Source of the DNA: Bacilli bacterium | GTDB lineage: Bacteria > Bacillota_I > Bacilli_A > RFN20 > CAG-826 | NCBI GenBank assembly: GCA_017534425.1 | Contig: JAFXWB010000007.1 | Coordinates: 17,550 to 81,549 of the forward strand | Direction: 5' to 3' | Length of the DNA stretch: 64,000 nucleotides | Part shown: positions 1 to 64,000 of the stretch, in pieces | Position numbering within the stretch: the first letter of the stretch is position 1 | Layout of the letters: every line of letters begins with the position of its first letter | The notes under the pieces: model-generated | Databases searched by the model: none | Told to the model about the DNA's origin: nothing | The model's input: only the letters and a program-made list of their open reading frames with translations | Program-made: the position numbers and the translations under genes

Positions 1-467
1 ACTCAATCGGCTGTTCAAATCCAAAAGACGCATTAAATAGAACAAAAGAATTACTCGCTAAATTAAGCGAAATGAGTAAGAAACTTGAATCTCTTATGGA
101 TAAACTTTCACATCAAAATGCGAATGCTGTTTTAGATGAATTTGAAGACTTTAAAGGTTACAAGTTACTTTGTAAACATTTCGAAAATCAAACAATTGAT
201 AACCTTAATACAATCGGCGATGAACTTAAGGTTAAATTCCCTGATTACATCTTATTCTTAGTTGGCGGAAAAGATGGAGAACTTCCATTGTCCATTTTTG
301 TTGGCGGTAAAGCTCTTGAGAATAATAAAGCCGGAGACTTAATTAGAGAAGTCGCTAAAGTCCTTGGTGGAGGCGGCGGAGGTCGTCCAAATATGGCCAA
401 TGGTCGTGGTCGTTTACTTGCTAAACTTCCAGAGGCAATTGAAGTCTTGAAAGGGCTTATTAAATGA
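1..467 (+). CDS. alaS: Alanine--tRNA ligase, C-terminal part (5' end lies upstream of the window)
   Basis: The frame is open from the window edge into the listed 72..467 ORF. The C-terminal region carries the GGGGGGRP..NGRG motif typical of AlaRS. It is followed by ruvX and DUF1292, as in Firmicutes alaS loci. Confidence 0.8.
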   Translation, partial: SIGCSNPKDALNRTKELLAKLSEMSKKLESLMDKLSHQNANAVLDEFEDFKGYKLLCKHFENQTIDNLNTIGDELKVKFPDYILFLVGGKDGELPLSIFVGGKALENNKAGDLIREVAKVLGGGGGGRPNMANGRGRLLAKLPEAIEVLKGLIK

Positions 468-892
468 GCAAAATTTTAGGCTTAGATTTAGGTACAACAA
501 CACTTGGAATTGCTAAAACCGATTCCATAGGAATCGCAGCACATGGTGTTGAGACTTTTAGATTCGAAGTTGGCAACTTTAAAAAAGCACGTGAACATGT
601 CATCGAAATATGTAAAAAAGAGGACATTAAAACAATCGCTTTAGGAATGCCACTTTACGAATCAGGAGACGAATCTCCACACGCTAAAAGTTGTCTTAGA
701 TTTAAGGAAGATTTGCTTAAACTTGATCCTAATTTACATATCGAAATGATTGATGAAAGTTATTCAACAATTGAGGCCGATGAAAAATTAAAAGTGACTG
801 GATTAAGCTACGAAAAAAGAAAAGAAATTATCGACGAAATGGCGGCGGTTGTCATTTTGGAAAGATATTTAGAAAAATTTGGAGGAAAATAA
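464..892 (+). CDS. ruvX: Holliday-junction resolvase-like / pre-16S rRNA nuclease YqgF (RuvX)
   Basis: N-terminal ILGLDLGTTTLGIA motif and ~140 aa size. ATGA overlap with the alaS stop. Confidence 0.85.
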   Translation: MSKILGLDLGTTTLGIAKTDSIGIAAHGVETFRFEVGNFKKAREHVIEICKKEDIKTIALGMPLYESGDESPHAKSCLRFKEDLLKLDPNLHIEMIDESYSTIEADEKLKVTGLSYEKRKEIIDEMAAVVILERYLEKFGGK

Positions 893-894
893 AA

Positions 895-1161
895 ATGATT
901 TTTGATGATGAAATGATTATCACCACTGATTCAGGTGAAGAAAAAGTAATGAAAATTCTTTTTACTTATGAATCTGAACAACGTGGAAAGGAATATGTTT
1001 TTCTCTATGAGAAAGATAATGAAGATGACGTTTTAGTGTTCGCTGTAAACGAAAAAGAAGAGTCTTTAGAAGAAATTGAAGATGATGAAGAATATGCTGA
1101 AGCAGAAGAAGTCTTTAATGCATATATGAACGACGAAAAAATACAGGAGATTAAAAAATAG
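895..1161 (+). CDS. DUF1292 family small acidic protein (YrzB-like)
   Basis: 88-aa acidic protein directly after ruvX, in the position YrzB occupies in Bacillus. Confidence 0.6.
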   Translation: MIFDDEMIITTDSGEEKVMKILFTYESEQRGKEYVFLYEKDNEDDVLVFAVNEKEESLEEIEDDEEYAEAEEVFNAYMNDEKIQEIKK

Positions 1162-1221
1162 TTTTACAAAACAAAAGAGTATTGATAAACTCTTTAATGT
1201 TAATTTTTTGGAGATAAAGCC

Positions 1222-1695
1222 ATGGTAAATAAAATTGAACTTACAAAAGAAGGCGCAGAAAAGTTAGAAAAAGAACTTCGCCACTTAATTGATATTGATC
1301 GTCCAGAAGTCATCGAAGCTTTACAAGCTGCTCGTTCACAAGGCGACTTAAGCGAAAACGCTGATTATGATGCTGCAAGAACAAAACAAGCAGAAATCGA
1401 AGGCAGAATTAAAGAAATCGAGAATATTCTCGCAAATGTTAAAATCATTTCAGAAAAAACAACCAAATCAAAAGGTGTTGTTCTTGGTTCAAAAGTCACA
1501 ATCAAAGATTTAAGTGATGACACAGTTGAAACTTACACAATTGTTGGAACAGTTGAAGCAAACCCACTTAAAGGTTTAATTTCAAACGTTTCTCCACTTG
1601 GTCGTGCAGTTGTTGACAAAAATATCGGCGACATCGTTTCAGTTCACGCCAACAAAGAGTACAAAGTCGAAATCTTAAATATCGAATATAAATAA
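1222..1695 (+). CDS. greA: Transcription elongation factor GreA
   Basis: 157 aa. Conserved coiled-coil motif GDLSENADYDAAR and a C-terminal FKBP-like domain. GGAG SD upstream. Confidence 0.92.
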   Translation: MVNKIELTKEGAEKLEKELRHLIDIDRPEVIEALQAARSQGDLSENADYDAARTKQAEIEGRIKEIENILANVKIISEKTTKSKGVVLGSKVTIKDLSDDTVETYTIVGTVEANPLKGLISNVSPLGRAVVDKNIGDIVSVHANKEYKVEILNIEYK

Positions 1696-1707
1696 TTTGT
1701 ATTAATC

Positions 1708-1885
1708 ATTAAAGAGGAATCCGAAAGGGTTCCTTTTTTGTTACTTTTATGACCTCTAAAAATATTAAAAAATTTTATTAATTAAAATATTTTAAAAATT
1801 AAGAAAAAACATAATTACTAATTTTAGACGGATATATATAGTGAAGGGGGATAAATTTATGAAATATAAATTATCTAGCAAAGAC
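1708..1885 (+). repeat. Copy A of a ~170-bp duplicated terminator/promoter/SD/start module (partner is 57822..57996, inverted)
   Basis: Direct comparison with the reverse complement of 57822-57996. Shared blocks are a 29-nt identical run (1751-1779), a 13-nt run, and a conserved SD+ATG block. Confidence 0.85.
1715..1740 (+). terminator. Intrinsic terminator of greA
   Basis: aggaatcc-gaaa-gggttcct forms an 8-bp stem with a GAAA loop, followed by TTTTTT. Confidence 0.8.
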
Positions 1886-2035
1886 ATGAAAACTATTATT
1901 ACCGGAGAGATTGCTTTAGCTACAGTTATGGCTATATGCGCGATCGCGCTCATGGCCGTAATAGTATATAAGTTATTTATGTCTAATGAGGGCACTTCTC
2001 AAGTTCCTGGCGGTTGGAAGTTTTCCTGGAAATAA
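1859..2035 (+). CDS. 58-aa single-pass membrane peptide with a C-terminal PGG-WKFSWK tail
   Basis: Strong SD GAAGGGGG lies 8 nt before the ATG at 1859, so the listed start at 1841 is probably too early. It has one hydrophobic helix. Its stop overlaps the radC ATG (TAATG). Confidence 0.55.
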   Translation: MKYKLSSKDMKTIITGEIALATVMAICAIALMAVIVYKLFMSNEGTSQVPGGWKFSWK

Positions 2036-2703
2036 TGAAAATATCTGATATTCCTATTAATTTACGCCCACGCGAGAAGGCATTAATGTATGGAATAGAA
2101 GAACTTTCAGATCAGGAACTTTTAGCTCTCATCATTGGCTCTGGTGGTAGAGGTAATTCTGCCATCGATATAGCTGGAGAGCTACTAAAAACACACGCGA
2201 ACTCAATGGAGTCTCTTTCAAATACGAATTATTGCTCTCTTTTATCGTATCTAGGGCTGAAAAAATCTATTGCTTTGCGCCTTTTAGCGACTTTCGAATT
2301 TAATAGAAGACTTAATACTTATAAGTACAAAAATCCATCCAGAATTGATACCATTCACGATGTCTATTTTCGTTATCAAAATATGGAGAATTTAGACCAT
2401 GAAGAACTGGTAATTTTGATGCTTGATTTGAAGCATAGAATTATTAAAGAAAAAGTACTTTACAAAGGCACTTTTGATTCGTTTGAAATTGATGTTAGAC
2501 AGGTTTTACAAGAGCTTGTTTTAGCTAAAGCTAAATTTTTCTATTTAATTCATAATCATCCGGATGAAGATTCTAGTCCAAGTGATGATGATATCTTGTC
2601 CACAAAAATAGTGGAAAAAGCTTCTAAAAATATGGGAATAAATTTAATTGATCATCTTATTATTTTTAGAGGAGGATTTTCATCTATAAAAATTGAAATT
2701 TGA
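2035..2703 (+). CDS. radC: RadC-like JAB/MPN domain protein
   Basis: N-terminal LRPREK..G...LSD.ELLA helix-hairpin-helix region and JAMM motif HNHPDEDSSPSDDD. The start is taken at MKISDIP (2035), overlapping the upstream stop. Confidence 0.88.
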   Translation: MKISDIPINLRPREKALMYGIEELSDQELLALIIGSGGRGNSAIDIAGELLKTHANSMESLSNTNYCSLLSYLGLKKSIALRLLATFEFNRRLNTYKYKNPSRIDTIHDVYFRYQNMENLDHEELVILMLDLKHRIIKEKVLYKGTFDSFEIDVRQVLQELVLAKAKFFYLIHNHPDEDSSPSDDDILSTKIVEKASKNMGINLIDHLIIFRGGFSSIKIEI

Positions 2704-2723
2704 TTAATTTTAATATAAACTAA

Positions 2724-2862
2724 ATATGCCAAAGGTGGAAATCAGCAAACGACCACGACGCGCTATAGCCATATAGTGATACGGTGATGCGGGGGTGGAG
2801 CTAACAGATGACCTCTGACGAATAAGTCGCTCCCTTAATTAAGGCTGGCCCGCTTGGCGATA
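2724..2862 (+). ncRNA. GC-rich structured RNA candidate, class unknown
   Basis: G+C is markedly elevated relative to the flanks. Closing helix is tatgccaa (2725-2733) with ttggcgata (2853-2862). Internal hairpins are cgctata-gcca-tatagtg (2761-2778), ggagc/gctcc (2797-2801 with 2829-2833) enclosing caga-tgacc-tctg, and the palindrome ccttaattaagg (2833-2844). A terminator follows immediately. Confidence 0.45.
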
Positions 2863-2896
2863 GGTGTCCTGACGAGGATACCTTTTTCTATTTTTT
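2863..2896 (+). terminator. Intrinsic terminator following the structured RNA
   Basis: ggtgtcct-gacg-aggatacc stem-loop followed by TTTTTCTATTTTTT. Confidence 0.75.
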
Positions 2897-2907
2897 AGAA
2901 AATCCGC

Positions 2908-2936
2908 TTTACAAAAATACTCCGTAATATTATTAT
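2908..2936 (+). promoter_or_regulatory. Candidate sigma-A promoter of the rplU-prp-rpmA operon
   Basis: TTTACA (2908-2913), a 17-nt spacer, then TATTAT (2931-2936). Confidence 0.45.
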
Positions 2937-2944
2937 ATTAAGCG

Positions 2945-3045
2945 TTGTCGCCTCACAAGCTACAACCGCATAGAAAAGGTATAGTCAACTTAATGCCTTT
3001 GGCATTAGACCTTAATAGCGAGTCCTTAGTGAGAAAGTAGAGGTA
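2945..3045 (+). promoter_or_regulatory. 5' leader of rplU, possible L21-leader-type ribosomal protein leader
   Basis: ~100-nt untranslated leader with hairpin aatgcc-ttt-ggcatt, in the position where Firmicutes carry an L21 leader. The motif itself was not verified. Confidence 0.3.
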
Positions 3046-3050
3046 TTTAA

Positions 3051-3359
3051 ATGTACGCTATAATTGAAACTGGTGGAAAACAAGTCCGCGTTGAAGTTGG
3101 ACAAAAGATTTTCGTTGAAAAACTCGAAGTTAAGGAAAACGAGAAATACGAATTCGACAAAGTCTTACTCGTCGCTGATAATGAAGTCAAAGTTGGCACA
3201 CCATACGTAGAAGGCGCAAAAGTTGTCGCTAAAGTTGTTAAAAACGGCCTTGGCAAAAAGATTCGCATCTACAAATACAAAGCTAAACACAACTCAGCTC
3301 GTCGTATGATCGGTCATAGACAACCATATACATGCTTAGTTGTCGAATCAATTGCCTAA
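3051..3359 (+). CDS. rplU: 50S ribosomal protein L21
   Basis: [11 protein letters not shown].. N-terminus, 102 aa. Confidence 0.95.
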
Positions 3360-3362
3360 TTT

Positions 3363-3674
3363 ATGATTAAAATTACGGCAAGTCGTAATAACGGAAAAAT
3401 TACAAGTTTAACCGTTAAAGGGCATGCTAATTCAGCCCCACATGGAGAAGATCTAGTCTGCGCTGCAGTAAGTTCAATCTTAGTGGGAGGATGTAACGCT
3501 CTTAAAGAACCTAATTGTTTTACAATTAAGTTGAATGAAGGAGACGCATCAGTTGTTGAAATTAGTCATGCTAATGAACACGATTACGAGGTTCTTGAAG
3601 TAATGCTTGTGCAATTCAAATCTGTTGAAGAGACAAGTCCAAAGTTCCTGAAAGTAATCGAGAAAGGAAATTAG
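3363..3674 (+). CDS. prp: Ribosomal-processing cysteine protease Prp (YsxB)
   Basis: Sits between rplU and rpmA. Carries the GHA....G.D.VCAAVS motif. Confidence 0.85.
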
Positions 3675-3676
3675 TT

Positions 3677-3958
3677 ATGTTATTTAAGTTAAATCTACAA
3701 CTCTTTGCTTCTAAAAAAGGTGTCGGTTCTACCAAAAACGGACGTGATTCAGAATCAAAAAGATTAGGTGCTAAATTAAGTGATGGCCAATTCTGCCATG
3801 CTGGAAGCATCATCTATCGTCAAAGAGGTACCAAAATTCTTCCAGGCATCAATACCAAACGTGGTGGAGATGATACAATCTTCGCAACAATTGATGGTAT
3901 TGTTAAATTTGAAAGAGTTGGTAAAAACAAAACTCGCGCTTCAGTTTACGCAAAGTAG
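3677..3958 (+). CDS. rpmA: 50S ribosomal protein L27 with N-terminal propeptide
   Basis: [26 protein letters not shown], a Firmicutes-type extension ahead of the ASKKG sequence. Confidence 0.95.
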
Positions 3959-3979
3959 TTTAAAAACCAAATTCAATTA

Positions 3980-4007
3980 AGACCACATAATTTTGTGGTC
4001 TTTTTTG
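3980..4007 (+). terminator. Intrinsic terminator after rpmA
   Basis: agaccaca-taattt-tgtggtct followed by TTTTTT. Confidence 0.8.
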
Positions 4008-4033
4008 TTATCTCGCGTATATAATGTATATGT

Positions 4034-5302
4034 ATGTTTATAGATAGAGTTGTTGTTGAAGTAAGATCCGGAAAAGGTGGAGACGGAATGATTGCCTTTC
4101 TCCGTGAAAAGTCCATGCCGAAAGGCGGACCATCTGGAGGAAATGGTGGTCGTGGCGGATCCATTACTTTTAGAGCAAACAAATCAATTAATACTTTATT
4201 TAACTTTAGACACTCCAAAACTTTTATTGCAGGTGATGGTGAAAAAGGTGGTCCGAAAAATAAATACGGCCATAAGGCTGAAGACATGATTGTTGAAGTT
4301 CCGTGCGGAACAGTTATTTATGAAGAAAAAGATCATAAATTCTTAGGTGATCTTTCTGAAAACGGACAAACTTTGTTAGTTGCAAAAGGCGGAAGAGGTG
4401 GAAGAGGAAACGCAGCCTTTAAATCAGACCGAAATAAATGCCCTAAGGTAGCTGAAAACGGCCTACCAGGTGAGACAAAAAGATTAATTCTTGAACTTAA
4501 ACTTTTAGCTGACGTTGGTCTTGTCGGACTTCCAAATGCTGGTAAATCAACACTTTTAAGTGTTGTTAGTAACGCAAATCCTGAAATTGCTGATTATCCA
4601 TTTACAACTATTGAACCAAATCTTGGTGTTGTTAATACAAAAAACGGTTCTTTCGTTATGGCGGATCTTCCTGGTTTAATTGAAGGCGCATCAAAAGGTA
4701 GAGGATTAGGCTTAGCTTTCTTACGTCACTTGGAAAGATGTAGAGTTATTGTTCATCTTGTTTCGATGGAAGAAGAAAATCCATACGAAAACTTCAAAAC
4801 TACTGAAAATGAGCTTAAAAGTTACGGCATGGGTTTAGATAAACGCCCAGTCATTGTTGTTGCAAGTAAAATGGATTCACCAGAGAGTGAAGAGAAGTTT
4901 AAAGAATTTAAAAAACATTTCAAAAATAAAATTTTTGCATTATCTAGCTTAACCAACTTAGGCGTTCAAGAAATTACAGATAAATGTGTCGAATTACTCG
5001 CTAAAACAGATAGATTCCCGCTTGTCACCGAAGATAACACTCCAGAAGTTAAGGTTTATAATGCTTATGATTCACAAAAACCAATCTTTGAAATCCTCCA
5101 CGAAAAAGATCACGAATTTAGAATTGTTGGTGAATCAATTGAAAGAACATATAATTTAATTAATATCTCAACCGACGAAGGATTAATGAAATTAATTTCA
5201 TATCTTGAAAAAATCGGTATTGAACAAGCTCTTAAAGAAAAAGGCGCTGTTGATGGTGACACAGTTTTACTGTGCGACTTCGAATTTGAATACTTAGAAT
5301 AA
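4034..5302 (+). CDS. obg: GTPase Obg/CgtA
   Basis: Glycine-rich Obg fold (GGDG, GGRGG), G-domain GLPNAGKST, and a C-terminal OCT-like domain. Confidence 0.93.
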   Translation: MFIDRVVVEVRSGKGGDGMIAFLREKSMPKGGPSGGNGGRGGSITFRANKSINTLFNFRHSKTFIAGDGEKGGPKNKYGHKAEDMIVEVPCGTVIYEEKDHKFLGDLSENGQTLLVAKGGRGGRGNAAFKSDRNKCPKVAENGLPGETKRLILELKLLADVGLVGLPNAGKSTLLSVVSNANPEIADYPFTTIEPNLGVVNTKNGSFVMADLPGLIEGASKGRGLGLAFLRHLERCRVIVHLVSMEEENPYENFKTTENELKSYGMGLDKRPVIVVASKMDSPESEEKFKEFKKHFKNKIFALSSLTNLGVQEITDKCVELLAKTDRFPLVTEDNTPEVKVYNAYDSQKPIFEILHEKDHEFRIVGESIERTYNLINISTDEGLMKLISYLEKIGIEQALKEKGAVDGDTVLLCDFEFEYLE

Positions 5303-5303
5303 T

Positions 5304-6032
5304 ATGGAACTCAAAGAATACTTATTAGAAATTGAAGAATTCCTCAAGAAATATCTTGAAGATTCACATTGTAAATCCTATGTGCTTGGTCTTTCTGGTG
5401 GAGTTGATTCGTCTTTAGTTGCTGCAATTGCGAGAAAAGCAGTCGGGAAAGACAAGCTTTTCTGTTATGCCTTAGATATTGATTCAAATCCTGAAGACGT
5501 TGAAGATGCTAAAAAAGTAGCAAAAGAGTTAGATTTAAATCTCGAAATTATTAATTTAAGTAAAACTTATCACTCATATTTAGAAGAATTAAATGGTGAG
5601 AATTTTATTAGATTAACAAGGTCTAATCTTAAGGTAAGAATGAGAATGGTTGCCTTATTTGCATTTGCCCAAGAACATTCTGGATTAGTTTTAGGTACTG
5701 ACAATATGGATGAAAGATATGTTGGCTATTTCACCAAATATGGTGATGGTGCTGCAGATGTTCTGCCAATTGTCTATTTGACCAAAAATGAAGTTAGAGA
5801 AGCTGCAAAATTATATGGTTTATCTTCGCTTTTAGCGAACCGCACACCATCTGCTGGACTTTTCGAAGGCCAAACAGATGAAAATGAGATGGGTGTTAAA
5901 TACGAAGATCTTGATAACTATTTACTTGGTGGAAAAATTGAGAAATCAGTCGAAGATCGTATCGAATACCTCCATAAAATTAGCGAACATAAACGCAGAG
6001 AAATCCCAACTCCAAAAGAATATGAAAGATAA
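5304..6032 (+). CDS. nadE: NH3-dependent NAD+ synthetase
   Basis: SGGVDSS PP-loop motif, 242 aa. Confidence 0.88.
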   Translation: MELKEYLLEIEEFLKKYLEDSHCKSYVLGLSGGVDSSLVAAIARKAVGKDKLFCYALDIDSNPEDVEDAKKVAKELDLNLEIINLSKTYHSYLEELNGENFIRLTRSNLKVRMRMVALFAFAQEHSGLVLGTDNMDERYVGYFTKYGDGAADVLPIVYLTKNEVREAAKLYGLSSLLANRTPSAGLFEGQTDENEMGVKYEDLDNYLLGGKIEKSVEDRIEYLHKISEHKRREIPTPKEYER

Positions 6033-6039
6033 CGAAAAT

Positions 6040-6064
6040 ACTTCCATTTATGGAAGTTTTTTTG
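6040..6064 (+). terminator. Intrinsic terminator after nadE
   Basis: acttcca-ttta-tggaagt followed by TTTTTTT. Confidence 0.8.
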
Positions 6065-6116
6065 TATACTATTTACAGATAGAAAACTAAATAGAAACGC
6101 CTAGAAAGGTGTTTTT

Positions 6117-6686
6117 ATGCTTAGCTCAATAAGAGGTACGGTGATTGAAGTTGGACATCGTTCTTTAATCATCGAGAATCAAGGATTAGGTTATGAGATA
6201 TTAGTTTCAGATCCAAAATCTTTTCATGTGAATCAAGATGTCTTTATTTATCTTTACCATCACAAACGCGAAGATGGCGAATTTTTAGTAGGTCTAACTT
6301 CTAAAGAAGAAAGAAGCGGTTTTAGGTTATTGCTTAACGTAAATGGGATTGGCCCAAAAACAGCTTTGTCAATTCTTTCTAAAATTAGTTATTCTCAGCT
6401 TTTAACAGCAATTTCCAATAATAATTTCGAATTGATTGAATCTTTACCAGGCATTTCTTCGCATATGGCTTCTCAAATCTTTTTAGATTTAAAAGAACAT
6501 ATTTCAAGAAACGTTAAGAGCAATGTTGCTCAATATAAAGAAGTCAAGGACGCTTTAAAAAATATAGGTTTTAAGTCAAAAGAAATTGATAAAGTTCTTC
6601 CTAGTATTTACATCGCAAATGGTTCAACTCAAGAAATTATTCGCGAAGCTTTAAGGAGACTTCAAAATGCCAAGGTTAGCGGATAA
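6117..6686 (+). CDS. ruvA: Holliday junction DNA helicase RuvA
   Basis: N-terminal OB domain, HhH motif VNGIGPKTA, 189 aa. Overlaps ruvB. Confidence 0.9.
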   Translation: MLSSIRGTVIEVGHRSLIIENQGLGYEILVSDPKSFHVNQDVFIYLYHHKREDGEFLVGLTSKEERSGFRLLLNVNGIGPKTALSILSKISYSQLLTAISNNNFELIESLPGISSHMASQIFLDLKEHISRNVKSNVAQYKEVKDALKNIGFKSKEIDKVLPSIYIANGSTQEIIREALRRLQNAKVSG

Positions 6687-7671
6687 AGATAAACATGAAT
6701 CTGAAGAACAAATTGAACAATCTCTTCGTCCTTTATATTTAAAGGACTATGTCGGCCAAGAAAACCTTAAAAATAACCTCAAAATCTTTATTGGAGCTGC
6801 AAAAGCAAGGGAGGAAGTTCTTGATCATGTCTTATTTTATGGTCCGCCTGGTTTAGGTAAAACAACACTTGCCTATATCATTGCAAACGAGATGGGCGGA
6901 AATATTAAATTGGTGAATGGCCCATCAATTGAAAGGCCTGGAGATTTAGCTTCGGTTTTATCAACTTTAGAGCCGGGAGACATTCTTTTTATCGATGAAA
7001 TTCATCGTCTTCCAAGCATGGTTGAAGAAATACTTTACGAGGCAATGGAGGACTTTAAACTTAATTTAATTGTTTCTAAAGAAACAAGTGCATCAACAAT
7101 TTGTATTGAACTACCGCCATTTACACTTGTTGGAGCTACGACAAAAGCTGGTGTTTTATCTCCTCCACTTAGGGCAAGATTTGGTATCTCTGAAAGAATC
7201 AATTATTACACTGAAGATGAACTAACAAAAATAGTCAAAAGAACCGCAAATTATTTTAATTCAACAATCGATGACATGTCTGCTCACGAAATAGCTAAAA
7301 GATCTAGAGGAACACCAAGAATTGCAAATCGAATTTTTAGAAGAGTTAGGGACTTTGCTAACTATCGTGATTCAAGCGAAATAAAACTAAATGAAACTAG
7401 GGAAGCTTTAGACGCACTTCGTATTGATGATATTGGTTTAGATGAAGTTGACATTAGGTACCTTTTGACTCTAAAAAATAGGTTTGGCGGTGGACCTGTT
7501 GGACTAGAAACAATCGCTTCTGCAATTGGCGAAGACGCATCAAATCTAGAAGAAGTCTACGAACCATATTTACTAAAAATTGCTTTTATCGATCGAACAC
7601 AAAAAGGGAGAATCTTGACTAGTAAAGGAAGGGCTCATTTGAAGACTCTTAAAGACATATTTACTTTGTAA
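6667..7671 (+). CDS. ruvB: Holliday junction DNA helicase RuvB
   Basis: LRP..L.DY.GQ, Walker A GPPGLGKTT, and DEIHRL. Confidence 0.95.
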   Translation: MPRLADKDKHESEEQIEQSLRPLYLKDYVGQENLKNNLKIFIGAAKAREEVLDHVLFYGPPGLGKTTLAYIIANEMGGNIKLVNGPSIERPGDLASVLSTLEPGDILFIDEIHRLPSMVEEILYEAMEDFKLNLIVSKETSASTICIELPPFTLVGATTKAGVLSPPLRARFGISERINYYTEDELTKIVKRTANYFNSTIDDMSAHEIAKRSRGTPRIANRIFRRVRDFANYRDSSEIKLNETREALDALRIDDIGLDEVDIRYLLTLKNRFGGGPVGLETIASAIGEDASNLEEVYEPYLLKIAFIDRTQKGRILTSKGRAHLKTLKDIFTL

Positions 7672-7847
7672 ATAAAAGTCTAATTTCGTATTATAATGCG
7701 ATATGCTTTTCTTTTCATTAATGAAAAATTTTCTATATATATGTCTAATGGGTAAAATAATACTTTCTTTACTTATAAAGTAATAAGTAGTAAAATCTTA
7801 CGCGACATCAAAAATTCATATTTATTACATAAAAAGGAAAAATCATT

Positions 7848-10532
7848 ATGCGTCGATTAATAGCTTATATTACAACCGCAATAGCAATGCTACTTGCAAT
7901 TGGAGTTGCCGCTACTCCAGTTATAACAAAACTAAATAACGGTCGTGAATTCACCAGTGGTAAGAGTTATAGAGAACTCGTTTTTAACATTGCCGAAGGT
8001 GATAATGAAGAAGAAAATGCTAACAGAGCCTCAACAGTCGCAGAACAAATGCGTGAGAGATTAAATAGTTACAACGTTGAAGACTATTCAATCAAAATCC
8101 AAGGCGAAGACACAATTGCTGTCGCTCTTGATATGGATAGCAAAGAATTCAATTATTGTGCAAAATATCTCACATTCTCCGGTGAAAGCTTTGCTTTAGT
8201 TTCTTCAAACGGCACTTCAGTTCGTAATGAACACAAACTTTTCAACGCAGATGATGTCAGAATTGATTATAAAGGCGACGCAAATATTCCAGTAGTCATC
8301 ATCCCAGTTACAGATGAAGGAAAACAAGACATCAAAGATCTTTGTAAAGAATTCGAAACTGAAGATAATGACGATAACAAATCAATTATCCGCCGTGGTG
8401 CAATGGAAGTTTCCGCAGACGGTGAAGAAGAAAGCGAAGAAACCCCAAGCAATTATCTTTATCTTTGGGCTAACTTTGATGAAGGAAAAGGCGAAAGTTT
8501 AGAATCACTTAATAAAGATCCAATCGCAAGAGAAAAAGTCTTAATGGCATTCAATCCAGAATCAATCTGGTACGAAGATTCAAAAGAAGCAGAAACTGAA
8601 ATCTTCTATATGTGTGCTACAGCCGAACAAGATAATCCAAACCAATTAGATATCTCCGGTTTAAAGGATGATAACGCAAGAGCCAACTATTTAGTTGGAC
8701 TTCTTAAAGCAAGCGCATATAAATTTGAAGTTAGCTGTCCAACAGTTAGCGTTTCTGAAACAACAATGACTGTTGATTATTTCACAAATGCTAGAGTTTT
8801 ATCAGCTTCCGCCGAATCACTTTTAAGCTTAGGTAATAACGTTAACATTAAGTTAACATCCAAGACATTTATTGCTGTTGCAATCGCTGTTGTAATTGTT
8901 TCATTACTTTTAATCGTTTACTATCGTTTAAGTGCTCTTGCAATTATTGCAACTTCTCTTGGAACACTCTTTATTACTTTAGTTTCATTCACCTCAATGC
9001 ACGTTTTATTCAATATTCCAGCAGTTATTGGATTTATTATCCTTTCCGCTGGTGTGTTATTTGGTGAAATCGCATATGTTAACCGTTTCAAAGAAGAAGT
9101 CTACAAAGGACGTACAATTAAGAAAGCTAACCAAGAAGCAAGCAAGAAAACCAACCTTATCACAATTGATTCCGGTATTATCTTAGCCTTCTCCGGCTTA
9201 ATGATGTATGCCCTTGGTGGAACAGCCCTTAAACCATTAGGTGTTGTTCTCTTCTTTGGTGCAGTATTCACCTTGTTAATGAACTTACTTGTCTTCAAAC
9301 TTTTGATGTATCTTGTAACAAATTCAACCAATTTACAACAAAAGCACAATGTATTTAACATTGATGGTGAAAAAGTGCCAAATATTATGGCAGTAGAAGA
9401 AAAACAAACTTACGAAGCTCCATATGAGAAAGTTGATTTCACAAAGAGAAAAGGAATCGTCTCCATTATCTTCGGTGTTTTATCAGCAGCTGCAGTTGCA
9501 TGTATTGTCGTATTTAGTGTTATGTCACCAACAAAATCACCACTCAATGTTGAAAAGGCCGTTAGTGATACAACTGTAATTTACACATCAGTTAAAGCTG
9601 ATAACGATAATCCACTTATTTCTGACGCATCTTCATATGTTCAATATGTCTTAAAAGACACAGATTATGCTTCAGTTAAAGGAATTGAAGATCAAGTCGA
9701 ATTTAAGAAAGTTTCTAAATATGTTTACGAAAGTGAAGAAAACCAAGAAACTCAAGAATATTATTTCTTTACATTAAATGTAAATGAAAAATTAAGCGAA
9801 GAACAACGTAGTGCACTTGAAGAAACACTCAATCAAAATTTGATTGATGTTATGCCATCAAATGAACTTACATATTCCGCAGTTAGAAATTCTCAAGAAT
9901 TAATCTATACACCAAGCCAAGGTTATGTTGCTTTAGCAACAGGTATCTCAATCGTTGGTATTGCATTATACTTTGCATTTAGATTCCGCCCATCAAGAGG
10001 ACTTTCTGTCCTTCTTGTCACTACTGGCACAACCGCAATTGCCTATGGTGTCATGGTTGGAATGAGATTCATTGGTACAACTGCTATTACTTCCCTTGCA
10101 ATGCCAGTTGTTGCTGTTACTATGATGCTTGCATCATTATTCTATCTCTCGACTGAGAAAACAATGCTTAAAGAAGGCAAATTCGAGCTTACTAAAGAAG
10201 TTAGAAAAGAAACAATGGTTAAAGCTATTGGCAAATCTGCATCTGCTATGTTTGCATTCATGCTTATTAACATTTATGTTATCATCAACTTCTTCGGATT
10301 TGGTGTCGAAAACACAGCTCTCTTATTTGCTTCCGCAATGATCGGTGAAGTCGTTGCAGTTATCGCACTTCTTTGTGTCACTGGTCCACTTGCTGGCGCA
10401 TTTGAAAGATTATTCTCCAAGATTCATCTTCCAAAGATTAAATGGTTTAATAAAGATAACAAACCAAGACAAGCCGCAAGACGTAATTCAAGCGAACCAG
10501 AAGAAACAATCTTCATCGGTATTAACGACTAA
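7848..10532 (+). CDS. secDF: Fused protein-export membrane protein SecDF (divergent, long acidic extracytoplasmic regions)
   Basis: Contains two RND-like 6-TM modules, each preceded by a large hydrophilic domain. It follows ruvAB, as in Bacillus. Confidence 0.75.
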   Translation: MRRLIAYITTAIAMLLAIGVAATPVITKLNNGREFTSGKSYRELVFNIAEGDNEEENANRASTVAEQMRERLNSYNVEDYSIKIQGEDTIAVALDMDSKEFNYCAKYLTFSGESFALVSSNGTSVRNEHKLFNADDVRIDYKGDANIPVVIIPVTDEGKQDIKDLCKEFETEDNDDNKSIIRRGAMEVSADGEEESEETPSNYLYLWANFDEGKGESLESLNKDPIAREKVLMAFNPESIWYEDSKEAETEIFYMCATAEQDNPNQLDISGLKDDNARANYLVGLLKASAYKFEVSCPTVSVSETTMTVDYFTNARVLSASAESLLSLGNNVNIKLTSKTFIAVAIAVVIVSLLLIVYYRLSALAIIATSLGTLFITLVSFTSMHVLFNIPAVIGFIILSAGVLFGEIAYVNRFKEEVYKGRTIKKANQEASKKTNLITIDSGIILAFSGLMMYALGGTALKPLGVVLFFGAVFTLLMNLLVFKLLMYLVTNSTNLQQKHNVFNIDGEKVPNIMAVEEKQTYEAPYEKVDFTKRKGIVSIIFGVLSAAAVACIVVFSVMSPTKSPLNVEKAVSDTTVIYTSVKADNDNPLISDASSYVQYVLKDTDYASVKGIEDQVEFKKVSKYVYESEENQETQEYYFFTLNVNEKLSEEQRSALEETLNQNLIDVMPSNELTYSAVRNSQELIYTPSQGYVALATGISIVGIALYFAFRFRPSRGLSVLLVTTGTTAIAYGVMVGMRFIGTTAITSLAMPVVAVTMMLASLFYLSTEKTMLKEGKFELTKEVRKETMVKAIGKSASAMFAFMLINIYVIINFFGFGVENTALLFASAMIGEVVAVIALLCVTGPLAGAFERLFSKIHLPKIKWFNKDNKPRQAARRNSSEPEETIFIGIND

Positions 10533-10538
10533 TTTTAT

Positions 10539-10566
10539 AAAGGGCATTTATGCCCTTTTATTTTAT
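10539..10566 (+). terminator. Intrinsic terminator after secDF
   Basis: aagggca-ttta-tgccctt hairpin followed by a T-rich run. Confidence 0.7.
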
Positions 10567-12124
10567 GGATTTTAGGAAAGAAATTTTAAACTACTATTCT
10601 CTTAGCGAGGACGATTATAAAGAACTCACTAAACCTTTAAGCGATCTTAAGCTTCCTGATTTTAATGCACCTCCTGATATGCAAAAGATTAAGGAAAGAA
10701 TCTTTAAAGCTATCAAAAGTAAAGAAAAAGTTATTATTTATGGCGACTATGATTGTGATGGAATTTGTTCGACCGCAATTATGGCCAAAACTTTCGAAAA
10801 ATTAGGTTATAAAGCAGCTTACTATATTCCAACAAGATATAACGATGGTTATGGTCTTAACGTTAATAACGTTATAAAGATTAAAGAAGCCGGTTTTAGC
10901 CTTATTATCACCGTGGATAATGGTATTAGCCAACATGAGGCAATAGATAAGGCAAATGAACTTGGAATGGGCGTTATTGTAATTGATCACCACGAAACTC
11001 CAGAAGAACAAGTTCATGCTTTAGGTATTATTCATCCAAGTGTCTCACATATTTCAGAAGAATTTGGTTGTGGTGCTTTTATGTCTTTAATTACATCTGC
11101 TGCTCTTTTAGGATCATATGATCCTTATTTAACTACTTTAGCAGGTCTTGCCACTATCTCCGATATGATGGAATTAAGAAACTTTAATCGAAATGTAGTT
11201 CGAATCGCCTTAGATAATCTAAGAAATAATAGATATCCGACCTTGATGTCACTTATTGAAGGCGATACTATCACCGAGAAAAGTTTTGGGCTAGAAGTCG
11301 CCCCAAAAATTAACGCTGTTGGACGTCTTGTGGATGATAAAAATATCAATCTTTTGGTGAAATTTTTATTAAGCGAAGATGAGAATGAAATTTTTAAGAT
11401 TTCTTCATGGATTAAAAACACAAATGAGCTTCGAAAAACGCTCACAAAAGAAGCGGTGGAAGACCTTCCAAAAGACATGTTTAATGAAGAAGGAATTGTC
11501 ATCAAATTAGACATAAAAGAAGGCTTAATTGGGCTTATAGCAAACAAACTTTTGAATGAATATAATGTTCCTGTTATTGTTTTCACAAATGATTCGATTG
11601 ATAAAACCTTCCTAAAAGGAAGTATTCGCTCAAAAGAAGGATTTAATGTTCAAAAAGCATTCGAATCTTTAAGTAAATATATTGTCGGAGGAGGTGGTCA
11701 CGCCTTCGCTGGAGGACTAACCATAAAAGAGGCTGATTTAGAAGCATTCACGAGTGATTTTATTAAGCTTTGTCGTGAGTATAAATTTACTAAAGTTGAA
11801 CCACCTTCAATTGAAATAAAACTCCAAGATATTAACTTCACAAATTACGGGATTTTACGTGAATTTTCACCTTTCGGAATCGGTTTTCCTGAGCCAACAT
11901 TTTCACTAAAAGATTTACCTACAAAATCACTTCAATTTATTAGTTTCGGAAAACATTTATCGACCCCAATTTCGATCAATTCTAAAATACTTGGATTTAA
12001 TATGAACGAAAGCGAAATAAAATCACATTCATCCATTGATTTATTTGGTAATTTATTAACCTCAACTTACCGCGGGAAAACGACTGTTGAATTTAGAGTT
12101 AGTGATTTTATCACTAAAATGTAA
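10565..12124 (+). CDS. recJ: Single-stranded-DNA-specific exonuclease RecJ
   Basis: DHH motifs (GDYDCDG, DNG, DHH) and a DHHA1 GGGH motif. The start was moved to MDFRKE because the listed ATG at 10550 lies in the terminator loop. No clear SD. Confidence 0.85.
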   Translation: MDFRKEILNYYSLSEDDYKELTKPLSDLKLPDFNAPPDMQKIKERIFKAIKSKEKVIIYGDYDCDGICSTAIMAKTFEKLGYKAAYYIPTRYNDGYGLNVNNVIKIKEAGFSLIITVDNGISQHEAIDKANELGMGVIVIDHHETPEEQVHALGIIHPSVSHISEEFGCGAFMSLITSAALLGSYDPYLTTLAGLATISDMMELRNFNRNVVRIALDNLRNNRYPTLMSLIEGDTITEKSFGLEVAPKINAVGRLVDDKNINLLVKFLLSEDENEIFKISSWIKNTNELRKTLTKEAVEDLPKDMFNEEGIVIKLDIKEGLIGLIANKLLNEYNVPVIVFTNDSIDKTFLKGSIRSKEGFNVQKAFESLSKYIVGGGGHAFAGGLTIKEADLEAFTSDFIKLCREYKFTKVEPPSIEIKLQDINFTNYGILREFSPFGIGFPEPTFSLKDLPTKSLQFISFGKHLSTPISINSKILGFNMNESEIKSHSSIDLFGNLLTSTYRGKTTVEFRVSDFITKM

Positions 12125-12234
12125 TTATTTAGATTTCATTGTATCTTTTTCACGCGTAGACACGCAAAATGCGCTTAAATATACGCGTTTTTTTGTTATA
12201 TAATGATTATTAATATGTTAAAAGGAGCCTAATT

Positions 12235-14481
12235 ATGAAAAAGAAATTGCTTCTATTTTTACCAATTGCGTTTTTACTTTGCTCTTGTGATAACGCTTTA
12301 ACGAGATTATCAATTGGAAATTGGAAACCTTTTGGTTTCCTTGCAGATAAAGAACAAGAGGAAGAAGAGCCAAAGGATGACGGAGTTCATCCAGGTGACG
12401 TCACTCCAGAAGACATGAAAACTCACGCTACTTCTTTAACACTTACGCCAAGCGCTCCTTTCCAATTAAAAGTTGGTGAATCCAAGGATTTATCTGTCTC
12501 ATTAGACAATATGTCTAAAATCGATGATAGTGAGAAAAAATTTGAATGGTCACTTAGTGGAGATGCTGTTGAATATACTCTTGACGAAGACAGCACAAGA
12601 AAAGCTACTGTAGTCGGTGTTAAATCTGGCAGCGCTCAATTAACAGTTACAAATACTTATAATAGAAACCTTTCCAAAGCTTTTAAGATTACCGTTATCG
12701 ATTTTAATGGTGAAAATGACTATTTATGGCAGTTTAATAATGAAAATAAGGCCCCATATTATAATGATTTATCAAAATTTGATAAAAAAGAAGGCAGAGT
12801 AAATCTTAGAGGAATTGAATGGGACTATTACCGTGAAAAAGGTGTTAAAGCACATTCTGGAAATGGTGGTCTCTGTTTCGGCTTATCTGGAGGCAATGGA
12901 AGTGATCCAAATCCTGAAACAAGAGTTACCTTTGAGGCCTTAAATTCAAGAAAAGTTAAGTCAATTTCTATTGAGGCAAGTTCTACAAATTCATTATCAA
13001 AAATGACTGTTAAAGTTGGTGATGCTACATTTATAAATAATGTAACTTTAGAAAAACCATCCGGAAATGTTCTTTCAACTTATAGTTCTTTAAGTTCAAT
13101 AACTCCTGCTGCAGGCAATATCTTAATTGATATTGAAACACCTGAATATAGCATGTCAGAAGCAGCTGCAGATCCATATTATAAATCTCCTGGAAATTGT
13201 TGCATAAAATCAATTTTCATTTCATTTGAAGAAAATCCTAGTTACGTGACAACTAAGAATTATGATTTTAGAGCAATGTATAACGATGAAACTGATACTG
13301 TTCTTCATACATTAGGAACAACTGCGAAAGAAGTTAACATTTCAGACGCTGATTTCAATATTAAAATTGAAAAAGCAAAGCAATCTGGCACTGGTGAAGA
13401 TGACAAAATTCAAGGCGTTGCTTTGACCAATGGTTTTATTGAAATTTCTTTAAATAAAGAAAATGAAGTATTTTCGATGGTTGAAATGCAGTTTGAATAT
13501 GGTACTTCAACTTCTAAGAACATTTTCAGTTTACAAACAACTCGTTCCGGTGGTTCTCCGTTCTCAAATTCTCAATTCTATAATGATAAAGATACTGGAC
13601 TATTGAAAACTTATGTTTTCCCAGACAACACAAATAAGATTCGTTTAGAACCTCATAATAGTTTTAACGTCGGTCTTGACTCATTAAAAATTTCAACAAG
13701 AACTGGTGTTCAAGCAACAATAAAAGAAGTCGTTGCTCCAGTTTCATTCCGTGCTGACAAAATGGACTATGTAACTGGTGAATATTTTAATCCAACTGGT
13801 CTACCTAATGTAAATCTTGTTTTTAACGAGGATAGTATTAGAGATGATTATCTTTCACCTACTGATTTTGAATGGTTTGATGGCGCTTCTTATGATTCAA
13901 ATCCTGCAAGTGCTACACAAACTTTGCAAACTGGAACAACTTATGTTTACGGTGTTTTTAGAAACTCATACGTCGTTAAAGTGAACGGAATAACTGTTTC
14001 TGATTTACAACTTAATTTAACACTAGTTAAAAATACTTCAGAATTAAACTCATCTGATCATTTCTATTTGATCGCAAAAGATGCTGACAAACTTTTGATG
14101 AGTTCGTCTGGCGCAGATATGAAAAATACGTCTGGCTTTGAACAATTAAACGTTGAATCATATAGTGACAATATTGGAATTTCTGCAAAGTATGATAATG
14201 ACTATTTCGTCTTCAATTCATCTGGAGAAAAATTTGCTATTAAAGCAACAACAGCTCAATTTATTGGAATGACTAATACCGGAGGTGTAAGTATTTCTCA
14301 AAATCCAGCAAATAAATATTTTGATATATCAATTGATGCAAATACTGGTGTTGTCACTTTAAAAATTGAAAAATCTGCTGATTCAACATATGTAAGATAT
14401 TTATGTTTCGACTCAAGCGAAGGGAAAATCGCTTTAAGCGAAAGTCTTGTTGCAAATTTCTGCATTTATAAAAAAGCATAA
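12235..14481 (+). CDS. Large surface lipoprotein with a Big_2-like Ig domain
   Basis: Signal peptide plus lipobox (AFLLCSC). The segment LTLTP..L.VGESKDLSV...ATVVGVKSGSAQLTVT resembles bacterial Ig-like group 2. The rest is unassigned. Confidence 0.7.
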   Translation: MKKKLLLFLPIAFLLCSCDNALTRLSIGNWKPFGFLADKEQEEEEPKDDGVHPGDVTPEDMKTHATSLTLTPSAPFQLKVGESKDLSVSLDNMSKIDDSEKKFEWSLSGDAVEYTLDEDSTRKATVVGVKSGSAQLTVTNTYNRNLSKAFKITVIDFNGENDYLWQFNNENKAPYYNDLSKFDKKEGRVNLRGIEWDYYREKGVKAHSGNGGLCFGLSGGNGSDPNPETRVTFEALNSRKVKSISIEASSTNSLSKMTVKVGDATFINNVTLEKPSGNVLSTYSSLSSITPAAGNILIDIETPEYSMSEAAADPYYKSPGNCCIKSIFISFEENPSYVTTKNYDFRAMYNDETDTVLHTLGTTAKEVNISDADFNIKIEKAKQSGTGEDDKIQGVALTNGFIEISLNKENEVFSMVEMQFEYGTSTSKNIFSLQTTRSGGSPFSNSQFYNDKDTGLLKTYVFPDNTNKIRLEPHNSFNVGLDSLKISTRTGVQATIKEVVAPVSFRADKMDYVTGEYFNPTGLPNVNLVFNEDSIRDDYLSPTDFEWFDGASYDSNPASATQTLQTGTTYVYGVFRNSYVVKVNGITVSDLQLNLTLVKNTSELNSSDHFYLIAKDADKLLMSSSGADMKNTSGFEQLNVESYSDNIGISAKYDNDYFVFNSSGEKFAIKATTAQFIGMTNTGGVSISQNPANKYFDISIDANTGVVTLKIEKSADSTYVRYLCFDSSEGKIALSESLVANFCIYKKA

Positions 14482-14503
14482 TCATCGTATTTTTCAAAGA
14501 GAA

Positions 14504-14527
14504 GGCATCCACTAGGATGCTTTTTCT
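14504..14527 (+). terminator. Intrinsic terminator
   Basis: gcatcc-acta-ggatgc followed by TTTTTC. Confidence 0.7.
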
Positions 14528-14578
14528 TTATTAAAAAAGTGAATATTGTATAATATTCTTAGAAAAGAGGAGAACACT

Positions 14579-15382
14579 ATGAAAAAAAGATTATTCTTAG
14601 TCCCTTTAATTGGTGGTTTTTTACTTGCAAGCTGTAGTCTTGAAGATTTAATGTTTTGGAAGAAAAACAGCGAACCAGAGCAAGGAAAGAAAGAACAAGA
14701 ATTTAAACCTGACCCAGTACCACCAGAAGATACAACTGATCATTCACCAGTTTTAAAAGAAGAATTTGGCGATTATAAGTTAGCTAAAACAGTTGAAGAA
14801 GGAAAAAGATACATTTTAGGTGTCTATAGACACGAAACTGATATAATGAGATTTTTCAGTGGCGATTATCATAGAGATGCAAAAGGTTTCTATCCATACT
14901 ATCTTGGAACCTTAGCTGCAGATGAAACTACTGGAGCGGCAGAAATCGAAATTAAATTTAAAGAAGGTAGTACCACAGAATTTTCTATGCGAGTGTTTAC
15001 TACTGATACCGAACTTCCATGGAATGGAAAATACATCGGAGTTTATTCTGCAAAAGCAACTAGTAATGATGTTATTTCAATTGCCTTATTAGATTCACCA
15101 GATCAAACTGAATATTATTCTCCAGATAAACCAACTGTAAAAACTAATGCTACAAATGGTTATTGGAAATTCCATACTACTTTGAGAGATAAACAAAGAG
15201 ATGAAGACAGAACCGTTTATGCTCCTGGCGCCGACTATTTGCACGAAGAACTTGGCGACACTGAAGCCGTTCCAAAACTTCTCGGAACAAGAGGAAAATT
15301 TGAATCAATGGATTGTCAAACATATGAGATTGCCATTGATGGAATTGAATACGATCTCTCACACTTATACGAGCATAAGTAA
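14579..15382 (+). CDS. Lipoprotein of unknown function
   Basis: SD AGGAG lies before the ATG at 14579. Signal peptide with lipobox LLASC. The post-Cys linker resembles that of the upstream lipoprotein. Confidence 0.65.
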   Translation: MKKRLFLVPLIGGFLLASCSLEDLMFWKKNSEPEQGKKEQEFKPDPVPPEDTTDHSPVLKEEFGDYKLAKTVEEGKRYILGVYRHETDIMRFFSGDYHRDAKGFYPYYLGTLAADETTGAAEIEIKFKEGSTTEFSMRVFTTDTELPWNGKYIGVYSAKATSNDVISIALLDSPDQTEYYSPDKPTVKTNATNGYWKFHTTLRDKQRDEDRTVYAPGADYLHEELGDTEAVPKLLGTRGKFESMDCQTYEIAIDGIEYDLSHLYEHK

Positions 15383-15401
15383 ATAACTTTTAAGAAACAT
15401 A

Positions 15402-15429
15402 AGGGTAGCTTAATTGCTATCCTTTTTTC
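15402..15429 (+). terminator. Intrinsic terminator
   Basis: agggtagc-ttaatt-gctatcct followed by TTTTTT. Confidence 0.75.
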
Positions 15430-15468
15430 TTTCAAAGAAAGTAAAATGATGTATAATTACACGTAAGT

Positions 15469-17673
15469 ATGGAAAAGAAGGCCGTTGAAACTAAGATGAA
15501 ATTACATACTTTCCAAGAAGTTAAGGAAAAGTTTTTCGTCTACATTTCTAATCCAGAAGCTAGAGCTAAAATTGAAGAAGCTTATAAGTTTGCTGAAGCC
15601 GCTCATAAAGGCCAAACAAGAAAATCAGGCGAACCTTATATTCATCACTTAATCGAAGTCTGCTATATATTAGCAGATATTGGTTGTGGCCCTTCAACTC
15701 TTATTGCAGGTCTTTTACACGACACTGTTGAAGATACTGATGTCACATTAGAGCAAATTAAAGATAAATTCGGCGAAGATGTAATGAATATCGTTGATTC
15801 TTTAACTAAGATTCAACGTTTAAAACTTTCTCACCGTAGTGAAGACGAACTCGTCTATGAAGATCACCGCAAGATTTTCCTTGGAATGGCAAGAGATGTT
15901 CGTGCTATTTTGATTAAACTTGCTGATAGACTCCATAACATGAGAACCTTAGATTATCTTTCTCCTGAACGTCAAAAAGTGCTTTCAAGAGAGACTCTTG
16001 AGGTTTTCGCTCCAATTGCTCACCGTTTAGGTATGTATCAAGTAAAATCTGAACTTGAAGACTTATCTTTAAAATACCTTGAACCTGAAAAATATCGTGA
16101 AATTATTAAGATGGTTGAATCCAAAGTTAAATATGGACAAAACTCACTTAATCAAATGGCGAAAAAGATTGCTGATGACCTTTTCGAAAAAGGCATTAAG
16201 TTTGAAATGGAATCGAGAGTTAAATCTATTTATTCTATTTATAGAAAAATCTACATTAAAGGTAGAACATTTGATGAAATTTTCGATATTTTAGCGCTTC
16301 GTATTATTACCGAAACAGAACTTAACTGTTACGAAATTTTAGGTATCATCCACGCAACATATAAACCTCTTCCAGGTCGTTTTAAAGATTATATTGCCAT
16401 GCCAAAGCCAAACATGTATCAATCACTTCATACATGTATTCTTTCAGGCGATGGAAATGTTTTTGAAATTCAAATTAGAACCAAAGAAATGGATGAAATC
16501 GCTGAGTCTGGCGTTGCAGCCCACTGGAGATATAAAGAGGGAAGTAACTACAATCCGCGTAAAGAACAAAAAGAAATTGAAGAACAATTACATTGGTTTA
16601 GAGATATGGTAAATATGTCTGAGGACAATGCTGATGCAAAAGAGTACGTAGATACTCTTTCTAACGATATTTTCAATGCAAACGTCTATGTTTTCACACC
16701 ACTTGGTAAGGTAATCGAACTTCCAACCGGTGCAACTCCAATTGATTTCGCCTATAAAATCCACACAAGAGTTGGAGAAAAGACGGTTGGAGCAATTGTT
16801 AACCATGTAATGGTTCCCCTCTCTACAGAGCTAAAAACAGGCGATATCGTTGAAATTAAAACAAATGAGAAGTCTCAAGGACCAAATGAAGGTTGGCTTA
16901 ATATCGCAACAACCGGTTTTGCCAAATCTCATATTCGAAAGTTCTTAGCAAAGAAAAATGCTGAATTCACCAAAGAAGAAAAAGTCAATCGAGGCAAAGC
17001 CTCTCTTATTGAAGCATTTAAACAAATCGGAATTGGCGAATCAGATGCAATTAAATATTGTGATAACGAAAATGTTTTAAGCAAATTTAGTGTTAAAGAT
17101 TTAGATGAACTTTGCGTTGGAATTGCTAACAAAAATCCAGTTCCAGGAGCCATCATCGACTTCCTTAATTTGAGGAAGAATGATGACGTCTTAAAGCTCT
17201 CTAAAATTAGAGAAAGTGACACTAATAAATCACCAGTTTATGTAAGTGGAAATGCAGGTGATATTGCTATCACTTTAGGTAACTGTTGCACTCCTATTCC
17301 TGGAGATGAAATTGTCGGATATATTACCAAAGGTAAAGGTATCACAGTTCACCGTAAAGATTGCCCGAATATTGCTAACGAAAAGAAGCGTTTAATTGAA
17401 GTTTTTTGGAAAGAAAATTTGAAGGCTTCAACCTATCCAGTTGACCTTAAAATTGAGTGTTTTGAAAGACCTGAATTACTCATGGACATTATGCAAGTTT
17501 TCAGTCAGAAAAAGATCAATGTCACAGCTATTAACGGCGTGTTCCATCCAAACACAATGACGACGACAATTTCAGTCACAATTTATGTTGCGGACGCTCA
17601 CGTTTTACAAGATGTTGTTAACTTCCTTTTAAACGTCAAATCTGTCTACGAAGTTAATCGTTCAACCCACTAA
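15469..17673 (+). CDS. relA: Bifunctional (p)ppGpp synthetase/hydrolase Rel
   Basis: HD hydrolase motif (HHLIEV..LLHDTVEDT), RelA/SpoT synthetase domain, and TGS and ACT-like C-terminal domains. 734 aa. Confidence 0.93.
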   Translation: MEKKAVETKMKLHTFQEVKEKFFVYISNPEARAKIEEAYKFAEAAHKGQTRKSGEPYIHHLIEVCYILADIGCGPSTLIAGLLHDTVEDTDVTLEQIKDKFGEDVMNIVDSLTKIQRLKLSHRSEDELVYEDHRKIFLGMARDVRAILIKLADRLHNMRTLDYLSPERQKVLSRETLEVFAPIAHRLGMYQVKSELEDLSLKYLEPEKYREIIKMVESKVKYGQNSLNQMAKKIADDLFEKGIKFEMESRVKSIYSIYRKIYIKGRTFDEIFDILALRIITETELNCYEILGIIHATYKPLPGRFKDYIAMPKPNMYQSLHTCILSGDGNVFEIQIRTKEMDEIAESGVAAHWRYKEGSNYNPRKEQKEIEEQLHWFRDMVNMSEDNADAKEYVDTLSNDIFNANVYVFTPLGKVIELPTGATPIDFAYKIHTRVGEKTVGAIVNHVMVPLSTELKTGDIVEIKTNEKSQGPNEGWLNIATTGFAKSHIRKFLAKKNAEFTKEEKVNRGKASLIEAFKQIGIGESDAIKYCDNENVLSKFSVKDLDELCVGIANKNPVPGAIIDFLNLRKNDDVLKLSKIRESDTNKSPVYVSGNAGDIAITLGNCCTPIPGDEIVGYITKGKGITVHRKDCPNIANEKKRLIEVFWKENLKASTYPVDLKIECFERPELLMDIMQVFSQKKINVTAINGVFHPNTMTTTISVTIYVADAHVLQDVVNFLLNVKSVYEVNRSTH

Positions 17674-17705
17674 AAAAGATAAAAATCTTACTCCTTAATA
17701 ATCTG

Positions 17706-17734
17706 TTGTCTTTATAAGTACATAGTACTATAAT
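17706..17734 (+). promoter_or_regulatory. Candidate sigma-A promoter of hisS-aspS
   Basis: TTGTCT, a 17-nt spacer, then TATAAT. Confidence 0.5.
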
Positions 17735-17763
17735 GTAATTGATTAATTTAGGAGTATTTTTTT

Positions 17764-19080
17764 ATGGAAATTAACCCAGTTAAAGGAACGCACGATATAA
17801 TTGCAGACGAAGCAAATCTTTATACAATGATCGAACATACAGCCATGATGGTGGCATCTGAATTCGGTTATCAAGAAATTCGTACTCCAATTATTGAACA
17901 CACTCCTTTATTTTTAAGAAGCGTTGGAGAATCAAGTGATATAGTCAATAAAGAAATGTATACATTCGATGATAAGGGCGGAAGAAGTGTAACACTACGA
18001 CCAGAACTTACAGCAGGAATTATGCGTAGCATAGTTTCAAATAAATTACACGCAAACGCCGATCTTCCACTTAAATATCGTTACGTTGGTCCATGCTTTA
18101 GATATGAAAGACCACAAGCAGGAAGATATCGTCAGTTTAATCAATTTGGTGTTGAAGCCATCGGTGCTCCAGGTATTTATCAAGATGCTGAAGTTATTAC
18201 AATGGGTCAAAGAATTCTTCTTTCAGTTGGTCTTGAAGACGTTAAAGTTTTAATTAACTCTTTAGGTGATGAAGAATCAAGAAATGCTTATAGACAAGCG
18301 CTTAGAGAATTTTTCTCTAAACATATTGATAAAATGTGTTCTGATTGCAAAAGAAGACTTGAGCAAAACCCTCTTCGTATCTTGGATTGCAAAGTTCCAG
18401 AAGATAAAGAAATCATTAAAGACGCTCCAAAGATGATAGATTATCTCTCACCAGCTGCAAAAGCCTATTTGATGAGCGTTATCGCTATCTTAAAGAGCGT
18501 TGGCATTGAAACAGAAATTGATCCAACCCTCGTTAGAGGACTAGATTACTATACTGGTGTTGTCTTTGAATACCACTTCGAAAAGAAGGAAGGAATCGAT
18601 GATGTTGGTGCATTAGGTGCTGGTGGTCACTATGCTAACTTGCTTCAAGAAGTTGGCGGACCTTCTTTAGAAGGTGTTGGTGTTGCCTTTGGTATTGAAA
18701 GACTTGCTTACATTATCAAATCACAAATGCAACAAAACGGAATCCACTTTGGACTTGATTTTTACCTAATGGGTATGACTGATGACATTATTCAAAAGAA
18801 CTTTGTTCTTGCAGATATGTTAAGAGAAGGTGGATTTAGTGGTGAAATGAATTATTCAACTAAATCAATGGGCGCTATGTTCAAAGTCGCAGCAAGAAAA
18901 GGTGCCAAATTTGCCATTATAGTAGGCGAAGACGAAATTGCACGTAAGGAAGTTGCCGTCAAAAACTTAAAGACTCAAGAACAAACAATAGTAAAATTAG
19001 AAGATCTTGAGAATGTTTTACATTCTATGATTGATAAATATTATGCTGATATGAATGCAGCTCCTACTGAGGAGGAATAA
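17764..19080 (+). CDS. hisS: Histidine--tRNA ligase
   Basis: Class II motifs (RPE.T, FRYERPQ.GR.RQF, GGRYD-like GAGGHYA), 438 aa. Confidence 0.93.
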   Translation: MEINPVKGTHDIIADEANLYTMIEHTAMMVASEFGYQEIRTPIIEHTPLFLRSVGESSDIVNKEMYTFDDKGGRSVTLRPELTAGIMRSIVSNKLHANADLPLKYRYVGPCFRYERPQAGRYRQFNQFGVEAIGAPGIYQDAEVITMGQRILLSVGLEDVKVLINSLGDEESRNAYRQALREFFSKHIDKMCSDCKRRLEQNPLRILDCKVPEDKEIIKDAPKMIDYLSPAAKAYLMSVIAILKSVGIETEIDPTLVRGLDYYTGVVFEYHFEKKEGIDDVGALGAGGHYANLLQEVGGPSLEGVGVAFGIERLAYIIKSQMQQNGIHFGLDFYLMGMTDDIIQKNFVLADMLREGGFSGEMNYSTKSMGAMFKVAARKGAKFAIIVGEDEIARKEVAVKNLKTQEQTIVKLEDLENVLHSMIDKYYADMNAAPTEEE

Positions 19081-19082
19081 AT

Positions 19083-20807
19083 ATGTTAAGAAGTTGTTAT
19101 AACACTGATTTAAGCATTAAAGATGTTGGAAAAGAAGTTGCCTTGGTCGGTTGGGTTTCAAAGAAAAGAGACTTAGGAAGTCTTACTTTTATCGATTTAA
19201 GAGATAGAAGTGGAATCATCCAATTAACCGTCGGTGAAGGTGTTGAGATTCCAGATATTCGTAATGAATATGTTATCCAAGCAAAAGGTAAAGTTGCTAA
19301 AAAGGATGTTCCAAACAAGAACTTGAAAACTGGTGAAATAGAAGTATTGGTTAAAGAAATCAAAGTTCTTAGCAAAGCTAAAACTACTCCAATGATCATC
19401 GCAGATGAAACTGATGCCCTTGAAGATTTACGTTTAAAATACCGTTATCTCGATTTACGTAGACCTTGTTTACAAGAAAACCTAAAGAAAAGAGCAAAAA
19501 TTGTCCATTGCGCACATGAATATTTTGACGAGAATGGATTTGTCGAAGTCGAAACCCCGTGCTTAACACTTTCAACTCCTGAAGGTGCAAGAGACTATAT
19601 TGTTCCATCTAGAGTTACACATGGAGCATTTTATGCTCTTCCACAATCTCCACAATTATTTAAGCAACTTTTGATGATTGGTGGTATGGAAAGATACTAT
19701 CAAATCGCTCGTTGTTTTAGAGATGAGGATTTACGTCAAGATAGACAACCTGAATTTACGCAAATTGACTTAGAAATGAGCTTCCTTGATCAAGATGAAG
19801 TTCTTACAATCATGGAAGGTTTCTTAAAGAAAACATTTAAAGAAACAATTGGTGTTGATATTAAAACTCCGCTTCGCAGAATGGATTATGCGGAAGCAGT
19901 CGATGTCTATGGAAGCGATAAACCTGATACTAGATTTGGTCTACATCTTATTGATGTAACTGAAATACTTCAAAAAAGCGAATTTAACGGCTATAGAGAA
20001 GCAAAATCAATCAAGGCTATCGTTATTCCTGGCCAAGCTCCAGAAACCTCTAGAAAGGTCATTGACCAATTAACACTCGAAGCAAAGAAGTTTGGATTCG
20101 GTGGAATTGGTGTCTATAAAGTTACTGAAAACGGCGTTGAATCATCACTTCTTAAGTTCATGAATGAAGAACAAGTCAAAGACTTAGTTATAAAAACTGA
20201 AGCAAAAGTTAATGATTTGATTCTCGTTTTAGCGGGCGAACATGATAAAGTTTGCTTTGCCCTTGGTGCTTTACGTAGTCAATATGCACACAAACTTGGT
20301 TATATTAGACCAAATACATATGATTTGTTATGGGTTGTTAACTTCCCATTATTCGAATATAGTGAAACTGAAGGTAGATACAAAGCCTTGCATCACCCGT
20401 TCACACGCCCAACACCTGAGACTGAACATTACTTAGACAGCGATCCAAGTAAAGTTCTTTCTGCAGCATATGACATTGTCATAAATGGATACGAAGCTGG
20501 TGGTGGTTCACTTAGAATTTACGATCAAGACATGCAAAAGAAAGTATTCAATATTTTAGGCTTCTCTGATGAAGATATTGCTCGTAAGTTTGGTTATTTC
20601 GTTAAAGCATTTGAATATGGAACTCCTCCACATGGTGGAATTGCCTTTGGTCTAGAAAGATTATCAATGATAATCTGTGGAACAGAAAACATTCGTGATG
20701 TCATTGCTTTCCCAAAGAATCTTAAGGCAAGTTGCCCAATGAGTAACGCTCCATGTCCAGTAGATCCAGACCAATTAGAAGACCTTGGAATTAAGATTGT
20801 TGAATAA
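19083..20807 (+). CDS. aspS: Aspartate--tRNA ligase
   Basis: N-terminal OB fold, LRYRYLDLRR, QSPQLFKQ, FRDEDLR, and GGGSLRI. 574 aa. Confidence 0.95.
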   Translation: MLRSCYNTDLSIKDVGKEVALVGWVSKKRDLGSLTFIDLRDRSGIIQLTVGEGVEIPDIRNEYVIQAKGKVAKKDVPNKNLKTGEIEVLVKEIKVLSKAKTTPMIIADETDALEDLRLKYRYLDLRRPCLQENLKKRAKIVHCAHEYFDENGFVEVETPCLTLSTPEGARDYIVPSRVTHGAFYALPQSPQLFKQLLMIGGMERYYQIARCFRDEDLRQDRQPEFTQIDLEMSFLDQDEVLTIMEGFLKKTFKETIGVDIKTPLRRMDYAEAVDVYGSDKPDTRFGLHLIDVTEILQKSEFNGYREAKSIKAIVIPGQAPETSRKVIDQLTLEAKKFGFGGIGVYKVTENGVESSLLKFMNEEQVKDLVIKTEAKVNDLILVLAGEHDKVCFALGALRSQYAHKLGYIRPNTYDLLWVVNFPLFEYSETEGRYKALHHPFTRPTPETEHYLDSDPSKVLSAAYDIVINGYEAGGGSLRIYDQDMQKKVFNILGFSDEDIARKFGYFVKAFEYGTPPHGGIAFGLERLSMIICGTENIRDVIAFPKNLKASCPMSNAPCPVDPDQLEDLGIKIVE

Positions 20808-20820
20808 TAAGGAGAAAACA

Positions 20821-22791
20821 ATGAACGAAAAAGAATTACAACAACTTTCAATCAGCGCTATTAGAGCAACCGTAATTGATACAATTAACAAAGCAAAAAG
20901 CGGTCACCCAGGTATGGCACTTGGTAGTGCTCCTATTATGTATACCCTTTTTACTCGTCATTTAATCGCCGATCCAAAAGATCCATTGTGGTTTAATAGA
21001 GACCGTTTTGTTCTCTCTGCAGGCCACGCTAGTTCTCTTCTTTACGTAATGCTTCACATTGCTGGATACAAAGTATCCATTGATGACTTAAAAGCATTTA
21101 GACAACTAGGTAGTCTTACTCCTGGACATCCAGAATTTAGACATACTGCTGGCGTTGATGCTACTAGCGGTCCTTTAGGACAAGGTATTGCTCAAGCTGT
21201 TGGTATGGCTATGGCTGAAAGAGCTGTTAAGGCTCAATATCCACAAGGAAAATTACTTTGTAATCACTATACATACGCTTTATGCGGTGATGGATGCTTG
21301 CAAGAAGGCATTTCTCAGGAAGCCATCTCATTAGCAGGTCACCAAAAATTAAATAAATTAATTTTATTCTATGACGCCAATAACATTACATTAGATGGAA
21401 AACTTGATTTAAGTTTCTCTGAAAACGTCAAATTACGCTTTAAAGCTAGTGAATGGAACGTTTTAGAAGTTAATGATGGTAATGATGTAGAAGCAATTGA
21501 TAAAGCAATTAATAAAGCAAAATCATCCAAATCCAAACCAACTTTAATTATCGTTCATACCATAATCGGTTATGGTTCAGCCAAACAAGGAACAAATAAA
21601 GTTCATGGTAGCCCACTTGGTGATGAAGATGGTGCGAATGCTAAAGCATTCTATGGTTATAAATTCGGACAATTCGAAGTTCCAGAAGAAGTTTATAATC
21701 ACTTCAAAAATACATTTATTAAACGAGGTGAAGAAGCTCATAAAGCTTACGATAAAGAAGTTAATGCTTGGAAAGAAAGCCATAAAGGTGCCGCAAAACG
21801 TTTTGAAAGAGCACTTGCAGGAGACGTTTCTGCTTACTTCACAAAAGAGCCTAAGTTTGCCGAAGATGATGCATTAGCATCAAGAAATGCTTCTGGTAAA
21901 TGCTTAAATGAACTTTATAATAAGATTCCATTCTTGATGGGTGGATCAGCAGACGTTGCTGGTTCAGTTATGACCAAAATTGATGGTGGAATTAATTTTG
22001 AACCAAAAACTGCCAAAGGCAGAAATATTAACTGGGGCATTAGAGAATTCGCAATGGCCTCAGCTCAAAATGGTATGTTGCTCCATGGCGGAGTTAAAAC
22101 ATATGTTGGTTGTTTCTTAGTCTTTGCGGACTATATGAAAGCTGCTATTAGAATGGCTGCTTTAAGCAGACTTCCAGCAATTTACCTCTTCTCACACGAC
22201 TCAATTGCAGTCGGAGAAGATGGACCAACTCACCAACCAATTGAAACCTTAGCTATGCTAAGAAGCATTCCAAACTTCAACGTTATTCGCCCATGTGATT
22301 CACGTGAAACATATGCTGCATGGAAGCGTGCACTTGAAAGTAAGGAAACTCCAACTGCATTAATTCTTTCTAGACAAAATCTTCCAATTTTAGGAAGTAA
22401 ATACAAAGAAGTCTCCAAAGGAGCATACATAATTTCTAAAGAAAAAGACCATTTAGATGCTACTTTAATTGCAACCGGTTCTGAAGTTGGTTTAGCAGTG
22501 GAAGCACAACAAGAATTACTTGCCAAAGGAATCGACGTAAGAGTCGTTTCAATGCCTTCTTGGTATGATTTTGATAGTCAAAGCGAAGAATATAAGCAAG
22601 GAGTTATGGGCATTTGTAGATGCAAACGTTTTGCAATTGAGATGCTTTCAACCTTTGGTTGGCATAAATATGCTGCACATGTAATGGGCATTGACACATT
22701 CGGTACTTCTGCTCCTGCAAAAGCAGCGATCGCATCATTCCATTTCCTTAAGGAAGATGTCGTTAAATTTGTTGAAGAAGGACTTAAATAA
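20821..22791 (+). CDS. tkt: Transketolase
   Basis: SGHPG, GPLGQG and GDGCLQEG TPP-binding motifs. The start was moved to the ATG at 20821, which follows a GGAG SD. Confidence 0.93.
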   Translation: MNEKELQQLSISAIRATVIDTINKAKSGHPGMALGSAPIMYTLFTRHLIADPKDPLWFNRDRFVLSAGHASSLLYVMLHIAGYKVSIDDLKAFRQLGSLTPGHPEFRHTAGVDATSGPLGQGIAQAVGMAMAERAVKAQYPQGKLLCNHYTYALCGDGCLQEGISQEAISLAGHQKLNKLILFYDANNITLDGKLDLSFSENVKLRFKASEWNVLEVNDGNDVEAIDKAINKAKSSKSKPTLIIVHTIIGYGSAKQGTNKVHGSPLGDEDGANAKAFYGYKFGQFEVPEEVYNHFKNTFIKRGEEAHKAYDKEVNAWKESHKGAAKRFERALAGDVSAYFTKEPKFAEDDALASRNASGKCLNELYNKIPFLMGGSADVAGSVMTKIDGGINFEPKTAKGRNINWGIREFAMASAQNGMLLHGGVKTYVGCFLVFADYMKAAIRMAALSRLPAIYLFSHDSIAVGEDGPTHQPIETLAMLRSIPNFNVIRPCDSRETYAAWKRALESKETPTALILSRQNLPILGSKYKEVSKGAYIISKEKDHLDATLIATGSEVGLAVEAQQELLAKGIDVRVVSMPSWYDFDSQSEEYKQGVMGICRCKRFAIEMLSTFGWHKYAAHVMGIDTFGTSAPAKAAIASFHFLKEDVVKFVEEGLK

Positions 22792-22793
22792 TA

Positions 22794-23108
22794 ATGGCTG
22801 ATTATATTTATATAAATTCTAGCGATAGAGGCGGAGAACTTGCGATTTCTCGTAAAGTTTTCGCTCGTTTAGCAGAAGCAGCAGTCGGTCACACTTCATT
22901 AAAAGGAGCGGCAAAAGTTAAACAACCTGTCAAAGTCGTCTTTAAAAAAGACGGAAGGGTTGAAATTGGTATTCATGTCACTATTAAAAGAGGAGCCAAA
23001 TTAACTGATGTATGCTTAGAACTCCAAAAGGAAATTGCTCATGCACTTGAAGTTTATGTCGAAGCTGTTCCTTTTGAAATAGAGGTATCGGTGGACGAAG
23101 TTAAATAG
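22794..23108 (+). CDS. Asp23/Gls24 family envelope stress protein
   Basis: 104-aa protein immediately upstream of nusB, the position yqhY holds in Bacillus. Confidence 0.6.
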   Translation: MADYIYINSSDRGGELAISRKVFARLAEAAVGHTSLKGAAKVKQPVKVVFKKDGRVEIGIHVTIKRGAKLTDVCLELQKEIAHALEVYVEAVPFEIEVSVDEVK

Positions 23109-23110
23109 TT

Positions 23111-23521
23111 ATGGAAAGTTTGTTTTTATCTCGCAACCAAGAGCATGAATTAGTTATGACTTGCATCTATGATGCATTAATGTATGTAAACATGGGGCAA
23201 GAGTTTTCTGTTGAAGAAATTATGACCTCGGTTTTTGAAGTTAACTACGACGAAATTTCCTTCTTTTGTAAGGAACTAGTCATCAAATCTTTAGCACACC
23301 TAAGTGAGATTAAAAGCAAATTCCAGGCACAAATGCCAAAATGGAGATTTGATCGTCTTAATTTAGTAGAGCAAGCAATACTAATTATGAGTTATACTCA
23401 TAAAACAACTCAAGAAGTTGATAAAAGTATTGTAATTAATATTGCGGTTAAGCTTGCTAAAAAGTTCCTTGAAAAAGACGATTATAAATTTGTAAACGGA
23501 ATTCTCGATAAAGTTCTATGA
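23111..23521 (+). CDS. nusB: Transcription antitermination factor NusB
   Basis: Size, position before xseA, and helical NusB-like sequence with a C-terminal FVNGILDKV. Confidence 0.8.
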   Translation: MESLFLSRNQEHELVMTCIYDALMYVNMGQEFSVEEIMTSVFEVNYDEISFFCKELVIKSLAHLSEIKSKFQAQMPKWRFDRLNLVEQAILIMSYTHKTTQEVDKSIVINIAVKLAKKFLEKDDYKFVNGILDKVL

Positions 23522-24723
23522 TAAGTAAAGACGTCTTTTCTGTAAGTGCATTAAATAGATATATCAAACAAATGTTTGATAATGACTTTATACTTAGAGG
23601 ATTATGTCTTAAAGGCGAGATTTCTAATTTAAAACGTTACCCTAGTGGTCACGTCTACTTCTCCTTAAAGGATGAGGAGAGTGCAATCAAGGCTGTGATG
23701 TTTGCTCAAAACACAAGATTCATGCCTTCTACCATCAAAGATGGTGATGAAGTAATTATTACGGGCTACGTGAGCGTATACCCTCAAAGAGGCGAGTATC
23801 AAGTATACGCAGAAGCGATGGAACTATTCGGAGAAGGCGCTCAACTTCTTGAGTTAGAACTTCTTAAGAAGAAACTTGCAGCAGAAGGATTATTTGATGC
23901 TTCAAGAAAAAGGAAACTAGTTTCCTTCCCATCATCTGTTGGTGTTATAAGTGCTCCAAATAGTGCAGCGCTTGCTGACATTAGAACCAACCTTCTTAGA
24001 AGAAACCCGCTTCTAAACGTTCAAATCTTCCCGTCATTGGTACAAGGTGCGGATGCCCCTAAATCGCTCTTAGAAGCGCTAAAAAAGGCCAAAGAGAGCA
24101 ATATTGATACTCTGATCATTGGTCGAGGTGGCGGAGCAAGTGAAGATTTATCAGCATTTAATGATGAAACACTTGTTAGAGAAGCTGCTAAATTCCCGGT
24201 GCCGATTATATCGGCAGTTGGTCACGAAATAGACTTTACGCTTATAGATTACGTTGCGGATGCACGTGCTTCAACTCCTACAGGCGCTGCAGAGCTTGCA
24301 ACAATTGATAAACGTGAGATTTATGAGATGTTAAGCAATAAAGAAATCGAGTTAGATGAAACAATTACTGATTTAATCAGTAACTACTCACATAAACTTG
24401 AACTATTAAAGAAAAATTCGTTCTTTGAAAATCCAAAAGTTATGTACGAGAACACTCTTATAGAGGTTCAAAATACTTCAAAGAGATTAGATTCATTTAT
24501 GAATCATTTACTCGAAATTGAAAAACAGAAGCTTGATGCATATAAGAAACAACTTAAGTCATTATCTATAGATAATACACTTCAAAGAGGTTTCTCAATA
24601 ATGCAGAACGAAGAAGGAAAGATTATTACAAGTATCAATGATGTAGAAGTTAACCAACTGGTTAAAACAAGAGTACATGGTGGTGTATTGACTGCCAAAG
24701 TAACAAACAAGGAGGCTAAGTAA
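23518..24723 (+). CDS. xseA: Exodeoxyribonuclease VII large subunit
   Basis: N-terminal OB fold (SVS.LN..IK), GRGGGS..DL..FN motif, 401 aa. Confidence 0.92.
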   Translation: MISKDVFSVSALNRYIKQMFDNDFILRGLCLKGEISNLKRYPSGHVYFSLKDEESAIKAVMFAQNTRFMPSTIKDGDEVIITGYVSVYPQRGEYQVYAEAMELFGEGAQLLELELLKKKLAAEGLFDASRKRKLVSFPSSVGVISAPNSAALADIRTNLLRRNPLLNVQIFPSLVQGADAPKSLLEALKKAKESNIDTLIIGRGGGASEDLSAFNDETLVREAAKFPVPIISAVGHEIDFTLIDYVADARASTPTGAAELATIDKREIYEMLSNKEIELDETITDLISNYSHKLELLKKNSFFENPKVMYENTLIEVQNTSKRLDSFMNHLLEIEKQKLDAYKKQLKSLSIDNTLQRGFSIMQNEEGKIITSINDVEVNQLVKTRVHGGVLTAKVTNKEAK

Positions 24724-24912
24724 ATGGCTGAAGAAAAGATTGAATTCGAAAAGTCCTTAAAAAGACTTGAAGAAATTGTCGCCAAAGTAGAAGGCGAAAC
24801 TCTTCCTTTGGAAGAATCCTTAAAATTATACGAAGAGGGAAAGAAATTAATTGCTGCTTTAGAAAAGACTCTTAAAGAAGCAGAAAGAAAAGTTGAAGAA
24901 TTACAAAAATAA
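24724..24912 (+). CDS. xseB: Exodeoxyribonuclease VII small subunit
   Basis: 62 aa, FE.SL..LEEIV..LE motif. Confidence 0.9.
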   Translation: MAEEKIEFEKSLKRLEEIVAKVEGETLPLEESLKLYEEGKKLIAALEKTLKEAERKVEELQK

Positions 24913-24920
24913 CTATTAAT

Positions 24921-24958
24921 AGTTAGAATTCATTAATAGTAGATAATTAGTAGTTTAT
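24921..24958 (+). repeat. TAGTAG element copy 1 (core 24937-24958)
   Basis: agttagaattcattaaTAGTAGATAATTAGTAGTTTAT lies between the xseB stop and the dxs ATG. Confidence 0.7.
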
Positions 24959-24964
24959 TAGTAT

Positions 24965-26836
24965 ATGGCCAAGAAAGATGTTAACATAGTTAAGCATATA
25001 GATTTGGATTCAATTCAAGATCCAAAATTTTTAGCCACTTTAAATTACGATGAACTTAATGTTTTAGCCTCAGATATAAGAGGAAAGATTATAGAAGTTA
25101 CTAGTAACTTAGGTGGACATCTTTCAAGCAACCTCGGTGCTGTAGAATTAACAATTGCATTGCATCGAGTATTTGACTTATCTAAAGATAAAGTTATTTT
25201 TGATGTTGGTCATCAATGCTATACACATAAACTTTTAACTGGTCGTAACTTAGATAAGTTAAGACAAGAAGATGGCATCTCTGGTTTCTTGAAGATCGAC
25301 GAATCTAAATATGATTGCTATGAAGCCGGTCACTCTTCAACATCAATTTCCGCCGCAAATGGCTTTGCCATTGCTCGTGATATTAAAGGCGAAAAATACG
25401 AAGTGGTAGCGTTTATTGGCGACGGATCACTTAACTCCGGACTTGCTTTTGAAGGCTTAAACAATGTTGCACATAGCGACCATAAGATTATCATTGTCAT
25501 TAATGACAACAATATGTCCATTTCCAAACCAGTTGGTGGTCTTTCAAAGTTTTTAGAAGATATTTCAACTTCAAGAAGATATAACAGATTTAAACATAGA
25601 TATCAGAAGTTTTTTGGTAAAACCAAATTTGGTAGATGGATTTTAAGAGTTAGTAGCAAAATCAAAAATGGAATTAAACATTTGCTTATTAAAGGAAATG
25701 TATTTACCAAATTAGGCTTTGCCTACTTAGGACCAATTGACGGGCATAATATTAAAAGCATAGAAAGAGCACTTCAAAGAGCTAAAAACACAAAAAAATC
25801 TGTCGTAATTCACGCTGTTACCATTAAGGGTAAAGGATATAAACTAGCAGAAGAAGACGAGACAGGATTCTGGCACGGCACAGGTCCATTTAATGTTGAA
25901 ACTGGCGAACCAAAGAATAAACATGAAGGACTTATTTCGTGGTCGCACGTATTCGCAGACTTAACTGAACTTGAAATGAAAGAACATGAAAATAGCGTTC
26001 TTATTTCTCCTGCAACCTTTAAGGGTTCTAATCTAGAAGAACTTGGATCTAAATTCAAAAATAGAGTTTATGATGTCGGAATTAATGAAGAACACGCTGC
26101 TACCTTAGCAAGTTCAATTGCTCTTTCTGGAATTCATCCAATCATTTCAATCTATTCAACATTTCTCCAACGTGCATATGACGAAGTCAGTCATGACTTA
26201 GCACGTATGAATTTAAGTACCACATTCCTTATTGATAGAGCTGGTTTAGTGGGTGCTGATGGCGAAACTCACCAAGGCATCTATGATGAAGCTTACTTAT
26301 CAACGATTCCTGGTACTGTAATTACAATGCCATCAACAATTGATGAAGCAAAGCTTCTTTACGATGAATCATTTAATAATCACGGACCATTTTTTATTAG
26401 ACTTCCAAGAACTTTAACCGCAAAACAAGATGGATTTAACGATGTTAATGTTGAGTTTGGCAAGTGGATTAAGGTTAGAGAAGAATCTAAAGATTTGGTT
26501 GTTATCGCTGTCGGACCATCTTTACGTGAACTTGATGCGCTTATTTCTAACGAGGGCGTGAAATGTACGCTTGTAAATGCTATTTATGTCAATCCAATCG
26601 ACAAAACAATGCTTGACGAGATCCTCGAAGCTAAGAAAATAGTCATTTATGACCCTTATTCGACGCGAGGAGGGCTTGTAAACAGTGTGATGGCATATTT
26701 ACTTGAGAAAAAGTTTAAGGGCTCTATTTCGGCCTATTTCGTGCCAAATGAGTTTGTCAAGCAAGGAACAATTCGCCAGCAATTAGAAAGATTTAACATA
26801 ACTCCTGAGGATGTTCTAAAAGAACTTAAGAAATGA
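24965..26836 (+). CDS. dxs: 1-deoxy-D-xylulose-5-phosphate synthase
   Basis: GGHL.S.LG..EL, DVGHQ.Y.HK.LTGR and GDG TPP motifs. 623 aa. No SD upstream. Confidence 0.93.
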   Translation: MAKKDVNIVKHIDLDSIQDPKFLATLNYDELNVLASDIRGKIIEVTSNLGGHLSSNLGAVELTIALHRVFDLSKDKVIFDVGHQCYTHKLLTGRNLDKLRQEDGISGFLKIDESKYDCYEAGHSSTSISAANGFAIARDIKGEKYEVVAFIGDGSLNSGLAFEGLNNVAHSDHKIIIVINDNNMSISKPVGGLSKFLEDISTSRRYNRFKHRYQKFFGKTKFGRWILRVSSKIKNGIKHLLIKGNVFTKLGFAYLGPIDGHNIKSIERALQRAKNTKKSVVIHAVTIKGKGYKLAEEDETGFWHGTGPFNVETGEPKNKHEGLISWSHVFADLTELEMKEHENSVLISPATFKGSNLEELGSKFKNRVYDVGINEEHAATLASSIALSGIHPIISIYSTFLQRAYDEVSHDLARMNLSTTFLIDRAGLVGADGETHQGIYDEAYLSTIPGTVITMPSTIDEAKLLYDESFNNHGPFFIRLPRTLTAKQDGFNDVNVEFGKWIKVREESKDLVVIAVGPSLRELDALISNEGVKCTLVNAIYVNPIDKTMLDEILEAKKIVIYDPYSTRGGLVNSVMAYLLEKKFKGSISAYFVPNEFVKQGTIRQQLERFNITPEDVLKELKK

Positions 26837-26839
26837 AAT

Positions 26840-26864
26840 TGAGGCGTTTGCCTCTTTTTCTTTT
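26840..26864 (+). terminator. Intrinsic terminator after dxs
   Basis: gaggc-gttt-gcctc followed by TTTTTCTTTT. Confidence 0.65.
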
Positions 26865-26921
26865 AGACGATTTGGTTAACATAATATTGAATGTAAAAGC
26901 ATTCTTCTATAAAATAGAATT

Positions 26922-28130
26922 ATGAGTAAAATCATCCTTCATATTGATCTCAATGCCTTTTTTGTGAGATGCGAAGAACTCAAAGATCCTACACTTGAAG
27001 GCAAACCAGTTATTATCGGAAAAGTCGGTCGTGGTGGTATTGTTTCAACTTGTTCATATGAAGCAAGAAAGTATGGTGTTCGTTCAGGAATGCCAACTTA
27101 TGAAGCTTTGCTTAAATGTAAAGACGCAATAGTTTTGGAATCAGATTTTCACTTTTATCATGAAAAATCGACACAATTCTTTGCTTTTTTAAAGAACTAC
27201 ACTAATTTGATTGAACCAGCATCAGTTGATGAATGCTTTGCGGACTTTACAAATGTTCTTAAAAATGAAAAAGAACCGCTTGTTTTCTTAAGAAACATGC
27301 AGAAAGAACTTTATAAAGAGACAGGTCTTAAGTGTTCAATTGGTGTTGCACCTACTAAATTTCTCGCGAAAATGGCGTCTGATATGAAAAAGCCTTTAGG
27401 CTTAGTTGTTATTCGTAAAAGAGACGCAAAGAAAATATTAGCGCCTTTAGCAATTGAAGATTTCTTTGGAATCGGCAAGAAAACTGCCCCACATTTAAGA
27501 GAACTTGGCATAAATACAATCGGTGATTTAATTAAGCGAATTGATGAAGAAGATCCTGTAATTAAGGAAGTTCTTGGTAAATTTTACTTTGTAATAAGCG
27601 ATTGGATTAACGGAAAAGGCGATGACGAAATTAATACTGAACCATTTGATCCGAAATCTATAGGCCACTCTACAACACTATTTAGTGACGCTCTTTCAGT
27701 TGAGGAACTAGAGAAACCTTTAAGAGAATTATCAGAAGAAGTAGCAAGGGATGCTCAAAAGAGAGGCAAGAAAGGAAAAACTGTTCAACTTGTCTTAAAA
27801 GACAACGAATTCAAAATTATTAATAGGTCCAGGAGACTCGGCCAACTTTCTAACAGTTTTGATGACATTTTCAAAACGGCATTGGAGCTTCTAAAAGAAA
27901 ACTATAACGGAAAACCGACTCGTTTAATTGGCGTTACACTCCAACAACTTCAAAATCCTAAGGAAACTTATGAGCAATTATCAATTTTTGATAATTATGA
28001 ACAAATTAAGGAAGAAAACGAGACGAGACTTCTCATCGGAGATTTAAATAGACAAATGCATAAATCAGTGTTTAAAACAGCCGCTGATCATTTAAGGGAG
28101 TCAGGAAATGACACTAAAAGAGGCAGCTGA
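26922..28130 (+). CDS. dinB: DNA polymerase IV (Y-family)
   Basis: HIDLNAFF, SVDE.F.D, and the C-terminal little-finger region. Confidence 0.9.
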   Translation: MSKIILHIDLNAFFVRCEELKDPTLEGKPVIIGKVGRGGIVSTCSYEARKYGVRSGMPTYEALLKCKDAIVLESDFHFYHEKSTQFFAFLKNYTNLIEPASVDECFADFTNVLKNEKEPLVFLRNMQKELYKETGLKCSIGVAPTKFLAKMASDMKKPLGLVVIRKRDAKKILAPLAIEDFFGIGKKTAPHLRELGINTIGDLIKRIDEEDPVIKEVLGKFYFVISDWINGKGDDEINTEPFDPKSIGHSTTLFSDALSVEELEKPLRELSEEVARDAQKRGKKGKTVQLVLKDNEFKIINRSRRLGQLSNSFDDIFKTALELLKENYNGKPTRLIGVTLQQLQNPKETYEQLSIFDNYEQIKEENETRLLIGDLNRQMHKSVFKTAADHLRESGNDTKRGS

Positions 28131-28986
28131 TTTATACTTTCAATACCTGAGAGTAGAAAAAGGTGTTTCTAATGAAACAATTCGTAACTATGATTACGAT
28201 TTAAAGATCTTTTTCGAAACCTTAAATAAGAAAACAACTAATGATTTGAAATCGGGAGATATCCAAGAATTCATTAGAATTCAAACTCAAAATATGCTCT
28301 CAATTCCAACAATTTTACGAAGAATTTCATCAACTAAGAATTTTTACCTTTTCTTAGAAAAGGAGCGAATTATTACTTTTCAAATCGATTCATTAGAAAA
28401 ACCAAAAGGCGCTAAAAAACTGCCTGTTTGTATCTCATTTGAAGAAGTAGAAGCTTTGCTTGAACAGCCAGATTTAAATAAACCTGAAGGTCAAAGAGAT
28501 AGAGCAATGCTTGAAGTTATGTATTCTTCGGGACTCAGAATCAGCGAGCTCCTCAACTTAAGAATGAATCAAATAAATTTTGAAAGAGGAATGGTTAAAA
28601 TCATTGGTAAAGGGAACAAAGAAAGAATCGTTCCTGTTGGCGATTATGCCTTGGAATACTTAGATAAGTATATTAATGATGGAAGAAGGAAAAATCATAA
28701 GAGAAATTCGGATTTCTTGTTCTTAAATCGTTATGGAGAGCCTGTTTCGAGAGTTTATTTCTTCTTACAGGTTAAAAAATATGCTGAACAAGCTGGTATT
28801 CAAGTAGAAATATCACCTCATACATTAAGACATTGCTTTGCAACTCATATGTTAGAAAATGGTGCAGAACTTAGAGCGGTGCAAGAAATGCTAGGGCACA
28901 CAAACATAGCGACAACTCAGATTTACACGAACATTTCAAGCAAGCGTATTCTTAGTGCATATGATTTGTATAGCAAACGGAAATAA
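28108..28986 (+). CDS. xerD: Tyrosine recombinase XerD/XerC family
   Basis: N-terminal SAM-like domain. Catalytic RISE...HTLRH.FATH...LGH..I.TTQIYT with the terminal Tyr. Adjacent to deoB, as ripX is in Bacillus. Confidence 0.75.
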   Translation: MTLKEAADLYFQYLRVEKGVSNETIRNYDYDLKIFFETLNKKTTNDLKSGDIQEFIRIQTQNMLSIPTILRRISSTKNFYLFLEKERIITFQIDSLEKPKGAKKLPVCISFEEVEALLEQPDLNKPEGQRDRAMLEVMYSSGLRISELLNLRMNQINFERGMVKIIGKGNKERIVPVGDYALEYLDKYINDGRRKNHKRNSDFLFLNRYGEPVSRVYFFLQVKKYAEQAGIQVEISPHTLRHCFATHMLENGAELRAVQEMLGHTNIATTQIYTNISSKRILSAYDLYSKRK

Positions 28987-29021
28987 AGTAAAATATTTGA
29001 CGGAAAGAAACGGAGAAAACT

Positions 29022-30218
29022 ATGAAGAAGTTTAAAAGAGTATTCGTAATCGTAATTGACTCAGTTGGTATTGGTGAAATGCCAGATGCTGAAAGATTTG
29101 GAGATAAAGGAACAAATACTTTTGTTCATACTGCTGAAAAATGCGGTGGACTTAATGTTCCGTTTATGAATTCTTTAGGACTAGGAGATCTCGCAAACAT
29201 TAAAGGAACAACAAAGGTTGAGCATCCACATGCTTACTGCGCAAGACTCCGTGAAGCATCAAACGGTAAAGACACAATGACCGGTCACTGGGAAATGATG
29301 GGAATTTATACAACAAAACCATTTATCACCTTTACAGATACAGGTTTTCCAAAAGAATTAATGGATGAACTTGAAGCAAAGACAGGTCACAAACTCATCG
29401 GCAATAAAGCTGCTTCTGGAACTGAAATTCTAAAAGAATTAGGTGAAGAACAAAAACGTGATAATTCACTTATTGTATATACTTCAGCAGACTCTGTTCT
29501 TCAAATTGCTGCACATGAAGAAACAACTGGTGTACAAGAATTGTACAGATGTTGTGAAATCGCTCGTGAAATTTGTATGAGACCTGAATATTACGTAGGT
29601 CGTATTATTGCTCGTCCATTCGTTGGCGAAGACAAAAATAGTTTCAAGAGAACTCCAAATAGACACGACATTGCTGTCTCTCCAAGTGGCACAACAACTA
29701 TGGATATTCTAAAAGAGAATGGTTATATGGTTTCCTGTGTTGGTAAGATTGCTGATATCTTCAATATGTGTGGCGTTGTTAAAACACAAAAAACAGTTTC
29801 TAATATGGATGGCATGGATAAAACAATTGATGAATGTAAAAACCATGATTTTGAAGGTTTATGCTACATCAACTTAGTTGAATTCGATTCTGAATATGGT
29901 CATAGACGTAATCCAATTGGATATGGAAAAGCTCTTGAAGATTTTGATGTGCGTCTAGGAGAACTCATGGAAGTTTCTAAAGAAGACGATTTAATTATTG
30001 TAACCGCTGATCACGGTAACGATCCAACACATACAGGAACAGACCATACTAGAGAAAAAGTTCCATTCCTTGCTTACAGCAAATCATTCAAAAATGGTAA
30101 GTATCTTGAAGAAAGAGAATGCTTCGCTGATATCGGCGCGACAATTCTTGAAAACTTCGGTTTAAAAAAGACTTCCAATCAAATCGGAAGTCCAATTAAA
30201 GAACTGCTAAACGATTAA
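29022..30218 (+). CDS. deoB: Phosphopentomutase
   Basis: [17 protein letters not shown] and ADHGNDPT motifs. Confidence 0.93.
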
Positions 30219-30805
30219 TCTAACTTAAATATTTTATGAGGAGAACGTTTGATGACGTTCTCTTTTTCTAACATAGTTAGAACTCGAGATAATGTCTCAC
30301 GTTTTAGATGAAGAATATCCGCTAATTCGGTAACGGTTCTATATTCAATTTCACCTTTGTTCTCATGCAAATAAAATTTGAATCGTTCTTCAGCGGATGA
30401 AAACGAAAGCATTTTAATAGTGGAATTAAGTTTCTTACCAAAGTTAGATTGAATGTTTAAATACATAAGTAAAAATTCTTTATTACTTTGTAATATGTGC
30501 TCTAAATTTTCTTTTTTGATCAAAACAATGGTGGAGTCTTTTAAAGAAACAACATCACCTTTATATGCTGGATTATCAGAAAAAATGAGGTTATTACCGA
30601 ACATTTCATTTTTATTTAGCACATTGAATATAACTTCTGTTCCTGAATAGTTCATAGAACTAATTTTAATCTGCCCAGAAACAACAATTACAACGTGAGT
30701 GCATAATTGTCCTTCCCTAAATAAAAACTCGCCTTTATTAAGCGTTTTTACTTCGAGAAACTTTCGTTCTTCTTTAGTTAAAGTCGATAAAATGTTGTTT
30801 TCCAT
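30215..30805 (-). CDS. Crp/Fnr family transcriptional regulator
   Basis: N-terminal cNMP-binding-like beta-barrel and C-terminal HTH ([20 protein letters not shown]). 196 aa. Confidence 0.8.
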
Positions 30806-30812
30806 ATAAATG

Positions 30813-30828
30813 CGTGATTCAAATCACA
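30813..30828. promoter_or_regulatory. CRP/FNR-type palindromic operator cGTGA-N6-TCACa
   Basis: cgtgattcaaatcaca lies in the divergent region between the Crp/Fnr gene and the ABC substrate-binding gene. Confidence 0.55.
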
Positions 30829-30882
30829 TATTAAGTATGCAATATAAAATATTATATTTCCACAAGAAAAGAGGATAGGCTT

Positions 30883-31809
30883 ATGAAAAAAGTGGTTCTA
30901 TTAAGTTTAATACCATTGGTATTGTGTGGATGTTCGAGAAAAAATAAATATAAAGATCTCCGCTTTGTTGTTCCAACAGGTGCTCCTGCAATTGCTATGG
31001 CAGCTTTTGCGGATTTAAATGGTTTTGAAACTGTTACAGATCCATCGACAATTGTTCCAATGATGGCTTCTGAACAAGTGGATGTTGCTGTTTTACCAAC
31101 TAATGTTGGTGTTACAGCGATTAACGCCAAAAAAGTTCCATATAAGATGCTTTGCACAATTACATTTGGTAATTTATACGTTGCATCAACAGGAAAAGAT
31201 GAAGATGGTGAAATGGATGCAGATGATTATATCGTCTCCTTCCAACAAGGTGCTGTTCCAGATAAAATCTTCCATTATGTCTATGGAACAGAATTAGATA
31301 GTGCTTTGCACTATGTAAGTGGTGCAGCTGATGCCGCGAAATGTCTTAAGACAGGCAAAAATTTGGCAGATGAGTCAAAAGATGTTGATTATGTATTCTT
31401 GGCAGAGCCAGCATTAACTAAAGTATTAGAAACAACTCCAACTGCAAGTGTTTATGCCAACTTGCAAGATCTTTATAAGACAAAAAGCGAAGGCTTAATG
31501 CTTACACAAGCATCTGTTTTTGTTCGTAGCGCACTTGAAGAAAACGTTGTTAAGAAAGCTATTTATAAGACAATTGAAGACTCAATTAATCATATGATTA
31601 AAAAGTCTGAAAATATTACAACTTACATGAATAAAGTTGATGAACCCGCAACTATTTTTGGTGTAGAACCTGAGTATGCAGTGAAAACAATGGACGCCGG
31701 AAATAAGATGGGTCTTGGTTGCAAATTGGCATCTGAAATTAAAGACGATATCAATAAATTCCTTACAATCTTTAATGTAAATCCAATCACTGATGAAAAT
31801 ATTGAGTAA
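30883..31809 (+). CDS. ABC transporter substrate-binding lipoprotein (SsuA/NMT1-like suspected)
   Basis: Signal peptide with lipobox LVLCGCS. Periplasmic-binding-protein-like sequence. Coupled to the permease. Confidence 0.6.
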   Translation: MKKVVLLSLIPLVLCGCSRKNKYKDLRFVVPTGAPAIAMAAFADLNGFETVTDPSTIVPMMASEQVDVAVLPTNVGVTAINAKKVPYKMLCTITFGNLYVASTGKDEDGEMDADDYIVSFQQGAVPDKIFHYVYGTELDSALHYVSGAADAAKCLKTGKNLADESKDVDYVFLAEPALTKVLETTPTASVYANLQDLYKTKSEGLMLTQASVFVRSALEENVVKKAIYKTIEDSINHMIKKSENITTYMNKVDEPATIFGVEPEYAVKTMDAGNKMGLGCKLASEIKDDINKFLTIFNVNPITDENIE

Positions 31810-32563
31810 TAAATATTTTATGTTTTTTCTCGGATTCCTATTTTTAATAGGAGTTTGGTTTTTGGTGTCTGCAATTATCGATTTAAACAACATGATTTTT
31901 CCTTCACCATACAACACCTTTAAACTCATGTTCGAGTTATTAGGCAAGAAATCAACGTATAGATATTTAGGATTCTCAATTATTCGTTTAATTATTGGTT
32001 TTTCTGTTTCATTTGCATTAGCATTCCTTTTAGGAATAATTGTTAATAATAGTGAGATTTTGTATAACTTCTTTACTCCAGTAATAACATTTTTAAAAGC
32101 TGCTCCGACTGCAACATTCGTATTTTTGTTTATTGTCTTGTTTGGAGGTAGAAACGCTCCAGCTTTTGTTGTGGTGGTGATGTGTTTCCCAATCCTTTAT
32201 GAATCAGTAGTCTCTGCTTTAAGATCAACAAGTCAATCGATGATAGATGCAGCTCAAATTGATGGTGCAGGTAAGTTTAAAACGCTTATGAGAGTACAAA
32301 TACCTTTAGGTATGCCATTCATATCACTCGGCTTATTATCAACGTTTGGTATGGCATTTAAGGTTGAAATCATGGCTGAAATAATTACCGGAATCACAAA
32401 AGGTGGTATTGGAACGATGATCAAAATTTCCAATTTGCTAGATGGAACAGACTTAACAGCGATGTTCGCTTACAGTTTGATGGCAATAATACTGGTGCTA
32501 ATCGTCTCAATTTGTGCTTCAATTTTTAAAAGTAAGGTCATCAATCCAAGGCTTGCAAAATAG
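31793..32563 (+). CDS. ABC transporter permease (SsuC/TauC/ThiX-like)
   Basis: Six TM helices and an EAA-like loop (IDAAQIDGAGKFKTLMRVQIPL). The start could instead be the ATG at 31820. Confidence 0.75.
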   Translation: MKILSNKYFMFFLGFLFLIGVWFLVSAIIDLNNMIFPSPYNTFKLMFELLGKKSTYRYLGFSIIRLIIGFSVSFALAFLLGIIVNNSEILYNFFTPVITFLKAAPTATFVFLFIVLFGGRNAPAFVVVVMCFPILYESVVSALRSTSQSMIDAAQIDGAGKFKTLMRVQIPLGMPFISLGLLSTFGMAFKVEIMAEIITGITKGGIGTMIKISNLLDGTDLTAMFAYSLMAIILVLIVSICASIFKSKVINPRLAK

Positions 32564-32610
32564 TGTAGAATTAAGGTCAATTAGTAGATATTTAGTAGTT
32601 TTATCAAGTA
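32564..32610 (+). repeat. TAGTAG element copy 2 (core 32582-32604)
   Basis: tgtagaattaaggtcaatTAGTAGATATTTAGTAGTTTTAT lies immediately after the permease stop. Confidence 0.7.
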
Positions 32611-32635
32611 AATTTGAATTAAAAATTAAAGAAAG

Positions 32636-32659
32636 AAGCGCACATTATGCGCTTTTTCT
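32636..32659. terminator. Bidirectional intrinsic terminator between convergent permease and nadD
   Basis: aagcgca-catta-tgcgctt flanked by A-rich and T-rich runs. Confidence 0.75.
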
Positions 32660-32752
32660 AATTTAAATTATTTCGATGTATTCTTTCTTTTTTGTTATTT
32701 GGTTAACATAATAGACATTATGCGAAGTTGTTATATAATTAAAAAGATCAAA

Positions 32753-33850
32753 TTATTTTAAATACATAGCAAAACATTCATCTGTAAGTCTATTTGTGAT
32801 ATCTTTTTTGGCTCCGAGTAAATATTTTCTGTTGTCTTCTAAGGTTGTTAAAAATCCAACTTTCCAATCTTTCATACAAGCGTTAATTAACCAAGTTGAA
32901 TCAAAATCTCTTGTTGGTTCAATCTTGTCACAAGCATAAACAACCATTCCAAGTGGAGACATATTTGCTTTTCCGGTACAGTGAAATTTGATTGCATCTA
33001 GAATTTCTGGATCATTAACTCCAAGTTTAGCTTTTGCTAAATATTCTCCAACAAATTGATGATACGCAAAACTTGGAATGTCTAAATATTCAGGATAATG
33101 CTTTTTCATAATTGCAATCATATTTTCGCTTTCTTTCTTCCAACCTTTGGCAATATCATGGATTAAAGAAGCGAAATAATATTTTTCTAAAGGTTCAAGT
33201 TTATTAACTTGGGCAACCTTTAAGGCAAGATTAGCAACTTCAATTGAATGGTTTAAACGCTTTTCAGGAATTAATTCTGCTATTTTCTTTACAAAGTAAA
33301 GACGATTATCCTCAATGTATTTTAATACATCAAATGGAAGATCAACGGACTTCATTTCTCTAATTGAACTTGATGAAACTGCACCGCTTTCTAAAAACTG
33401 TAAATCCAACATATTAAATTCTTTAATAATGTCTGAATCTAAATTAAATCCAGGCCTATTTACATACACAATACGCGCGATTTTAGAAAGTTCCTTGGCA
33501 TCTTTCCAATCCCTAAACTTTTCAACTTGATCAGCGCCAATTAAAAAATACAAATTATCTTCTTTATGAAGACTATTTAAATACTTAATAGTATCAATTG
33601 AATAATTAATTTCTGCATTGCTATTTAATTCATAGTCGCAAATTTCATATTCAAATTTTGCGTCTTTTAAGGCAATTTTGAGCATATCTAATCTTTGATT
33701 AGATGTTTCTTCTGGAGTTTTCCATCTTGGTGCTTTGGCTGGAACGAAAATAACTGCAGCGTTAAATTTCTCTGCAGCCTTTTCACTAATTCTAAGATGT
33801 CCGTTATGGACAGGATCGAATGTCCCGCCAAAAACAACAAAATTTTTCAT
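32753..33850 (-). CDS. nadD: Fusion protein: nicotinate-nucleotide adenylyltransferase NadD + HD-domain YqeK
   Basis: N-terminal GGTFDP.H.GH motif and a C-terminal HD domain (HSIEV...LIHDIAK). 365 aa as one frame. Confidence 0.85.
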   Translation of the reverse strand: MKNFVVFGGTFDPVHNGHLRISEKAAEKFNAAVIFVPAKAPRWKTPEETSNQRLDMLKIALKDAKFEYEICDYELNSNAEINYSIDTIKYLNSLHKEDNLYFLIGADQVEKFRDWKDAKELSKIARIVYVNRPGFNLDSDIIKEFNMLDLQFLESGAVSSSSIREMKSVDLPFDVLKYIEDNRLYFVKKIAELIPEKRLNHSIEVANLALKVAQVNKLEPLEKYYFASLIHDIAKGWKKESENMIAIMKKHYPEYLDIPSFAYHQFVGEYLAKAKLGVNDPEILDAIKFHCTGKANMSPLGMVVYACDKIEPTRDFDSTWLINACMKDWKVGFLTTLEDNRKYLLGAKKDITNRLTDECFAMYLK

Positions 33851-34995
33851 TATCTCTTAATTTTTGGTCTTGAGGTATAAATTGAAACGCCTTTTGGAAC
33901 GTAAACTCTAAGTTTTTGATTTGTCGCTTTCATATTAACCCAACCAAGACCAGAAAATCCTAAGTCTCTAAATGTTGGAGTTTTATTTGTCATTGCGATC
34001 TCAAACACTTCCATATCTTTTGTTGACTTTATCTTTGATAAAGACGGAACAAGTTCGCCCTTCTTATTAAGTTTAATAAACTTCGATTCAACATCGCTAA
34101 CGTGGCTTCTATTAAGTTGAACGTTCTTATGGAAATAGCATGTTAATTCAAGTTTGTCTCCTTCAAGTAATTCAATAATGGCTAAGCCGCCAATAAAAAC
34201 TGAATGACCTTTTGTGATTGAAATTTCACGTGGTTCAACTTGTTCAGTTAAATAAATGCTTCTTAAGGTTTTAGCGTCAAGTCCAAACAAAATAGAGTTA
34301 GTAATTGAAATACCTGGAGTTTCATACATTGAAGATTTATTGGTCATTGGAATTTGCATAACCTTCAAATGCGTATTCTTATAGTTACAAGTAACTATAT
34401 TACCATTTGATAAGTTGGAATAAATCTTTAAGAATGAGTTAATAACTGCTGTTTTACCAGAAGCTTCTGAACCGATAACGTATACGTTTTTAGCGTTCTT
34501 AAGTTCAAAGATTCTAGTTAAGATTTCTCTAACTGAGTCTTCATCATCATAAGAAATAATGTAGACATCAGAAGCTTGAATTTTTAAGCCTGCAACTCTG
34601 AATCTGTGTGCGACATATTCTTGGATATCTTCTTTAACAGTGCCTTTTGGAAGTAAGTCGAATTTGGTACCGACCACCATTATTTTCATTCCTTGAATAA
34701 GATCGATAACTTCTTTAGAGAAGGAAGTTTCAAATGAGAATAAGTTTACTATGTAAACTAAGAGGCAATCATCTCTCTTTGCTTCCTTTAAAACATCGAT
34801 AAATTCATAATCGATAAAAGGTTCATTTGATAAAGCACGGAATCTTTCAGCTTCAAAGCATTTTTGACAGAATGCAAAGTTTTGAGTTGGGTTTTCTAAA
34901 ACCTCTGGGTTAACATAACCTTCTTTGTTTGGATCCTCGCTTTGAAGTGTTGCACCACAGAAGTAGCATTTTCTTACCTTTGAAATTTGTTCCAT
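33850..34995 (-). CDS. yqeH: Circularly permuted ribosome-biogenesis GTPase YqeH
   Basis: N-terminal zinc-finger cysteines (CYFCG..C.KC), then G4-G1-G3 order (GTKFDL, GSEASGKT). The start was moved to the ATG at 34995, which follows a GGAGG SD and overlaps the yqeG stop. Confidence 0.8.
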   Translation of the reverse strand: MEQISKVRKCYFCGATLQSEDPNKEGYVNPEVLENPTQNFAFCQKCFEAERFRALSNEPFIDYEFIDVLKEAKRDDCLLVYIVNLFSFETSFSKEVIDLIQGMKIMVVGTKFDLLPKGTVKEDIQEYVAHRFRVAGLKIQASDVYIISYDDEDSVREILTRIFELKNAKNVYVIGSEASGKTAVINSFLKIYSNLSNGNIVTCNYKNTHLKVMQIPMTNKSSMYETPGISITNSILFGLDAKTLRSIYLTEQVEPREISITKGHSVFIGGLAIIELLEGDKLELTCYFHKNVQLNRSHVSDVESKFIKLNKKGELVPSLSKIKSTKDMEVFEIAMTNKTPTFRDLGFSGLGWVNMKATNQKLRVYVPKGVSIYTSRPKIKR

Positions 34996-35516
34996 TAGAT
35001 TTGCCTCCAATCTTTGAGTAAATTCTTTCTTTTTAGTTTTCTTCTTAACGGATTATCAAATAATCTATTAAATCTTGTTGTTGGTTGGTCCTCGGGGACT
35101 AACTTTTCCGTTAAGACAGATTTAATTTTTGCTCCATTAGCACAGCTAATGTCTGTAACTATTTGGTCTCCAATCATTATAACTTCGTCTTTATTAATTC
35201 CTAATCGCTTCATAATCTTTGTGATTCTAAATGCGAATGGTTTAGCAAGACTCGACCAATGCTGAACACCTAGTTCAGAAGAATATTTAGTAACACGCTT
35301 TCCTGTATTATTTGAAACAATAATAAGTTCAATTCCGTTTTTCTCTAAAATTTCTTTTAGCTGTTTAGCTCTAGCTAATGGAGTTGCTTGTTTGTAAGAA
35401 TCAAGAGTGTTATCCAGGTCTACAAACACGTATTTTATTCCGAGCTTTTTATAGAAACTCAAATCGATTTCAAAAATCGATTGGGCGTGAGCGAATGGAA
35501 TAAATCGTTTAAGCAT
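34995..35516 (-). CDS. yqeG: HAD-superfamily phosphatase YqeG
   Basis: VFVDLDNTL, VSNN and GDQI.TD motifs. 173 aa. Confidence 0.82.
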   Translation of the reverse strand: MLKRFIPFAHAQSIFEIDLSFYKKLGIKYVFVDLDNTLDSYKQATPLARAKQLKEILEKNGIELIIVSNNTGKRVTKYSSELGVQHWSSLAKPFAFRITKIMKRLGINKDEVIMIGDQIVTDISCANGAKIKSVLTEKLVPEDQPTTRFNRLFDNPLRRKLKRKNLLKDWRQI

Positions 35517-35583
35517 ATATGGTAATTATAAATGAAAATTAGAAAAACAAAAAGTTTTCTAACAAGAATTATAAAACGCGCAT

Positions 35584-35610
35584 ATAAAAAGCACCGTTTT
35601 ATGGGTGCTA
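35584..35610 (-). terminator. Intrinsic terminator after parC
   Basis: On the minus strand, agcacc-cataaaac-ggtgct followed by TTTTT. Confidence 0.7.
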
Positions 35611-35627
35611 ATTATGTGAATTTATTC

Positions 35628-38255
35628 TCAGAAATCCTCATCATCGTCGAAGATTGAAATTTGAGTGTATCCTTTTTCTGGAATATCTTCTTCCTTCGTT
35701 GAAGGAACTTCATTTACTTTTTCAACTTCTTGGGCTGACTCTTGTTGAACAACTGGAACTTCGATCATATGAGAAACGGTTTTGGCAAGAATTCTATCTT
35801 TTCCTTCAATAAATGGAATATCAAGTCTATTTTTCTTACCTAAATCAATTGAATCATGGCAATAATAGTCCATTGGAGTCAAATGATAATCAGTAATTGT
35901 GATTTCTTTAACTTCCTTCATATTGGTAAGTAATCTAACTAAGTTAGATTCTTCGCTTGTATCTAACTTGAAGGCATAAACCAATTTATGTTCATCAGAT
36001 TTGAATGATTTAAACACCTGTGAAGTCTTGCCTAATCTAGTCACTAAATTGGTCTTATCTGGGTCATAAATTCTGACAGCTCCTTTGTCGGTAATTAAAG
36101 CCACTTTTCCAGAATAATTACCCGTTGGGTAAGCTAGTAAGTTTACAACCTCGGCATGACCTAATTTTGAGATGCCTTTTACACCGCCACTTCTCATACC
36201 TGCATTTGGTAGTTCATTTTCGTTATAGAAGGTGGCATTTCCGTCACTTGTAAATAGCATCAAATCACTATTTCCGTCAGTAAATGCAACATCAACGACT
36301 TCATCATCTTGAAGAAGCTTCATACAGATGAGTGCCTTTGAATAACGAATTACTGAGAAGTTATCTAAAGATAAACGCTTAATTTGTCCATGTTTTGTAA
36401 CAAGTACGAAGAATAAGTCGTTTCTAAATTTTTCTATCGCATACACACGCACTATTTTTTCATTAGGATTTAAATTAATTTTAAAATTGATGTGTTTTCC
36501 TTCATCTTTCCATTTTCCATTTGGAAGTTCATAAACTGGAATATAAAGGAAGTTACCTAAGTTAGTAAAACTGACTAAATAGTCGGTTGACATACAATTT
36601 CCAGCAAAAATACATACGTCTCCATCTTTTAAACCTGGAAGTGGTTTTTCTCCACTACTTGCATATGATTTAATAGTTGATTGTTTGAAGTAACCATCAC
36701 GAGAAACTGCAACCACAACTTCCTCTTTTGCGATGAGGTCACGGACGTCAATTTGCTTGCTTTCTTCCTTCTCGATAATTTGTGTTTTTCTGTCGTGTCC
36801 GTACTTGTCAGAAATAGCCTTCAAATCTTTAATCAAAAGACGGTTTAATTTGGCTCTATCCGAGAGAATTCCATTAAGAAAATCGATGTTCTCTTCAAGG
36901 CCTTTTTTCTCGTTCTCCAAAGTCGTAATATCGGTGTTAGACAACTTATAAAGTTGTAACATAACAATTGCTTCACTTTGTTCCTCTGAAAATCCAAACT
37001 TATTTTGAAGGTTTTTCTTGGCATCTTGTTTGTCTTTTGAAGCGCGGATTACGGCCACAACTTCGTCTACAATTGAGATGGCTTTTATAAGGCCATTTAC
37101 GATGCTCAAACGACTCTTAGATTTGGCTAAATCGAAGGTTGATCTACGGGTAATTACATCAACTTGATGGTTGATATATGAGTCAACAAAATCGAGCAAA
37201 TTCATGGTCTTTGGAGAGCCGTTTACAATGGCTACCATGTTGGCAGAATAGCTCATTTTTAGGCCAGATTTTGTCATCAAATATTTGTAAATTACGTCAA
37301 TTTTTGCTTCTTTTTTGATTTCAATTACAATTCTAATTCCATTTCTATCTGACTCATCACGAACTTCAGCGATACCTGGTAAAACATTGTTATGTTTTAG
37401 CATGTCGATTTCATGAACAAGAGCAATTTTTTGAGCTTTATAAGGAATTTCGGTAACAATGATAGATTTTTCCTTGTTATTGTCGATAATCTCCGCTTTT
37501 GCAGCGATTTCGATACGTCCTCTACCCTCTAAATACATGTCTTGGAGGCCTTTTGAAGTGTAAATAATTCCCCCACTTGGGAAGTCTGGACCTTTGATAA
37601 ATTCCATCAAATCTAAAGGCTCAACTCGAGCATGATTTATGCGGTAAATTATTGCATCAATAACCTCTCTGAGGTTATGTGTAGGAATATCTGTTGCCAT
37701 ACCGACCGCAATTCCCTCGGTTCCATTAACTAGTAAATTTGGGAAGCGAGAAGGTAAGACAACAGGCTCAAATTGAGAGTCATCAAAGGTAAGCGCCATA
37801 TCAACTGTATTTTTGTCGATATCTCGCACCATTTCTTCGGCAATTTGGCTTAATCTTGACTCTGTATAACGGTATGCAGCAGGTACGTCACCATCAATTG
37901 AACCATTATTTCCCTGGAAATCGATAAGTGGATTATTTAATTTCCAATCTTGAGACATTCTTACTAATGCCTCATAGATTGAGGAGTCACCATGTGGGTG
38001 GTATTCACCCATGACAGCACCAACTGTATGGGCACATTTTCTTGTTGGACGAGTGAAAATATTGCCATCTTTGTACATAGCAAAAATGATACGACGTTGA
38101 ACTGGTTTTAGTCCGTCTCTTGCATCTGGAATTGCACGATCTTGGATGACATATTTTGCGTAAGTTGCAAAACGGGTACCCATGATTTCTTCAAGGGTTT
38201 CGGAGTGAATATTTTCAACGATTTCTACTTCTGGAGTAATAGCTTTTCTGGCCAT
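35628..38255 (-). CDS. parC: DNA topoisomerase IV subunit A, with acidic C-terminal tail
   Basis: DGLKPVQRRI, HPHGDSSIY.ALVRMSQDWK and AAYRYTESRL are ParC-like rather than GyrA-like. It is also in a plsY-parE-parC arrangement. Confidence 0.8.
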   Translation of the reverse strand: MARKAITPEVEIVENIHSETLEEIMGTRFATYAKYVIQDRAIPDARDGLKPVQRRIIFAMYKDGNIFTRPTRKCAHTVGAVMGEYHPHGDSSIYEALVRMSQDWKLNNPLIDFQGNNGSIDGDVPAAYRYTESRLSQIAEEMVRDIDKNTVDMALTFDDSQFEPVVLPSRFPNLLVNGTEGIAVGMATDIPTHNLREVIDAIIYRINHARVEPLDLMEFIKGPDFPSGGIIYTSKGLQDMYLEGRGRIEIAAKAEIIDNNKEKSIIVTEIPYKAQKIALVHEIDMLKHNNVLPGIAEVRDESDRNGIRIVIEIKKEAKIDVIYKYLMTKSGLKMSYSANMVAIVNGSPKTMNLLDFVDSYINHQVDVITRRSTFDLAKSKSRLSIVNGLIKAISIVDEVVAVIRASKDKQDAKKNLQNKFGFSEEQSEAIVMLQLYKLSNTDITTLENEKKGLEENIDFLNGILSDRAKLNRLLIKDLKAISDKYGHDRKTQIIEKEESKQIDVRDLIAKEEVVVAVSRDGYFKQSTIKSYASSGEKPLPGLKDGDVCIFAGNCMSTDYLVSFTNLGNFLYIPVYELPNGKWKDEGKHINFKINLNPNEKIVRVYAIEKFRNDLFFVLVTKHGQIKRLSLDNFSVIRYSKALICMKLLQDDEVVDVAFTDGNSDLMLFTSDGNATFYNENELPNAGMRSGGVKGISKLGHAEVVNLLAYPTGNYSGKVALITDKGAVRIYDPDKTNLVTRLGKTSQVFKSFKSDEHKLVYAFKLDTSEESNLVRLLTNMKEVKEITITDYHLTPMDYYCHDSIDLGKKNRLDIPFIEGKDRILAKTVSHMIEVPVVQQESAQEVEKVNEVPSTKEEDIPEKGYTQISIFDDDEDF

Positions 38256-38256
38256 T

Positions 38257-40200
38257 TTACTTCACCTCCTCAATAAAGGAGTCAACTTCGTTGAAGTTAA
38301 TATTTTCTTCGATCCATTGACGTCTAGTTTGTGGGTCATTACCCATAAGGGTAATAAGTCTTTGTTCTGCGAGCAAAGAATCCTCAATTGTAACCTTCAA
38401 AAGTTGTCTAGTTTTTGGGTCCATTGTTGATTCTCTGAGTTGATCATCATTCATTTCACCAAGGCCTTTGTAACGGTTAACTTTGCAACCTGCACCGATA
38501 CGTTTTTTAGCCTCATCTAAACCTTCATCATCCCACGCATATTCGTAAACTTGTTTGTGATTAACTTCCTTGTAAATTCTGTATAAAGGAGGCATTGCAA
38601 CAAACAATTTTCCTTTCAAAATGAGTGGTTTCATGAAGTTATAAAAGAAAGTGATAAGTAATGTTTGAATATGAGCACCATCAGTATCAGCATCAGTCAT
38701 AATAATAACTTTCCCATAATGGGAATTATCGGCATTAAATGTCTCTTTTACGCCTGCTCCGATGGTATTAATTAATGTTGCACATTCTTCATTTTTAAGA
38801 ACTTTGTCGATAGGAAGGCCAAAAGTGTTTAGTGGTTTACCACGAAGTGGTAATATGGCTTGATGTATTCTATCACGGCTCTTTTTCGCTGTTCCACCCG
38901 CAGAATCACCCTCAACTATGAAAAGTTCGTTCTTATCATAGTCTTTCGAGGCTGCAGGTGTTAACTTATCAGACAAGACTATGTCTTGTTTGATAGTTTT
39001 TCTAGAACGCATCTCATCACGGACTTTTCTAGCTGCAATTCTGGTGTTTTGAGCGTCTAAACACTTCTTAATTACTGTGACTGCAAATTCCTTGTGTTCA
39101 GCAAGATAATAACTTAGGTTATTATAAATAAAGTTAGTAATTATTGGTAAAGCTTCAGGTGTACCTAATTTTTGCTTGGTTTGACCCTCATATTCGAGCT
39201 TTTCTTCAGGTATTTTTAGGGAAATAATTGCGGTTAAACCTTCACGAATATCCCCACCTTCTAACTTATTTTTACCCTTAATTAGGCCATTTTCTTCAGC
39301 ATAATCGTTAATTGCTTTGGTTAATCCTGCTCTAAAACCTTGCTCATGAGTACCACCATCTCTAGTACGTACATTATTTGCATATGAGTAAATATTCTCA
39401 CCATAATCTTGAGCAGCCCATTGCATTGCTATATCTATAGATATAGAATCTTCTTTTCCTTCAAAAGAAATAATGTCTCCAATAATGTTTTTGTCATGTT
39501 CAAGAGAGCTTATATATTCCTTTATACCGTCTTTATAACAAAACTCGACTTTTTCTCCACTTCTTTCATCAGTTAGTAAGAATTTTACGCCTTTTAAAAG
39601 GAAGGCACTTTCCTGAATATGTGAGGAAATAATGTCAAATTTAAAATCGGTTGTTGAGAAGATTCTAGAGTCTGGTTTGAAGCGGACAAGTGTACCTCTC
39701 TTCTTGGTGTTACCAAGAACTTCAAGAGGAGTAACGAGTTTTCCGCCATTTTCAAATCTAATGTGATAAATCGATCCAGACTTAAAAACAGTAACATCAC
39801 AGTATTCGGATAAGGCATTTGTGACTGCGGAACCAACACCATGAAGACCAGCAGATGATTGATAAGCTTTATTAGAAAACTTGCCGCCAGAATGTAGTGT
39901 TGTAAAGATTAATTGGACAGCAGGCATATGAGTCTGTTGATGAATATCAACAGGAATTCCTCTTCCTTCGTCTTCAACACTTAAAGAACCATCTTTGTGA
40001 ATAGTAATTCTGATGGTTTCTCCATAGCCATTTAAAGCCTCATCAACAGCATTATCAATGATTTCCCACACCAAATGATGGACACCATTTAAGTTGGTAG
40101 ATCCGATATACATTGCAGGTCTTTTTCTGACGCCAGCAAGGCCTTCTAAAAGCTCAATATCTGCCGATGTATATGATGATTTTGCTGTAATTTCTGACAT
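38257..40200 (-). CDS. parE: DNA topoisomerase IV subunit B
   Basis: GHKL ATPase N-terminus (LEGL..VRKRP.MYIG), Toprim EGDSAGG and PLRGK. Adjacent to parC and divergent from plsY. Confidence 0.8.
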   Translation of the reverse strand: MSEITAKSSYTSADIELLEGLAGVRKRPAMYIGSTNLNGVHHLVWEIIDNAVDEALNGYGETIRITIHKDGSLSVEDEGRGIPVDIHQQTHMPAVQLIFTTLHSGGKFSNKAYQSSAGLHGVGSAVTNALSEYCDVTVFKSGSIYHIRFENGGKLVTPLEVLGNTKKRGTLVRFKPDSRIFSTTDFKFDIISSHIQESAFLLKGVKFLLTDERSGEKVEFCYKDGIKEYISSLEHDKNIIGDIISFEGKEDSISIDIAMQWAAQDYGENIYSYANNVRTRDGGTHEQGFRAGLTKAINDYAEENGLIKGKNKLEGGDIREGLTAIISLKIPEEKLEYEGQTKQKLGTPEALPIITNFIYNNLSYYLAEHKEFAVTVIKKCLDAQNTRIAARKVRDEMRSRKTIKQDIVLSDKLTPAASKDYDKNELFIVEGDSAGGTAKKSRDRIHQAILPLRGKPLNTFGLPIDKVLKNEECATLINTIGAGVKETFNADNSHYGKVIIMTDADTDGAHIQTLLITFFYNFMKPLILKGKLFVAMPPLYRIYKEVNHKQVYEYAWDDEGLDEAKKRIGAGCKVNRYKGLGEMNDDQLRESTMDPKTRQLLKVTIEDSLLAEQRLITLMGNDPQTRRQWIEENINFNEVDSFIEEVK

Positions 40201-40307
40201 GTTTTTCGCTTACCTATCTAAGTTCCAAGACTTGATTATAACAAAATATTTGTTGTAATCTAAAGCACTTTTTGTGTATGCTTTAGGTGGTTTAGGAGAG
40301 AAATTTC

Positions 40308-41054
40308 ATGGATATTATCTTGTATAATATAATCGTCTGTTTAGCCTCATTAATTTTTGGCTATTTTTTTGGTTCAATTCCTGTTGGAGTCATACTTTGT
40401 AGACTCTTTCGAGGCGAAGATCCACGTGAAAATGGTTCGAAAAACTCGGGTGGAACCAATGTTGGACGACTTTATGGGATGAAATTGGGTGCTGCAACCA
40501 TCATTTTGGATGCTTTCAAGACCATTTTGCCTATGATTTTGGTATGGGTATTAATCAATTTCTGCGGAATTAAGGAACTTTTCTATAAACAACCAGGCGG
40601 CTACCTTGTCCATGATGGCGGGATTGCAATTATGCTCGCCCCACTCGGCGCAACACTCGGGCACTGCTGGCCAATCTTCTCTGATTTTAGAGGCGGAAAG
40701 GCTGTCGCGAGTTATGCCGGATTCGCTCTTTTCACTTGTTGGGCCTCCCTTATTTTGGGGTTCCTTACATTCGGAATTACACTCAAAAAAACTAAGTATG
40801 TTTCCCTCTCTTCAATGGTTGGATCAGCCGTTTTAGCAGTCCTTTCTTGGGTCATTTTTCTTGTCCAAAAATACGCCCTAATTTCGATGTCATTTTGTTT
40901 CGTTGGATTTGGTCTAATTGAGCTCTGGGCAAATGCAAGTTTAGAGTACGCAATCATCTCAACTTTAATGAGTGGTATTTTAATTTTCAGACATCGCTCA
41001 AACATTAGAAAATTAGCCGCCGGTAACGAGAACAAAATTAAGTGGATGAAATGA
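40308..41054 (+). CDS. plsY: Glycerol-3-phosphate acyltransferase PlsY
   Basis: GS.N.G.TN..R motif, H..P.F..F.GGK motif, multi-TM. Confidence 0.85.
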   Translation: MDIILYNIIVCLASLIFGYFFGSIPVGVILCRLFRGEDPRENGSKNSGGTNVGRLYGMKLGAATIILDAFKTILPMILVWVLINFCGIKELFYKQPGGYLVHDGGIAIMLAPLGATLGHCWPIFSDFRGGKAVASYAGFALFTCWASLILGFLTFGITLKKTKYVSLSSMVGSAVLAVLSWVIFLVQKYALISMSFCFVGFGLIELWANASLEYAIISTLMSGILIFRHRSNIRKLAAGNENKIKWMK

Positions 41055-41060
41055 AAAAAT

Positions 41061-41100
41061 CTGTAAAATTTAGTAGAAAATTAGTAGTTTTATTTACTGT
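41061..41100 (+). repeat. TAGTAG element copy 3 (core 41071-41093)
   Basis: ctgtaaaattTAGTAGAAAATTAGTAGTTTTAT begins a few nt after the plsY stop. Confidence 0.7.
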
Positions 41101-41116
41101 GAATTAACTCAAACCT

Positions 41117-41161
41117 CCATTGTGGAAACTCCAAATTGTTTCGATGAAATGGGGGTTTTTA
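41117..41161 (+). terminator. Possible plsY terminator
   Basis: Two-tier hairpin (ccatt..gaaac-tccaaatt-gtttc..aatgg) followed by GGGTTTTT. The stem is imperfect. Confidence 0.3.
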
Positions 41162-41188
41162 ATTGACATTTTTATAATTGACGTTTTC

Positions 41189-41205
41189 CGCTCCACCATT
41201 GCTAT
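41189..41205. repeat. 17-nt direct repeat cgctccaccattgctat, copy 1
   Basis: Identical to 41423-41439. Confidence 0.8.
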
Positions 41206-41270
41206 CTTTCAAAAATATGTGTGTAGTAAAACAGGCTCATTAAGAGGACGAATTTTCTTTGCTGGGTCAT
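41202..41270 (-). CDS. Candidate 22-codon mini-ORF (MTQQRKFVLLMSLFYYTHIFER)
   Basis: The ATG at 41270 is preceded by GAGGAGG/GAGGTGA SD-like sequences (plus-strand cctcctc at 41291-41297). The stop TAG lies inside the 17-nt repeat. No homology was assessed. Confidence 0.2.
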   Translation of the reverse strand: MTQQRKFVLLMSLFYYTHIFER

Positions 41271-41400
41271 TTGTCTAGCTCACCTCATTTCCTCCTCTTT
41301 AATGCGATTTTCGACCTTCTGATCTTGACACATTTTTTTAAATTTTTTTAAGAAACTTTTGATGAAAAATTAAGTCCAATTTTGATCAATTTTTGGCATG

Positions 41401-41430
41401 AAAAAAGCGCCCCATTTTGGAGCGCTCCAC
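41401..41430 (-). terminator. Intrinsic terminator of yneF-efp transcript
   Basis: On the minus strand, agcgctcc-aaaat-ggggcgct followed by TTTTTT. Confidence 0.75.
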
Positions 41431-41439
41431 CATTGCTAT
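41423..41439. repeat. 17-nt direct repeat cgctccaccattgctat, copy 2
   Basis: Identical to 41189-41205. Overlaps the yneF terminator stem. Confidence 0.8.
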
Positions 41440-41445
41440 TTTGTC

Positions 41446-41685
41446 TTATTGGTTGCGTTTCATTGAGTTCATTACTGCGCGGATTTGAGCCTCACTTGGC
41501 TTGCGTCCCATTTGCATGAACATAGCACGAATCATGTTCTCATTGATAGGTGGATTTTTCTTGAGCTCGCGTTTGAAGAACCAACGCGAGAGGAAGAATC
41601 CAATGATGAGTCCTACGATAAGACAACCGATGATAATTCCGATTAATGCACCGGTTCCGATTCCGTCTAATACTACTAATTTCAT
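41446..41685 (-). CDS. yneF: UPF0154 small membrane protein YneF
   Basis: One N-terminal TM helix followed by PPI.E.MIR.M..QMG.KPSE..I...M. Confidence 0.8.
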   Translation of the reverse strand: MKLVVLDGIGTGALIGIIIGCLIVGLIIGFFLSRWFFKRELKKNPPINENMIRAMFMQMGRKPSEAQIRAVMNSMKRNQ

Positions 41686-41695
41686 TTAATTTCTC

Positions 41696-42250
41696 CTATG
41701 CACGGCCTGCGTATTCGCCTGTGTCTGTGCGGATAAGGACTTTTTCACCAGCGTTTATAAACATTGGCACCTTAAGTTCCCATCCGGTTTCTAATGTAGC
41801 TAACTTTAAAGCCTTATTAATGGTATCACCCCTAACGCTTAATTCACAATCAGCAATTGTGAGTTCAACGGTAGGTGGTAAAGAAATACCAAGTATCTCG
41901 TTTTCATAGAAAACGATGTCAATTTCAGAGTTTGCTACTAGGAAGTTTAGTTCCCATTCTAATTTAGATTTAGCAATCTCAATTTGATCAAATGTGTCGT
42001 TGTCCATAAAGACAAGCATGTCACCAGCATCATATAAATAAGCCATTTTCTTCTTGCTAATGGATGTTTTCTCGACATCATAGCCAGAATTACGCGCAAG
42101 CTCGATAATCGCGCCTGTACGAAGGTTTTTACATTTGACTTTGGCAACCATCTTTCTCATGGCGGTTTTGTTTAAAAGGATGTCTATTACTTGATAAAGA
42201 TTACCTTCATCTAAGAAATAGTTACCAGGTCTTAATTCTGTAACGTTCAT
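41696..42250 (-). CDS. efp: Translation elongation factor P
   Basis: 184 aa. Carries the LRPG and KTAMRKMVAKVKCKNLRTG loop and three OB-like domains. Confidence 0.92.
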   Translation of the reverse strand: MNVTELRPGNYFLDEGNLYQVIDILLNKTAMRKMVAKVKCKNLRTGAIIELARNSGYDVEKTSISKKKMAYLYDAGDMLVFMDNDTFDQIEIAKSKLEWELNFLVANSEIDIVFYENEILGISLPPTVELTIADCELSVRGDTINKALKLATLETGWELKVPMFINAGEKVLIRTDTGEYAGRA

Positions 42251-42287
42251 CTTTTCCCTCCAAAATCGATAAAATTATATCTAAATA

Positions 42288-42935
42288 TTAGATATTTTTC
42301 AAATAAGCGTTATATTTCTTCTCTCTATCGAGGTTAGTGCAAGCACCATGACCAGGGTAAATTTTAATACCATCTGGAAGTTCTTTTAATTTTGCAAGCG
42401 AAGACTCTATAGTTCTTGTAGAGCCAGTTGGAAGATCTGTACGACCAATTGTTGTAAAGAAGAGCGTATCACCTGTAAATAATGCTTTTTCTGACTCAAG
42501 ATAGTAACAAACCGATCCTTTTGTATGGAAAGGTGTTGCGATGACTTTATTTTCAAAACCAGCTTCTTTAATGATTTCTCCATCATTCACCTTAAAAAGG
42601 TGAGTTGGAATATAGGTTAATTCATGATAACCATCTTCTAATACTTCTGGTTCTGCTGATAAATTGTAATCAGTGTTTGATAAGAAATCAGCCTCATCAA
42701 CCGAAATATAAACATTTGCGTTAGGAAATTCTTTACAAACTTCCTCTAAAGCATGAATATGGTCAAAATGACCATGAGTAATTAAAATAGCGACAATATT
42801 AATGCCTAGCTTTTTAATATGATCAGTTATTACTCCTTCGTTGTTGCAACCTGGATCCACGAGAAAACCTTCTTTATTTTCGTTATATCCAATAAAGCTG
42901 TTTGCTCCGACTCTAGAGTAATAAATATCTATCAT
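42288..42935 (-). CDS. MBL-fold metallo-hydrolase
   Basis: THGHFDH motif, 215 aa. Confidence 0.8.
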   Translation of the reverse strand: MIDIYYSRVGANSFIGYNENKEGFLVDPGCNNEGVITDHIKKLGINIVAILITHGHFDHIHALEEVCKEFPNANVYISVDEADFLSNTDYNLSAEPEVLEDGYHELTYIPTHLFKVNDGEIIKEAGFENKVIATPFHTKGSVCYYLESEKALFTGDTLFFTTIGRTDLPTGSTRTIESSLAKLKELPDGIKIYPGHGACTNLDREKKYNAYLKNI

Positions 42936-42959
42936 AAATAAAAAAATAAGGATTTATCC

Positions 42960-43112
42960 TTACTTTTTCTCCTTGTGGACAGTGTGTTTTTTACATCTTG
43001 GACAATATTTTTTAATTTCCATTCTCTCAGGATGTTCTTTTTTATTTTTGTTTGCGATGTAGTTTTCTTCACCACATTCTGTGCACTTAAGTGTAAAATG
43101 ATCTCTTGGCAT
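42960..43112 (-). CDS. rpmG: 50S ribosomal protein L33
   Basis: [18 protein letters not shown]...CPRCKKHT zinc-ribbon. The start was moved to the ATG at 43112, which follows a GGAG SD. Confidence 0.9.
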
Positions 43113-43166
43113 AGGTGTTCTCCTTTGCTTTTGCGACAAAAATAATACCACATTAGTTAAAATATA

Positions 43167-43195
43167 TCTACAACATATTTTATGTTTGTTATAAT
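43167..43195 (+). promoter_or_regulatory. Candidate extended -10 promoter placing the TSS at or next to the ispG ATG
   Basis: TCTACA, a 17-nt spacer, then TGtTATAAT (TATAAT at 43190-43195). The ATG at 43202 is 7 nt downstream. No SD. Confidence 0.4.
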
Positions 43196-43201
43196 CTTGG
43201 T

Positions 43202-44260
43202 ATGAAAATGCACCATAGAAGCGAGACTAGAAAGATAAAAATTGGTCGTTATTACCTTGGCGGTTCTGAACGCGTTTTTATCCAATCAATGTGCAATATC
43301 AAGACTTCAAAAGTTGATGAAGTTGTTAAACAAATTAATGAATGCGCCATATTAGGCGCAGATTTGATGCGTGTTTCAGTTTTGGATATGGAAGATGCCA
43401 AAGCGATTAAAGACATCGTCTCACAAATTAACATTCCACTAATCGCTGATATTCATTTCGACTATAAGCTCGCAATTGAATCAATTAATTCAGGTGCGGC
43501 TGCTGTTAGACTAAATCCTGGAAATATTGGATCAGAAGAAAACGTCCGTCAAGTAGTTGAACTTTGCAAAGAAAAACAAATTCCAATCCGAATCGGAGTC
43601 AACTCAGGTTCAATTGATAAAAACATAAATAACAGCACAGACAAAGTTAAGGCTAAGGAATTAGTCGCAAGTGCTGAAAAAATGGTTAAAACACTTGAAA
43701 AATATGGTTTTTATGACATAGTCATATCTCTAAAAGGTTCACATGTTAAAGAAACCATTGAAGCTTATCGTTTAGCGGCTGAAAAATTTGACTATCCACT
43801 TCATTTAGGAATCACCGAAGCCGGTCCAAAAGACATCGGATTAATTAGATCAACGGCTGGAATTGCACCACTTTTACTTGATGGAATCGGAAACACAATT
43901 CGCATCTCATTATCAGATGAACCACAAGAAGAAGTTAGAGCGTGTCGTAGATTACTTAAAGATTTAGACATTCGAAACGATTATCCAAATCTTATTTCGT
44001 GTCCAACATGCGGACGCACTCAAGTTAATTTAGTTCCTCTTGCAAAGCAAGTACTTAAATACCTTGAAGAAAATCATATTAACAAAACCGTCGCTGTTAT
44101 GGGTTGCATCGTAAATGGACCAGGAGAAGCAAAACGTGCCGATATTGGTTGTGCTGGCGGAAAAGGTCAATGGGTAATATTTAAAAAAGAAACAATTATT
44201 AAAACTGTTTCAGATGAAAATATTTTTGGAGAATTAATTAAAGAAATTAATAAATATTGA
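43202..44260 (+). CDS. ispG: 4-hydroxy-3-methylbut-2-enyl diphosphate synthase
   Basis: TIM-barrel N-domain and a C-terminal CP.CGR....GC.VNGPGE Fe-S motif. Confidence 0.92.
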
Positions 44261-44279
44261 TTTATTATTGGTTGGTTTT

Positions 44280-45050
44280 ATGAAAGAATTTTTTGGTTTT
44301 GGCGGTTATGAAAGAACCCCTGAAGGTTATATGTCATGGCAGCATTTATTATTTGTTTCATCATTAATGATAATAATGATCGGTTTAGCCATTTTCCTTG
44401 GTTTAAGAAACCGTAAAAAAGACGAAAAAAGCAAAAATAAAATTTTGATATGGTCCGCCATATTGATTGACTCATTCGAAATTTTTAAATTTATTATTGT
44501 TTGTTCTAGAGAAGCTAGTTTAGAGCCAGTGCTTAGGATGCTGCCTCTATTTTTGTGTTCAATTCAGCTTATAACTATACCTTTAGCAGCATTTGCCAGA
44601 GGCAGAATTAAAGAAGCTGCTTTAGATTTTGTGTTTATTTTTGGCATTTTAGGTGCCTTTGCTGGAACTTATGGAGCTGGTCAAAACTATTCCGCATATC
44701 CAGTTTTATCTTTTGATAATGTGGTGTCTGGAATTACTCATTCTATTTCCGGTTTTGCGTCGCTATACATAATCATTTCTGGTATGGCTAGCATGAAAAC
44801 AAAAAATATATGGATTTCCTTCTCAATTTTAATTGGATTCTGTGTTTTAGCTTATATTGCTGATGTCACTATTCCATATAATTATATGTTCTTAATGGCA
44901 GGCGACGGTACTCCATATGATATTTTCTATAATTTAGTTAAAGGCAATAAAGTTCTTTATCCAATGATTGTTGTAATTTTATTCTTAATGTATATTTCGG
45001 TTTTCTATCTTGTATATTTGTTAATTAAAAGAAGAAAAAATGCAAAATAA
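44280..45050 (+). CDS. Polytopic membrane protein of unknown function
   Basis: ~7 hydrophobic helices. The start is taken at the ATG at 44280. Confidence 0.5.
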   Translation: MKEFFGFGGYERTPEGYMSWQHLLFVSSLMIIMIGLAIFLGLRNRKKDEKSKNKILIWSAILIDSFEIFKFIIVCSREASLEPVLRMLPLFLCSIQLITIPLAAFARGRIKEAALDFVFIFGILGAFAGTYGAGQNYSAYPVLSFDNVVSGITHSISGFASLYIIISGMASMKTKNIWISFSILIGFCVLAYIADVTIPYNYMFLMAGDGTPYDIFYNLVKGNKVLYPMIVVILFLMYISVFYLVYLLIKRRKNAK

Positions 45051-45076
45051 ATAGGCACTGAATGCCTATTTTTTAT
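45051..45076. terminator. Bidirectional intrinsic terminator
   Basis: ataggca-ctgaa-tgcctat followed by TTTTTT. Lies between convergent genes. Confidence 0.75.
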
Positions 45077-45091
45077 TCTTTTTATTTGGGG

Positions 45092-45961
45092 TTACTTCCA
45101 ATCTTTGAATTCGGAATTTCTTAACATTTCAATTTCAATTTTATATGGAGGTTTATCATCAACAAATGGAGTTTCAAGAATCTTTGGAACACTTTCAATT
45201 CTTGGGTTATGCACGACTTTATTAAGTGCATCAAAACCAATTTCTCCATATCCAAGGTTTTCATGTCTATCTTTATGAGAACCGATTGGATTTTTTGAGT
45301 CATTAACGTGAACCACGAGCAATTTATCTAAACCGACAGTATTTTCTACATTGTCAAGAATCGATTCAAATTCATTGATATCATAATTATTGTCACTTAT
45401 GTGACAAGTATCTAAACAAATTCCGATTCTTTCAGGATAATCTGTTTTGGAAATAATTTCTTGCATTTGCTCAAATGAAGTACCCATTTCTGAGCCTTTT
45501 CCAGCCATTGTTTCAAGTGCTATTTTAACATCAGTTCCATCTTGAGATAAAACCCAGTTAAGTGCTTTTACGATAGAATCGATTCCATTTTCTACTCCAG
45601 TATTCACGTGGCTACCTGGATGAAGAACTAAGATTTTACAGCCAAATCCAGCAGTTCTTTTCACTTCATTTAAAAGGACTGATTTAGCCATTTCATAGTT
45701 ATTTTGGTTTAATTGATTAGCAATATTAATGATGTAAGGAGCATGAACAACAATTTTATCTTCATCAAATCCATGTTCTTTAATAAGAGCACGACCTTCT
45801 TCAATTTTTAGTTTTTCAAGTGGAGATCTAAACGCATTTTGAGGTGCACCTGTATAAAACATGAATGTTGTTGAACCATACGAAATAGCTTCTTCAACAG
45901 AACCTAAATAATATTTAGGGGCCGACATTGAAACGTGTGAACCAATTAATAATTTATCCAT
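45092..45961 (-). CDS. nfo: Endonuclease IV
   Basis: AP endonuclease family 2 TIM barrel. Motifs HAPY, LETMAGKG and HVNDS. Confidence 0.9.
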   Translation of the reverse strand: MDKLLIGSHVSMSAPKYYLGSVEEAISYGSTTFMFYTGAPQNAFRSPLEKLKIEEGRALIKEHGFDEDKIVVHAPYIINIANQLNQNNYEMAKSVLLNEVKRTAGFGCKILVLHPGSHVNTGVENGIDSIVKALNWVLSQDGTDVKIALETMAGKGSEMGTSFEQMQEIISKTDYPERIGICLDTCHISDNNYDINEFESILDNVENTVGLDKLLVVHVNDSKNPIGSHKDRHENLGYGEIGFDALNKVVHNPRIESVPKILETPFVDDKPPYKIEIEMLRNSEFKDWK

Positions 45962-47306
45962 TTTGATTCTCCCTCTTGTAGCGTTCTACTCTTTGACGTC
46001 TTATATCCTTACGGATAATTTCACGTCTATGTTTTTGTTTAACCTTTTCAATAGCTTCTTTTTGTTTTTTCTTGTAACCAGGTTTAACTTTTTTATCTTT
46101 TGATCTAGTTTGAGCTTTGACTTGTCTAATCTTTGACTCAAGTTCTTCATCTTTCTTTCTTTTGGTAGGATGAGATTTTTCAATACCTTTTCCTACGACA
46201 AGTTCTTTATCTCTAAGTACCAAGTACTTAAATTTAACACCATTTTGAATTAAGGCTAATGGTTTTGCCGTTTTATCGTTGTTATAGAATGTGTAGCAAT
46301 TACCAGTTTTGTTAAATCTTCCAGTTCTTCCTGCACGATGATAATAGAATTCGAGATTGTTTGGAAGATCGACGTTAATAACGTCACTTACATCAGGAAT
46401 ATCTAGCCCTCTTGCAGCCATATCTGAACACACAAGAATATAAAATTCGCCATCTTTAACTCTTCTAATAATTGATTTTCTTTCGCGAACATCTAAATCA
46501 CCTGTAAGTAAGGCGGCTTTATATTTTCTCGCTCTTAAGCCCGCATAAAGTTCATTAGCAGTTTCTTTTTTAGACGCAAAAACAAGTAATAAGTAAGGTT
46601 TAATAGCCTCAATTACGTCAATCAATGATGTTGAAACATCATTATGTCTAATATCAATAAGATAATGTGTGACATTAGAAGCCGTCATTGTTTCTTCGTT
46701 AATAACTGGAACATTTGGGCCAATATAACGCTCAAGTTCATGTGCTAAATTGCTTTCTAATGTGGCTGAATAAACTAAGAACCTTGGTTTATTTGTTTGT
46801 TCGACAATCTTATCAATTTCACCAAAGAAACCTTCTCTTAAAAGCATATCGGCCTCATCAAGAACGATTGTATTAACTCCTTTAAGACTGACTTTACCTA
46901 CTAAAATGTCGGCAAGTCTACCTGGAGTTCCAATAGCAATATGTGGAGGAATTGAAAGGCCTTGTGAGCTTTCTTCTCTTTCGATACCTGATTTAAATAA
47001 TTTAATTTTAAGTATTGGAAATTCTTTCACAAAAGGAATTGCGAAATCATAGATTTGTTGAGCAAGTTCTCTTGTAGGAGCAACAATAATTGCCTGAATC
47101 GATTGATTAAATAAATCAATCTTTTCAATAATCGGGACTAAAAAAGCTAAAGTTTTTCCGGTTCCAGTTGCAGACTGAACCATCAAAGTTTCGCCCTTTA
47201 AAGCCTTTGGAATTGATCTAAGTTGAATCTCAGAAGGGTTAGTAAAACCTTGTCTATTTAAAGACTTGATCATTTGTTCTGATAAATTAATTCCTTTGAA
47301 TGACAT
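45954..47306 (-). CDS. cshB: DEAD-box ATP-dependent RNA helicase with basic C-terminal tail
   Basis: Q-motif, AQSATGTGKT-like Walker A, DEAD, SAT and HRAGRTGR. Positional equivalent of Bacillus yqfR/cshB next to nfo. Confidence 0.7.
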   Translation of the reverse strand: MSFKGINLSEQMIKSLNRQGFTNPSEIQLRSIPKALKGETLMVQSATGTGKTLAFLVPIIEKIDLFNQSIQAIIVAPTRELAQQIYDFAIPFVKEFPILKIKLFKSGIEREESSQGLSIPPHIAIGTPGRLADILVGKVSLKGVNTIVLDEADMLLREGFFGEIDKIVEQTNKPRFLVYSATLESNLAHELERYIGPNVPVINEETMTASNVTHYLIDIRHNDVSTSLIDVIEAIKPYLLLVFASKKETANELYAGLRARKYKAALLTGDLDVRERKSIIRRVKDGEFYILVCSDMAARGLDIPDVSDVINVDLPNNLEFYYHRAGRTGRFNKTGNCYTFYNNDKTAKPLALIQNGVKFKYLVLRDKELVVGKGIEKSHPTKRKKDEELESKIRQVKAQTRSKDKKVKPGYKKKQKEAIEKVKQKHRREIIRKDIRRQRVERYKRENQNG

Positions 47307-47363
47307 AATTTTTCCCGCGCCTAATTATACACGAAAAATTGGAAATGTGGTATTATAGGACAC

Positions 47364-48227
47364 GTGAAAGTAACAGTTTTAGAACCATATGGCTATTGCT
47401 CTGGCGTTGAACGCGCTATGAAAATGGCAATTGAAACAAAAGAAAATAACCCTACTAAAAATGTAGTTGTTTTAGGGATGCTTGTTCATAACGAGGATTC
47501 TTTAAGAACACTTGAAAAACACGGAATAAAGACAATTTACGACAAAAATTGTTCTTTAGAACAACTCGTCGATAAGATTTCAGAACCTTCAATCGTTATT
47601 TTAACAGCCCATGGTCATTCAAAATCTGTCGAAGAGAAGCTCACTGAAAAAGGTCACACGATTGTTGATGCCACTTGTCCGTTTGTTTCAAATTCATTTA
47701 AAGAAATTCAAAAAGCTTTAAATAAAAATTCATATGTATTTTATGTTGGTGTTAAAAATCATCCAGAGTCCACTGCCGCTTTATCTATTTCTGATAAAGT
47801 TCTTTTTATAGACTACAAAGCCCCTGAAATTCCAAAAATTGACTGTAAATCACCTTTGGTGATATCGCAAACTACTTTATCTCATTTAGAAGTTTTTGAT
47901 ATTTATATGAAAATCGAAAAAGAATATCCAAAAGCCAAAATTTCAAAAGGAATTTGTCGCGCCTCCACAAGTAGACAACTCGCACTTGGAAAACTTGATG
48001 CCGATGTCGATCTTATTTACGTCGTTGGCGGAATCAATTCTAATAACTCAAGAACGTTATATAATATCGCAAAAGGCCTTTATCCAAATAAAAAGGTTGA
48101 ACTTATTCAAAATGCTTCTGAAATAAATAAAAAAGACCTTTTAGGTCTTTCTCATATAGCAATTTCCTCTGGAGCATCAACTCCTAAAGAGGTTATTGAA
48201 GAAATTAAATCAAGTTTACTTAATTAA
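47364..48227 (+). CDS. ispH: 4-hydroxy-3-methylbut-2-enyl diphosphate reductase
   Basis: GTG start. G.C.GV.RA, HGHS.. and C..V... motifs with conserved Cys residues. 287 aa. Confidence 0.88.
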   Translation: MKVTVLEPYGYCSGVERAMKMAIETKENNPTKNVVVLGMLVHNEDSLRTLEKHGIKTIYDKNCSLEQLVDKISEPSIVILTAHGHSKSVEEKLTEKGHTIVDATCPFVSNSFKEIQKALNKNSYVFYVGVKNHPESTAALSISDKVLFIDYKAPEIPKIDCKSPLVISQTTLSHLEVFDIYMKIEKEYPKAKISKGICRASTSRQLALGKLDADVDLIYVVGGINSNNSRTLYNIAKGLYPNKKVELIQNASEINKKDLLGLSHIAISSGASTPKEVIEEIKSSLLN

Positions 48228-48989
48228 TTCTGGAATTACTTCGTGATCGATTATTTCTACCTTCAAGGTTGAGTCAATCTCATGAAGTATTTTTTTCATT
48301 TGAGGCATGAAAATTCTTTCGATTTCGTGGCTCACGTCAAGGAAATTGTAATGCTCCGATAAAACATCTCTTCTAGCATGATGTGGAATATCTCCAGAGA
48401 TGAAAATGTCATAACCTTCGTCCATTGCGATTCTAAATTCTCTTGAACCGCCACCTCCGACAATTGCGACAGTTTTAATCTCGTTTTTGCCACCATGAAT
48501 AAGGTGAGAATACTCAAGATTTAAACATTTATTTGCATAAAATGCAAACTCGTGGATTTCCATTGCTTTTTCTAGCTCACCACCACGCGCCATTCTGCAC
48601 TTTTCCAAAGAGCGAACATTTTTGAGATTTAAGGCTTCTGCTAAAGCATCATTCATGCCATCGCGACCTGTGTCAAAGTTTGTATGCATTGAATAAACAG
48701 GAATACCTAATTTATCGATTGCTTCACAAACACGACGTTTAGTTTCGTTATGATTTAAGACAGTCATTCTTGGACCATAAATAAATGGATGGTGAGTTAA
48801 GATTAAGTCTGGTTTTTTATCCATTTTCTTAACCATTTCAAGAACAAACCCATCGAAATCAAGGCAAAGCAAAATATGGTTAATATTATCTGGTAGTTTT
48901 CCAGTCATTAAACCGATTCTATCACCACGACTTTTGATGGATTTTGGAAATCTTTTAGCAAGTTCTCTAAATAGTTTAATTTTTTCCAT
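48216..48989 (-). CDS. Nif3-like dinuclear metal center protein (YqfO homolog)
   Basis: LTHHP motif, C-terminal SGD..HH..R, and position next to trmK. Confidence 0.8.
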   Translation of the reverse strand: MEKIKLFRELAKRFPKSIKSRGDRIGLMTGKLPDNINHILLCLDFDGFVLEMVKKMDKKPDLILTHHPFIYGPRMTVLNHNETKRRVCEAIDKLGIPVYSMHTNFDTGRDGMNDALAEALNLKNVRSLEKCRMARGGELEKAMEIHEFAFYANKCLNLEYSHLIHGGKNEIKTVAIVGGGGSREFRIAMDEGYDIFISGDIPHHARRDVLSEHYNFLDVSHEIERIFMPQMKKILHEIDSTLKVEIIDHEVIPELIK

Positions 48990-49641
48990 ATTTTCTTAAT
49001 CTCTCATTCATTTTCATTAGTTTCAAGACTTTGTCTTGCATGTTATCTAAATCTTTGATTTTTTCGATTGTTTTATTGTTTGTCTCAATTAAATAATCAC
49101 GATATTTTGGCCACAATTCATCTTTGTATAATTGATGTCCAATTTGAAGAGAATTTTCGCTATAATTATGTACTTTTTCAGACCTTTTAAATTCACTTAC
49201 GACATAGAATTTGTTTTGTTCAAACACTATTTTTTCGCAAACAATTCTAAAACCATAATTTACGATTGTTCTTCTTGCAATATCGATGTCTCTATGGGCA
49301 TCAATAACGATTTTTTGTAGACCTTTAACTTTATCTGGATGAGCATTTAAAATATTTTTAATATTTATTCCGCCCATTCCGGCAATTACCACTGTTTTTG
49401 TTTCTTTATTAACAGAAGCAATGCCATCAGATAAGGAAAGTTTTATATTTTTTAAGCCTTTTAGGTTATTTTCAAGAATCTTATATGGGCCAATTTTATT
49501 TTCGATAGCTGTTATGGTTATATTTTGATGCTTTGCAATCAAATATAGTTCAAAAAGACCATGATCTGCGCCGACATCGACGACAGCATCACCTTTAGCA
49601 ATAAAATCGCCAATAGTTTTGATTCTTGTGGAAACAACCAT
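48976..49641 (-). CDS. trmK: tRNA (adenine22-N1)-methyltransferase TrmK
   Basis: VDVGADHG SAM-binding motif, AGMGG. Immediately downstream of sigA, as yqfN is. Confidence 0.8.
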   Translation of the reverse strand: MVVSTRIKTIGDFIAKGDAVVDVGADHGLFELYLIAKHQNITITAIENKIGPYKILENNLKGLKNIKLSLSDGIASVNKETKTVVIAGMGGINIKNILNAHPDKVKGLQKIVIDAHRDIDIARRTIVNYGFRIVCEKIVFEQNKFYVVSEFKRSEKVHNYSENSLQIGHQLYKDELWPKYRDYLIETNNKTIEKIKDLDNMQDKVLKLMKMNERLRKYGKN

Positions 49642-50915
49642 TAACCTTTAATCTCTCTATAATCACCTAAACGTGAAACACGTTTACGAGTTCTTAGTTT
49701 TTTAATAGCCTTAGCTTCAATTTGACGAATACGTTCACGGGTAACACCAAAGACTTTACCGACTTCTTCAAGTGTTCTTGGGTGATTATCAATAAGTCCA
49801 TATCTAAGTTCCAAGACTCTTCTTTCTCTATCAGTAAGTTCTAACATAACCTCGTTAAGTTCATCCTTAAGGAGTGATTTTGTTGTGTAATCACTTGGAG
49901 ATTCAACTTCCTTATCTTCAAGGAAATCACCTAAGTGGGAATCATCCTCTTCACCGATAGGAGTCTCTAAAGAGACTGGTTCTTGATTAATACGTTGAAT
50001 TTCTCTAATTCTAGCTGCAGATAAAGCACCTTCAAGCCGATCAGAGATTTCTTCTGCGGTTGGATCTCTACCGAGTTCTTGAACGAGTTGTCTTTGTGCT
50101 CTTGTAATCTTATTAATTGTTTCAACCATGTGAACTGGAATACGGATTGTACGAGCTTGGTCAGCGATTGCACGTGTGATTGCCTGACGAATCCACCAAG
50201 TTGCATAAGTTGAAAACTTAAATCCCTTGGTATAATCAAACTTTTCAACTGCTTTAATTAAGCCCATGTTACCTTCTTGAATAAGATCAAGGAATGGCAT
50301 GCCACGACCAGCATAACGTTTTGCAATAGAAATAACTAAACGCAAGTTTGCATTAATTAATTCTTGTTTTGCATCTTCATCTCCAGCAATAATTCTTTGG
50401 GCAAGTTCAATTTCTTGCTGAGCATTTAAAAGTGGAACTTTTCCGATTTCTTTAAGATATATCTTAACGGAGTCGTTTACTTTAACGTCACCAATAACAA
50501 GTTTTGAGATGTCTTGAAGTTCTTTTTCGTCTGGAACATCATCGTCGTCCATGTCCATGGAAACACTGTCTTCGTCAAATTCGAGTTCTTCAATGCCTTC
50601 TTCATCTTCATCAGAAATGACGTTGATATTATTGGATTTAAAGTAGTTAATTAATTCGTCAACATCCTTATCTTCCAAATCTAAAAATGAGATAGCGTCT
50701 TGAATTTCAGCTTGTTCAATTTCGTTACCATCAGCTTTTGCTTTCTTAAGTAAGCGGGCTTTAATTGAATCTAATGATTCAATGTCTTCATCATCTTCAC
50801 TAATTTCAGCAGACTTAACCTTCTTTTCCTTCACTACTTTTTTGACAACTTTGCTTGTTTCCTTCTTTGTAGTTTTGGTTGTTTTCGCTGTTTTTGTTAC
50901 TTCTTCTTTAGCCAT
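49641..50915 (-). CDS. sigA: RNA polymerase primary sigma factor
   Basis: Regions 1.2-4.2 (YLKEIG, IAKRY..RG...[48 protein letters not shown]). The start was moved to the ATG at 50915, which follows a GGGAGG SD. Confidence 0.95.
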
Positions 50916-50938
50916 TTTTTGTCCTCCCAATTTGACGA

Positions 50939-52744
50939 CTATTTTTGTTTCTTTTTGAGATACTCTGCGATTATACGAGCTTGTTCTTCTGGAGATTTGC
51001 CTTCGCATTCTTGTTTCAAGAGATTTTTCTCGTAAATCTTAGTTCTCTCTTCATTTATAACGACTTGGCAGTCTTCTAGAATCTTTTTAGAATACTGTTC
51101 CTTGTCTTTTCTAAAACCAATAGCGGTGATTTCAGAAATAATTTCATCTTTATTTTTAATATCAAGCGTATTAAGTTCATCAATCATTGCTGATGAATCG
51201 ATATCTTTAGCAGATTTATGCTGTTCCAATATGAAGTTTGCAATAGCACGATAAACTTCGTTATAGAAATACTTAATATCTTGCTCGTAAAACTTAATTG
51301 CTTCATCAGACACAAACATTAAATCAAGCACTGTTCTTTCTGCCAAGGTGAGTCTACGAACATCTCGATCAATTTTCTTTAAATTAAGTGAAGTATCAAC
51401 TTCTTCATTAACATAAGTTAATGCTGGAGCATTAGTTGTAGTTTTTCTTCTAAAGTCTTTAAGTGAATTTCGGATTGCTTGAGAAGTAAATCCTGTCGCC
51501 TCCGCAAGTTTATAGATGTAATCATCTTGAACAAGTCGACTATCTAGTGATGCAATCATCGGCATGAAGTGATGAATAACTTTCTTTTTATCTTCAATTG
51601 AGCCGAGTGGCGAAATGTTTTGATAATAGTTAAGTGCGAAGTTAAATGGATCAACTAATGAACTTACATAAGCTTTAAGCTTATCTTCACCATCTTGTTT
51701 AAGAATTTCATCTGGGTCACGAACTTCGCCAGGGACAGACACTAAACGGTATGGAAGACGAGCTTCATCAAGTTGTGCCATAAGTTGCATCATGGCGGCT
51801 TGACCTGGTTTATCTCCATCTAAGCAAATTCTAATTTCAACACCTAATTTCCTTAATAATTCAATATGTTGTTTTGTTAATTTTGTCGACATTAAGGCCA
51901 CACAAGAAGTAATTCCAATCGTGTCGAAGGCAAAAACATCCATAAATCCCTCAACAACATAAATGTAACCATCATGTCTTGCATTTTGTTTTGCAAGATA
52001 ATAGTTATATAGAATGTTACCTTTTGTAAAAATGACAGTTTCAGGTGAGTTTACATACTTTGGTGCCTCTGGATCATCGTTAATCTTACGAGCAGAGAAA
52101 CCTACGACTTGTCCGTTTGCATCTTTAATAGGGAAAATTAATCTTCCTTGATTGTTATCGCTCATTCCGGAGGTTTGAGCTTTACAAATGCCCGTGTTTT
52201 CGATGTTCTTTAATGAGAATCCTTTTGCTTTAAGATATTCAATTGTCATGTTGCCGTCTTTGAACGCATAACCAACACCAAATTTTGCACATTGTTCTTG
52301 GCTTAATTTACGTTTCTCGAGATAGTCTCGAGCAGCTTTTCCCTCATCGGTTGTTAAAGCATAAACATAATACTTTTGAAGTTCGTTAATGCAGTTATAA
52401 ACTGGCACTAAGTTCTCATCGATTTTTTTAGCGTAAACTTGCTTATGTAATCGTGGATCATCAAAACCAATAATATCACAAACTTTTCTAACAGCTTCTT
52501 CGAAGTTACATTTGTCATATTTTTGAACAAAGGTGAAAACATCACCACCAGTTTGACAAACGAAACAATGGAAAGTTTGTCTTTCTTTGCTTATTTGCAT
52601 TGATGGATCATGGTCATCGTGAAAAGGACAAACAGCAACATAGCCTTTGCCTTTCTTTTGCACGGTTGAACAATAGTATGAAATTACATCAACAATGTCA
52701 GCACGTTGTTTAATTTCTTTTACTAAATCGAAATCAATTGCCAT
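50939..52744 (-). CDS. dnaG: DNA primase
   Basis: Zinc finger CPFH.D..PS....FHCF.C, Toprim EG..D, 601 aa. Confidence 0.93.
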
Positions 52745-52747
52745 TAA

Positions 52748-54115
52748 TTATTCCTCAAGTGCTTCTTCCAAATAATCTTTGACTTTGTCAATTGGAAGTC
52801 TAACTTGTTTCATAGAATCTCTTTCACGAATTGTGACTGAGTTATCATTTTCAGTATCAAAATCAACTGTAATGCAGAATGGAGTGCCAATTGCATCTTG
52901 TCTACGATATCTTTTGCCAATTGAACCTGTGTCGTCATAAACGACATGGAACTTCTTGGCGAGTTTAAGTTGTAATTCTCTTGCGAATTCCTTTTGTTGT
53001 TTTGAAAGTGGAAGAACTGCTGCAAGATATGGAGCAAGATTTGGTTTGAAGTGCATAACGACTCTAGAGTCGTTTTCTAATTCTTCGACATCATATGCAT
53101 CAGTTGCAACCATTAAGAAAATACGATCAACACCCATTGATGGTTCAATACAATATGGAACATATTTTTCATTAGTTTCTGGGTCTAAATATTCTAAGGA
53201 TTGTTTTGAAGCATCCATATGACGTTTAAGGTCATAGTCAGTTCTATCAGCAACACCTAAAATTTCACCCCAACCAAATGGGAATTTATATTCAACGTCA
53301 CATGTTCCTTTAGAATAGAACGCTAATTCTTCTGGTTCATGATCTCTATAACGAAGGTTTTCTTCTTTAATTCCAAGAGATTCAAGGAACTTTAAGCTGT
53401 AATCTTTCCAATACTTGAACCATTCAAGGTCTGTACCTGGTTTACAGAAGAATTCACATTCCATTTGTTCGAATTCACGAACACGGAAAATGAAGTTACC
53501 TGGAGTAATTTCGTTACGGAAGGCTTTACCGATAGCACAAATACCAAATGGGATTTTTTTACGAGATGTTCTTTGAACATTTTTGAAGTTAACAAACATA
53601 CCTTGAGCTGTTTCTGGACGTAAGTAAACTAATGATTCACTTGCTTCAGTAACACCGATATGAGTTCTAAACATCATGTTAAATTGTCTAATGTCTGTGA
53701 AGTCAGATTTACCACAAACTGGGCATTTAACGTGATTTAATCTAATAAATTCCATCATTTGTTCTTGACTCATGCCGTGAACATCTACGTCTGGATATTG
53801 TTCTTCAATTAAATTGTCTGCTCTATGTCTAGCGTGACATGACTTGCAGTCAATTAATGGATCTGAGAAGGTTGCAACGTGTCCTGTTGCTTTCCAAACA
53901 CCTGGATTCATTAAAATTGCGGCATCAATTCCAACATTAGTTGGAGATTCTTGGACAAACTTCTTCCAATAAGCTCTTTTAATGTTGTTTTTTAATTCAA
54001 CTCCTAAAGGACCGTAGTCCCAAGAGTTTGATAATCCACCATAAATTTCTGAATCTGGATATACAAAACCACTTGTAATCAAATGATTTACAATTTCATC
54101 AAATTTCTTTTCCAT
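52748..54115 (-). CDS. glyQS: Glycine--tRNA ligase (alpha2 homodimeric type)
   Basis: Class II motifs, YLRPETAQG, 455 aa. Confidence 0.92.
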   Translation of the reverse strand: MEKKFDEIVNHLITSGFVYPDSEIYGGLSNSWDYGPLGVELKNNIKRAYWKKFVQESPTNVGIDAAILMNPGVWKATGHVATFSDPLIDCKSCHARHRADNLIEEQYPDVDVHGMSQEQMMEFIRLNHVKCPVCGKSDFTDIRQFNMMFRTHIGVTEASESLVYLRPETAQGMFVNFKNVQRTSRKKIPFGICAIGKAFRNEITPGNFIFRVREFEQMECEFFCKPGTDLEWFKYWKDYSLKFLESLGIKEENLRYRDHEPEELAFYSKGTCDVEYKFPFGWGEILGVADRTDYDLKRHMDASKQSLEYLDPETNEKYVPYCIEPSMGVDRIFLMVATDAYDVEELENDSRVVMHFKPNLAPYLAAVLPLSKQQKEFARELQLKLAKKFHVVYDDTGSIGKRYRRQDAIGTPFCITVDFDTENDNSVTIRERDSMKQVRLPIDKVKDYLEEALEE

Positions 54116-54196
54116 ATTATATAGTCCTCATTAAAAATGATAGCAATAAATATCCTACTTTTCGACTATCTTGTCAACCTATTTTAAGTGTACTTA

Positions 54197-54913
54197 TTAT
54201 ATTTGCTTTAACAAAGTTAGAGATTTAAATTCAATTTGAGAGACAAAATTTAGGAACTCGCAAAGCTCAAATATAATTGCTTTACATTCATCATTGCTAA
54301 AAGCAACTTTTGTAAAATTAGGAACATCTACTTTAAAGATGTAACGTAATATTTTTAATTTTCTCGGATCAGTTTTGACGTGTTTAGAGGCATCAAAACA
54401 ATTTTGACAAATAAATCCTCCATCTTTATAAGATAAGGCAGTTATTGCGTGTTTTTGACCACAAATAGCACACGAATCAACATCAAGGCCATAACCAGAT
54501 GCTTTCAAAACCTTCGCAAAATATATTAATAGAGCGGTAAGTGGAGAAAATTCTCCATTTAAACACTCTAATGTCTTTTCTAGAAACTCATATGTGTCTT
54601 TCGCATCTCCACTTCCGATAAGTGAATTCGTTATTTCTGAAATGAAGTCAAGAATAGCGAGTTTTTCAAAATCTTTTGTAATGTTGGGATAGGAACAAAT
54701 AACTTCTCCAACTCTTAACCAGTCGCCTTCTTCTCCATTAAATGTTTGGAATCTAGATTTTGTGAATAAGTTCACACTTGGAGCATTCTTTGAAGTAATT
54801 TTTAAAACACCTTTCGCTAAAAAGGATCTAATTCTATCTTTGGTTAAAACACTTATCATCGCCGAACCTTCTTTATAAGAAGTTGAGCGAATAACAATAC
54901 CTTCAAATTCCAT
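54197..54913 (-). CDS. recO: DNA repair protein RecO
   Basis: OB-fold N-terminus and zinc-binding C.IC....C..C. Downstream of era. Confidence 0.8.
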   Translation of the reverse strand: MEFEGIVIRSTSYKEGSAMISVLTKDRIRSFLAKGVLKITSKNAPSVNLFTKSRFQTFNGEEGDWLRVGEVICSYPNITKDFEKLAILDFISEITNSLIGSGDAKDTYEFLEKTLECLNGEFSPLTALLIYFAKVLKASGYGLDVDSCAICGQKHAITALSYKDGGFICQNCFDASKHVKTDPRKLKILRYIFKVDVPNFTKVAFSNDECKAIIFELCEFLNFVSQIEFKSLTLLKQI

Positions 54914-55785
54914 TATTTATAACCTAATTCTTTTAGAATTCTTGGATTATTAAGCCAGTCTTCTTTAACTGAAACGAATAATTCTAAGAAAATGCGTTTA
55001 TTGTAATATTCTTCTAAATCGGTACGAGCTTTCATGCCAATGGCCTTAATTCTTTTGCCGCCTTTGCCAATGACGATTCCTTTATGAGATTCCTTATCAA
55101 CTATTATAGTTGCACGAATATAAACAGCCTCTTTTTTGGATTTAATCTCATCAACACGAACTGCAAGGTCGTGTGGAACTTCATCTTTAAGCAATTTGAG
55201 AAGTTTCTCACGAATGACTTCGCTAATCATGAAAGAAGAATCTTTATCAGTGACTTGATCTTCAGCAAAGTATCTTGGACCTTCTGGAATAACTGATTTA
55301 ACTTCATTAAGAAGTTCTTCGATACCGAAGTTTTCAATTGCAGATGCTTCCAAGATTTTTGCTTTTGGATACATTTCTTGATATTTTGCTTTGATTTGTT
55401 GAACTTCAGGAAGCCTCATTAAATCAATTTTATTGATTACAATGAATAAAGGAATGTCTTTTGAAAGAGATTCATTAATAAAGCGATCGCCTTCATCAAA
55501 CCTTCTAGAAGCATCCACCACTAAAACATTTGCATCAACATCTTTAGCAGAATCTAAAGCTTCTTTATTCATAAATTCACCAAGTGAGTGATTTGCTTTA
55601 TGAATTCCTGGAGTATCTATAAAGATAATTTGATACTCTCCATCATCGTAAATTCCTTTGATAGAATTACGAGTAGTTTGGGCTTTTTCTGTGACAATTG
55701 AAAGTTTTCGCTCTAAGAGAGCGTTTATAATTGTAGACTTACCTGCATTTGGCCTACCAACAATTGAAACAAAGCCGCTTTTCAT
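54913..55785 (-). CDS. era: GTPase Era
   Basis: GRPNAGKST, DTPG, NKID and a C-terminal KH domain (VIGKGG..IK). Confidence 0.95.
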   Translation of the reverse strand: MKSGFVSIVGRPNAGKSTIINALLERKLSIVTEKAQTTRNSIKGIYDDGEYQIIFIDTPGIHKANHSLGEFMNKEALDSAKDVDANVLVVDASRRFDEGDRFINESLSKDIPLFIVINKIDLMRLPEVQQIKAKYQEMYPKAKILEASAIENFGIEELLNEVKSVIPEGPRYFAEDQVTDKDSSFMISEVIREKLLKLLKDEVPHDLAVRVDEIKSKKEAVYIRATIIVDKESHKGIVIGKGGKRIKAIGMKARTDLEEYYNKRIFLELFVSVKEDWLNNPRILKELGYK

Positions 55786-56186
55786 TATTTTAATGCGTCT
55801 TCCGAAAAGGCAAATGGGAGAAGTTCACTAATTGTAGTCTCTTGTACATCGCCTTTTAAATTTGACATATAGATAGGAGCATCTTTTGGGAAAAGTTCAC
55901 TAAGAACTTGTCTACATGCACCACAAGGTGAACATGGTTCGTCAGTGTCTGCCGTTAAAGCTAGAGCAACCATTTCTTCTTTCTGAACGCCATTCATTTT
56001 TGCCATATAAAGTGCGTTTCTTTCAGCACACATGCAAAGAGGATATGAAGAGTTTTCGACGTTTGAACCAACAAAAACTCGACCATCTTTACAAAGTAAA
56101 GCGGCGCCAACAGCAAAATGTGAATAAGGAGAATATGAAAGCTTTCTGGCTTCTTTTGCTCTTTCAATAAGTTCTTCTTTTGTCAT
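55785..56186 (-). CDS. cdd: Cytidine deaminase
   Basis: CAER and PCG.CRQ zinc-binding motifs. 133 aa. Confidence 0.92.
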   Translation of the reverse strand: MTKEELIERAKEARKLSYSPYSHFAVGAALLCKDGRVFVGSNVENSSYPLCMCAERNALYMAKMNGVQKEEMVALALTADTDEPCSPCGACRQVLSELFPKDAPIYMSNLKGDVQETTISELLPFAFSEDALK

Positions 56187-56632
56187 TATTTGAGACCTCC
56201 CAAAATCTTATCTTGTAATTCAAACATTATTTTTTCATCAGCTTCATTCATGTGGTCATATCCAAGCAAATGAAGCATGCCATGAACGAATAAGAACACC
56301 ATTTCTCTTTTAAGAGAATGTTCATATTCTTTAGCTTGTTCTTCAGCTTTTTCAAAAGAAATAATAATTTGCCCTAAGTTAACAGGACCACCTTTTAGTT
56401 CTCTTTCTGATTTTTCATCTAAGAAGGCAAAACTTATAACATCAGTTGGTCGATCAACGTTACGATATTCACGATTAATTTTATGAATAGTTTTGTTATT
56501 AACAATTGTAACGTCGGTAATATATTCGCCTTTTAATTTTAGTTCATCAAAGATTTTAACGTAATAGTCGTTAAACAATTCTTCGTAAGAATCGTATGTC
56601 TTTGGACCTTGGTTCAGAAAATCTATTACCAT
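56186..56632 (-). CDS. ybeY: Endoribonuclease YbeY
   Basis: HGMLHLLGYDH metal-binding motif. Confidence 0.93.
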   Translation of the reverse strand: MVIDFLNQGPKTYDSYEELFNDYYVKIFDELKLKGEYITDVTIVNNKTIHKINREYRNVDRPTDVISFAFLDEKSERELKGGPVNLGQIIISFEKAEEQAKEYEHSLKREMVFLFVHGMLHLLGYDHMNEADEKIMFELQDKILGGLK

Positions 56633-56675
56633 ATTCTTAAGGAAAAGTATTATATCATACTTTCACTTCAAATAT

Positions 56676-57848
56676 CTATAAATTACATGAATCGAAGAAT
56701 CTACGTTCGATTTTGGCATTTTCTTTCCTAAAGGAAAGGTTATTTAACAACTGATTGTAAGAAACAAACCCTGCATAATACATTACAAAGTGGAAAATAA
56801 CAAAGTTACATCCAATGTTTTGTGTCACAAACATCATCGCTACTGCAAAAGCAAAAGACAAAAAGATGTAAAAGATTTCTTTTATTCCTTCTTTAAACAT
56901 TAGTTTATCAGCCTTGAAGCTTGCCTCGATCGCCAAATCTTTTACTGAACTAGCATCTTTAAATGCTTGATTTTCAAGTTCGCCTATACGATTTTTAGTT
57001 TCTTCACCACTTTTTGAAAACATGATTAATTCTAGGAGTTTAAATAAAATTAAAGCTAATAGAACAAACACATTTCTAAAATCATTGAAGCAAAGCAAAA
57101 ATGTAACAGTAAACGCTAATAAAATCGATGCCAAAGTTTGACGATTGCAGGTGAAAAATTGTTTTTTAAATTCATTAAATTGAATGTACTTATCTTTAGT
57201 ACAATTTTTCTTTAATTCAAAGTATTTTGGAATATACTCCTTATCAAAAGTATAAACAAGTTTATAAAGAATACATTTTTCTGCTATTTGAGTGCACACA
57301 AACAGAACTAGAAATGCCAATGAAAATAAGAAGTTTTCACTCTTGTTGAGTAGATAAAAAGCCGCAATTAATAGACCTGCCGAAAATAGAGAAACTAATG
57401 AACTGAGTAAATTTAGTTTTGGAGAAATAACATGTTGTCTATATTTCTCAATTTTAATTACATTTTCAGGATTTTCTGCCTCCAGTACAACACATCTCCA
57501 TCTTCTTAAAAACTCATCTTTCTTCATTTTTACTACACCACGACCAGGGTCATAAATGATAAGACTCTTTTTCTTTCTTTTCTTCACCATAACAACGTGG
57601 TTATCGTCAATTAGAGTTAAAGATGGAGTTTTAATACAATCGAAATATTCTTTTGTGCAACCGCTTCCTTCTAAAGTTACTCCATAAGTTTTACTTATTT
57701 GCACTAAATCATCGAGACTATAATATTCGCGCTTAGTGGGCTTAGGAATAAAAAGATATGATTTGTCTTTAGCAAGTGTAGCCAAAAGCATTTTTAGTGA
57801 GGCAAAACCACAATCATGATCGTTGCCTTGATAGATAAAGTACTTCAT
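56676..57848 (-). CDS. C39 peptidase domain fused to a ~6-TM PCAT-like membrane domain, no ABC ATPase domain
   Basis: The start is taken at the ATG at 57848, 8 nt after SD GAAGGGGG. The catalytic set Q7/C13 (YQGNDHDCGFASLKMLL), His (DDNHVVMV) and Asp 16 residues later (IIYDPGRG) is present. Hydrophobic helices follow to the C-terminus at 390 aa. No Walker motifs. Confidence 0.75.
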   Translation of the reverse strand: MKYFIYQGNDHDCGFASLKMLLATLAKDKSYLFIPKPTKREYYSLDDLVQISKTYGVTLEGSGCTKEYFDCIKTPSLTLIDDNHVVMVKKRKKKSLIIYDPGRGVVKMKKDEFLRRWRCVVLEAENPENVIKIEKYRQHVISPKLNLLSSLVSLFSAGLLIAAFYLLNKSENFLFSLAFLVLFVCTQIAEKCILYKLVYTFDKEYIPKYFELKKNCTKDKYIQFNEFKKQFFTCNRQTLASILLAFTVTFLLCFNDFRNVFVLLALILFKLLELIMFSKSGEETKNRIGELENQAFKDASSVKDLAIEASFKADKLMFKEGIKEIFYIFLSFAFAVAMMFVTQNIGCNFVIFHFVMYYAGFVSYNQLLNNLSFRKENAKIERRFFDSCNL

Positions 57849-57996
57849 AAATACTTCCCCCTTCACTATATCTATCCACCCAAAAAATGACTTTCTGCTA
57901 TTTTGACCTTGTTTAAAATATTTTATAAATAAAATTTTTTAATATTTTTAGAGGTCGTAAAAAACAAAAAAGAACCATTTCAGATTCCTCTAGTTT
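57822..57996 (-). repeat. Copy B of the duplicated terminator/promoter/SD/start module (partner is 1708..1885)
   Basis: The reverse complement aligns with 1708-1885. The 29-nt identical run is at 57928-57956. Confidence 0.85.
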
Positions 57997-58102
57997 AATT
58001 GGTCAAATTATTTCATATTACATCTTGTTAATTTTTCTAGGACAATCTTAGAAATAAAGGTGTTTAATATTTCATTAAATATTGCTAAAATGATTAGTAA
58101 TT

Positions 58103-59662
58103 ATGGCTATAGAAAATAAAATAACAACATTTTTAAACAAAAGAACTTGGATTATTCCTTTGTTATTCGGACTTATGTGTCTATGTTTAGTCTCATCACT
58201 TCTCGGTGTTGAACTAAAAGGTGTAAGAAATATGGATCATTTCTTGACATTTAATACTGGCGCGGAACTGGCAGCAATATTTGCTGGGGTAATGGTAACG
58301 TTTTCGATATTGCCATCTTACAAAAGACAAAGTGGCTACACTCGAGTATTCGTTTCTTTAATCGCAGTACTTTGCTTTTTAATGGCATGCGATATCGGTG
58401 AAGCTCTAGTTGATAAGATTCCTGAATTAACTTGGTTAAATAAAACTTTTGCGACTCTTGTTTGGGCAAACGAAACAGCTGTTTGGTTCTTTTTCTTTGT
58501 TTATTGTACGCACGTATTAAAGAGCCAGGGAAAAGTAATTTCGATTTCTTATTTGATTGGTGTTATTACGCTTGTAATATTTGTTTTAATTCCTGTTGTT
58601 ACAGTCGGAAATCCACTTTATTTTAAAGTTATAGACGGAGTCTATTATCGTAAAGCAGCTGGTGATCACTACTTATGGTACATTTCTCGATTTCCATCAG
58701 TCATTTTTAGTGTTTTAACAATCATTGCTATTTTCCTTTCTAAAGAAAAAATTAGAACAAAAATTATTATTTCTATTTTTATGGGACTTCCACTCGTTGC
58801 AATGGGTTCAGGTGGATATAAAACAGGCGTTGCCGTTCAATATGTCGCAATGATGATGTCTGTTGTATTAATGTTTGCGTTCTTATTTTCTGATAATGAA
58901 AAAGATTTGTTCTCTACAAATAAAGAACTTGGTCTTGCAACCAATATTCAAAAACATATGCTTCCATCAATCTTCCCTGCTTTTCCTGACAGGAAAGAAT
59001 TTGATATTTTTGCATCAATGTCACCTGCTAAGGAAGTTGGCGGAGACTTTTATGATTTCTTCTTAATAGATGATTATCATCTAGGTCTTGTCATGGCTGA
59101 CGTTTCTGATAAAGGTATCCCTGCTGCTTTATTTATGATGGCATGCAAAATCATGGTTCAAAACTATGCAATGATGGGGAAATCACCTTCTGAAGTTTTA
59201 ACTTCAGTTAATAATCAAATTTGTCAAAACAATCAAGATGAAATGTTTGTAACAATTTGGCTTGGAATTTTAGATTTAAAAACCGGTATATTAACTGCTG
59301 CCAATGCTGGTCATGAAAAACCTGCCATCCAAAATGATGAAGGCAAATTTGAATTATTTAAGGACACTCACGGATTTGTTGTGGGTTGGTATAAAGGCGT
59401 TAAATATGTTGATTATCAAGTTCAACTTAAAAAAGGAAGTAAAATCTTCCTTTATACTGACGGAGTTCCTGAGGCCACTTCTGCTAATGGACAATTTACA
59501 CGTGAAAGAATGGTAAAAACACTTAACAAGTACCGTGATATGCAACCACAAGAAATTATCCAAAATATGAAAGATGATATTGATTTGTTTGTTGGTCAAG
59601 CTGATCAATTTGATGATATAACTATGTTATGTGCAGAATTTAAAGGTTACGATAATGAATAA
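58103..59662 (+). CDS. Multi-pass membrane sensor fused to a SpoIIE/RsbU-type PP2C serine phosphatase
   Basis: The N-terminal ~265 aa carry ~7 hydrophobic helices. The C-terminal domain has GGDFYDF, MADVSDKG, LYTDG and QFDDITML motifs. Confidence 0.85.
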   Translation: MAIENKITTFLNKRTWIIPLLFGLMCLCLVSSLLGVELKGVRNMDHFLTFNTGAELAAIFAGVMVTFSILPSYKRQSGYTRVFVSLIAVLCFLMACDIGEALVDKIPELTWLNKTFATLVWANETAVWFFFFVYCTHVLKSQGKVISISYLIGVITLVIFVLIPVVTVGNPLYFKVIDGVYYRKAAGDHYLWYISRFPSVIFSVLTIIAIFLSKEKIRTKIIISIFMGLPLVAMGSGGYKTGVAVQYVAMMMSVVLMFAFLFSDNEKDLFSTNKELGLATNIQKHMLPSIFPAFPDRKEFDIFASMSPAKEVGGDFYDFFLIDDYHLGLVMADVSDKGIPAALFMMACKIMVQNYAMMGKSPSEVLTSVNNQICQNNQDEMFVTIWLGILDLKTGILTAANAGHEKPAIQNDEGKFELFKDTHGFVVGWYKGVKYVDYQVQLKKGSKIFLYTDGVPEATSANGQFTRERMVKTLNKYRDMQPQEIIQNMKDDIDLFVGQADQFDDITMLCAEFKGYDNE

Positions 59663-60062
59663 TTACCAGGTACCAGCAAACGTCGAATTAATCAATAAGA
59701 TGATAGATCCTATCATTTCTTCTCTAGAAGAAATTGAAGTTGAACATAAAAAGATTTATCAAGTAACTCTAGCATTAGAAGAGATCTTTGCTAACATTTC
59801 TAAATATGCTTACCCTTCTGGTGAAGGGATAATCGATATATTTTACGAAATCAAAAAAGACGAAAAACAACTAAAAGTTGTTATTAAAGATAAAGGCACC
59901 GCTTTTAATCCGTTAGAGAAAGAGGATCCTGATTTAGCCGCTTCAGTTTCAGAAAGAAAAATAGGTGGATTAGGTATTTATATTGTTAAAAATATTATCG
60001 ATGATATAAAATATCAACGAATCAATAATGAAAATATATTAGAACTCATTAAACAATTATAA
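59655..60062 (+). CDS. RsbW/SpoIIAB-type anti-sigma serine kinase (HATPase_c)
   Basis: N-box EEIFANISKYAY, DKGTAFNP and GGLGIYIV. ~135 aa. The ATG at 59655 overlaps the phosphatase stop. Confidence 0.8.
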   Translation: MNNYQVPANVELINKMIDPIISSLEEIEVEHKKIYQVTLALEEIFANISKYAYPSGEGIIDIFYEIKKDEKQLKVVIKDKGTAFNPLEKEDPDLAASVSERKIGGLGIYIVKNIIDDIKYQRINNENILELIKQL

Positions 60063-60077
60063 TTGGAGGGCAAAATA

Positions 60078-60374
60078 ATGACTATTAAAGAAAAAAGAGA
60101 TGGAAATAAACTTGTTGTTAGTGTTGAAGGAAGAATTGACACTAATACATCACCAGAACTTAGCGAATATTTCCAACAACATCTTAAAGATGTTAAAGAA
60201 CTTGAACTTGATTTAGAAAATGTAAATTATGTTTCATCAGCAGGTTTAAGAACCATTCTTTTTGCCCAAAAAACGATGGATAAACAAGGCAAGATGGTTG
60301 TTTCACATGTTTGCAAAGAAATCATGGAAACATTTGAATTAACTTGCTTCACTGACATTTTAACAATTATCTAA
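60078..60374 (+). CDS. STAS-domain anti-sigma-factor antagonist (RsbV/SpoIIAA-like)
   Basis: 98 aa with the phosphorylatable-serine motif NYVSSAGL. The ATG at 60078 follows a GGAGGG SD. Confidence 0.82.
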   Translation: MTIKEKRDGNKLVVSVEGRIDTNTSPELSEYFQQHLKDVKELELDLENVNYVSSAGLRTILFAQKTMDKQGKMVVSHVCKEIMETFELTCFTDILTII

Positions 60375-60394
60375 TTTCTTATAAAATAAGAAAC

Positions 60395-60427
60395 AAAAAG
60401 AAGGCCGATTAATCGACCTTCTTTTTA
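60395..60427. terminator. Bidirectional intrinsic terminator between the STAS gene and rpsU
   Basis: agaaggccgat-ta-atcgaccttct hairpin flanked by A-run and T-run. Confidence 0.8.
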
Positions 60428-60436
60428 AATGCTTAA

Positions 60437-60610
60437 TTAGTAAGTTTTACGACGAGCCATCTCTGATTTGCGTTTTCTCTTCAAACCTTTTTTGAGATAG
60501 AATTCTCTTTTACGTGCTTCAAGAAGAACACCGGATTTGTTGACTTGTCTTTTGAAACGACGAAGAGCTTCGTCTAATTGTTCATTTTCTCTAACGACAA
60601 TTTTTGGCAT
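60437..60610 (-). CDS. rpsU: 30S ribosomal protein S21 (below the ORF-track length cutoff)
   Basis: Manual minus-strand translation gives [65 protein letters not shown] lies upstream. Confidence 0.9.
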
Positions 60611-60651
60611 TTTTTTCTCACTTCCTTTCGTACGTAACGGGAATAATTATA

Positions 60652-61296
60652 TTATTCTCCTTTGACAATTGCAACACCACATGATGCGCCAATACGAGAT
60701 GCACCAGCTTCGATCATTGCTTCGGCTTCTTGTTTGTTATGAATTCCGCCGCTTGCTTTGACACCAATATTTGGTCCGACTGCTGCTCTCATTAATCTGA
60801 CTGCTTCGATTGTAGCGCCGCATTTTGAGAAACCTGTAGATGTTTTAACATAATCTGCACCAGCTCTAACGCAAGCTTTTGAACATTCGGTAATTTCTTC
60901 ATCTGTTAATAAGCAGGTTTCGAGAATTACTTTTAGTAAAATCTTTCCACAAGCCTTTTTAACAAGTCTTACTTCGTCTTCAATATAAGCGTAATTATGC
61001 TCTTTAGCCATAGAATCGTTTAAGACCATATCGACTTCTGTAGCACCTGCTTTGATAGCAAGTTTTGCTTCGTAAGCTTTGCTTTCTGGTAATGTTGCAC
61101 CTAATGGGAAACCAACGACTGTGCAAACTTTGACATCTGTGCCTTTAAGTTCTTTTGCGGCTAGAGGTACAAAGCCTGGGTTTACGCATACGGATGCGAA
61201 ATGATATTCTTTTGCTTCTGCACACAATTTAATGATTGCTTCGGTTGAGGCATCTTGTTTGAGAAGGGTGTGATCAATCATTCTTGCGATTTCCAT
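60652..61296 (-). CDS. deoC: Deoxyribose-phosphate aldolase
   Basis: IDHTLLK, VCV.P and a Schiff-base Lys context (VKTSTGF). 214 aa. Confidence 0.92.
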
Positions 61297-61321
61297 GAGT
61301 TTCTCCTTTTAATAACTTAAG

Positions 61322-61516
61322 TTATTTATCTTCTTTTTCAGCTTTCTTACTAACAACTTGTTTGCCATTGTAATATCCACACATTGGGCAAACGTTGTGT
61401 GATTTAATCATTGCACCACAATTTGGGCATTTAACTAATCCTGAGACTGAGAGTTTGAAATGGGTTCTTCTCATTCTCTTTGCTGTTTTCGAAGTTCTCC
61501 TGAATGGTACTGCCAT
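61322..61516 (-). CDS. rpmF: 50S ribosomal protein L32
   Basis: [12 protein letters not shown] and a C.NCG...H..C..CG zinc ribbon. Confidence 0.92.
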
Positions 61517-61617
61517 ACATATTTCCTCCTTACGACCGTGTAATATTATATATTAGTCAAGAAGGTAATCAAACATTTTTCATACTATGTACAAAATTCT
61601 TTTAAATTATTTAGATT

Positions 61618-62865
61618 TTATCGAACTTTTATTTTGTGAATTTTGCCAATATATTCATCAGGTAAGTCAGCCTCTAATTTTATATAATTAGATGTGAATC
61701 CGCTTAAGAGACCTGTAGTTTTATTTCTTTCCTCAAGGATGACTTCAAGTTCTTGTCCTTTGAATCTATTTACATAATTTTTATGTAATTCTTCAGAAAG
61801 CTTAATAAGCTTATCAACACGAGCGGCTTTAACTTCTGGTTTTACTTGATCCGGCATTGAGTACGCCTTTGTTCCTTCACGAGCGCTAAACGGGAACACA
61901 TGTAATTCAGCAAAATTGACTTTTTTAATGAAATCATAGGTCTCTTGGAACTCTTCTTCGGTCTCTCCAGGGAAACCAACGATAACATCAGTCGTTATAG
62001 AGATATTTGGTAGAATTTTAGTAATTTTATTAACTTTGTTAATATAATCTTCAACGTTATATTTTCGACACATTCTTTTTAAGACTGTTTTTGAACCACT
62101 TTGAAGAGGCATGTGAAGGTGCTGAGCAATACATGGATACTTTGCCAACAATTCTAAGAACTTGTCATCAATTTCACTCTCTTCAATTGAGGAAATTCTT
62201 AGTCTATATAATCCAGGGATATTACATATCTCCTCAACTAATTCAGAAAAAGAACAACCTTTATTATCAAGCCCATAATGAGCTGTATGAATTCCGGTTA
62301 ATACAATCTCTTTGAATCCATGTTCTACTAGAGTAGAAATTTCATTGATTACTTCATCTTTGTCTCTTGAACGAGCGACTCCACGTGTGTAGGGAATTGT
62401 GCAATATGAACAAAAATTGTTGCAGCCATCCTCGATTTTTACATACGCACGTGTAGAATTTGGAATTGCTACTGTTCCGAAAGATTCATATTTAAATTTT
62501 CTAGGATCTTCATCAATGGCAACAATTTGTTTTTTATCTTTGATAAACTCTTTAATAAAATCGACAATTTTGTTTCTATTGGATGTTCCAACGACAATAT
62601 CAGCACTACATTCTTTCTTAACGTATTCAGCATTCTTTTGCGAATAGCAACCCATAACGCATAAAATTGCGTTAGGCGCATTTCTACGCTCCCTACGTAT
62701 AATTTGACGTGATTTCTGATCTGCGACTGCCGTCACTGAACAAGTATTAATTACGACAATGTCGTATTCTCCATCCTCTTTTATTCCGTTTTTTAAAAAG
62801 AGCTCCTTAAGAGCATTGCTTTCATATGAGTTGACTTTACAGCCAAGAGATATAAATTTAAGCAT
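61618..62865 (-). CDS. mtaB: Radical-SAM methylthiotransferase, MtaB (YqeV) type
   Basis: UPF0004 N-domain (LGCKVN..ES), radical SAM CNNFCSYC and a TRAM-like C-terminus. Adjacent to rsmE, as yqeV is. Confidence 0.8.
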   Translation of the reverse strand: MLKFISLGCKVNSYESNALKELFLKNGIKEDGEYDIVVINTCSVTAVADQKSRQIIRRERRNAPNAILCVMGCYSQKNAEYVKKECSADIVVGTSNRNKIVDFIKEFIKDKKQIVAIDEDPRKFKYESFGTVAIPNSTRAYVKIEDGCNNFCSYCTIPYTRGVARSRDKDEVINEISTLVEHGFKEIVLTGIHTAHYGLDNKGCSFSELVEEICNIPGLYRLRISSIEESEIDDKFLELLAKYPCIAQHLHMPLQSGSKTVLKRMCRKYNVEDYINKVNKITKILPNISITTDVIVGFPGETEEEFQETYDFIKKVNFAELHVFPFSAREGTKAYSMPDQVKPEVKAARVDKLIKLSEELHKNYVNRFKGQELEVILEERNKTTGLLSGFTSNYIKLEADLPDEYIGKIHKIKVR

Positions 62866-63583
62866 TCTTTTTCTCTAAATGATTAGCGATTACGCTTAAA
62901 GCGTAGAATGCTGCAGTTTCAGCACGTAAGATTCTCTTTCCGAGACTTACTTTCTTGTAACCAAGGTGCATTGCAAGTTCAACTTCGTGTTCAGCAAAAC
63001 CGCCTTCAGGACCAATTAAAACAGCAACTTTTTTACCTGGTTTAATAGATTCAACAACTTTGTTGAAAGAGTTGGTTGGACCAGCTTCTTCTTCGTATGC
63101 AATCATCTTGATATCAGCATCGACATCACTAAGATGATCGAAGTCAATTATTCTAAATAAGTGTGGAATTACACTTCTTCTAGATTGTTCAGCAGCTTCT
63201 TTAAGAATAGCGTTAAAACGCTTAATCTTAACTTCTTTTTCATCTTTCTTAAACTTAACAACAGTGCGTTCTGTTTCAAGTAAAACAATTTCATCAACAC
63301 CTAGTTCTGTAGCCTTTTGAAGAACAAGGTCCATCTTGTCTCCCTTAATTAAAGCGGCGATTAAGACGATTTTATTTGGTAGCTCGTTATTTTCCTTGAG
63401 ACGACGCACAACGTCGATTTCTAGGGGCTTAAAACGGTTAATTTGGGCAAGATAGACTTCGCCCTCGTTGACAACTTCGATTTTTTCGCCTACTTTTGCC
63501 CTCATGACGCGGGTCAAATGAAAAACATCTTTGTCTTCAAGTAAAACTTGGCGACCGATAATTTTGCCAAAATATCTTTGCAT
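62858..63583 (-). CDS. rsmE: 16S rRNA (uracil1498-N3)-methyltransferase RsmE
   Basis: MQRYF start, PUA-like N-domain, SPOUT C-terminus (IGPEGGF...LG.RILR.ETA). Confidence 0.88.
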   Translation of the reverse strand: MQRYFGKIIGRQVLLEDKDVFHLTRVMRAKVGEKIEVVNEGEVYLAQINRFKPLEIDVVRRLKENNELPNKIVLIAALIKGDKMDLVLQKATELGVDEIVLLETERTVVKFKKDEKEVKIKRFNAILKEAAEQSRRSVIPHLFRIIDFDHLSDVDADIKMIAYEEEAGPTNSFNKVVESIKPGKKVAVLIGPEGGFAEHEVELAMHLGYKKVSLGKRILRAETAAFYALSVIANHLEKKNA

Positions 63584-63584
63584 A

Positions 63585-64000
63585 TTATTCTAAGAACTCT
63601 CCATGTGAATCTTGGATGTTGTGTTTTGTTAAATACATAACTGCAGTAAATAAGCTATAAGCTTCTACCACAAAATAAGGAATTAAGAATGCAAAAACGC
63701 TTTGCCATTTAACGGCAAAGAACAAAATAAAACCAACTCCACCAATTAATGCTAAACAAATACAGGCTGTAAGAAAACCTTTCTTAACTTTGCCTAAGTA
63801 GAAATGTGGAGCGCCTAAAAATCCAAAGAGAACTGCTAAAATAGCAGCAACAACTCTCTTTTTGTGTTTAATTTCAACAGCATTTTCTAATTGGTCAACG
63901 ATCTTTGTCACGTCTTGTGTAGAAGTATCTGTACCATCTAATGGTCTTTTTCCACCGCAAAATGGACAAACTTCTTTGTCGATACGAGTAATAGATGCGT
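63585..64000 (-). CDS. TM2-domain membrane protein, apparently with an N-terminal zinc-ribbon-like segment (5' end beyond window)
   Basis: TM2 motif FGFLGAPHFYLG. The minus-strand frame stays open upstream of the listed GTG to the window edge (..HLLLVSTKKFVHFCGGKRPLDGTDTSTQD-VTKIV..). Confidence 0.6.
   Translation of the reverse strand, partial: ASITRIDKEVCPFCGGKRPLDGTDTSTQDVTKIVDQLENAVEIKHKKRVVAAILAVLFGFLGAPHFYLGKVKKGFLTACICLALIGGVGFILFFAVKWQSVFAFLIPYFVVEAYSLFTAVMYLTKHNIQDSHGEFLE

Follow-up and report, generated by a model that had tools for sequence, protein, structure and literature searches.

Double-glycine leaders are the substrate class of C39 peptidases, and the characterized substrates carry Gly, Ala, or Ser at leader position -2. 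Concerted evolution of inverted duplicates by gene conversion is established for tufA/tufB of Salmonella and E. coli, as well as for rrn operons. The published double-glycine leader motif is LSXXELXXIXGG (PMC1538908), whose conserved positions are -12, -8, -7, -4, -2, and -1. Here, we describe a ~200-nucleotide (nt) region that is present twice, in inverted orientation, in a 64,000-nt stretch of Bacilli DNA (hereafter, the window), i.e., once between greA and a small open reading frame (sORF) of 58 codons that precedes radC (copy A), and once upstream of a C39 peptidase gene (copy B). The two copies are best read as paralogous control regions that lie 5' of two core genes of an uncultured gut/rumen Bacilli clade. 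The coordinates of all features are given in Table 1.

Table 1. Features of the window discussed in the text (+, forward strand; -, reverse strand).
Feature	Coordinates	Strand	Remarks
greA	1222-1695	+	Pfam; upstream neighbour of copy A
Copy A	1685-1885	+	greA last codons, terminator, A-tract, palindrome-like box, TATA-like box/SD, ATG, ~25 nt of coding sequence
greA intrinsic terminator (hairpin + T-run)	1711-1738	+	Terminator scan; fold -15.3 kcal/mol, z -3.9
29-nt identical run	1751-1779	+	A-tract and left part of palindrome-like box; partner 57928-57956 (-)
Palindrome-like box TTTTATTAATTAAAA, candidate operator	1773-1787	+	Alignment of 25 upstream regions
GGATATATATAGTGAAGGGGGA	1830-1851	+	Conserved GAT box, TATAGT (-10-like), SD GAAGGGGGA; partner 57856-57877 (-); promoter assignment ambiguous
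sORF, 58 aa	1859-2035	+	Leader MKYKLSSKDMKTIITG (aa 1-16), one TM helix, C-terminal VPGGWKFSWK
radC	2035-2703	+	Pfam UPF0758_N and RadC JAB domain; translationally coupled to sORF
dif-like 28-mer	32701-32728		At switch of GC skew and gene orientation; found by reading the region
C39 peptidase gene, 390 aa	56676-57848	-	C39 peptidase (aa 3-126) and six-helix ABC-exporter-type membrane domain
Copy B, upstream of C39 gene	57822-58019	-	Contains remnant resembling greA 3' end
Copy B palindrome equivalent TTTTATTTATAAAA	57921-57934	-	Alignment of upstream regions
Degenerate hairpin copy	57968-57991	-	Fold -9.3 kcal/mol, z -1.4
SpoIIE-type phosphatase, RsbW-like kinase, STAS protein	58103-60374	+	Divergent from C39 gene
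rpsU	60437-60610	-	Parted from copy B by SpoIIE module

Pairwise MAFFT alignment of positions 1650-1950 of the forward strand with the reverse complement of 57760-58060 recovered all of the shared blocks listed in an initial annotation of this DNA, and the two copies proved collinear over their ~200 nt. More specifically, the 29-nt identical run GACCTCTAAAAATATTAAAAAATTTTATT occurs at exactly two sites in the 64 kb, at the positions and on the strands originally claimed, with a chance expectation of 0 (100 shuffles, up to 3 mismatches allowed). Likewise, the Shine-Dalgarno (SD) block GGATANATATAGTGAAGGGGGA is found at exactly two sites in the window, and 0 are expected in shuffles (again with up to 3 mismatches allowed). 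A repeat search returned the copy A/copy B pair as the longest inverted repeat of the window (131 nt ungapped, 74%), and local alignment of the 200-nt upstream regions of the two genes scored 154, relative to a shuffle maximum of 41. The annotation had confined the duplication to 1714-1885 in copy A; the duplication itself stands, but its upstream limit had to be moved, as homology reaches 1685 in copy A and 58019 in copy B. The added homology, AATAT(G)AAATAATTTG (1685-1699 and 58004-58019), corresponds in copy A to the final greA codons and stop codon. Nor is the central ~35 nt unrelated between the copies, as had been assumed: in the close relative L020, the sequence preceding the sORF is homologous to the centre of copy B, which by this comparison is diverged rather than foreign sequence.

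To assess copy number independently of the window, we built an nhmmer profile from relatives only, without window sequences. This profile gave exactly two significant matches in the window, one in copy A (1739-1861, E = 1.1e-10) and one in copy B (57846-57966, E = 4.7e-13); the next best match had E = 0.2. All of its matches in ~190 kb of related loci lay directly upstream of sORF and C39 genes. The copy count called for by the annotation thus finds the module, in the window and these related loci, before sORF and C39 genes only. A scan of 185,579 species genomes with the core motif GACCTCTAAAAANATNANAAAATTTT gave a single chance match, in Bacteroidales, the genome of the source species not being among the matches.

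Alignment of 25 upstream regions (20 sORF loci and 5 C39 loci) revealed one collinear plan without indels. Its 5' part consists of a terminator, then an A-rich tract (often with ACCTCTAAAAA), and then a palindrome whose clade-wide form is (G)ATTTA[C/T]-N3-[G/A]TAAAT(C), and of which TTTTATTAATTAAAA and TTTTATTTATAAAA in the window are degenerate forms. The palindrome is followed by an A-run, a TTAACA-like box, a ATGCGATTTT-ACCC(C) box, and an invariant GA(T), and the plan ends in a TATA-like hexamer (TATAGT in the window), a strong SD, and the start ATG-AAR-TAY. The shared regulatory architecture proposed for the two genes is therefore upheld, in that one conserved plan precedes both and the pairing of similar regions recurs in other species (see below). 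We regard the clade-wide palindrome as a candidate operator. The palindrome sequence ATTTAYNNNRTAAAT has 11 matches in the window versus 3.9 expected, a marginal excess (1 of 100 shuffles reached 11), and none of the 11 falls inside the module, so that a regulon could not be claimed.

A sigma-70 consensus scan of both copies yielded nothing above shuffle expectation inside the module. Manual inspection provided three mutually incompatible promoter candidates, i.e., a TTAACA-type box, ATGCGA-N16/17-TATAGT, and a palindrome half-site serving as -35, among which spacing cannot choose because the module is collinear without indels. Moreover, the best -10-like hexamer, TATAGT, abuts the SD, so that transcripts initiated from it would lack the SD. 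The consensus sequences of SigB, SigD/sigma-28, ECF, SigH, and sigma-54 promoters did not fit the module. Many window genes carry TATAAT only 7 to 12 nt before the ATG and no SD, indicating that short-leader transcripts are common in the window; other window genes have promoter and SD contexts unlike those of the module.

We also considered whether the module acts as RNA. Rfam gave no match at gathering score for the module, RNAalifold found 0 consensus pairs in 22 sequences, and the leaders folded no better than shuffles (z-scores of -0.2 to -0.9). A riboswitch or structured RNA leader was rejected on these three grounds, which together point to a control sequence acting at the DNA level. An anti-SD hairpin (CCCCU + GGGGG), present in some relatives and absent from the window, was discarded as a general feature. 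A MITE- or REP-like repeat was likewise rejected: the 64-kb window has just the two copies, neither terminal repeats nor target duplications accompany them, and the profile matches in the ~190 kb of related loci are confined to the two gene contexts.

The terminator hairpins differ between the copies. In copy A, a GC-containing stem and a T-run lie at a gene 3' end, the combination by which intrinsic terminators are recognized, whereas copy B lacks this combination; its hairpin was not called by the terminator scan, and no co-directional gene ends before it in this genome. The hairpin had been described as the working greA terminator in copy A and as following no gene in copy B. Both statements hold for the window, but in relatives without the SpoIIE module the hairpin is the rpsU terminator, orthologous copy B hairpins terminating rpsU in L007, L010, and L016. 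The SpoIIE insertion is present in some relatives and absent from others. In some strains, an IS3-family element is inserted in the hairpin loop.

The 58-codon sORF is a genuine gene. Identical copies of its product are called on 13 contigs, and its relatives comprise 156 close homologues, at least 545 members in a profile search, and 59 clusters at 50% identity. The family conserves an N-terminal segment of 16 residues whose last residue is always Gly, a single hydrophobic helix, and a C terminus, PGG[WF]KFxW, that hardly varies. Among 127 unique sORFs, the leader profile shows L at -12 (120/127), S/T at -11 (121/127), D/E at -8 (107/127), M/A/C/L at -7 (117/127), I/V at -4 (125/127), and G at -1 (127/127), with the predicted cut before E17 in the window protein. 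Position -2 is Thr in 126 of the 127 sORFs of this clade; in the wider family it is Gly in about one-third of the aligned members and otherwise V, P, T, S, or A, and canonical double-glycine (GG) leaders occur, e.g., MRKLNDEELAKISGG followed by E and MKRQLNKEELNAICGG followed by A. The product fits a double-glycine-type leader fused to a single-pass membrane peptide. The window sORF had no NCBIfam match at E ≤ 10 and, in Pfam at E ≤ 1, matched no bacteriocin or leader model, the only match being Syndecan (E = 0.02, below cut-off); one or two distant family members gave subthreshold matches to PF10439 (0.0011) and TIGR01847 (0.011).

The genomic linkage of the sORF across the family is to radC, not to the C39 peptidase. 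The sORF stop codon and the radC ATG share nucleotides (TAATG), and all loci with sequence beyond the end of the sORF continue into radC, among them a distant lineage in which valS takes the place of greA upstream and the module would not fit. Wherever the flanks are long enough, the sORF is bordered by greA (or valS) and radC, and no transporter, immunity, or two-component genes lie nearby; the peptidase gene is 56 kb away.

The C39 domain of the encoded protein (Pfam PF03412, 2.8e-17) has an intact catalytic set: among 45 homologues of 29-98% identity, residues Q7, C13, and H84 do not vary, and conservation of D100 is at least 90%. An AF2 model (pLDDT 86) has long helices over residues 143-387, and the best Foldseek matches were PCAT1 chains, including the substrate-bound form (E = 2.5e-14, TMq 0.60, covering peptidase and membrane domain), followed by other ABC exporters. 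Similarly, the partial NCBIfam match to a peptidase-ABC transporter spans profile positions 2-295 of 673. No nucleotide-binding domain was detected (no ABC_tran match in Pfam), and the protein ends at residue 390, a length shared by nearly all full-length homologues among the 124 found. In the loci examined, the C39 gene is followed by ybeY without exception and has no ABC ATPase gene beside it; because ybeY has its own TGATATAAT, copy B may drive the C39 gene alone. The wider neighbourhood is rpsU...dnaG-rpoD. An exact look-up of the 390-aa protein found no identical protein on record, and no other C39 protein was seen in the window and related loci. The link between the sORF and the C39 gene suggested by the initial annotation thus appears meaningful, in that the sORF encodes a leader of the type that C39 peptidases process, and the C39 protein is predicted to cleave its product after Gly16. 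The literature searched describes neither ATPase-less PCAT relatives nor the sORF peptide family.

To determine how the two upstream regions have stayed alike, we compared them within and between genomes. The sORF/C39 pairing recurs in two other species, in the convergent arrangement of the window and with ~57-58 kb between the genes, each time on a single contig (L014/L013 on a 110.5-kb contig and L017/L016 on a 432.9-kb contig). In these three genomes, window included and the only ones to carry both genes on a single contig, the sORF and C39 upstream regions of the same genome scored 154, 101, and 84 against each other, and these pairs were the top three of the nine cross-locus comparisons. 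In contrast, cross-locus scores between genomes were 21-31, and orthologous regions scored 24-31, save for one score of 50 that includes the greA coding end (shuffle maximum, 41). Lineage-matched pairs from different samples likewise scored high, i.e., 164 for L012 (C39) and L026 (sORF), 97 for L010/L042, and 80 for L007/L024, the median over all pairs being 38. The shared stretch differs by lineage: it comprises the terminator hairpin and T/A tract in L016/L017, ~55 nt abutting the SD in L013/L014, ~95 nt of near-identical sequence in L012/L026, and two blocks flanking the diverged centre in the window. That paralogues are more alike than orthologues, and that the tract limits are mosaic and lineage specific, indicates concerted evolution, with repeated gene conversion as the most likely homogenizing process. 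In addition, copy B carries AATATGAAATAATTTG, which matches the greA stop region of copy A; together with the decaying hairpin, this remnant suggests A-to-B transfer of one or more tracts in this lineage. The copied terminator-promoter-start cassette envisaged earlier can accordingly be kept as an exchange between two old paralogous regions, but not as a portable or mobile unit, the module being found only before these two genes.

GC skew and gene orientation both switch at ~32.6 kb, where we located the dif-like 28-mer, which resembles the E. coli and B. subtilis dif sites; a B. subtilis-type dif pattern search gave no match. Genes for an XerD-like recombinase and for topo IV lie near it. Copy A is 30.9 kb and copy B 25.2 kb from this site, and its position between them places the copies on opposite replichores. 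An inversion between A and B would be nearly symmetric about the terminus. Inversion of the intervening 56 kb had been raised as a possibility; greA was upstream in 46/46 sORF loci and rpsU or SpoIIE in 12/12 C39 loci with readable upstream flanks, and none of these 58 loci showed an inverted arrangement.

The explanation towards which we lean, with modest confidence, is that a shared promoter/operator co-expresses the leader peptide and its processing peptidase and that gene conversion keeps the two regions alike. The same transcription factor or polymerase input would act on both copies, the peptide would be made together with the peptidase, which would cut after Thr-Gly16 and so release the leader of 16 residues, and recurrent, patchy gene conversion between inverted repeats on either side of dif would maintain the resemblance, an A-to-B tract in this lineage having carried the greA stop region and terminator as passengers. 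Control regions that are nearly the same, and that are kept alike in relatives too, suggest that both genes are switched on together, i.e., are co-regulated. The greA 3' remnant, the decaying terminator after no gene, and the 29-nt run, which suggests recent exchange, could stem from one recent event that duplicated the greA-sORF intergenic region in front of the C39 gene, a neutral accident of this species only. We consider such an event very unlikely, as the same C39-upstream architecture is present in relatives down to ~60% protein identity and as each of the two other species in which a single contig holds both loci has a similarity specific to that species. Selection on the sites of a shared regulator, co-evolving with that regulator and without DNA exchange between the copies, would explain why palindrome, GAT box, and SD are common to the clade and why a locus-specific centre lies between the conserved boxes in the window. 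As the sole cause it is improbable, since identity also covers spacers, terminator stems and loops, and a greA remnant without function at locus B, the tract limits vary by lineage, and L012/L026 are near-identical over ~95 nt.

The main rival to the substrate-peptidase link is a generic one: the module may simply be a strong housekeeping promoter and ribosome-binding site of two unrelated core operons, the sORF product working with RadC and not being a C39 substrate. We hold this possible but unlikely. In its favour, translational coupling to radC is seen at all sORF loci, those lacking the module included, the C39 gene sits in the rpsU...dnaG-rpoD neighbourhood, and the leader has Thr at -2; yet the module precedes only these two genes in the 64 kb and 190 kb of loci, other window genes have different promoter and SD contexts, and a GG-type leader needs a cognate peptidase, for which the sole C39 protein in the window and related loci is the one encoded here. 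Extremely improbable, finally, is a mobile or dispersed (MITE-like) element, a structured RNA leader or riboswitch, or a recombination site of an invertible 56-kb segment. The inverted arrangement, the hairpin, and the IS3-family insertion in its loop in some strains would suit such an origin, but only two copies exist in the window, without terminal repeats or target duplications, the RNA searches and fold comparisons described above were negative, the one match among the species genomes is unrelated, and the flanks are invariant in the 58 loci with readable upstream sequence. Returning to the co-expression of peptide and peptidase, its physiological setting can be named only tentatively: conceivably, although we hold it doubtful, the pair would form a housekeeping, non-bacteriocin GG/C39 system in which a PCAT relative without an ATPase matures, and perhaps inserts or flips, a radC-linked micropeptide, with promoters held in lock-step via gene conversion.

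If true, this would be a clear bacterial case of concerted evolution in the control regions of two non-homologous genes, and it would offer a sequence-only route to co-regulated partners that are not neighbours. It also nominates a substrate for an uncharacterized class of ATPase-less C39/exporter-fold proteins. The radC-linked membrane micropeptides with leaders constitute a new and widespread family, encoded upstream of that gene in many uncultured Bacilli and "Tenericutes"-type lineages. These claims concern uncultured gut/rumen bacteria and are based on comparative sequence evidence.

With respect to known systems, the C39 protein shares with PCAT1, ComA, and LahT an N-terminal C39 domain with the Gln/Cys/His/Asp set and a six-helix exporter-type membrane domain. 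It differs from PCATs in lacking a nucleotide-binding domain and an adjacent ABC ATPase gene, and in being encoded by a conserved single-copy gene in a housekeeping neighbourhood rather than in a bacteriocin or competence island. C39 chemistry outside a complete ABC transporter is also seen in FapD of the Fap amyloid system, to whose NCBIfam model the C39 protein had a weak match (E = 2.5e-4, 20 bits; family cut-off, 330); FapD, however, is without the exporter-type membrane domain. Like the precursors of class II bacteriocins, ComC, and BlpC, the sORF product has a leader of 15-16 residues conserved at -12, -11, -8, -7, -4, and -1, with a true GG in many family members and a predicted cut directly before the hydrophobic mature part. 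In contrast to those precursors, it has Thr at -2 in this clade, and the window protein matches no curated model; its mature part is a conserved membrane helix with a PGG[WF]KFxW tail instead of a variable toxin or pheromone, and its gene is fixed beside radC without transporter, immunity, or two-component genes nearby. As in tufA/tufB and the rrn operons, two copies in inverted orientation, separated by tens of kb or more, are more alike within a genome than between species, but the unit here is a ~100-200-bp non-coding control sequence before two non-homologous genes, the tracts are short and mosaic, and no inversion isomers were seen in the 58 loci. Thus, known kinds of system, i.e., concerted evolution, PCAT/C39 proteins, and GG-leader peptides, are combined here in an unreported way.

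The small ORF (sORF; 58 codons, between greA and radC) and the C39 peptidase gene, which follow the two copies of the shared 5' module, encode proteins that both begin with MKY (ATG-AAR-TAY) throughout the main clade, as a comparison of 1859-1885 with 57822-57848 and of all related loci shows. The TTATCTA that follows these codons is likewise common to the two genes but is read in different frames (KLS versus FIY), and together these features suggest that either the ancestral duplication or the conversion tracts extend into the first codons of both genes. A stretch in a Bacteroidales MAG, ACGACCTCTAAAAATATTACAAAATTTT (locus L019, 4167-4192), equals the module core with 1 mismatch; because its flanks are unrelated to the module and ~0.3 chance hits are expected, it was treated as a chance match rather than as a true copy.

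Because an extended -10 sequence of its own precedes ybeY (see the table), the C39 gene may be transcribed separately instead of leading the ybeY-era-recO operon. Some lineages carry a SpoIIE/RsbW-like/STAS partner-switching module in the interval from rpsU to the C39 gene and others lack it, and C39 protein identity does not track its presence or absence across lineages (L012 and L013 versus L007, L010, L011, L016, L057, and L058). No sigma factor gene adjoins this module in the window.

Features located elsewhere in the window
Feature	Window position	Sequence or context
dif-like site	32701-32728	GGTTAACATAATAGACATTATGCGAAGT; at switch of GC skew and gene orientation
24-nt family, TAGTAG-N6-TAGTAG	24936-24959, 32581-32604, 41070-41093, 62007-62030	TTAGTAGATATTTAGTAGTTTTAT
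Perfect palindrome	7659-7673	ATTTACTTTGTAAAT; at ruvB stop
1-mismatch copy of palindrome	7820-7834	ruvB-secDF intergenic region
TATAAT close to ATG	4034, 15469, 35516, 43202 and others	
Extended -10 of ybeY	56633-56675	TGATATAAT; just 3' of C39 stop codon
SpoIIE phosphatase/RsbW-like kinase/STAS module	58103-60374	

The switch point of GC skew and gene orientation coincides exactly with the dif-like site, and genes for an XerD-like recombinase and parE/parC lie close by (28108-28986 and 35628-40200); the replication terminus therefore falls inside the window. Of the four occurrences of the 24-nt family, one adjoins the dif-like site and another lies immediately 5' of dxs. The palindromes of the ruvB region are of the type found in the modules of relatives, the palindrome excess over the whole window being marginal (11 observed versus 3.9 expected). 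At obg, relA/spoT, ispG, and a HAD hydrolase gene, among others, a TATAAT box stands just 7-12 nt 5' of the ATG, with no Shine-Dalgarno sequence, suggesting that leaderless or very short-leader mRNAs are frequent in the source organism.

In some strains (L002-L004 and L021-L023), the hairpin that terminates greA has an IS3-family element (~1.24 kb inserted; rve integrase plus a 100-aa ORF) in its loop, between greA and the sORF at the equivalent of about 1724-1727. The junction shows a 4-nt overlap, which suggests a target duplication.

In a distant lineage (L060-L063), the sORF homologue (8001-8177) encodes a canonical GG leader, MTLLTNAEMANIKGG|E. It begins 42 nt past valS, with radC-rplU-prp-rpmA...obg directly after it, an arrangement that looks like the valS...radC...rplU-rpmA-obg order of B. 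subtilis in reduced form.

What the first reader, a model, noticed from the sequence alone, without database searches (positions are those of the whole stretch)
1859..2035. Membrane-anchored 58-aa peptide ending in PGG-WKFSWK, translationally coupled to JAB-domain RadC
Seen: a strong SD and the ATG at 1859 give MKYKLSSKDMKTIITGEIALATVMAICAIALMAVIVYKLFMSNEGTSQVPGGWKFSWK. The peptide has a basic N-terminus, one hydrophobic helix, and a short tail with Pro-Gly-Gly followed by a Trp/Lys hexapeptide. Its stop overlaps the radC ATG (TAATG at 2033-2037). RadC keeps an intact JAMM motif (HNHPDEDSSPSDDD, i.e. HxH-x7-S-x2-D).

Established: C39 peptidases of PCAT exporters cleave after double-glycine leaders. 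JAB/JAMM peptidases cleave after Gly-Gly in ubiquitin-like systems.

This one ORF is therefore tied to two Gly-Gly-directed peptidase families. It is translationally coupled to a JAB protein, and it shares the duplicated promoter and 5' end with a C39 protein.

Speculative inference: it is a membrane-tethered precursor from which WKFSWK is released as a signal or antimicrobial peptide.

Caveats: the leader fits the classical LSxxELxxIxGG pattern only loosely (Val at -4, Met at -12). A transmembrane leader would be atypical. A GG dipeptide can occur by chance.
Basis: partly seen in the sequence, partly recalled or inferred. Interest (0 to 1): 0.72.

Follow-up and report, generated by a model that had tools for sequence, protein, structure and literature searches.

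The report
Conserved membrane micro-protein with bacteriocin-type leader
The 58-codon ORF before radC is a real, strongly conserved small membrane protein whose N-terminus, not its C-terminal PGG, looks like a bacteriocin-type double-glycine leader, and its likely processing enzyme is an ATPase-less C39 peptidase gene that shares its promoter.

Summary
ORF 1859-2035 has a strong ribosome-binding site, its stop overlaps the radC ATG, and a C39 gene 55 kb away carries a copy of its upstream region.

The ORF is a genuine gene. Over 300 relatives of about 58-60 aa occur in uncultured gut and digester Bacilli. Synonymous sites are saturated and omega is about 0.1-0.15. No Pfam or NCBIfam family covers it.

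Across the family, residues 1-16 fit the double-glycine leader: L-12, S/T-11, E/D-8, M/L-7, I/V-4, G-1. About a quarter of relatives have true GG; the window has Thr-Gly. PGG is modelled, at low confidence, as a beta-hairpin turn after the transmembrane helix, and its flanks do not fit a leader.

The C39 protein has intact catalytic residues and folds like PCAT1 without the ATPase domain. It is a syntenic core gene. In three genomes its upstream region uniquely matches that of the small gene, with a different shared sequence in each.

radC follows the small gene for 66 of 75 distinct peptides, usually with overlapping stop and start. Eight others have no radC there yet keep the tail.

Likely a leader-processed membrane micro-protein, not a WKFSWK precursor. 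Cleavage is untested.

The parts
1690..1866 (+). Upstream module, copy A: greA terminator hairpin, AT-rich promoter region, ribosome-binding site and first codons of the small gene
   Evidence: Aligns with 57841-58013(-) at 83% mean column identity. It is the only long repeat in the window (I1). blastn finds 84 nt at 90% plus 22 nt at 95%.
1711..1738 (+). Intrinsic-terminator-like hairpin after greA, included in the duplicated module
   Evidence: Terminator scan, 12-pair stem followed by a T run.
1843..1850 (+). Shine-Dalgarno sequence GAAGGGGG, 8 nt before the ATG
   Evidence: Direct reading. It is identical in the C39 copy.
1859..2035 (+). Small gene: 58 codons plus stop, precursor of a single-pass membrane micro-protein
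   Evidence: ORF list. 156 close homologues. Purifying selection with pS 0.68 and pN 0.22.
1859..1906 (+). Double-glycine-type leader, residues 1-16 (MKYKLSSKDMKTIITG), with Thr-Gly in place of Gly-Gly
   Evidence: Family position counts: L-12 86%, S/T-11 81%, E/D-8 83%, M/L/C-7 78%, I/V/L-4 80%, G-1 100%. Relatives carry true GG. AlphaFold2 gives a short helix at residues 7-12 and then a break.
1907..1981 (+). Transmembrane helix of the predicted mature peptide (residues 17-41)
   Evidence: AlphaFold2 helix 16-41, pLDDT 89-95. Invariant C27, A28, A30, V34 and Y37 within the window's clade.
1982..2032 (+). Conserved C-terminal tail (residues 42-58). PGG (2006-2014) is modelled as a hairpin turn and is followed by WKFSWK.
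   Evidence: In the clade alignment, S42, E44, G45, P50, G51, G52, W53, K54, F55 and W57 are invariant. Across the wider family G51 and W57 are invariant, and S42, G45, P50, G52 and F55 are at least 90% conserved. AlphaFold2 strands 45-48 and 54-57 (pLDDT about 61).
2035..2703 (+). radC (HhH domain plus JAB domain), translationally coupled to the small gene
   Evidence: PF04002 at 6.3e-29, PF20582 and TIGR00608. Directly downstream of the small gene for 66 of 75 distinct peptides. Stop and start overlap in 49 of 65 pairs.
56676..57848 (-). C39 peptidase fused to a six-helix ABC-exporter-type membrane domain, with no ATPase domain. Candidate processing partner.
   Evidence: PF03412. Q7, C13 and H84 are invariant and D100 is at least 90% conserved across 56 homologues. 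AlphaFold2 pLDDT 85. Foldseek top hits are PCAT1, E about 1e-13, TM-score 0.6 on the query.
57841..58013 (-). Upstream module, copy B, in front of the C39 gene
   Evidence: Equivalent within-genome matches occur in two other genomes.

Best explanation
The ORF encodes the precursor of a previously unannotated, deeply conserved single-pass membrane micro-protein.

Shown:
- It is a real gene under purifying selection.
- Its first 16 residues are homologous to double-glycine leaders.
- A catalytically intact C39 peptidase fused to a membrane domain, but lacking an ATPase, is conserved in the same genomes.
- The upstream regions of the two genes are kept alike within each genome examined.
- PGG and the Trp/Phe/Trp tail are nearly invariant.

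Inferred:
- The C39 protein removes the leader after Thr15-Gly16.
- This leaves a 42-residue peptide made of one transmembrane helix and a short aromatic and cationic hairpin lying at the membrane surface. The charge distribution suggests the N-terminus faces out and the tail stays on the cytoplasmic side.
- The product stays in the producer's membrane as a housekeeping factor, rather than being a diffusible signal.
- radC is co-expressed by translational coupling but is neither the protease nor an obligatory partner.
For: Real gene:
- 156 close homologues and 59 clusters at 50% identity in an exhaustive search of 1.84 billion proteins.
- pS 0.68 against pN 0.22, omega about 0.1-0.15.

Leader:
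- Position counts over 274 members match L(-12) S(-11) xx E(-8) L(-7) xx I(-4) x G G. This is the recognition pattern described in PMC6363468.
- 68 of the 274 have true GG.
- The window's KLSSKDMKTIITG shares 7 of 13 residues with the pediocin leader KLTEKEMANIIGG (direct comparison with the sequence printed in PMC6036575, found).
- A few members give weak sub-threshold hits to Bacteriocin_IIc and TIGR01847.
- One lineage has two tandem GG-leader peptides before radC.

C39 partner:
- The catalytic residues are conserved.
- The predicted fold matches PCAT1 minus the ATPase domain.
- It is syntenic, rpsU-C39-ybeY, down to 31% identity.
- It lies on the same contig as the small gene in two further genomes.
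- The small ORF is the only ORF with a leader-like N-terminus in the 64-kb window.

Promoter link:
- In three of three genomes the upstream regions of the two genes match each other (z = 24-30) but not across genomes (z < 6.5).
- These are the only significant matches in the loci searched.

PGG as structure: AlphaFold2 models a hairpin with PGG at the turn (low confidence there).

radC is dispensable at this position: eight distinct peptides in several lineages have no radC next to them and keep the tail.
Against: - Known C39 substrates have Gly at -2 and Gly, Ala or Ser at -1 (PMC6363468). In this family the pattern is reversed. G-1 is invariant, but -2 is Thr in the window and is Gly in only about a quarter of members. 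Cleavage in the window's lineage may therefore be weak, altered or lost.
- The C39 gene is never within 10 kb of the small gene.
- I could not test whether lineages with true GG also carry this C39 protein.
- No ATPase partner was found, so export is unexplained.
- The hairpin part of the model has pLDDT of only about 61.
- There is no experimental evidence of translation, cleavage or topology.
Confidence: 0.5

Rival explanations
1. It is a class II, possibly two-peptide-derived, bacteriocin or membrane-active toxin. It would be exported after leader removal and act on competitors or on the producer itself.
For: - It has a double-glycine-type leader, and the mature part is hydrophobic and cationic, about 42 residues.
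- A tandem pair of leader peptides occurs in L032 and L033.
- Some members give weak hits to bacteriocin families.
- A PCAT-like partner exists.
Against: - It is a single-copy core gene at a fixed housekeeping position across deep lineages, with Obg only 47-91% identical.
- It is under strong purifying selection.
- I noticed no immunity-like gene and no complete ABC exporter in the annotated neighbourhoods. This was not searched systematically.
- The C39 protein has no ATPase domain.
- It is absent from viral contigs.
Confidence: 0.17
2. It is an unprocessed small membrane protein whose leader-like N-terminus is a relic or a cytoplasmic binding helix. It would work with RadC, for example by tethering it to the membrane through the conserved tail.
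For: - Stop and start overlap in 49 of 65 pairs, and radC follows the gene for 66 of 75 distinct peptides.
- The peptide is more conserved than RadC: 51-81% identity against 36-69% across the species genomes.
- The residue at -2 is usually not Gly.
Against: - Eight distinct peptides in several lineages keep the gene and the tail with rplU directly downstream and no radC.
- The leader positions -12, -8, -7 and -4 stay conserved even in the Thr-Gly clade, which argues against a decaying relic.
- The C39 active site is maintained, and the promoter is shared with the C39 gene rather than with any other gene.
Confidence: 0.22
3. One reading: a C39 or RadC peptidase cuts after the C-terminal Pro-Gly-Gly and releases WKFSWK as a signal or antimicrobial hexapeptide.
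For: - PGG and the following aromatic residues are nearly invariant.
- Both a C39 gene and a JAB-domain gene are associated with the ORF.
Against: - The residues before PGG do not fit the leader recognition pattern: Thr at -7 in the window, Gly at -8, Pro at -3 (PMC6363468).
- The true leader pattern sits at the N-terminus.
- PGG is modelled as a hairpin turn.
- The tail is too invariant for a specificity-determining pheromone.
- Some relatives extend well beyond the Trp.
- RadC-type JAB domains are inferred to be nucleic-acid enzymes (PMC3239186).
- Lineages without radC at this position keep the tail.
Confidence: 0.04
4. It is not a functional gene: a chance ORF, or a regulatory upstream ORF for radC.
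For: It is short, has no annotated family, and lies immediately before radC.
Against: - The amino-acid sequence is conserved while synonymous sites are saturated.
- Length and start are conserved in over 100 loci.
- It persists where radC is absent.
Confidence: 0.01

Closest known systems
Class II bacteriocin precursors with double-glycine leaders (for example pediocin PA-1 and two-peptide class IIb bacteriocins)
   Same: - An N-terminal leader of 15-18 residues with L-12, E-8, L/M-7, I/V-4 and a terminal Gly.
- A small hydrophobic and cationic mature part.
- A tandem pair of such peptides in one lineage.
   Different: - The window has Thr-Gly rather than Gly-Gly.
- It is a core-genome, single-copy, syntenic gene under strong purifying selection.
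- I noticed no immunity gene and no complete ABC exporter nearby.
- It does not reach the threshold of any bacteriocin family model.
PCAT1 of Clostridium thermocellum with its substrate CtA, and ComA/ComC: peptidase-containing ABC transporters
   Same: The window's C39 protein has the catalytic Gln, Cys, His and Asp. Its predicted peptidase plus six-helix membrane domain superposes on PCAT1 (Foldseek E about 1e-13).
   Different: - It ends after the membrane domain at 390 residues and has no nucleotide-binding domain, so ATP-driven export cannot work as in PCAT1.
- It lies 55 kb from its presumed substrate gene rather than next to it.
Orphan C39-domain transporters of mycoplasmas (NCBIfam Mbov_0121 family; gene 0401 of JCVI-syn3A)
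   Same: - Reduced-genome Bacilli or Mollicutes-type organisms carrying a C39 protein with no recognised double-glycine substrate (PMC6609329).
- A weak NCBIfam match to the Mbov_0121 family model, E = 2.4e-8 and far below its cut-off.
   Different: - Here a candidate substrate is identifiable.
- The protein lacks the ATPase that the mycoplasma proteins retain.
Cyanobacterial small secreted proteins with double-glycine motifs that enable biofilm formation (PMC4997328)
   Same: Double-glycine-type peptides with a physiological rather than an antibiotic role.
   Different: Those are soluble secreted proteins handled by a complete transporter. This one is a transmembrane helix.
JAMM/JAB peptidases acting on Gly-Gly termini of ubiquitin-like proteins
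   Same: The neighbouring RadC has the HxH-x7-S-x2-D metal-binding motif.
   Different: - The peptide is modelled as a transmembrane helix and hairpin, not a beta-grasp ubiquitin-like fold.
- RadC-type JAB domains are a separate clade inferred to act on nucleic acids (PMC3239186).

Membership tests
Double-glycine leader peptide (substrate of C39/PCAT peptidases) | Helical leader with hydrophobic residues at -12, -7 and -4 and an acidic residue at -8 | tested here: met
   The window has L5, M10, I13 and D9. Family counts are 86%, 78%, 80% and 83%. The pattern is as described in PMC6363468.
Double-glycine leader peptide (substrate of C39/PCAT peptidases) | Gly at -2 followed by Gly, Ala or Ser at -1 | tested here: not met
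   The window has Thr15-Gly16, invariant in its clade. True GG occurs in 68 of 274 family members and in 22 of 75 distinct peptides from loci.
Double-glycine leader peptide (substrate of C39/PCAT peptidases) | Cleavage of the leader by a C39 peptidase | not testable with these tools
   This needs biochemistry or mass spectrometry.
Class II bacteriocin locus | Adjacent immunity gene and dedicated ABC exporter | tested here: not met
   The neighbours are greA or valS upstream and radC and rplU downstream. There is no C39 hit within 10 kb in more than 100 loci. Immunity-like genes were not searched for with a dedicated model.
Class II bacteriocin locus | Match to a curated bacteriocin family model (PF10439, TIGR01847, TIGR03949) | tested here: not met
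   The window peptide has no hit. Only one or two of 34 relatives give sub-threshold hits, best E = 0.0011.
Class II bacteriocin locus | Antimicrobial activity | not testable with these tools
Peptidase-containing ABC transporter (PCAT), for the gene at 56676-57848 | C39 domain with catalytic Gln, Cys, His and Asp | tested here: met
   PF03412 at E = 2.8e-17. Q7, C13 and H84 are invariant and D100 is at least 90% conserved.
Peptidase-containing ABC transporter (PCAT), for the gene at 56676-57848 | Six-helix exporter-type membrane domain | tested here: met
   AlphaFold2 helices span residues 143-387. Foldseek matches PCAT1 with a query TM-score of about 0.6.
Peptidase-containing ABC transporter (PCAT), for the gene at 56676-57848 | C-terminal nucleotide-binding (ATPase) domain | tested here: not met
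   The protein ends at residue 390, and almost all of the 120 listed homologues are 388-398 aa. ybeY follows directly.
Ubiquitin-like protein / JAMM peptidase system | Beta-grasp substrate ending in, or cleaved at, Gly-Gly | tested here: not met
   The model is a transmembrane helix plus a short hairpin. There is no related solved structure.
RadC family (TIGR00608 / PF04002), for the gene at 2035-2703 | HhH N-terminal domain plus JAB domain with the HxH-x7-S-x2-D motif | tested here: met
   PF20582 and PF04002. TIGR00608 scores 147.9 bits against a cut-off of 133.85. The strict motif is present in 58 of 65 coupled radC genes.
Type IV pilin / Flp prepilin | Match to pilin family models; Gly cleavage site with Glu at +5 | tested here: not met
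   Flp_Fap does not appear among the families listed. There are only isolated weak hits to ComGE and GspJ, one member each, E = 0.14-0.29. Glu is at +1, not +5 (direct reading).

The most novel reading that the evidence does not exclude
A bacteriocin-type system has been domesticated into a housekeeping module. An ATPase-less descendant of a peptidase-containing ABC exporter recognises the leader of a core-genome micro-protein, cuts it, and releases the transmembrane helix sideways into the producer's own membrane without ATP. The two unlinked genes are kept in step by repeated gene conversion of their promoters. This would also point to a type of substrate for the 'orphan' C39 proteins of Mollicutes-like bacteria.
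Probability: 0.25. Interest if true: 0.8.

Novelty: new variant of a known kind. Interest (0 to 1): 0.62.

Why it matters
- It defines an unannotated family of small proteins that is conserved across a large group of uncultured gut, rumen and digester Bacilli.
- It gives a concrete, testable candidate substrate for a C39 peptidase that has lost its ATPase. Earlier work reported C39 proteins in reduced-genome relatives with no apparent double-glycine peptides.
- It shows a double-glycine-type leader on a core, syntenic, slowly evolving gene rather than on a variable bacteriocin.
- The two unlinked genes keep near-identical upstream sequences within each genome, while that sequence differs between genomes. 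This is an unusual form of regulatory coupling, apparently concerted evolution of promoters.
- It corrects the idea that RadC is a Gly-Gly peptidase acting on this peptide.

Tried and rejected
- Pfam, NCBIfam and PADLOC scans of the peptide gave no family.
- A profile search against solved structures found only chance matches to transmembrane helices.
- Rfam found nothing at gathering thresholds in the window and nothing relevant around the ORF.
- Viral collections hold no relatives, so a phage or holin origin was dropped.
- A pilin or Flp reading was considered because of the Gly-Glu junction. It was rejected for lack of model matches and because Glu is in the wrong position.
- A regulatory upstream-ORF reading was rejected because the amino-acid sequence is conserved.
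- I searched for a C39 gene near the small gene in more than 100 loci and found none.
- I tried to pair more C39 upstream regions with small-gene upstream regions (L038, L114-L116). I obtained only weak, uncertain matches, probably because the partner genomes were not in hand.
- The promoter itself could not be located. The consensus scan gave no convincing -35/-10 pair between the hairpin and the ribosome-binding site.
- Literature searches for RadC together with double-glycine peptides returned only streptococcal competence papers.

Full report
**1. Observation**

- GAAGGGGG lies at 1843-1850 and the ATG at 1859.
- The ORF has 58 codons and ends in TAA at 2033-2035. The last A of that stop is the first base of the radC ATG.
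- The downstream gene is a standard RadC, with a UPF0758 N-terminal domain and a RadC-like JAB domain. It scores above the TIGR00608 cut-off and carries HNHPDEDSSPSDDD.
- On the minus strand, 56676-57848 encodes a 390-residue protein with an N-terminal Peptidase_C39 domain.
- The region from the greA stop codon to the third codon of the small ORF (1690-1866) aligns with the region in front of the C39 gene (about 57841-58013, minus strand) at 83% mean column identity. The aligned stretch includes a terminator-like hairpin, an AT-rich stretch, the same ribosome-binding site and ATG-AAR-TAY.
- It is the only long repeat in the 64-kb window.

**2. The ORF is a real gene**

A word-indexed search of 5.8 billion proteins found 156 relatives at 66-100% identity. 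Almost all are exactly 58 residues, and all are labelled hypothetical, from uncultured 'Bacilli bacterium' assemblies.

An exhaustive HMMER search of 1.84 billion cluster representatives found only 59 clusters. The family is therefore narrow but real. A second profile search added about 110 more members.

Between species, synonymous sites are saturated (mean pS 0.68) while non-synonymous differences are few (mean pN 0.22). Omega is about 0.1-0.15 where it can be computed.

The conserved start is ATG 1859. The upstream GTG at 1841 that some gene callers used is not conserved.

No Pfam, NCBIfam or PADLOC model and no solved structure covers the family. No relative occurs in viral contigs.

**3. 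Where the Gly-Gly signal really is**

The more distant relatives read, for example:
- MSRLSNLELSNVVGG|EAITLGAVMAILAIAIVSVIIYKLFLSETGKAQLPGGYKFEWK
- MKRMLKEEELKSINGG|EGITIASIL...

I aligned 274 non-redundant members on the invariant Gly before the hydrophobic segment.

| Position | Residues | Frequency |
|---|---|---|
| -12 | Leu | 86% |
| -11 | Ser/Thr | 81% |
| -8 | Glu/Asp | 83% |
| -7 | Met/Leu/Cys | 78% |
| -4 | Ile/Val/Leu | 80% |
| -1 | Gly | 100% |

This is the double-glycine leader pattern. PMC6363468 describes a consensus of Leu(-12)-x3-Glu(-8)-Leu(-7), with the side chains at -4, -7 and -12 docking into a groove of the C39 domain.

The window's peptide fits position by position: L5, S6, D9, M10, I13 and G16.
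- Its stretch KLSSKDMKTIITG shares 7 of 13 residues with the pediocin leader stretch KLTEKEMANIIGG. This is a direct comparison; the pediocin sequence appears in PMC6036575, found.

The one deviation is position -2.
- It is Thr in the window and throughout its clade.
- Across the family it is Thr 45% (over-sampled), Gly 25%, Val 15% and Pro 5%.

**4. The C-terminal PGG**

In the window's clade, P50, G51, G52, W53, K54, F55 and W57 are invariant. Across the wider family G51 and W57 are invariant, and P50, G52 and F55 are at least 90% conserved.

The residues before PGG do not resemble a leader. Position -8 is a conserved Gly, -7 is Thr in the window, and -3 is Pro.

AlphaFold2 with an 85-sequence alignment predicts the following.

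| Residues | Predicted element | Confidence |
|---|---|---|
| 7-12 | Short helix (leader) | moderate |
| 13-15 | Break at Ile-Thr-Gly | - |
| 16-41 | Helix (transmembrane) | pLDDT about 90 |
| 45-48 and 54-57 | Two short strands joined by PGG | pLDDT about 61 |

The simplest reading is a structural turn. It would place Trp53, Phe55 and Trp57 together with the lysines at the membrane surface.

The near-invariance of the tail across deep lineages is the opposite of what a strain-specific pheromone would show. Several relatives carry extra residues after the Trp.

**5. The C39 protein**

- Its 120 listed homologues are almost all 388-398 residues.
- Gln7, Cys13 and His84 are invariant and Asp100 is at least 90% conserved. 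The peptidase is therefore maintained as an active enzyme.
- The AlphaFold2 model (pLDDT 85) has the peptidase domain followed by six long helices.
- Foldseek puts PCAT1 structures first (E about 1e-13, query TM-score about 0.6), followed by isolated double-glycine protease domains such as LahT and ComA.
- There is no nucleotide-binding domain, and ybeY follows directly.
- The gene sits at rpsU-C39-ybeY-cdd-era-recO-glyS in every locus examined, down to 31% identity. It is thus a core gene that evolves fast: 49% identity where Obg is 80%.
- Within the window, a relaxed leader pattern finds only one small ORF, the one under study.

**6. The promoter link**

For two other genomes I recovered both genes from the same contig: L002 with L034, and L036 with L035.

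| Comparison | Result |
|---|---|
| Small-gene upstream vs C39 upstream, same genome (all three genomes) | z = 24-30 against shuffles |
| Any comparison between genomes | z < 6.5 |
| Shared block, window | 84 nt at 90% plus 22 nt at 95% |
| Shared block, L002/L034 | 44 nt at 95% |
| Shared block, L036/L035 | 53 nt at 98% |

The shared blocks differ in sequence between genomes, and they are the only significant matches in the loci searched. Each C39 upstream region is most similar to the small-gene upstream region of its own genome among about 30, and later about 107, such regions.

This pattern indicates repeated homogenisation, that is gene conversion, or repeated copying of the regulatory region between two unlinked genes. 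I take it as the strongest available sign that the two genes work together. It rests on three genomes only. The promoter elements themselves were not located.

**7. radC**

- The small gene is immediately upstream of radC in 24 of 24 species genomes and in distant lineages where valS replaces greA upstream.
- There are 75 distinct peptides with enough downstream sequence. For 66 of them radC is next, and one is the first of a tandem pair.
- The remaining eight are followed directly by rplU, with no room for radC. They come from loci L063, L068, L071, L072, L074, L079, L082 and L085.
- Those eight keep an intact peptide and the PGG-aromatic tail.
- Where radC is present, stop and start overlap in 49 of 65 pairs, most often by 1 or 4 bases.
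- Coupling to radC is thus the rule but not a requirement.
- PMC3239186 argues from domain fusions that RadC-type JAB domains act on nucleic acids, possibly as nucleases, and that peptidase activity arose in a different branch. This removes the basis for treating RadC as a Gly-Gly-directed peptidase here.

**8. Most likely mechanism**

Shown:
- a conserved gene;
- a double-glycine-type leader;
- a maintained C39 peptidase with a membrane domain but no ATPase;
- shared upstream regions;
- a conserved transmembrane helix and tail.

Inferred:
- The C39 protein binds the leader helix and cuts after Thr15-Gly16.
- The 42-residue product stays in the producer's membrane. Its acidic new N-terminus would face outward. 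Lys38, Lys54 and Lys58 would hold the tail on the cytoplasmic side, following the positive-inside rule (general knowledge, not tested here).
- Without an ATPase, the partner may simply process the peptide and release it sideways into the membrane.

The main weakness is the non-Gly residue at -2, which no characterised C39 enzyme is known to accept. I put this explanation at about 0.5.

Rivals:

| Rival | Weight |
|---|---|
| Unprocessed membrane partner of RadC | 0.22 |
| Exported bacteriocin-like peptide | 0.17 |
| No gene | 0.01 |

**9. Comparison with known systems and novelty**

The parts are familiar: a double-glycine leader, a C39 peptidase and a PCAT-type membrane domain. The arrangement is not.
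- The peptide is a core, syntenic, slowly evolving gene rather than an accessory bacteriocin.
- The partner has lost its ATPase.
- The two genes are unlinked but share a homogenised promoter.
- The canonical Gly at -2 is often replaced.

PMC6609329, citing Dirix et al. 2004, notes that mycoplasmas carry C39 proteins with no apparent double-glycine peptides. The present family offers a candidate of that kind in related reduced-genome Bacilli.

I rate it a new variant of a known kind, interest 0.62.

Noticed in passing
window 2715-2895 (+): A GC-rich stretch in an AT-rich genome lies between radC and the L21 leader and ends in a terminator-like hairpin (2862-2883). It has no Rfam match. The predicted fold is only mildly better than shuffles (z = -2.15). 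It is about 73% conserved over 230 nt in the close relative L036, where a gene caller placed a 133-aa ORF over it. It may be a small RNA..
   Followed up: partly
window 2954-3036 (+): A ribosomal protein L21 leader (RF00559) lies in front of rplU. It scores 34.5 bits, just under the gathering score of 36, so it is missed at default thresholds.
   Followed up: no
L032 3029-3383 and L033 2839-3193: One lineage carries two tandem double-glycine-leader peptides before radC. The 56-aa one reads MKRELSINELNNVEGG|FGIAAV...VPGSFIFRWF, and a 60-aa family member follows it. This layout is typical of two-peptide bacteriocins, and MinD-like and M50 peptidase genes lie downstream.
   Followed up: partly
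L063, L068, L071, L072, L074, L079, L082, L085: In these loci the small gene is followed directly by rplU, with no radC between them. All have Val, Cys or Pro at -2. I could not check whether radC sits elsewhere in those genomes.
   Followed up: partly
window 58103-60374 (+): An operon encoding a membrane-bound SpoIIE/PP2C phosphatase, an anti-sigma-type kinase and a STAS protein is inserted, in divergent orientation, between rpsU and the C39 gene. It is present in the window and in L035 but absent in L034, L038 and L114-L116. As a result the hairpin in the C39 upstream copy has no upstream gene to terminate.
   Followed up: no
P0142 and P0156: Two database proteins carry the family's transmembrane-plus-tail part at the C-terminus of longer proteins. 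One has an N-terminal part that, from memory, looks like a phage tail fibre; this was not tested. The other follows a multi-pass membrane protein. They may be gene-calling read-throughs or real fusions.
   Followed up: no
window 1938-1949 (+): A perfect 12-nt palindrome, GCGCGATCGCGC, lies inside the transmembrane-coding part of the ORF (codons for Cys-Ala-Ile-Ala). It is specific to this genome: relatives encode the same residues with other codons.
   Followed up: no

Follow-up and report, generated by a model that had tools for sequence, protein, structure and literature searches.

An uncultured Bacilli bacterium encodes a conserved 390-aa membrane protein that is built like a peptidase-containing ABC transporter (PCAT) but has no ATPase domain. 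It shares its upstream module with a distant gene for a 58-aa membrane protein whose N-terminus resembles the leaders removed by such enzymes, and the pair may constitute a housekeeping peptide-maturation system in uncultured gut bacteria. The gene was analyzed within a window of 64 kb (the whole stretch of DNA under study, 64,000 nucleotides), whose relevant features are collected in the table below. The observation made in a prior sequence-only reading, namely a PCAT-like protein with an intact C39 catalytic set and no ABC ATPase domain, located upstream of ybeY, is confirmed.

Features of the C39 peptidase gene, the small ORF and their surroundings, in positions of the window
Positions	Strand	Feature
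56676..57848	-	Gene for the 390-aa C39 peptidase plus six-helix membrane-domain protein (PCAT-like, without an NBD), stop codon included
57471..57848	-	C39 peptidase domain (residues 1-126); catalytic codons Gln7 57828-57830, Cys13 57810-57812, His84 57597-57599, Asp100 57549-57551
56733..57422	-	Membrane domain: six long predicted helices (residues 143-372) with the predicted fold of a type-IV ABC exporter
56679..56732	-	Short C-terminal tail (residues 373-390, ...RRFFDSCNL) in the position where PCATs carry the ATPase domain
57849..58010	-	Upstream module, copy B: decayed terminator-like hairpin (about 57968-57993), identical 30-mer, ribosome-binding site GAAGGGGGA
1700..1858	+	Upstream module, copy A: greA terminator (1711-1738), shared 30-mer, ribosome-binding site
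1859..2035	+	Small ORF (58 aa), candidate substrate: 16-residue double-glycine-type leader ending Thr-Gly, one transmembrane helix, invariant tail PGGWKF(S/T)WK; its stop overlaps the radC start
56633..56675	-	Spacer between the C39 gene and ybeY, with an extended -10 element TGATATAAT (56649-57) 16 nt before the ybeY ATG and no terminator
54197..56632	-	Downstream genes ybeY (56186-56632), cdd (55785-56186), era (54913-55785) and recO (54197-54913), identified with Pfam; context and possible read-through target
58103-59662	+	Divergent upstream gene (SpoIIE phosphatase)

The reading frame begins at an ATG; a GTG six codons upstream overlaps the ribosome-binding site, and the homologues start at MKY. 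The N-terminal domain is a genuine C39 peptidase domain, scoring 63.2 bits against the Pfam Peptidase_C39 model (PF03412, cut-off 22) over residues 3-126. The Gln-6-Cys and His-16-Asp spacings equal those of LahT (Gln21/Cys27 and His101/Asp117), and the Cys, His, and Asp residues align with those of PCAT1 and LahT. The family profile hits LahT at 1.8e-14. In the AlphaFold model (pLDDT 86.5, pTM 0.73), the domain is followed by six long helices (residues 143-169, 173-210, 218-255, 259-295, 299-342, and 347-372). The best Foldseek match of the model is full-length PCAT1 (E 2.8e-14, TMq 0.62, about 460 aligned columns), followed by the peptidase domains of HlyB, LahT, and ComA and by type-IV exporter membrane domains (e.g., TmrAB, IrtAB, and MsbA); the peptidase domains of LahT, ComA, and PCAT1 are matched with TMt of 0.70-0.76. 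The family profile aligns to PCAT1 residues 23-394 at E 3e-11, over the peptidase and helices 1-5, although Pfam ABC_membrane itself is not detected. The protein ends 15 residues after helix 6, no ABC_tran hit or Walker motif is found in it, and no LSGGQ signature occurs in any frame of the window.

The architecture is that of a large family maintained by selection. A search returned 124 close relatives, almost all of 390 aa, and 277 representative clusters at E<=1e-30, nearly all of 380-415 aa. Gln7, Cys13, His84, and Asp100 are kept in 260-263 of 264 relatives, and the polar membrane-domain residues Asp202, Lys228, Asn255, and Glu292 in 98%. The dN/dS ratio is 0.09-0.17 overall and 0.06-0.22 in the separate peptidase and membrane halves. 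In all 45 genome loci examined, the gene lies directly upstream of ybeY, in the order [C39-TMD]-ybeY-cdd-era-recO-glyS, and none of these loci contains an adjacent ATPase gene. The co-transcription with ybeY, cdd, era, and recO proposed in the sequence-only reading is overstated: ybeY starts 43 nt downstream with no terminator-like site on the minus strand in between, but 39 of 42 loci contain an extended -10 promoter 9-19 nt before ybeY, inside the spacer. Co-transcription therefore means at most optional read-through, which weakens a tight operon with ybeY as a functional clue. Literature searches for PCATs without an NBD, or for a link between C39 and ybeY, yielded no description.

The small ORF at 1859, named in the sequence-only reading as the only candidate double-glycine peptide, is a real and conserved gene (156 clusters with E<=10 in a single-sequence search and 831 with the profile; the top 120 profile hits were all close relatives). 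It lies between greA and radC in every locus with flanking sequence. Its first 16 residues fit the published recognition pattern of Leu-12, Glu-8, and Leu-7 with a hydrophobic residue at -4 (PMC6363468), as follows: Leu at -12 in 129/134 sequences, Asp/Glu at -8 in 116/134, Met/Ala/Cys/Leu at -7 in 125/135 (Met in the small ORF itself, but Ala or Lys in one clade), Ile at -4 in 132/136, and Gly at -1 in 136 of 136. Positions -12, -11, -8, -7, -4, -2, and -1 are conserved, while -10, -6, and -5 vary. Position -2, however, is Thr in 135 of 136 sequences and Pro in one, whereas known leaders end in GG, GA, or GS, and the S2 site of LahT is narrow. The leader and the membrane segment are predicted as one helix (residues 7-43). 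It is the only leader-like small ORF in the window apart from one antisense artefact. A substrate gene adjacent to the peptidase was also sought, but an HMM of the small ORF found nothing within 8 kb of the gene in 45 loci. A second Gly-Gly near the C-terminus (PGG|WKFSWK) is considered a less likely cleavage site, as the region is predicted as coil, is rich in Gly and Pro, and has no hydrophobic -7, whereas C39 domains read a helix; it would also probably lie outside the cell.

The two genes, about 56 kb apart, have about 160 nt of upstream sequence that is 85% identical. Within-genome local-alignment scores of the two upstream regions are 144, 67, 84, 53, and 101, each the maximum of its row, whereas most between-genome scores are about 20-30; the regions are thus more alike within each genome than orthologous regions are between genomes. 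In six pairs, the best BLAST hit of the small-ORF upstream region, searched against the whole C39 locus, falls upstream of the C39 gene (E-values of 2e-18 for the present window, where it is the best hit anywhere in the window, 2e-6, 4e-16, 0.08, 3e-24, and 1e-14); the pattern holds in five or six genomes, and both genes were seen together in only five genomes plus two inferred pairs. A 16/16 core is shared with a clade whose peptidase protein is only 34% identical. Only one of nine cross-pairings of metagenome small-ORF loci with genome C39 loci, made to examine module sharing in distant clades, gave a significant, correctly placed hit, the others being uninformative because the pairs are not from the same genome. 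No third copy of the module, which would indicate a regulon, was found in the window, an exact-pattern scan of JGI metagenomes with the module of another species found nothing, and no Rfam family matched in the window.

The interpretation offered in the sequence-only reading, a remnant or a new architecture that might process or sense peptides without ATP-driven export or might borrow an ATPase encoded elsewhere, is partly supported: the remnant is rejected, the new architecture is supported, and the small ORF is strengthened as the candidate substrate. The preferred explanation, held with no more than even confidence, is that the protein is a PCAT derivative that has lost its ATPase domain and retains a cytoplasmic C39 cysteine peptidase, presumably active, tethered to a six-helix membrane domain. 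The analysis itself establishes the predicted fold and its homology to PCATs, the intact catalytic set, the purifying selection on both halves, the fixed length of about 390 aa, and the fixed position upstream of ybeY; the substrate, its cleavage, the energetics, and the independence from ATP are inferred. In this view, the membrane domain, probably as a dimer, would hold the hydrophobic part of the 58-aa protein at its lateral opening (dimerization and the position of the peptidase being assumed from PCAT1), while the C39 domain would bind the leader, which lies directly against the transmembrane helix, and cut after Thr15-Gly16, releasing a 42-residue membrane peptide that begins with Glu. 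Because the cargo is itself a membrane helix, no ATP-driven export step would be needed, and any translocation would be passive or driven by the membrane potential, as in SbmA-type relatives of ABC membrane domains. Being held under the same promoter and ribosome-binding module, the two proteins would be made together. The position of the candidate gene, 56 kb away rather than adjacent, and the Thr at -2 count against this explanation.

Of the alternatives, none of which appears likely, a membrane-anchored C39 peptidase with a different substrate survives best. The shared module would then reflect only co-regulation or gene conversion between two housekeeping promoters, and the substrate could be another protein with an N-terminal extension. 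The non-canonical Thr at -2 and the fact that ybeY is the only fixed neighbor are compatible with this reading, and mycoplasmas carry C39 transporters without any recognizable GG peptide (PMC6609329). For the orphan C39 transporter of JCVI-syn3A, even a lipoyl transfer has been proposed, and the present protein gives a weak NCBIfam match to the mycoplasma Mbov_0121 family. Moreover, the block copied in the window includes a useless, decaying terminator, which shows copy-and-paste rather than selection on every base. On the other hand, the leader is conserved at the positions that a C39 domain reads and variable elsewhere, no other leader-like small ORF lies in the window apart from the artefact, the module is shared only by these two genes in 64 kb, and the sharing recurs with different sequences in several genomes.

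A split exporter, in which the protein works with an ATPase subunit encoded elsewhere in the genome, is somewhat less likely. The predicted exporter fold and the homology to PCAT1 would suit it, and the membrane domain keeps cytoplasmic helical extensions of about 20 residues per helix, with the near-invariant charged residues Asp202, Lys228, and Glu292, that could contact a partner. The absence of an ATPase extends only to the 45 loci and the window, so a separately encoded one cannot be excluded. However, the loop between helices 4 and 5, which carries the main NBD-coupling helix in type-IV exporters, is a three-residue turn in the model. The membrane part is about 230 residues, whereas the same helices span more in PCAT1 (family positions 12-342 map onto PCAT1 residues 23-394), and type-IV exporters are almost always fused to their NBD.

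It is more doubtful that the small protein is a stable partner or pseudo-substrate, whose leader docks in the C39 groove while Thr-2 blocks cleavage, so that the pair forms a membrane complex with some other role. The identical promoter, ribosome-binding site, and first three codons (Met-Lys-Tyr) suggest matched expression, and sharing even the ribosome-binding site would suit stoichiometric partners as well as an enzyme and its substrate. Thr-2 is nearly invariant, and the core peptide is more conserved (53-100%) than the peptidase protein (24-98%). The essentially invariant catalytic residues are nevertheless hard to explain if nothing is cut. A decaying pseudogene fragment, suggested only by the absence of an NBD, is refuted by the uniform length, the dN/dS ratios, the invariant residues, and the position of ybeY within 30-50 nt in the 32 loci tabulated, which leaves no room for an ATPase remnant.

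PCATs are textbook examples of ATP-driven coupling between leader cleavage and export, and a large conserved family that keeps the peptidase and the membrane domain but drops the motor raises the question of what the membrane domain does by itself, for which it provides a natural test system. The family sits in the core genome, next to ybeY and era, in a widespread lineage of uncultured gut Bacilli with small genomes; with what appears to be one conserved substrate, it looks like cell physiology rather than bacteriocin warfare. A further, tentative possibility is that a PCAT that has shed its ATPase has become an ATP-independent housekeeping leader peptidase, and possibly a membrane insertase or releaser, dedicated to one small membrane protein with a Thr-Gly variant of the double-glycine leader, the two being encoded 56 kb apart under a module homogenized between the sites. 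If so, the same logic may explain the orphan C39 transporters of mycoplasmas and of the minimal cell JCVI-syn3A, for which no double-glycine peptide is known; the family offers a concrete, testable substrate type, a Thr-Gly leader on a small membrane protein, that bears on this old puzzle. The concerted evolution of two short promoter regions 56 kb apart is unusual in its own right and could serve as a general way to find functionally linked genes that are not neighbors.

Among known systems, the PCAT/AMS bacteriocin exporters (PCAT1 of Clostridium thermocellum, ComA, and LahT) share the N-terminal C39 peptidase with its catalytic set at the same spacing, the six-helix type-IV exporter membrane domain, and the leader pattern of the candidate substrate. 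The present protein differs from them in the lack of the ATPase domain, in shorter cytoplasmic loops, and in its location in a core housekeeping neighborhood (rpsU...ybeY-era-recO) rather than in a bacteriocin or quorum-sensing cluster, with no immunity or accessory genes; its candidate substrate is remote, ends in Thr-Gly rather than Gly-Gly, is highly conserved, and is itself a membrane helix. SbmA/BacA-type peptide transporters (the SLiPT family) show that a membrane domain related to ABC transporters can work without an ATPase, using the proton gradient (PMC13316013). The LmrA membrane domain reportedly does so without its NBD. These systems have no peptidase domain and import rather than process; they serve here as a functional precedent only, SbmA being absent from the top 50 Foldseek hits. 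The orphan C39-domain ABC transporters of mycoplasmas (NCBIfam NF045998, Mbov_0121 family; JCVI-syn3A gene 0401) likewise combine a C39 peptidase and a membrane domain, in a reduced-genome relative of the Bacilli and with no adjacent GG peptide, but they are about 670 aa long and retain the ATPase, and the match over residues 7-277 (32.7 bits) is far below the family cut-off of 500. Stand-alone C39 peptidases such as FapD also use the C39 fold outside a full ABC transporter, but FapD has no exporter-type membrane domain and is matched with only 20 bits against a cut-off of 330.

The ORF on the minus strand encodes 390 aa from the ATG that follows a strong ribosome-binding site (GAAGGGGGA). Pfam places a Peptidase_C39 domain at residues 3-126 (63.2 bits against a cut-off of 22), and the spacing of its catalytic residues (Gln-6-Cys and His-16-Asp) matches that of the crystallised double-glycine protease LahT (Gln21, Cys27, His101, and Asp117). 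Cys, His, and Asp align with PCAT1 and LahT. The protein stops at residue 390; no ABC ATPase family is detected in it, and no LSGGQ signature exists in any frame of the 64-kb window. The ybeY gene begins 43 nt downstream, with no terminator-like site on that strand in between, while the upstream gene, encoding a SpoIIE-type phosphatase, is divergent. Every element described in the sequence-only reading (an intact C39 catalytic set, no ATPase domain, and the adjacent ybeY) is thus present. Its interpretation was supported only in part: the view of the protein as a new architecture is borne out, that of a remnant is not, and the proposed co-transcription with ybeY is a weaker clue than was assumed.

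Coordinates of the features in the window and in the compared loci
Feature	Location	Strand
Peptidase gene (390 aa)	56676-57848	minus
Gln7 codon	57828-57830	minus
Cys13 codon	57810-57812	minus
His84 codon	57597-57599	minus
Asp100 codon	57549-57551	minus
Region upstream of the peptidase gene	57849-58010	minus
In-frame GTG upstream of the peptidase gene	57861-57866	
Spacer between the peptidase gene and ybeY	56633-56675	minus
Extended -10 element in the spacer	56649-56657	minus
Region upstream of the small ORF	1700-1858	plus
In-frame GTG upstream of the small ORF	1841-1846	
Small ORF (58 aa), start	1859	
Small ORF together with radC	1859-2703	
Divergent partner-switching block	58103-60374	plus
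Corresponding upstream region with the SpoIIE gene in locus L055	L055, 1-1289	
IS3-like element between greA and the promoter module	L065, 671-1785 (also L063 and L064)	
Fused ybeY-cdd ORF	L034, 9237-10106	
yqfC/yqfD-like genes upstream of the peptidase gene	L044, 6823-7960	

An AlphaFold model built on 27 relatives is confident (pLDDT 86.5, pTM 0.73) and shows a C39 fold followed by six long helices (143-169, 173-210, 218-255, 259-295, 299-342, and 347-372) and a short C-terminal helix. In a structural comparison against the PDB, the best matches are to full-length PCAT1 (E 2.8e-14, TM-score of 0.62 on the query, about 460 aligned columns), followed by HlyB, the isolated LahT and ComA peptidase domains, and the membrane domains of TmrAB, IrtAB, TM287/288, and MsbA. 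A sequence profile of the family aligns to PCAT1 residues 23-394, i.e., the peptidase plus helices 1-5, at E 3e-11. The protein is therefore a true homologue of PCATs, with the peptidase and the type-IV exporter membrane domain but no nucleotide-binding domain (NBD).

A search of 5.8 billion proteins gave 124 relatives ranging from 98% down to 31% identity, almost all exactly 390 aa long, and an exhaustive profile search of 1.84 billion cluster representatives gave 277 clusters at E<=1e-30, nearly all of 380-415 aa and matching end to end. In 264 of these, Gln7, Cys13, His84, and Asp100 are kept in 260, 262, 263, and 261 sequences, respectively, and four polar residues of the membrane domain (Asp202, Lys228, Asn255, and Glu292) are kept in 98%. 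The dN/dS ratio between orthologues is 0.09-0.17 overall and is similarly low in the peptidase half (0.06-0.21) and in the membrane half (0.10-0.22), although these values are rough, as dS is saturated. Literature searches found no paper describing this architecture. All relatives come from uncultured organisms; the only names attached to them are "hypothetical protein" and "cysteine peptidase family C39 domain-containing protein", from gut Bacilli MAGs labelled Coprobacillus, Erysipelotrichaceae, or Candidatus Fiminaster.

In all 45 genome loci recovered, the gene lies immediately upstream of ybeY-cdd-era-recO-glyS on the same strand, even where the protein has diverged to 24-35% identity while Era and YbeY remain 45-80% identical. 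The upstream neighbour varies. It is usually rpsU, whereas in the MAG locus L034 the peptidase gene follows dnaK-dnaJ, and ybeY and cdd are fused there into a single 289-aa ORF. In a Coprobacillus MAG (L044), the genes directly upstream resemble, as judged by eye, the sporulation genes yqfC and yqfD, which would place the gene where B. subtilis has phoH-pgpH; the family may have replaced those genes next to ybeY. In the window, a divergent three-gene partner-switching block, comprising a membrane-anchored SpoIIE/PP2C phosphatase, an HATPase_c_2 anti-sigma-type kinase, and a STAS protein, lies between rpsU and the peptidase gene; such a block is also upstream in locus L055, where the SpoIIE gene was noted. 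In most of the 45 loci rpsU lies 80-260 nt upstream, leaving no room for the block. No Rfam family reaches its gathering score and no tRNA gene is found in the 64 kb, despite several aminoacyl-tRNA synthetase and ribosomal-protein operons, so no T-box or ribosomal-protein leader is detected.

The 30-50-nt spacer before ybeY is not neutral. Among the equivalent spacers of loci L001-L055, 39 of 42 contain TGnTAnnnT, an extended -10 element, only 9-19 nt before the ybeY start (TGATATAAT in the window), usually followed by a conserved CCCAAG and no Shine-Dalgarno sequence, which suggests a near-leaderless ybeY-cdd-era-recO transcript. As far as can be judged from consensus matches, on which all promoter assignments here rest, ybeY therefore has its own conserved promoter. 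The peptidase gene has no terminator and can read through, but co-transcription with ybeY is not a safe basis for inferring function.

The small ORF at 1859, mentioned in the sequence-only reading as a side remark, turned out to be the most informative lead. The 160 nt upstream of this ORF and upstream of the peptidase gene are 85% identical, and the shared stretch includes a terminator-like hairpin, an identical 30-mer, the ribosome-binding site, and the first three codons, Met-Lys-Tyr. Nothing else in the 64 kb resembles this module. As a by-product of the sharing, both genes have an in-frame GTG six codons upstream of the ATG (MKGEVF-/MKGDKF-); it lies inside the ribosome-binding site, and some database entries (396 aa and 64 aa) use it as the start, probably wrongly. 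The small ORF is a real gene: the single-sequence search returned 156 clusters with E<=10, at least 120 of them 66-100% identical, the profile search returned 831, and further relatives go down to 53% identity in JGI metagenomes. In every locus with flanking sequence, it sits between the greA terminator and radC, and its stop overlaps the radC start (window and loci L046, L049, L051, L053, and L056-L095). In metagenome contigs from the same species as the window (L063, L064, and L065; small ORF 100% identical), an IS3-like element with two transposase ORFs of 100 and 259 aa is inserted between greA and the promoter module. Five genomes carry both genes on one contig, 55-58 kb apart, and two further pairs were inferred.

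The N-terminus of the small protein is leader-like. In 136 sequences anchored on the invariant Gly16, the positions tabulated below are conserved, while positions -10, -6, and -5 vary freely.

Residue conservation around the putative cut site of the small protein
Position	Residue(s)	Count
-12	Leu	129/134
-11	Ser/Thr	130/134
-8	Asp/Glu	116/134
-7	Met/Ala/Cys/Leu	125/135
-4	Ile	132/136
-2	Thr	135/136
-1	Gly	136/136
+1	Glu	135/136

This is the recognition pattern established for ComA and LahT, i.e., Leu-12-X3-Glu-8-Leu-7 with a hydrophobic -4, read as a short helix in a hydrophobic groove (PMC6363468), with the one exception of position -2, which is Thr instead of Gly. More distant relatives read MRKLTREELAEIKTG and MKRVLSEKECKNIVTG, each followed by Glu, and look even more like textbook leaders. 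The rest of the protein is a single membrane helix directly after the putative cut site, followed by an invariant tail, EG..(V/I)PGGWKF(S/T)WK; AlphaFold predicts one continuous helix over residues 7-43. As JAB peptidases elsewhere trim residues after a C-terminal Gly-Gly, RadC, a JAB/MPN-domain protein, could be a second processing enzyme for this protein, although this is pure speculation. A regular-expression scan of the whole window for such leaders on ORFs of up to 120 aa found only this ORF and one antisense artefact inside aspS.

The two upstream regions evolve in concert. In five genomes, the within-genome local-alignment scores between the region upstream of the small ORF and that upstream of the peptidase gene are 144, 67, 84, 53, and 101, each the highest in its row, whereas comparisons between genomes, including orthologous regions, mostly score 17-37. 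In one genome, 52 of the 53 nt before the start codon are identical. When each small-ORF upstream region was searched against the entire peptidase locus (4-64 kb), the best hit landed upstream of the peptidase gene in six of six pairs (E-values of 2e-18, 2e-6, 4e-16, 0.08, 3e-24, and 1e-14). A 16-nt core (CCGTAATAAGTATAGT) just before the ribosome-binding site is shared between the small-ORF loci L087/L091 and the peptidase locus L007, whose protein is only 34% identical to that of the window (E 4e-4), and a close variant occurs in both copies of another genome. In the window, the copy upstream of the peptidase gene carries a terminator hairpin that has nothing to terminate and is decaying; at least there, the block was copied wholesale from the small-ORF site. 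Whether the cause is repeated gene conversion or selection on a fast-evolving control site, the two genes are kept under the same transcription and translation start signals.

What the analysis establishes is an active-looking C39 peptidase on the cytoplasmic side of an exporter-type membrane domain with no ATPase, and a small membrane protein with a C39-type leader that is co-regulated with it, as judged from the shared upstream signals. The mechanism, including the cleavage itself, is inferred from sequences and single-chain models alone. Most likely, the membrane domain dimerises like its relatives and holds the membrane helix of the substrate at the lateral opening, while the peptidase binds the leader helix and cuts after Thr15-Gly16, leaving a 42-residue membrane peptide that starts with Glu. 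Because the cargo would partition into the membrane, the ATP-driven outward flip of PCATs would be dispensable. In the model, the loop between helices 4 and 5, which in type-IV exporters carries the main NBD-coupling helix, is only a three-residue turn, which fits the loss of an NBD interface. If transport does occur, SbmA shows that a related membrane domain can run on the proton gradient. The architecture and its being functional are very likely; that the small protein is the substrate cut at Thr-Gly is about as likely as not, and ATP independence is somewhat more likely than not.

Several other readings remain possible. A separately encoded ATPase is not excluded by the loci surveyed, although none of them shows one. 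The peptidase might act on a different substrate, the two promoters being merely co-regulated. The small protein might also be a non-cleaved partner or pseudo-substrate, a reading that the invariant Thr-2 and the matched expression signals make worth testing, although the invariant catalytic set argues that something is cut. The second Gly-Gly, near the C-terminus of the small protein, is a less likely C39 site, as that region is predicted as coil and is probably extracellular. A pseudogene is refuted.

The protein is thus a homologue of PCATs that has the features of a C39 peptidase in sequence, catalytic residues, and predicted fold, but it lacks the defining NBD and a substrate encoded in the same cluster, so it should not be filed as an ABC transporter. 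The parts are familiar; new are the loss of the motor across a large family, the core-genome setting, a single conserved membrane-protein substrate candidate with a Thr-Gly leader, and promoter homogenisation between distant loci. The nearest described relatives with a similar puzzle are the orphan C39 transporters of mycoplasmas, including gene 0401 of the minimal cell, for which no double-glycine peptide is known. The present protein has a weak match to that NCBIfam family, but those proteins keep the ATPase.

Follow-up and report, generated by a model that had tools for sequence, protein, structure and literature searches.

A core C39 peptidase gene beside a partner-switching cassette of variable position in uncultured gut Bacilli, and its candidate peptide substrate

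PCAT/AMS proteins, such as PCAT1 of Clostridium thermocellum, ComA and LahT, possess an N-terminal C39 domain with a Gln/Cys/His/Asp site, and their precursor is usually encoded nearby. The precursors of class II bacteriocins and competence pheromones consist of a leader of the type LSxxE(M/L)xx(I/V)xGG, behind which lies a small peptide that is hydrophobic or cationic. In the partner-switching modules RsbU-RsbV-RsbW and SpoIIE-SpoIIAA-SpoIIAB of Bacillus, a PP2C phosphatase and a GHKL kinase are combined with a STAS protein carrying a conserved serine. Vibrio fischeri has a further module of this type in SypE-SypA, and M. tuberculosis has one in the fused protein Rv1364c. Counterparts of these systems were analyzed here in a stretch of 64,000 nucleotides from a Bacilli bacterium (contig JAFXWB010000007.1), referred to as the window.

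Genes between ybeY and rpsU

The original prediction placed four genes between ybeY and rpsU. The ORF list agrees with this and Pfam assigns all of them, namely a C39 peptidase, a membrane PP2C phosphatase, an RsbW-like kinase and a STAS protein (Table 1).

Table 1. Features of the block, its flanks and the distant peptide locus in the window.
Feature	Position	Strand	Evidence or remark
Copy A: greA terminator (1711-1738), AT-rich promoter region, RBS, first codons ATG AAA TAT	1701..1870	+	
58-aa precursor: double-glycine-type leader (MKYKLSSKDMKTIITG|E), one membrane helix, invariant tail PGGWKF[ST]WK	1859..2035	+	
ybeY	56186-56632	-	flank of the block
C39 peptidase with membrane domain, 390 aa	56676..57848	-	Pfam Peptidase_C39 2.9e-17, residues 9-132
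Copy B, upstream module of C39: AT-rich promoter region, short leader, RBS GAAGGGGGA	57849..57991	-	blastn
Decayed hairpin with T-run (GAGGAATCTGAAATGGTTCT TTTTT)	57966..57990	-	read from the sequence
Promoter-like site of the cassette: TTAATA, 16 nt, TG-extended TAAAAT	58064..58091	+	upstream of the PP2C gene
Membrane PP2C (SpoIIE/RsbU-type) phosphatase	58103..59662	+	Pfam SpoIIE 9.4e-47
RsbW-like GHKL serine kinase	59655..60062	+	Pfam HATPase_c_2 3.1e-22
STAS protein, single domain, anti-sigma-antagonist type	60063..60374	+	Pfam STAS 3.5e-13
Hairpin terminator common to convergent rpsU and STAS	60394..60427	.	scan: 15 pairs, tail TTTCTTATTT
rpsU	60437-60610	-	flank of the block

For the C39 protein, the Peptidase_C39 family (PF03412) scored 63 bits at a cut-off of 22. 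As in PCAT/AMS the domain is N-terminal and has the Gln/Cys/His/Asp site; the residues Q7, C13, H84 and D100 were invariant in 13 C39 homologues with identities of 30–100%. The best PDB matches of the AF2 model (pLDDT 79) are PCAT1, covering peptidase and TMD, and LahT150 (TM 0.73; profile match 2e-12). The membrane domain may correspond to the ABC-exporter TMD of PCAT1, with which it aligns both by fold (Foldseek E 2e-11, but with a low TM-score of 0.35-0.39) and by profile, where residues 44-342 of the C39 protein lie on PCAT1 57-394. In contrast to PCAT, the membrane part is shorter (~250 aa) and a nucleotide-binding domain is lacking: no ABC_tran match was found by Pfam in the C39 protein, which ends at residue 390. 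Since a length of ~390 aa is also kept in almost all of more than 120 homologue clusters, the protein appears to work like part of a PCAT without being a PCAT member. No signal peptide was found on the C39 domain and a cytoplasmic location is expected.

In the PP2C protein (PF07228, 160 bits), residues 17-269 contain about 8 predicted helices, and the phosphatase domain lies behind them (~300-513). For the N-terminal domain, Pfam gave no family at E ≤ 0.01. The PDB matches of the AF2 model (pLDDT 79.5) include the RssB PP2C domain, SiaA, Rv1364c (3ke6), RsbX and SpoIIE, with alignments of 220-320 columns that reach little beyond the phosphatase part. The start codon ATG of the kinase gene overlaps the PP2C stop by 8 nt, and an alternative GTG start is located at 59631. 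The kinase (PF13581, 79 bits) matches RsbW in the PDB (6m36, 1.2e-5). Since the NCBIfam RsbW equivalog scored below its cut-off (3.8e-12), the kinase is best described as a relative and not an orthologue of RsbW. In many relatives phosphatase and kinase are fused (~651 aa), which resembles Rv1364c. The STAS protein reached 61.1 bits for TIGR00377 (cut-off 53.45); its phosphorylatable serine is conserved (VNYVSSAGL) and aligns with YMDSTGL of RsbV and YMSSAGL of 4hyl.

These three genes, which have their own promoter and terminator, make up an ordinary and self-contained partner-switching module. The module differs from the described ones in the order phosphatase-kinase-STAS, in the variable chromosomal position, in the multi-helix membrane domain as putative sensor and in having no attached sigma factor gene; none was found in the cassettes of the window, L003, L052, L053 and L054. 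The sigA gene located nearby belongs to the conserved dnaG-sigA backbone. In the proposed mechanism, a membrane or envelope signal would set how phosphatase and kinase are balanced at the serine of the STAS protein, and either this protein or the kinase would then act on a target.

The C39 gene and the cassette in related genomes

In 39 out of 43 species-level loci, C39 is the next gene after rpsU, with a gap of ≤258 nt, and precedes ybeY. The adjacency of rpsU and C39 was also found in L001 and L004, beyond these 43 loci. Among the species-level genomes the order rpsU-C39-ybeY-cdd-era-recO holds down to a C39 identity of 24%, and ybeY-cdd-era-recO follows C39 at every locus whose contig reaches that far. 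The C39 gene, located 43 nt upstream of ybeY in the window, is retained in every relative examined. It is a core gene across this group of uncultured gut Bacilli and heads the ybeY-cdd-era-recO cluster, whereas the C39 domains of PCAT systems belong to bacteriocin or pheromone loci; here it is a single-copy gene. The block had been predicted to interrupt the conserved backbone as a unit. As the gene order is kept in those 39 genomes, C39 belongs to the backbone itself.

In contrast to the fixed C39 gene, SpoIIE, RsbW and STAS matches were absent up to a distance of 7 kb from C39 at all 43 species-level loci, so the proposed synteny comparison does not return the block as one unit that is present or absent. 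The cassette occupies the rpsU-C39 site (site A) in three genomes, the window, L003 and L054, where it is divergent from C39. In L052, L053 and L057 it lies in three different and unrelated neighbourhoods; the L052 cassette shares its contig with the C39 locus L010. The chromosomal position of the cassette therefore differs between close relatives. In the window, the variable part comprises only ~58.0-60.43 kb, which is the cassette with its own promoter and terminator. The element TTGnTAAAAT and the start ATGGCnATnGAAA are kept in 5/5 cassette contexts at any location, and a hairpin terminator 3′ of STAS was found in 4/5 aligned contexts.

In base composition the block (GC 0.27-0.35) differs little from the neighbouring DNA (GC 0.30-0.38). 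No tRNA gene was found in a search of the block, no flanking, terminal or target-site repeats were found at it and none of its ORFs is an integrase or transposase. A genomic island or mobile element was rejected, since C39 is always present and only the three-gene cassette varies. The block is probably a juxtaposition of two independent units, the C39 gene and the PP2C-RsbW-STAS cassette. Because the latter has its own promoter and terminator and sits elsewhere in other genomes, the head-to-head layout is most likely an accident of cassette position.

The spacer between the two units (57849-58102) has a length of 254 nt, with the conserved ATG (MKYFIYQ) taken as the C39 start. It was expected to hold a copy of a duplicated module, and this was confirmed by blastn: copy B matches positions 1713-1866, upstream of the peptide gene, over 155 nt with 80% identity (E 4e-32). 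A third copy was not found in the window by blastn. Copy B aligns with the entire rpsU-C39 spacer of the cassette-free relative L001, and it corresponds to the rpsU-C39 spacer of cassette-free relatives. In the window lineage the cassette lies between rpsU and this old spacer. The decayed hairpin in copy B is now behind no gene and fails the terminator scan. The native rpsU terminator of L001 and the greA terminator of the window are both similar to it; the hairpin is either left over from the former rpsU terminator or a copy of the greA terminator. Hairpins homologous to the terminator shared by rpsU and STAS were found behind rpsU in L010, L054 and L003.

In the SpoIIE tree the cassettes at site A do not form one clade: the window cassette groups with L053 and L057, while L003 and L054 form a separate clade. 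The genomes with site-A cassettes are not one clade in the core-gene tree either. Since the clade of the window cassette is separate from that of L003 and L054, site A was either reached twice or is ancestral.

The 58-aa peptide and its link to the C39 protein

The end of the peptide gene overlaps the radC ORF. In a set of 45 metagenome loci, the gene was located immediately upstream of radC at each sufficiently flanked locus. The peptide has 156 homologue clusters; among the 120 listed, identities lie at 66-100% and nearly all have a length of 58 aa. A profile search yielded 59 clusters, in which distant members carry a canonical GG leader (LSxxEMxxIxGG). One homologue shows a weak, sub-threshold match to the class IIb lactobin/cerein family.

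The consensus of double-glycine leaders is L(-12)x3E(-8)L(-7)...GG (PMC6363468, PMC3140520). The leader of the peptide family, L(-12) S/T x x E/D(-8) M/L x x I/V(-4) x G/T/V G(-1) followed by E, fits this consensus, and the peptide of the window matches it at its N-terminus with L5, D9, M10, T15 and G16. Position -2 is Thr instead of Gly in the window and its close relatives; a true GG was identified in 14 of 36 profile-search homologues and, as read from the list, in most of 37 metagenome peptides. Since distant homologues have the double-glycine leader at the N-terminus, a cut after G16 (…IITG↓E) is likely, and not one at the C-terminal GG. Processing after G51-G52, as originally predicted, is probably wrong: with Gly at -8 and Thr at -7, the residues ahead of it depart from the leader consensus (PMC6363468), and WKFSWK is almost invariant, unlike a pheromone. 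With the likely cut at G16, WKFSWK is probably not a released signal.

Like the precursors of class II bacteriocins and pheromones, the candidate substrate combines a leader of this type with a mostly hydrophobic mature part. Unlike in those precursors, the mature part with its WKFSWK shows almost no variation between species, and the gene is always the first before radC; no immunity, transporter or regulator gene was found beside it. These features suggest a housekeeping membrane peptide and not a weapon or signal. The high conservation, the mostly hydrophobic character and the Thr at -2 also set the candidate substrate apart from those of PCAT.

The C39 and peptide genes are never adjacent. 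They are ~55 kb apart in the window, in contrast to the nearby precursor genes of PCAT systems, and no C39 gene was found within 6 kb of the peptide gene in the 45 loci. The DNA upstream of both genes is nevertheless alike within each genome and diverged between genomes in 5/5 genomes. The similarity scores within a genome were 141, 104, 92, 81 and 63, compared to ~20-35 between distant genomes, and the similarity reaches the RBS and the first three codons. A C39 gene was present in 5/5 genomes in which both loci were examined, and the window contains only one. Two metatranscriptome runs yielded thin fragments only. These sequence comparisons lend support to a functional link of the distant peptide with the C39 protein that lacks an ATPase. 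The cytoplasmic C39 domain would remove the 16-residue double-glycine-type leader by cutting …IITG↓EIAL…, with the membrane domain possibly assisting in holding or inserting the processed peptide, which has one helix. The near-identical upstream regions in each genome suggest that both genes would be co-expressed.

Alternative readings and meaning of the C39-peptide pair

The original prediction joined all components in one circuit, in which C39 cuts after G51-G52 and frees WKFSWK, and the PP2C phosphatase senses this peptide and resets the phosphorylation of STAS. The tie of C39 and peptide contained in it was supported by the concerted upstream DNA in 5/5 genomes and by the leader. In favour of the whole circuit, the PGG ahead of the tail shows no variation among 31 aligned family members, the C39 and peptide genes share upstream DNA, and C39 and cassette are divergent neighbours in the window, L003 and L054. 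The coupling to the cassette was not supported: the cassette is beside C39 in 0/43 species and lies elsewhere in three genomes. As the block is a fixed core gene beside a cassette of differing position, a single circuit is unsupported. In addition to the leader consensus, which is found at the N-terminus and not before G51-G52, WKF[ST]WK is invariant even among relatives whose C39 is only 49% identical, unlike a signalling peptide. If the peptide is N-in, its tail would be outside the cell, whereas the C39 domain is expected in the cytoplasm. Such a circuit is highly improbable. A more restricted coupling, by which the cassette regulates the C39 gene or product locally (through the divergent spacer or by way of the target of the cassette), is also quite unlikely. 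That two separate lineages of the cassette both occupy site A could be due to selection for adjacency, acting at least twice, and not to chance or shared ancestry; the insertion also left the whole C39 upstream module intact. However, three escapes from an ancestral site fit about as well as two independent arrivals. Most relatives have no cassette next to C39, the two promoters lie in separate parts of the spacer and no operator-like repeat shared by them was found.

C39 and the peptide may also be unrelated in function, with another substrate or a separately encoded ATPase for the C39 protein. The concerted upstream similarity could then be gene conversion of similar terminator-promoter spacers without functional meaning. 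In line with this, the similarity takes in upstream terminators in some genomes (L007/L004), the genes are never linked, and C39, at 63% identity, changes far more rapidly than the peptide (88%). Against this, a double-glycine leader depends on a peptidase of the C39 type, of which the window has only this one; both genes occur together in 5/5 genomes, with a similarity that extends through RBS and first codons in all of them. Independent functions are considered rather unlikely. It is possible, although still tentative, that many uncultured Bacilli from guts and digesters, forming a large clade, have a housekeeping double-glycine system, in which a core membrane peptide (56-62 aa), always encoded immediately upstream of radC, is matured by the ATPase-less, PCAT-like C39 protein of the ybeY-era cluster, both genes being under near-identical promoters that evolve in concert.

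In a bolder version of this proposal, RadC itself would act on the invariant tail of the peptide at PGG↓W. JAB/JAMM peptidases cut after a C-terminal Gly-Gly, and the RadC sequence contains HNHPDEDSSPSDDD, which by eye fits their HxHx7Sx2D motif.

As an island or single circuit the block is of little importance, an ordinary partner-switching module that happens to adjoin a core gene. The core C39-peptide pair would represent an uncharacterised variant of the PCAT systems. If true, a leader peptidase of the PCAT type would serve a conserved housekeeping membrane peptide instead of bacteriocins or pheromones. The strict pairing of peptide and radC provides a testable lead on RadC, and if RadC cuts PGG↓W, the peptide would be the first concrete substrate for RadC.

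Gene content and conservation of the C39 position

The four genes originally predicted between ybeY and rpsU were confirmed at their places by the ORF list and Pfam, and the divergent spacer indeed comprises 254 nt. The DNA stems from a low-GC member of the Bacilli that is uncultured and known from ruminant, horse and other gut metagenomes; Candidatus Fiminaster equi is a named relative. No defence-system match was obtained for the four block proteins using PADLOC. The Rfam scan of positions 56000-61000 (E <= 1) resulted solely in a CsrC match at the rpsU terminator, judged spurious, so that the spacer is considered to be without a known riboswitch or leader.

Features of the window discussed in the text
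Feature	Position	Strand	Remarks
Shared module, upstream of the peptide gene	1701-1870
58-aa peptide ORF	1859-2035		C-terminal end PGGWKFSWK
RadC	2014-2703
ybeY	56186-56632	minus	ORF list; one flank of the four-gene block
C39 plus membrane protein, 390 aa	56676-57848	minus	Pfam Peptidase_C39, residues 9-132, 2.9e-17
Shared module, upstream of the C39 gene	57841-57991
Divergent spacer	57849-58102
Decayed hairpin	57966-57990		C39 side; like the L001 rpsU terminator and the window greA terminator
Membrane PP2C phosphatase, 519 aa	58103-59662	plus	Pfam SpoIIE, 9.4e-47
RsbW-like kinase	59655-60062	plus	Pfam HATPase_c_2, 3.1e-22
STAS protein	60063-60374	plus	Pfam STAS, 3.5e-13
Strong hairpin	60394-60427		rpsU side; like the rpsU terminators native to L010, L054 and L003
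rpsU	60437-60610	minus	ORF list; other flank of the block
TM2-domain small membrane protein gene	63585-63911		adjoins rsmE

For the synteny survey, one genome per species was searched with an alignment of C39 homologues and the loci were annotated using phmmer. This yielded 43 loci with C39 identities from 67% down to 24%. The C39 gene follows rpsU within 258 nt in 39 of the 43 species loci (an rpsU match was absent in three), and ybeY-cdd-era-recO comes next wherever the contig continues. Among metagenome contigs of closer relatives, L001 (C39 84% identical) and L004 (49%) show the order rpsU-C39-ybeY without the cassette of phosphatase, kinase and STAS genes. This cassette adjoins the C39 gene in just three cases, always with the same orientation: the window, L003 (C39 63%) and L054 (C39 60%). 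Since the survey and these contigs agree, the C39 gene belongs to the backbone, and variation is confined to the three-gene cassette. The C39 gene occupies the place held by phoH/yqfF in Bacillus. The details of the original prediction thus hold, whereas its framing as an island does not: a block moving as a single unit was not borne out, as SpoIIE, RsbW and STAS matches were found within 7 kb of the C39 gene in none of the 43 loci.

In a Coprobacillus sp. MAG (L050, 4794-8137), a more distant C39-like membrane protein gene lies directly upstream of ybeY, separated from rpsU by phosphatase-like and YqfD-like genes. The C39 gene may thus hold its place upstream of ybeY in Erysipelotrichaceae as well. 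At the rsmE end, the TM2 gene of the window has counterparts in L004 and L054, likewise located beside the gene at the rsmE position (Pfam Methyltrans_RNA).

More than 120 clusters of C39 homologues were found, nearly all with a length of about 390 aa, and Q7, C13, H84 and D100 are invariant across 13 aligned homologues. According to the structural model (pLDDT 79) and profile search, the closest known proteins are PCAT1 (peptidase plus membrane domain) and LahT150. An ATPase domain is absent from the protein, the stop codon of which lies 43 nt before the ybeY start. In terms of domains it amounts to a PCAT minus its motor. A pseudogene or truncation as the cause of the missing ATPase was ruled out, since the length of 390 aa is conserved. 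Literature searches on ATPase-less C39 membrane proteins and on C39 combined with partner switching returned nothing pertinent. Compared with L003, L010 and L012, the C39 protein (49-63% identity) evolves much faster than its neighbours era, deoC and rpsU (89-96%) and also faster than the 58-aa peptide (69-88%).

The partner-switching cassette and its junctions

In the predicted structure of the phosphatase (pLDDT 79.5), about eight helices precede a PP2C fold, which matches RssB, SiaA, Rv1364c, RsbX and SpoIIE. For the membrane part, no Pfam family match was obtained at E <= 0.01. The STAS protein exceeds the NCBIfam cut-off for the anti-sigma-antagonist superfamily, and in alignments with RsbV and SpoIIAA its serine (YVSSAGL) falls in the region of their phosphorylated serine. 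The kinase can be aligned with RsbW and scores under the NCBIfam RsbW equivalog cut-offs; its ATG overlaps the PP2C stop by 8 nt. In many relatives both proteins, split in the window (59631-59662), are fused (P0244, P0252, P0264-P0270 and many more homologues; L054, 7001-8956), which explains the length of about 651 aa of many PP2C homologues. Tethering to the membrane speaks against a role of the kinase as a freely diffusing anti-sigma factor. A sigma factor gene accompanies the cassette in none of the four fully covered contexts. The cassette is an ordinary partner-switching module, and its proposed part in a four-component circuit with the C39 protein and the peptide is left without support.

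Close homologues that match the membrane PP2C over its N-terminal membrane part as well occur commonly in this clade. In L052 the cassette is flanked by an NRPS-like and an amine oxidase gene, on a 648-kb contig which also bears the cassette-free C39 locus L010. The L053 cassette (PP2C 77% identical to that of the window) lies between an AAA_14 gene and hypothetical genes, and the L057 cassette (79%) adjoins ABC/FtsX genes. The 40-50 nt upstream of the cassette start codon are conserved in all five aligned contexts and contain a TG-extended −10 element (TTGnTAAAAT) in each of them. A hairpin terminator follows the STAS gene in four of the five, none being evident in L053.

The core-gene tree ((window, L001), (L010, (L054, L003))) and the PP2C tree, with the groups (L052, (window, (L053, L057))) and (L054, L003), show that the cassettes at the rpsU-C39 site do not form one clade by either measure. 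Two histories would account for this: departure from an ancestral site on about three occasions, or two separate arrivals at it. For core proteins, the identity between window and L003 is 83-96%, for the PP2C, kinase, STAS and C39 proteins 58-69%. Flanking repeats, tRNA genes and mobility genes were looked for around the cassette and the block and none were found.

On its C39 side, the window retains the entire rpsU-C39 spacer known from cassette-free relatives, including the decayed hairpin, which resembles the rpsU terminator of L001, the closest relative of the window. Based on this junction anatomy, each half of the divergent spacer is independent of the other, one being the former C39 upstream region and one the cassette's own promoter. 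The window holds two rpsU-terminator-like hairpins of unlike types, which would be consistent with recombination from a relative having brought in the cassette along with a foreign rpsU terminator.

The 58-aa peptide and its probable link to the C39 gene

For the peptide, 156 homologue clusters were found; those listed, 120 in number, range from 66% to 100% identity, nearly all of them being 58 aa long. It is conserved better than the C39 protein in two genomes (88% vs 63% and 69% vs 49%). NCBIfam and Pfam searches gave nothing significant. When 1.8 billion representative proteins were searched with a profile, 59 related clusters emerged, the N-termini of which read LSxxE(M/L)xx(I/V)xGG, followed by E/A and a hydrophobic helix. 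These agree with both published double-glycine leader consensuses, L(-12)x3E(-8)L(-7)…GG (PMC6363468) and M(R/K)ELX3E(I/L)X2(I/V)XG(G/A) (PMC3140520). The window peptide fits the pattern at L5, S6, D9, M10, I13 and G16, with a Thr at −2. Since the N-terminus fits the leader consensus and the stretch before the C-terminal GG does not, cleavage by the C39 protein would be likely to occur after G16.

The gene order greA-peptide-radC was found in every genome examined. A metagenome scan with distant peptides yielded 45 loci; the peptide gene is located immediately upstream of radC in all those with enough flank, and L21, Prp, L27 and Obg genes usually come after radC. This adjacency is constant in the distant lineages as well as in close relatives, and the peptide gene often overlaps the radC ORF (window 1859-2703; L005, L007, L055, L056, L058-L102). 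By eye, the stretch HNHPDEDSSPSDDD of RadC agrees with the HxHx7Sx2D motif of JAB/JAMM metallopeptidases. JAB/JAMM-type enzymes cut after a C-terminal Gly-Gly. Speculatively, RadC could have as a substrate the invariant tail PGG|WKF[ST]WK of the peptide encoded next to it. A literature search on RadC with double-glycine peptides found nothing pertinent.

No C39 gene was found within 6 kb of the peptide gene in the 45 metagenome loci, and no peptide gene near the C39 loci of the 43 genomes. The 140 nt upstream of both genes were compared in five genomes by local alignment. The within-genome scores were 141, 104, 92, 81 and 63, whereas scores between distant genomes were about 20-35, the same gene included. 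The window holds only two copies of this shared module, and the corresponding pairs are L005/L003, L007/L004, L055/L010 and L056/L014. In some genomes the likeness spans the preceding terminator hairpin. A sigma-70 consensus scan inside the module gave no convincing promoter. The metatranscriptome-type runs X23 and X24 contained only short, low-depth contigs of related strains over the C39 gene, the spacer and the peptide-radC junction.

Judged from these alignments, the upstream regions of the peptide and C39 genes undergo concerted evolution, the candidate mechanisms being gene conversion, a shared regulator and a shared leader. The predicted tie between the C39 protein and the peptide is thereby supported indirectly, with the processing site moved from the C-terminal GG to the position after G16. 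The concerted evolution is the best, though indirect, evidence that the peptide and C39 genes belong together.
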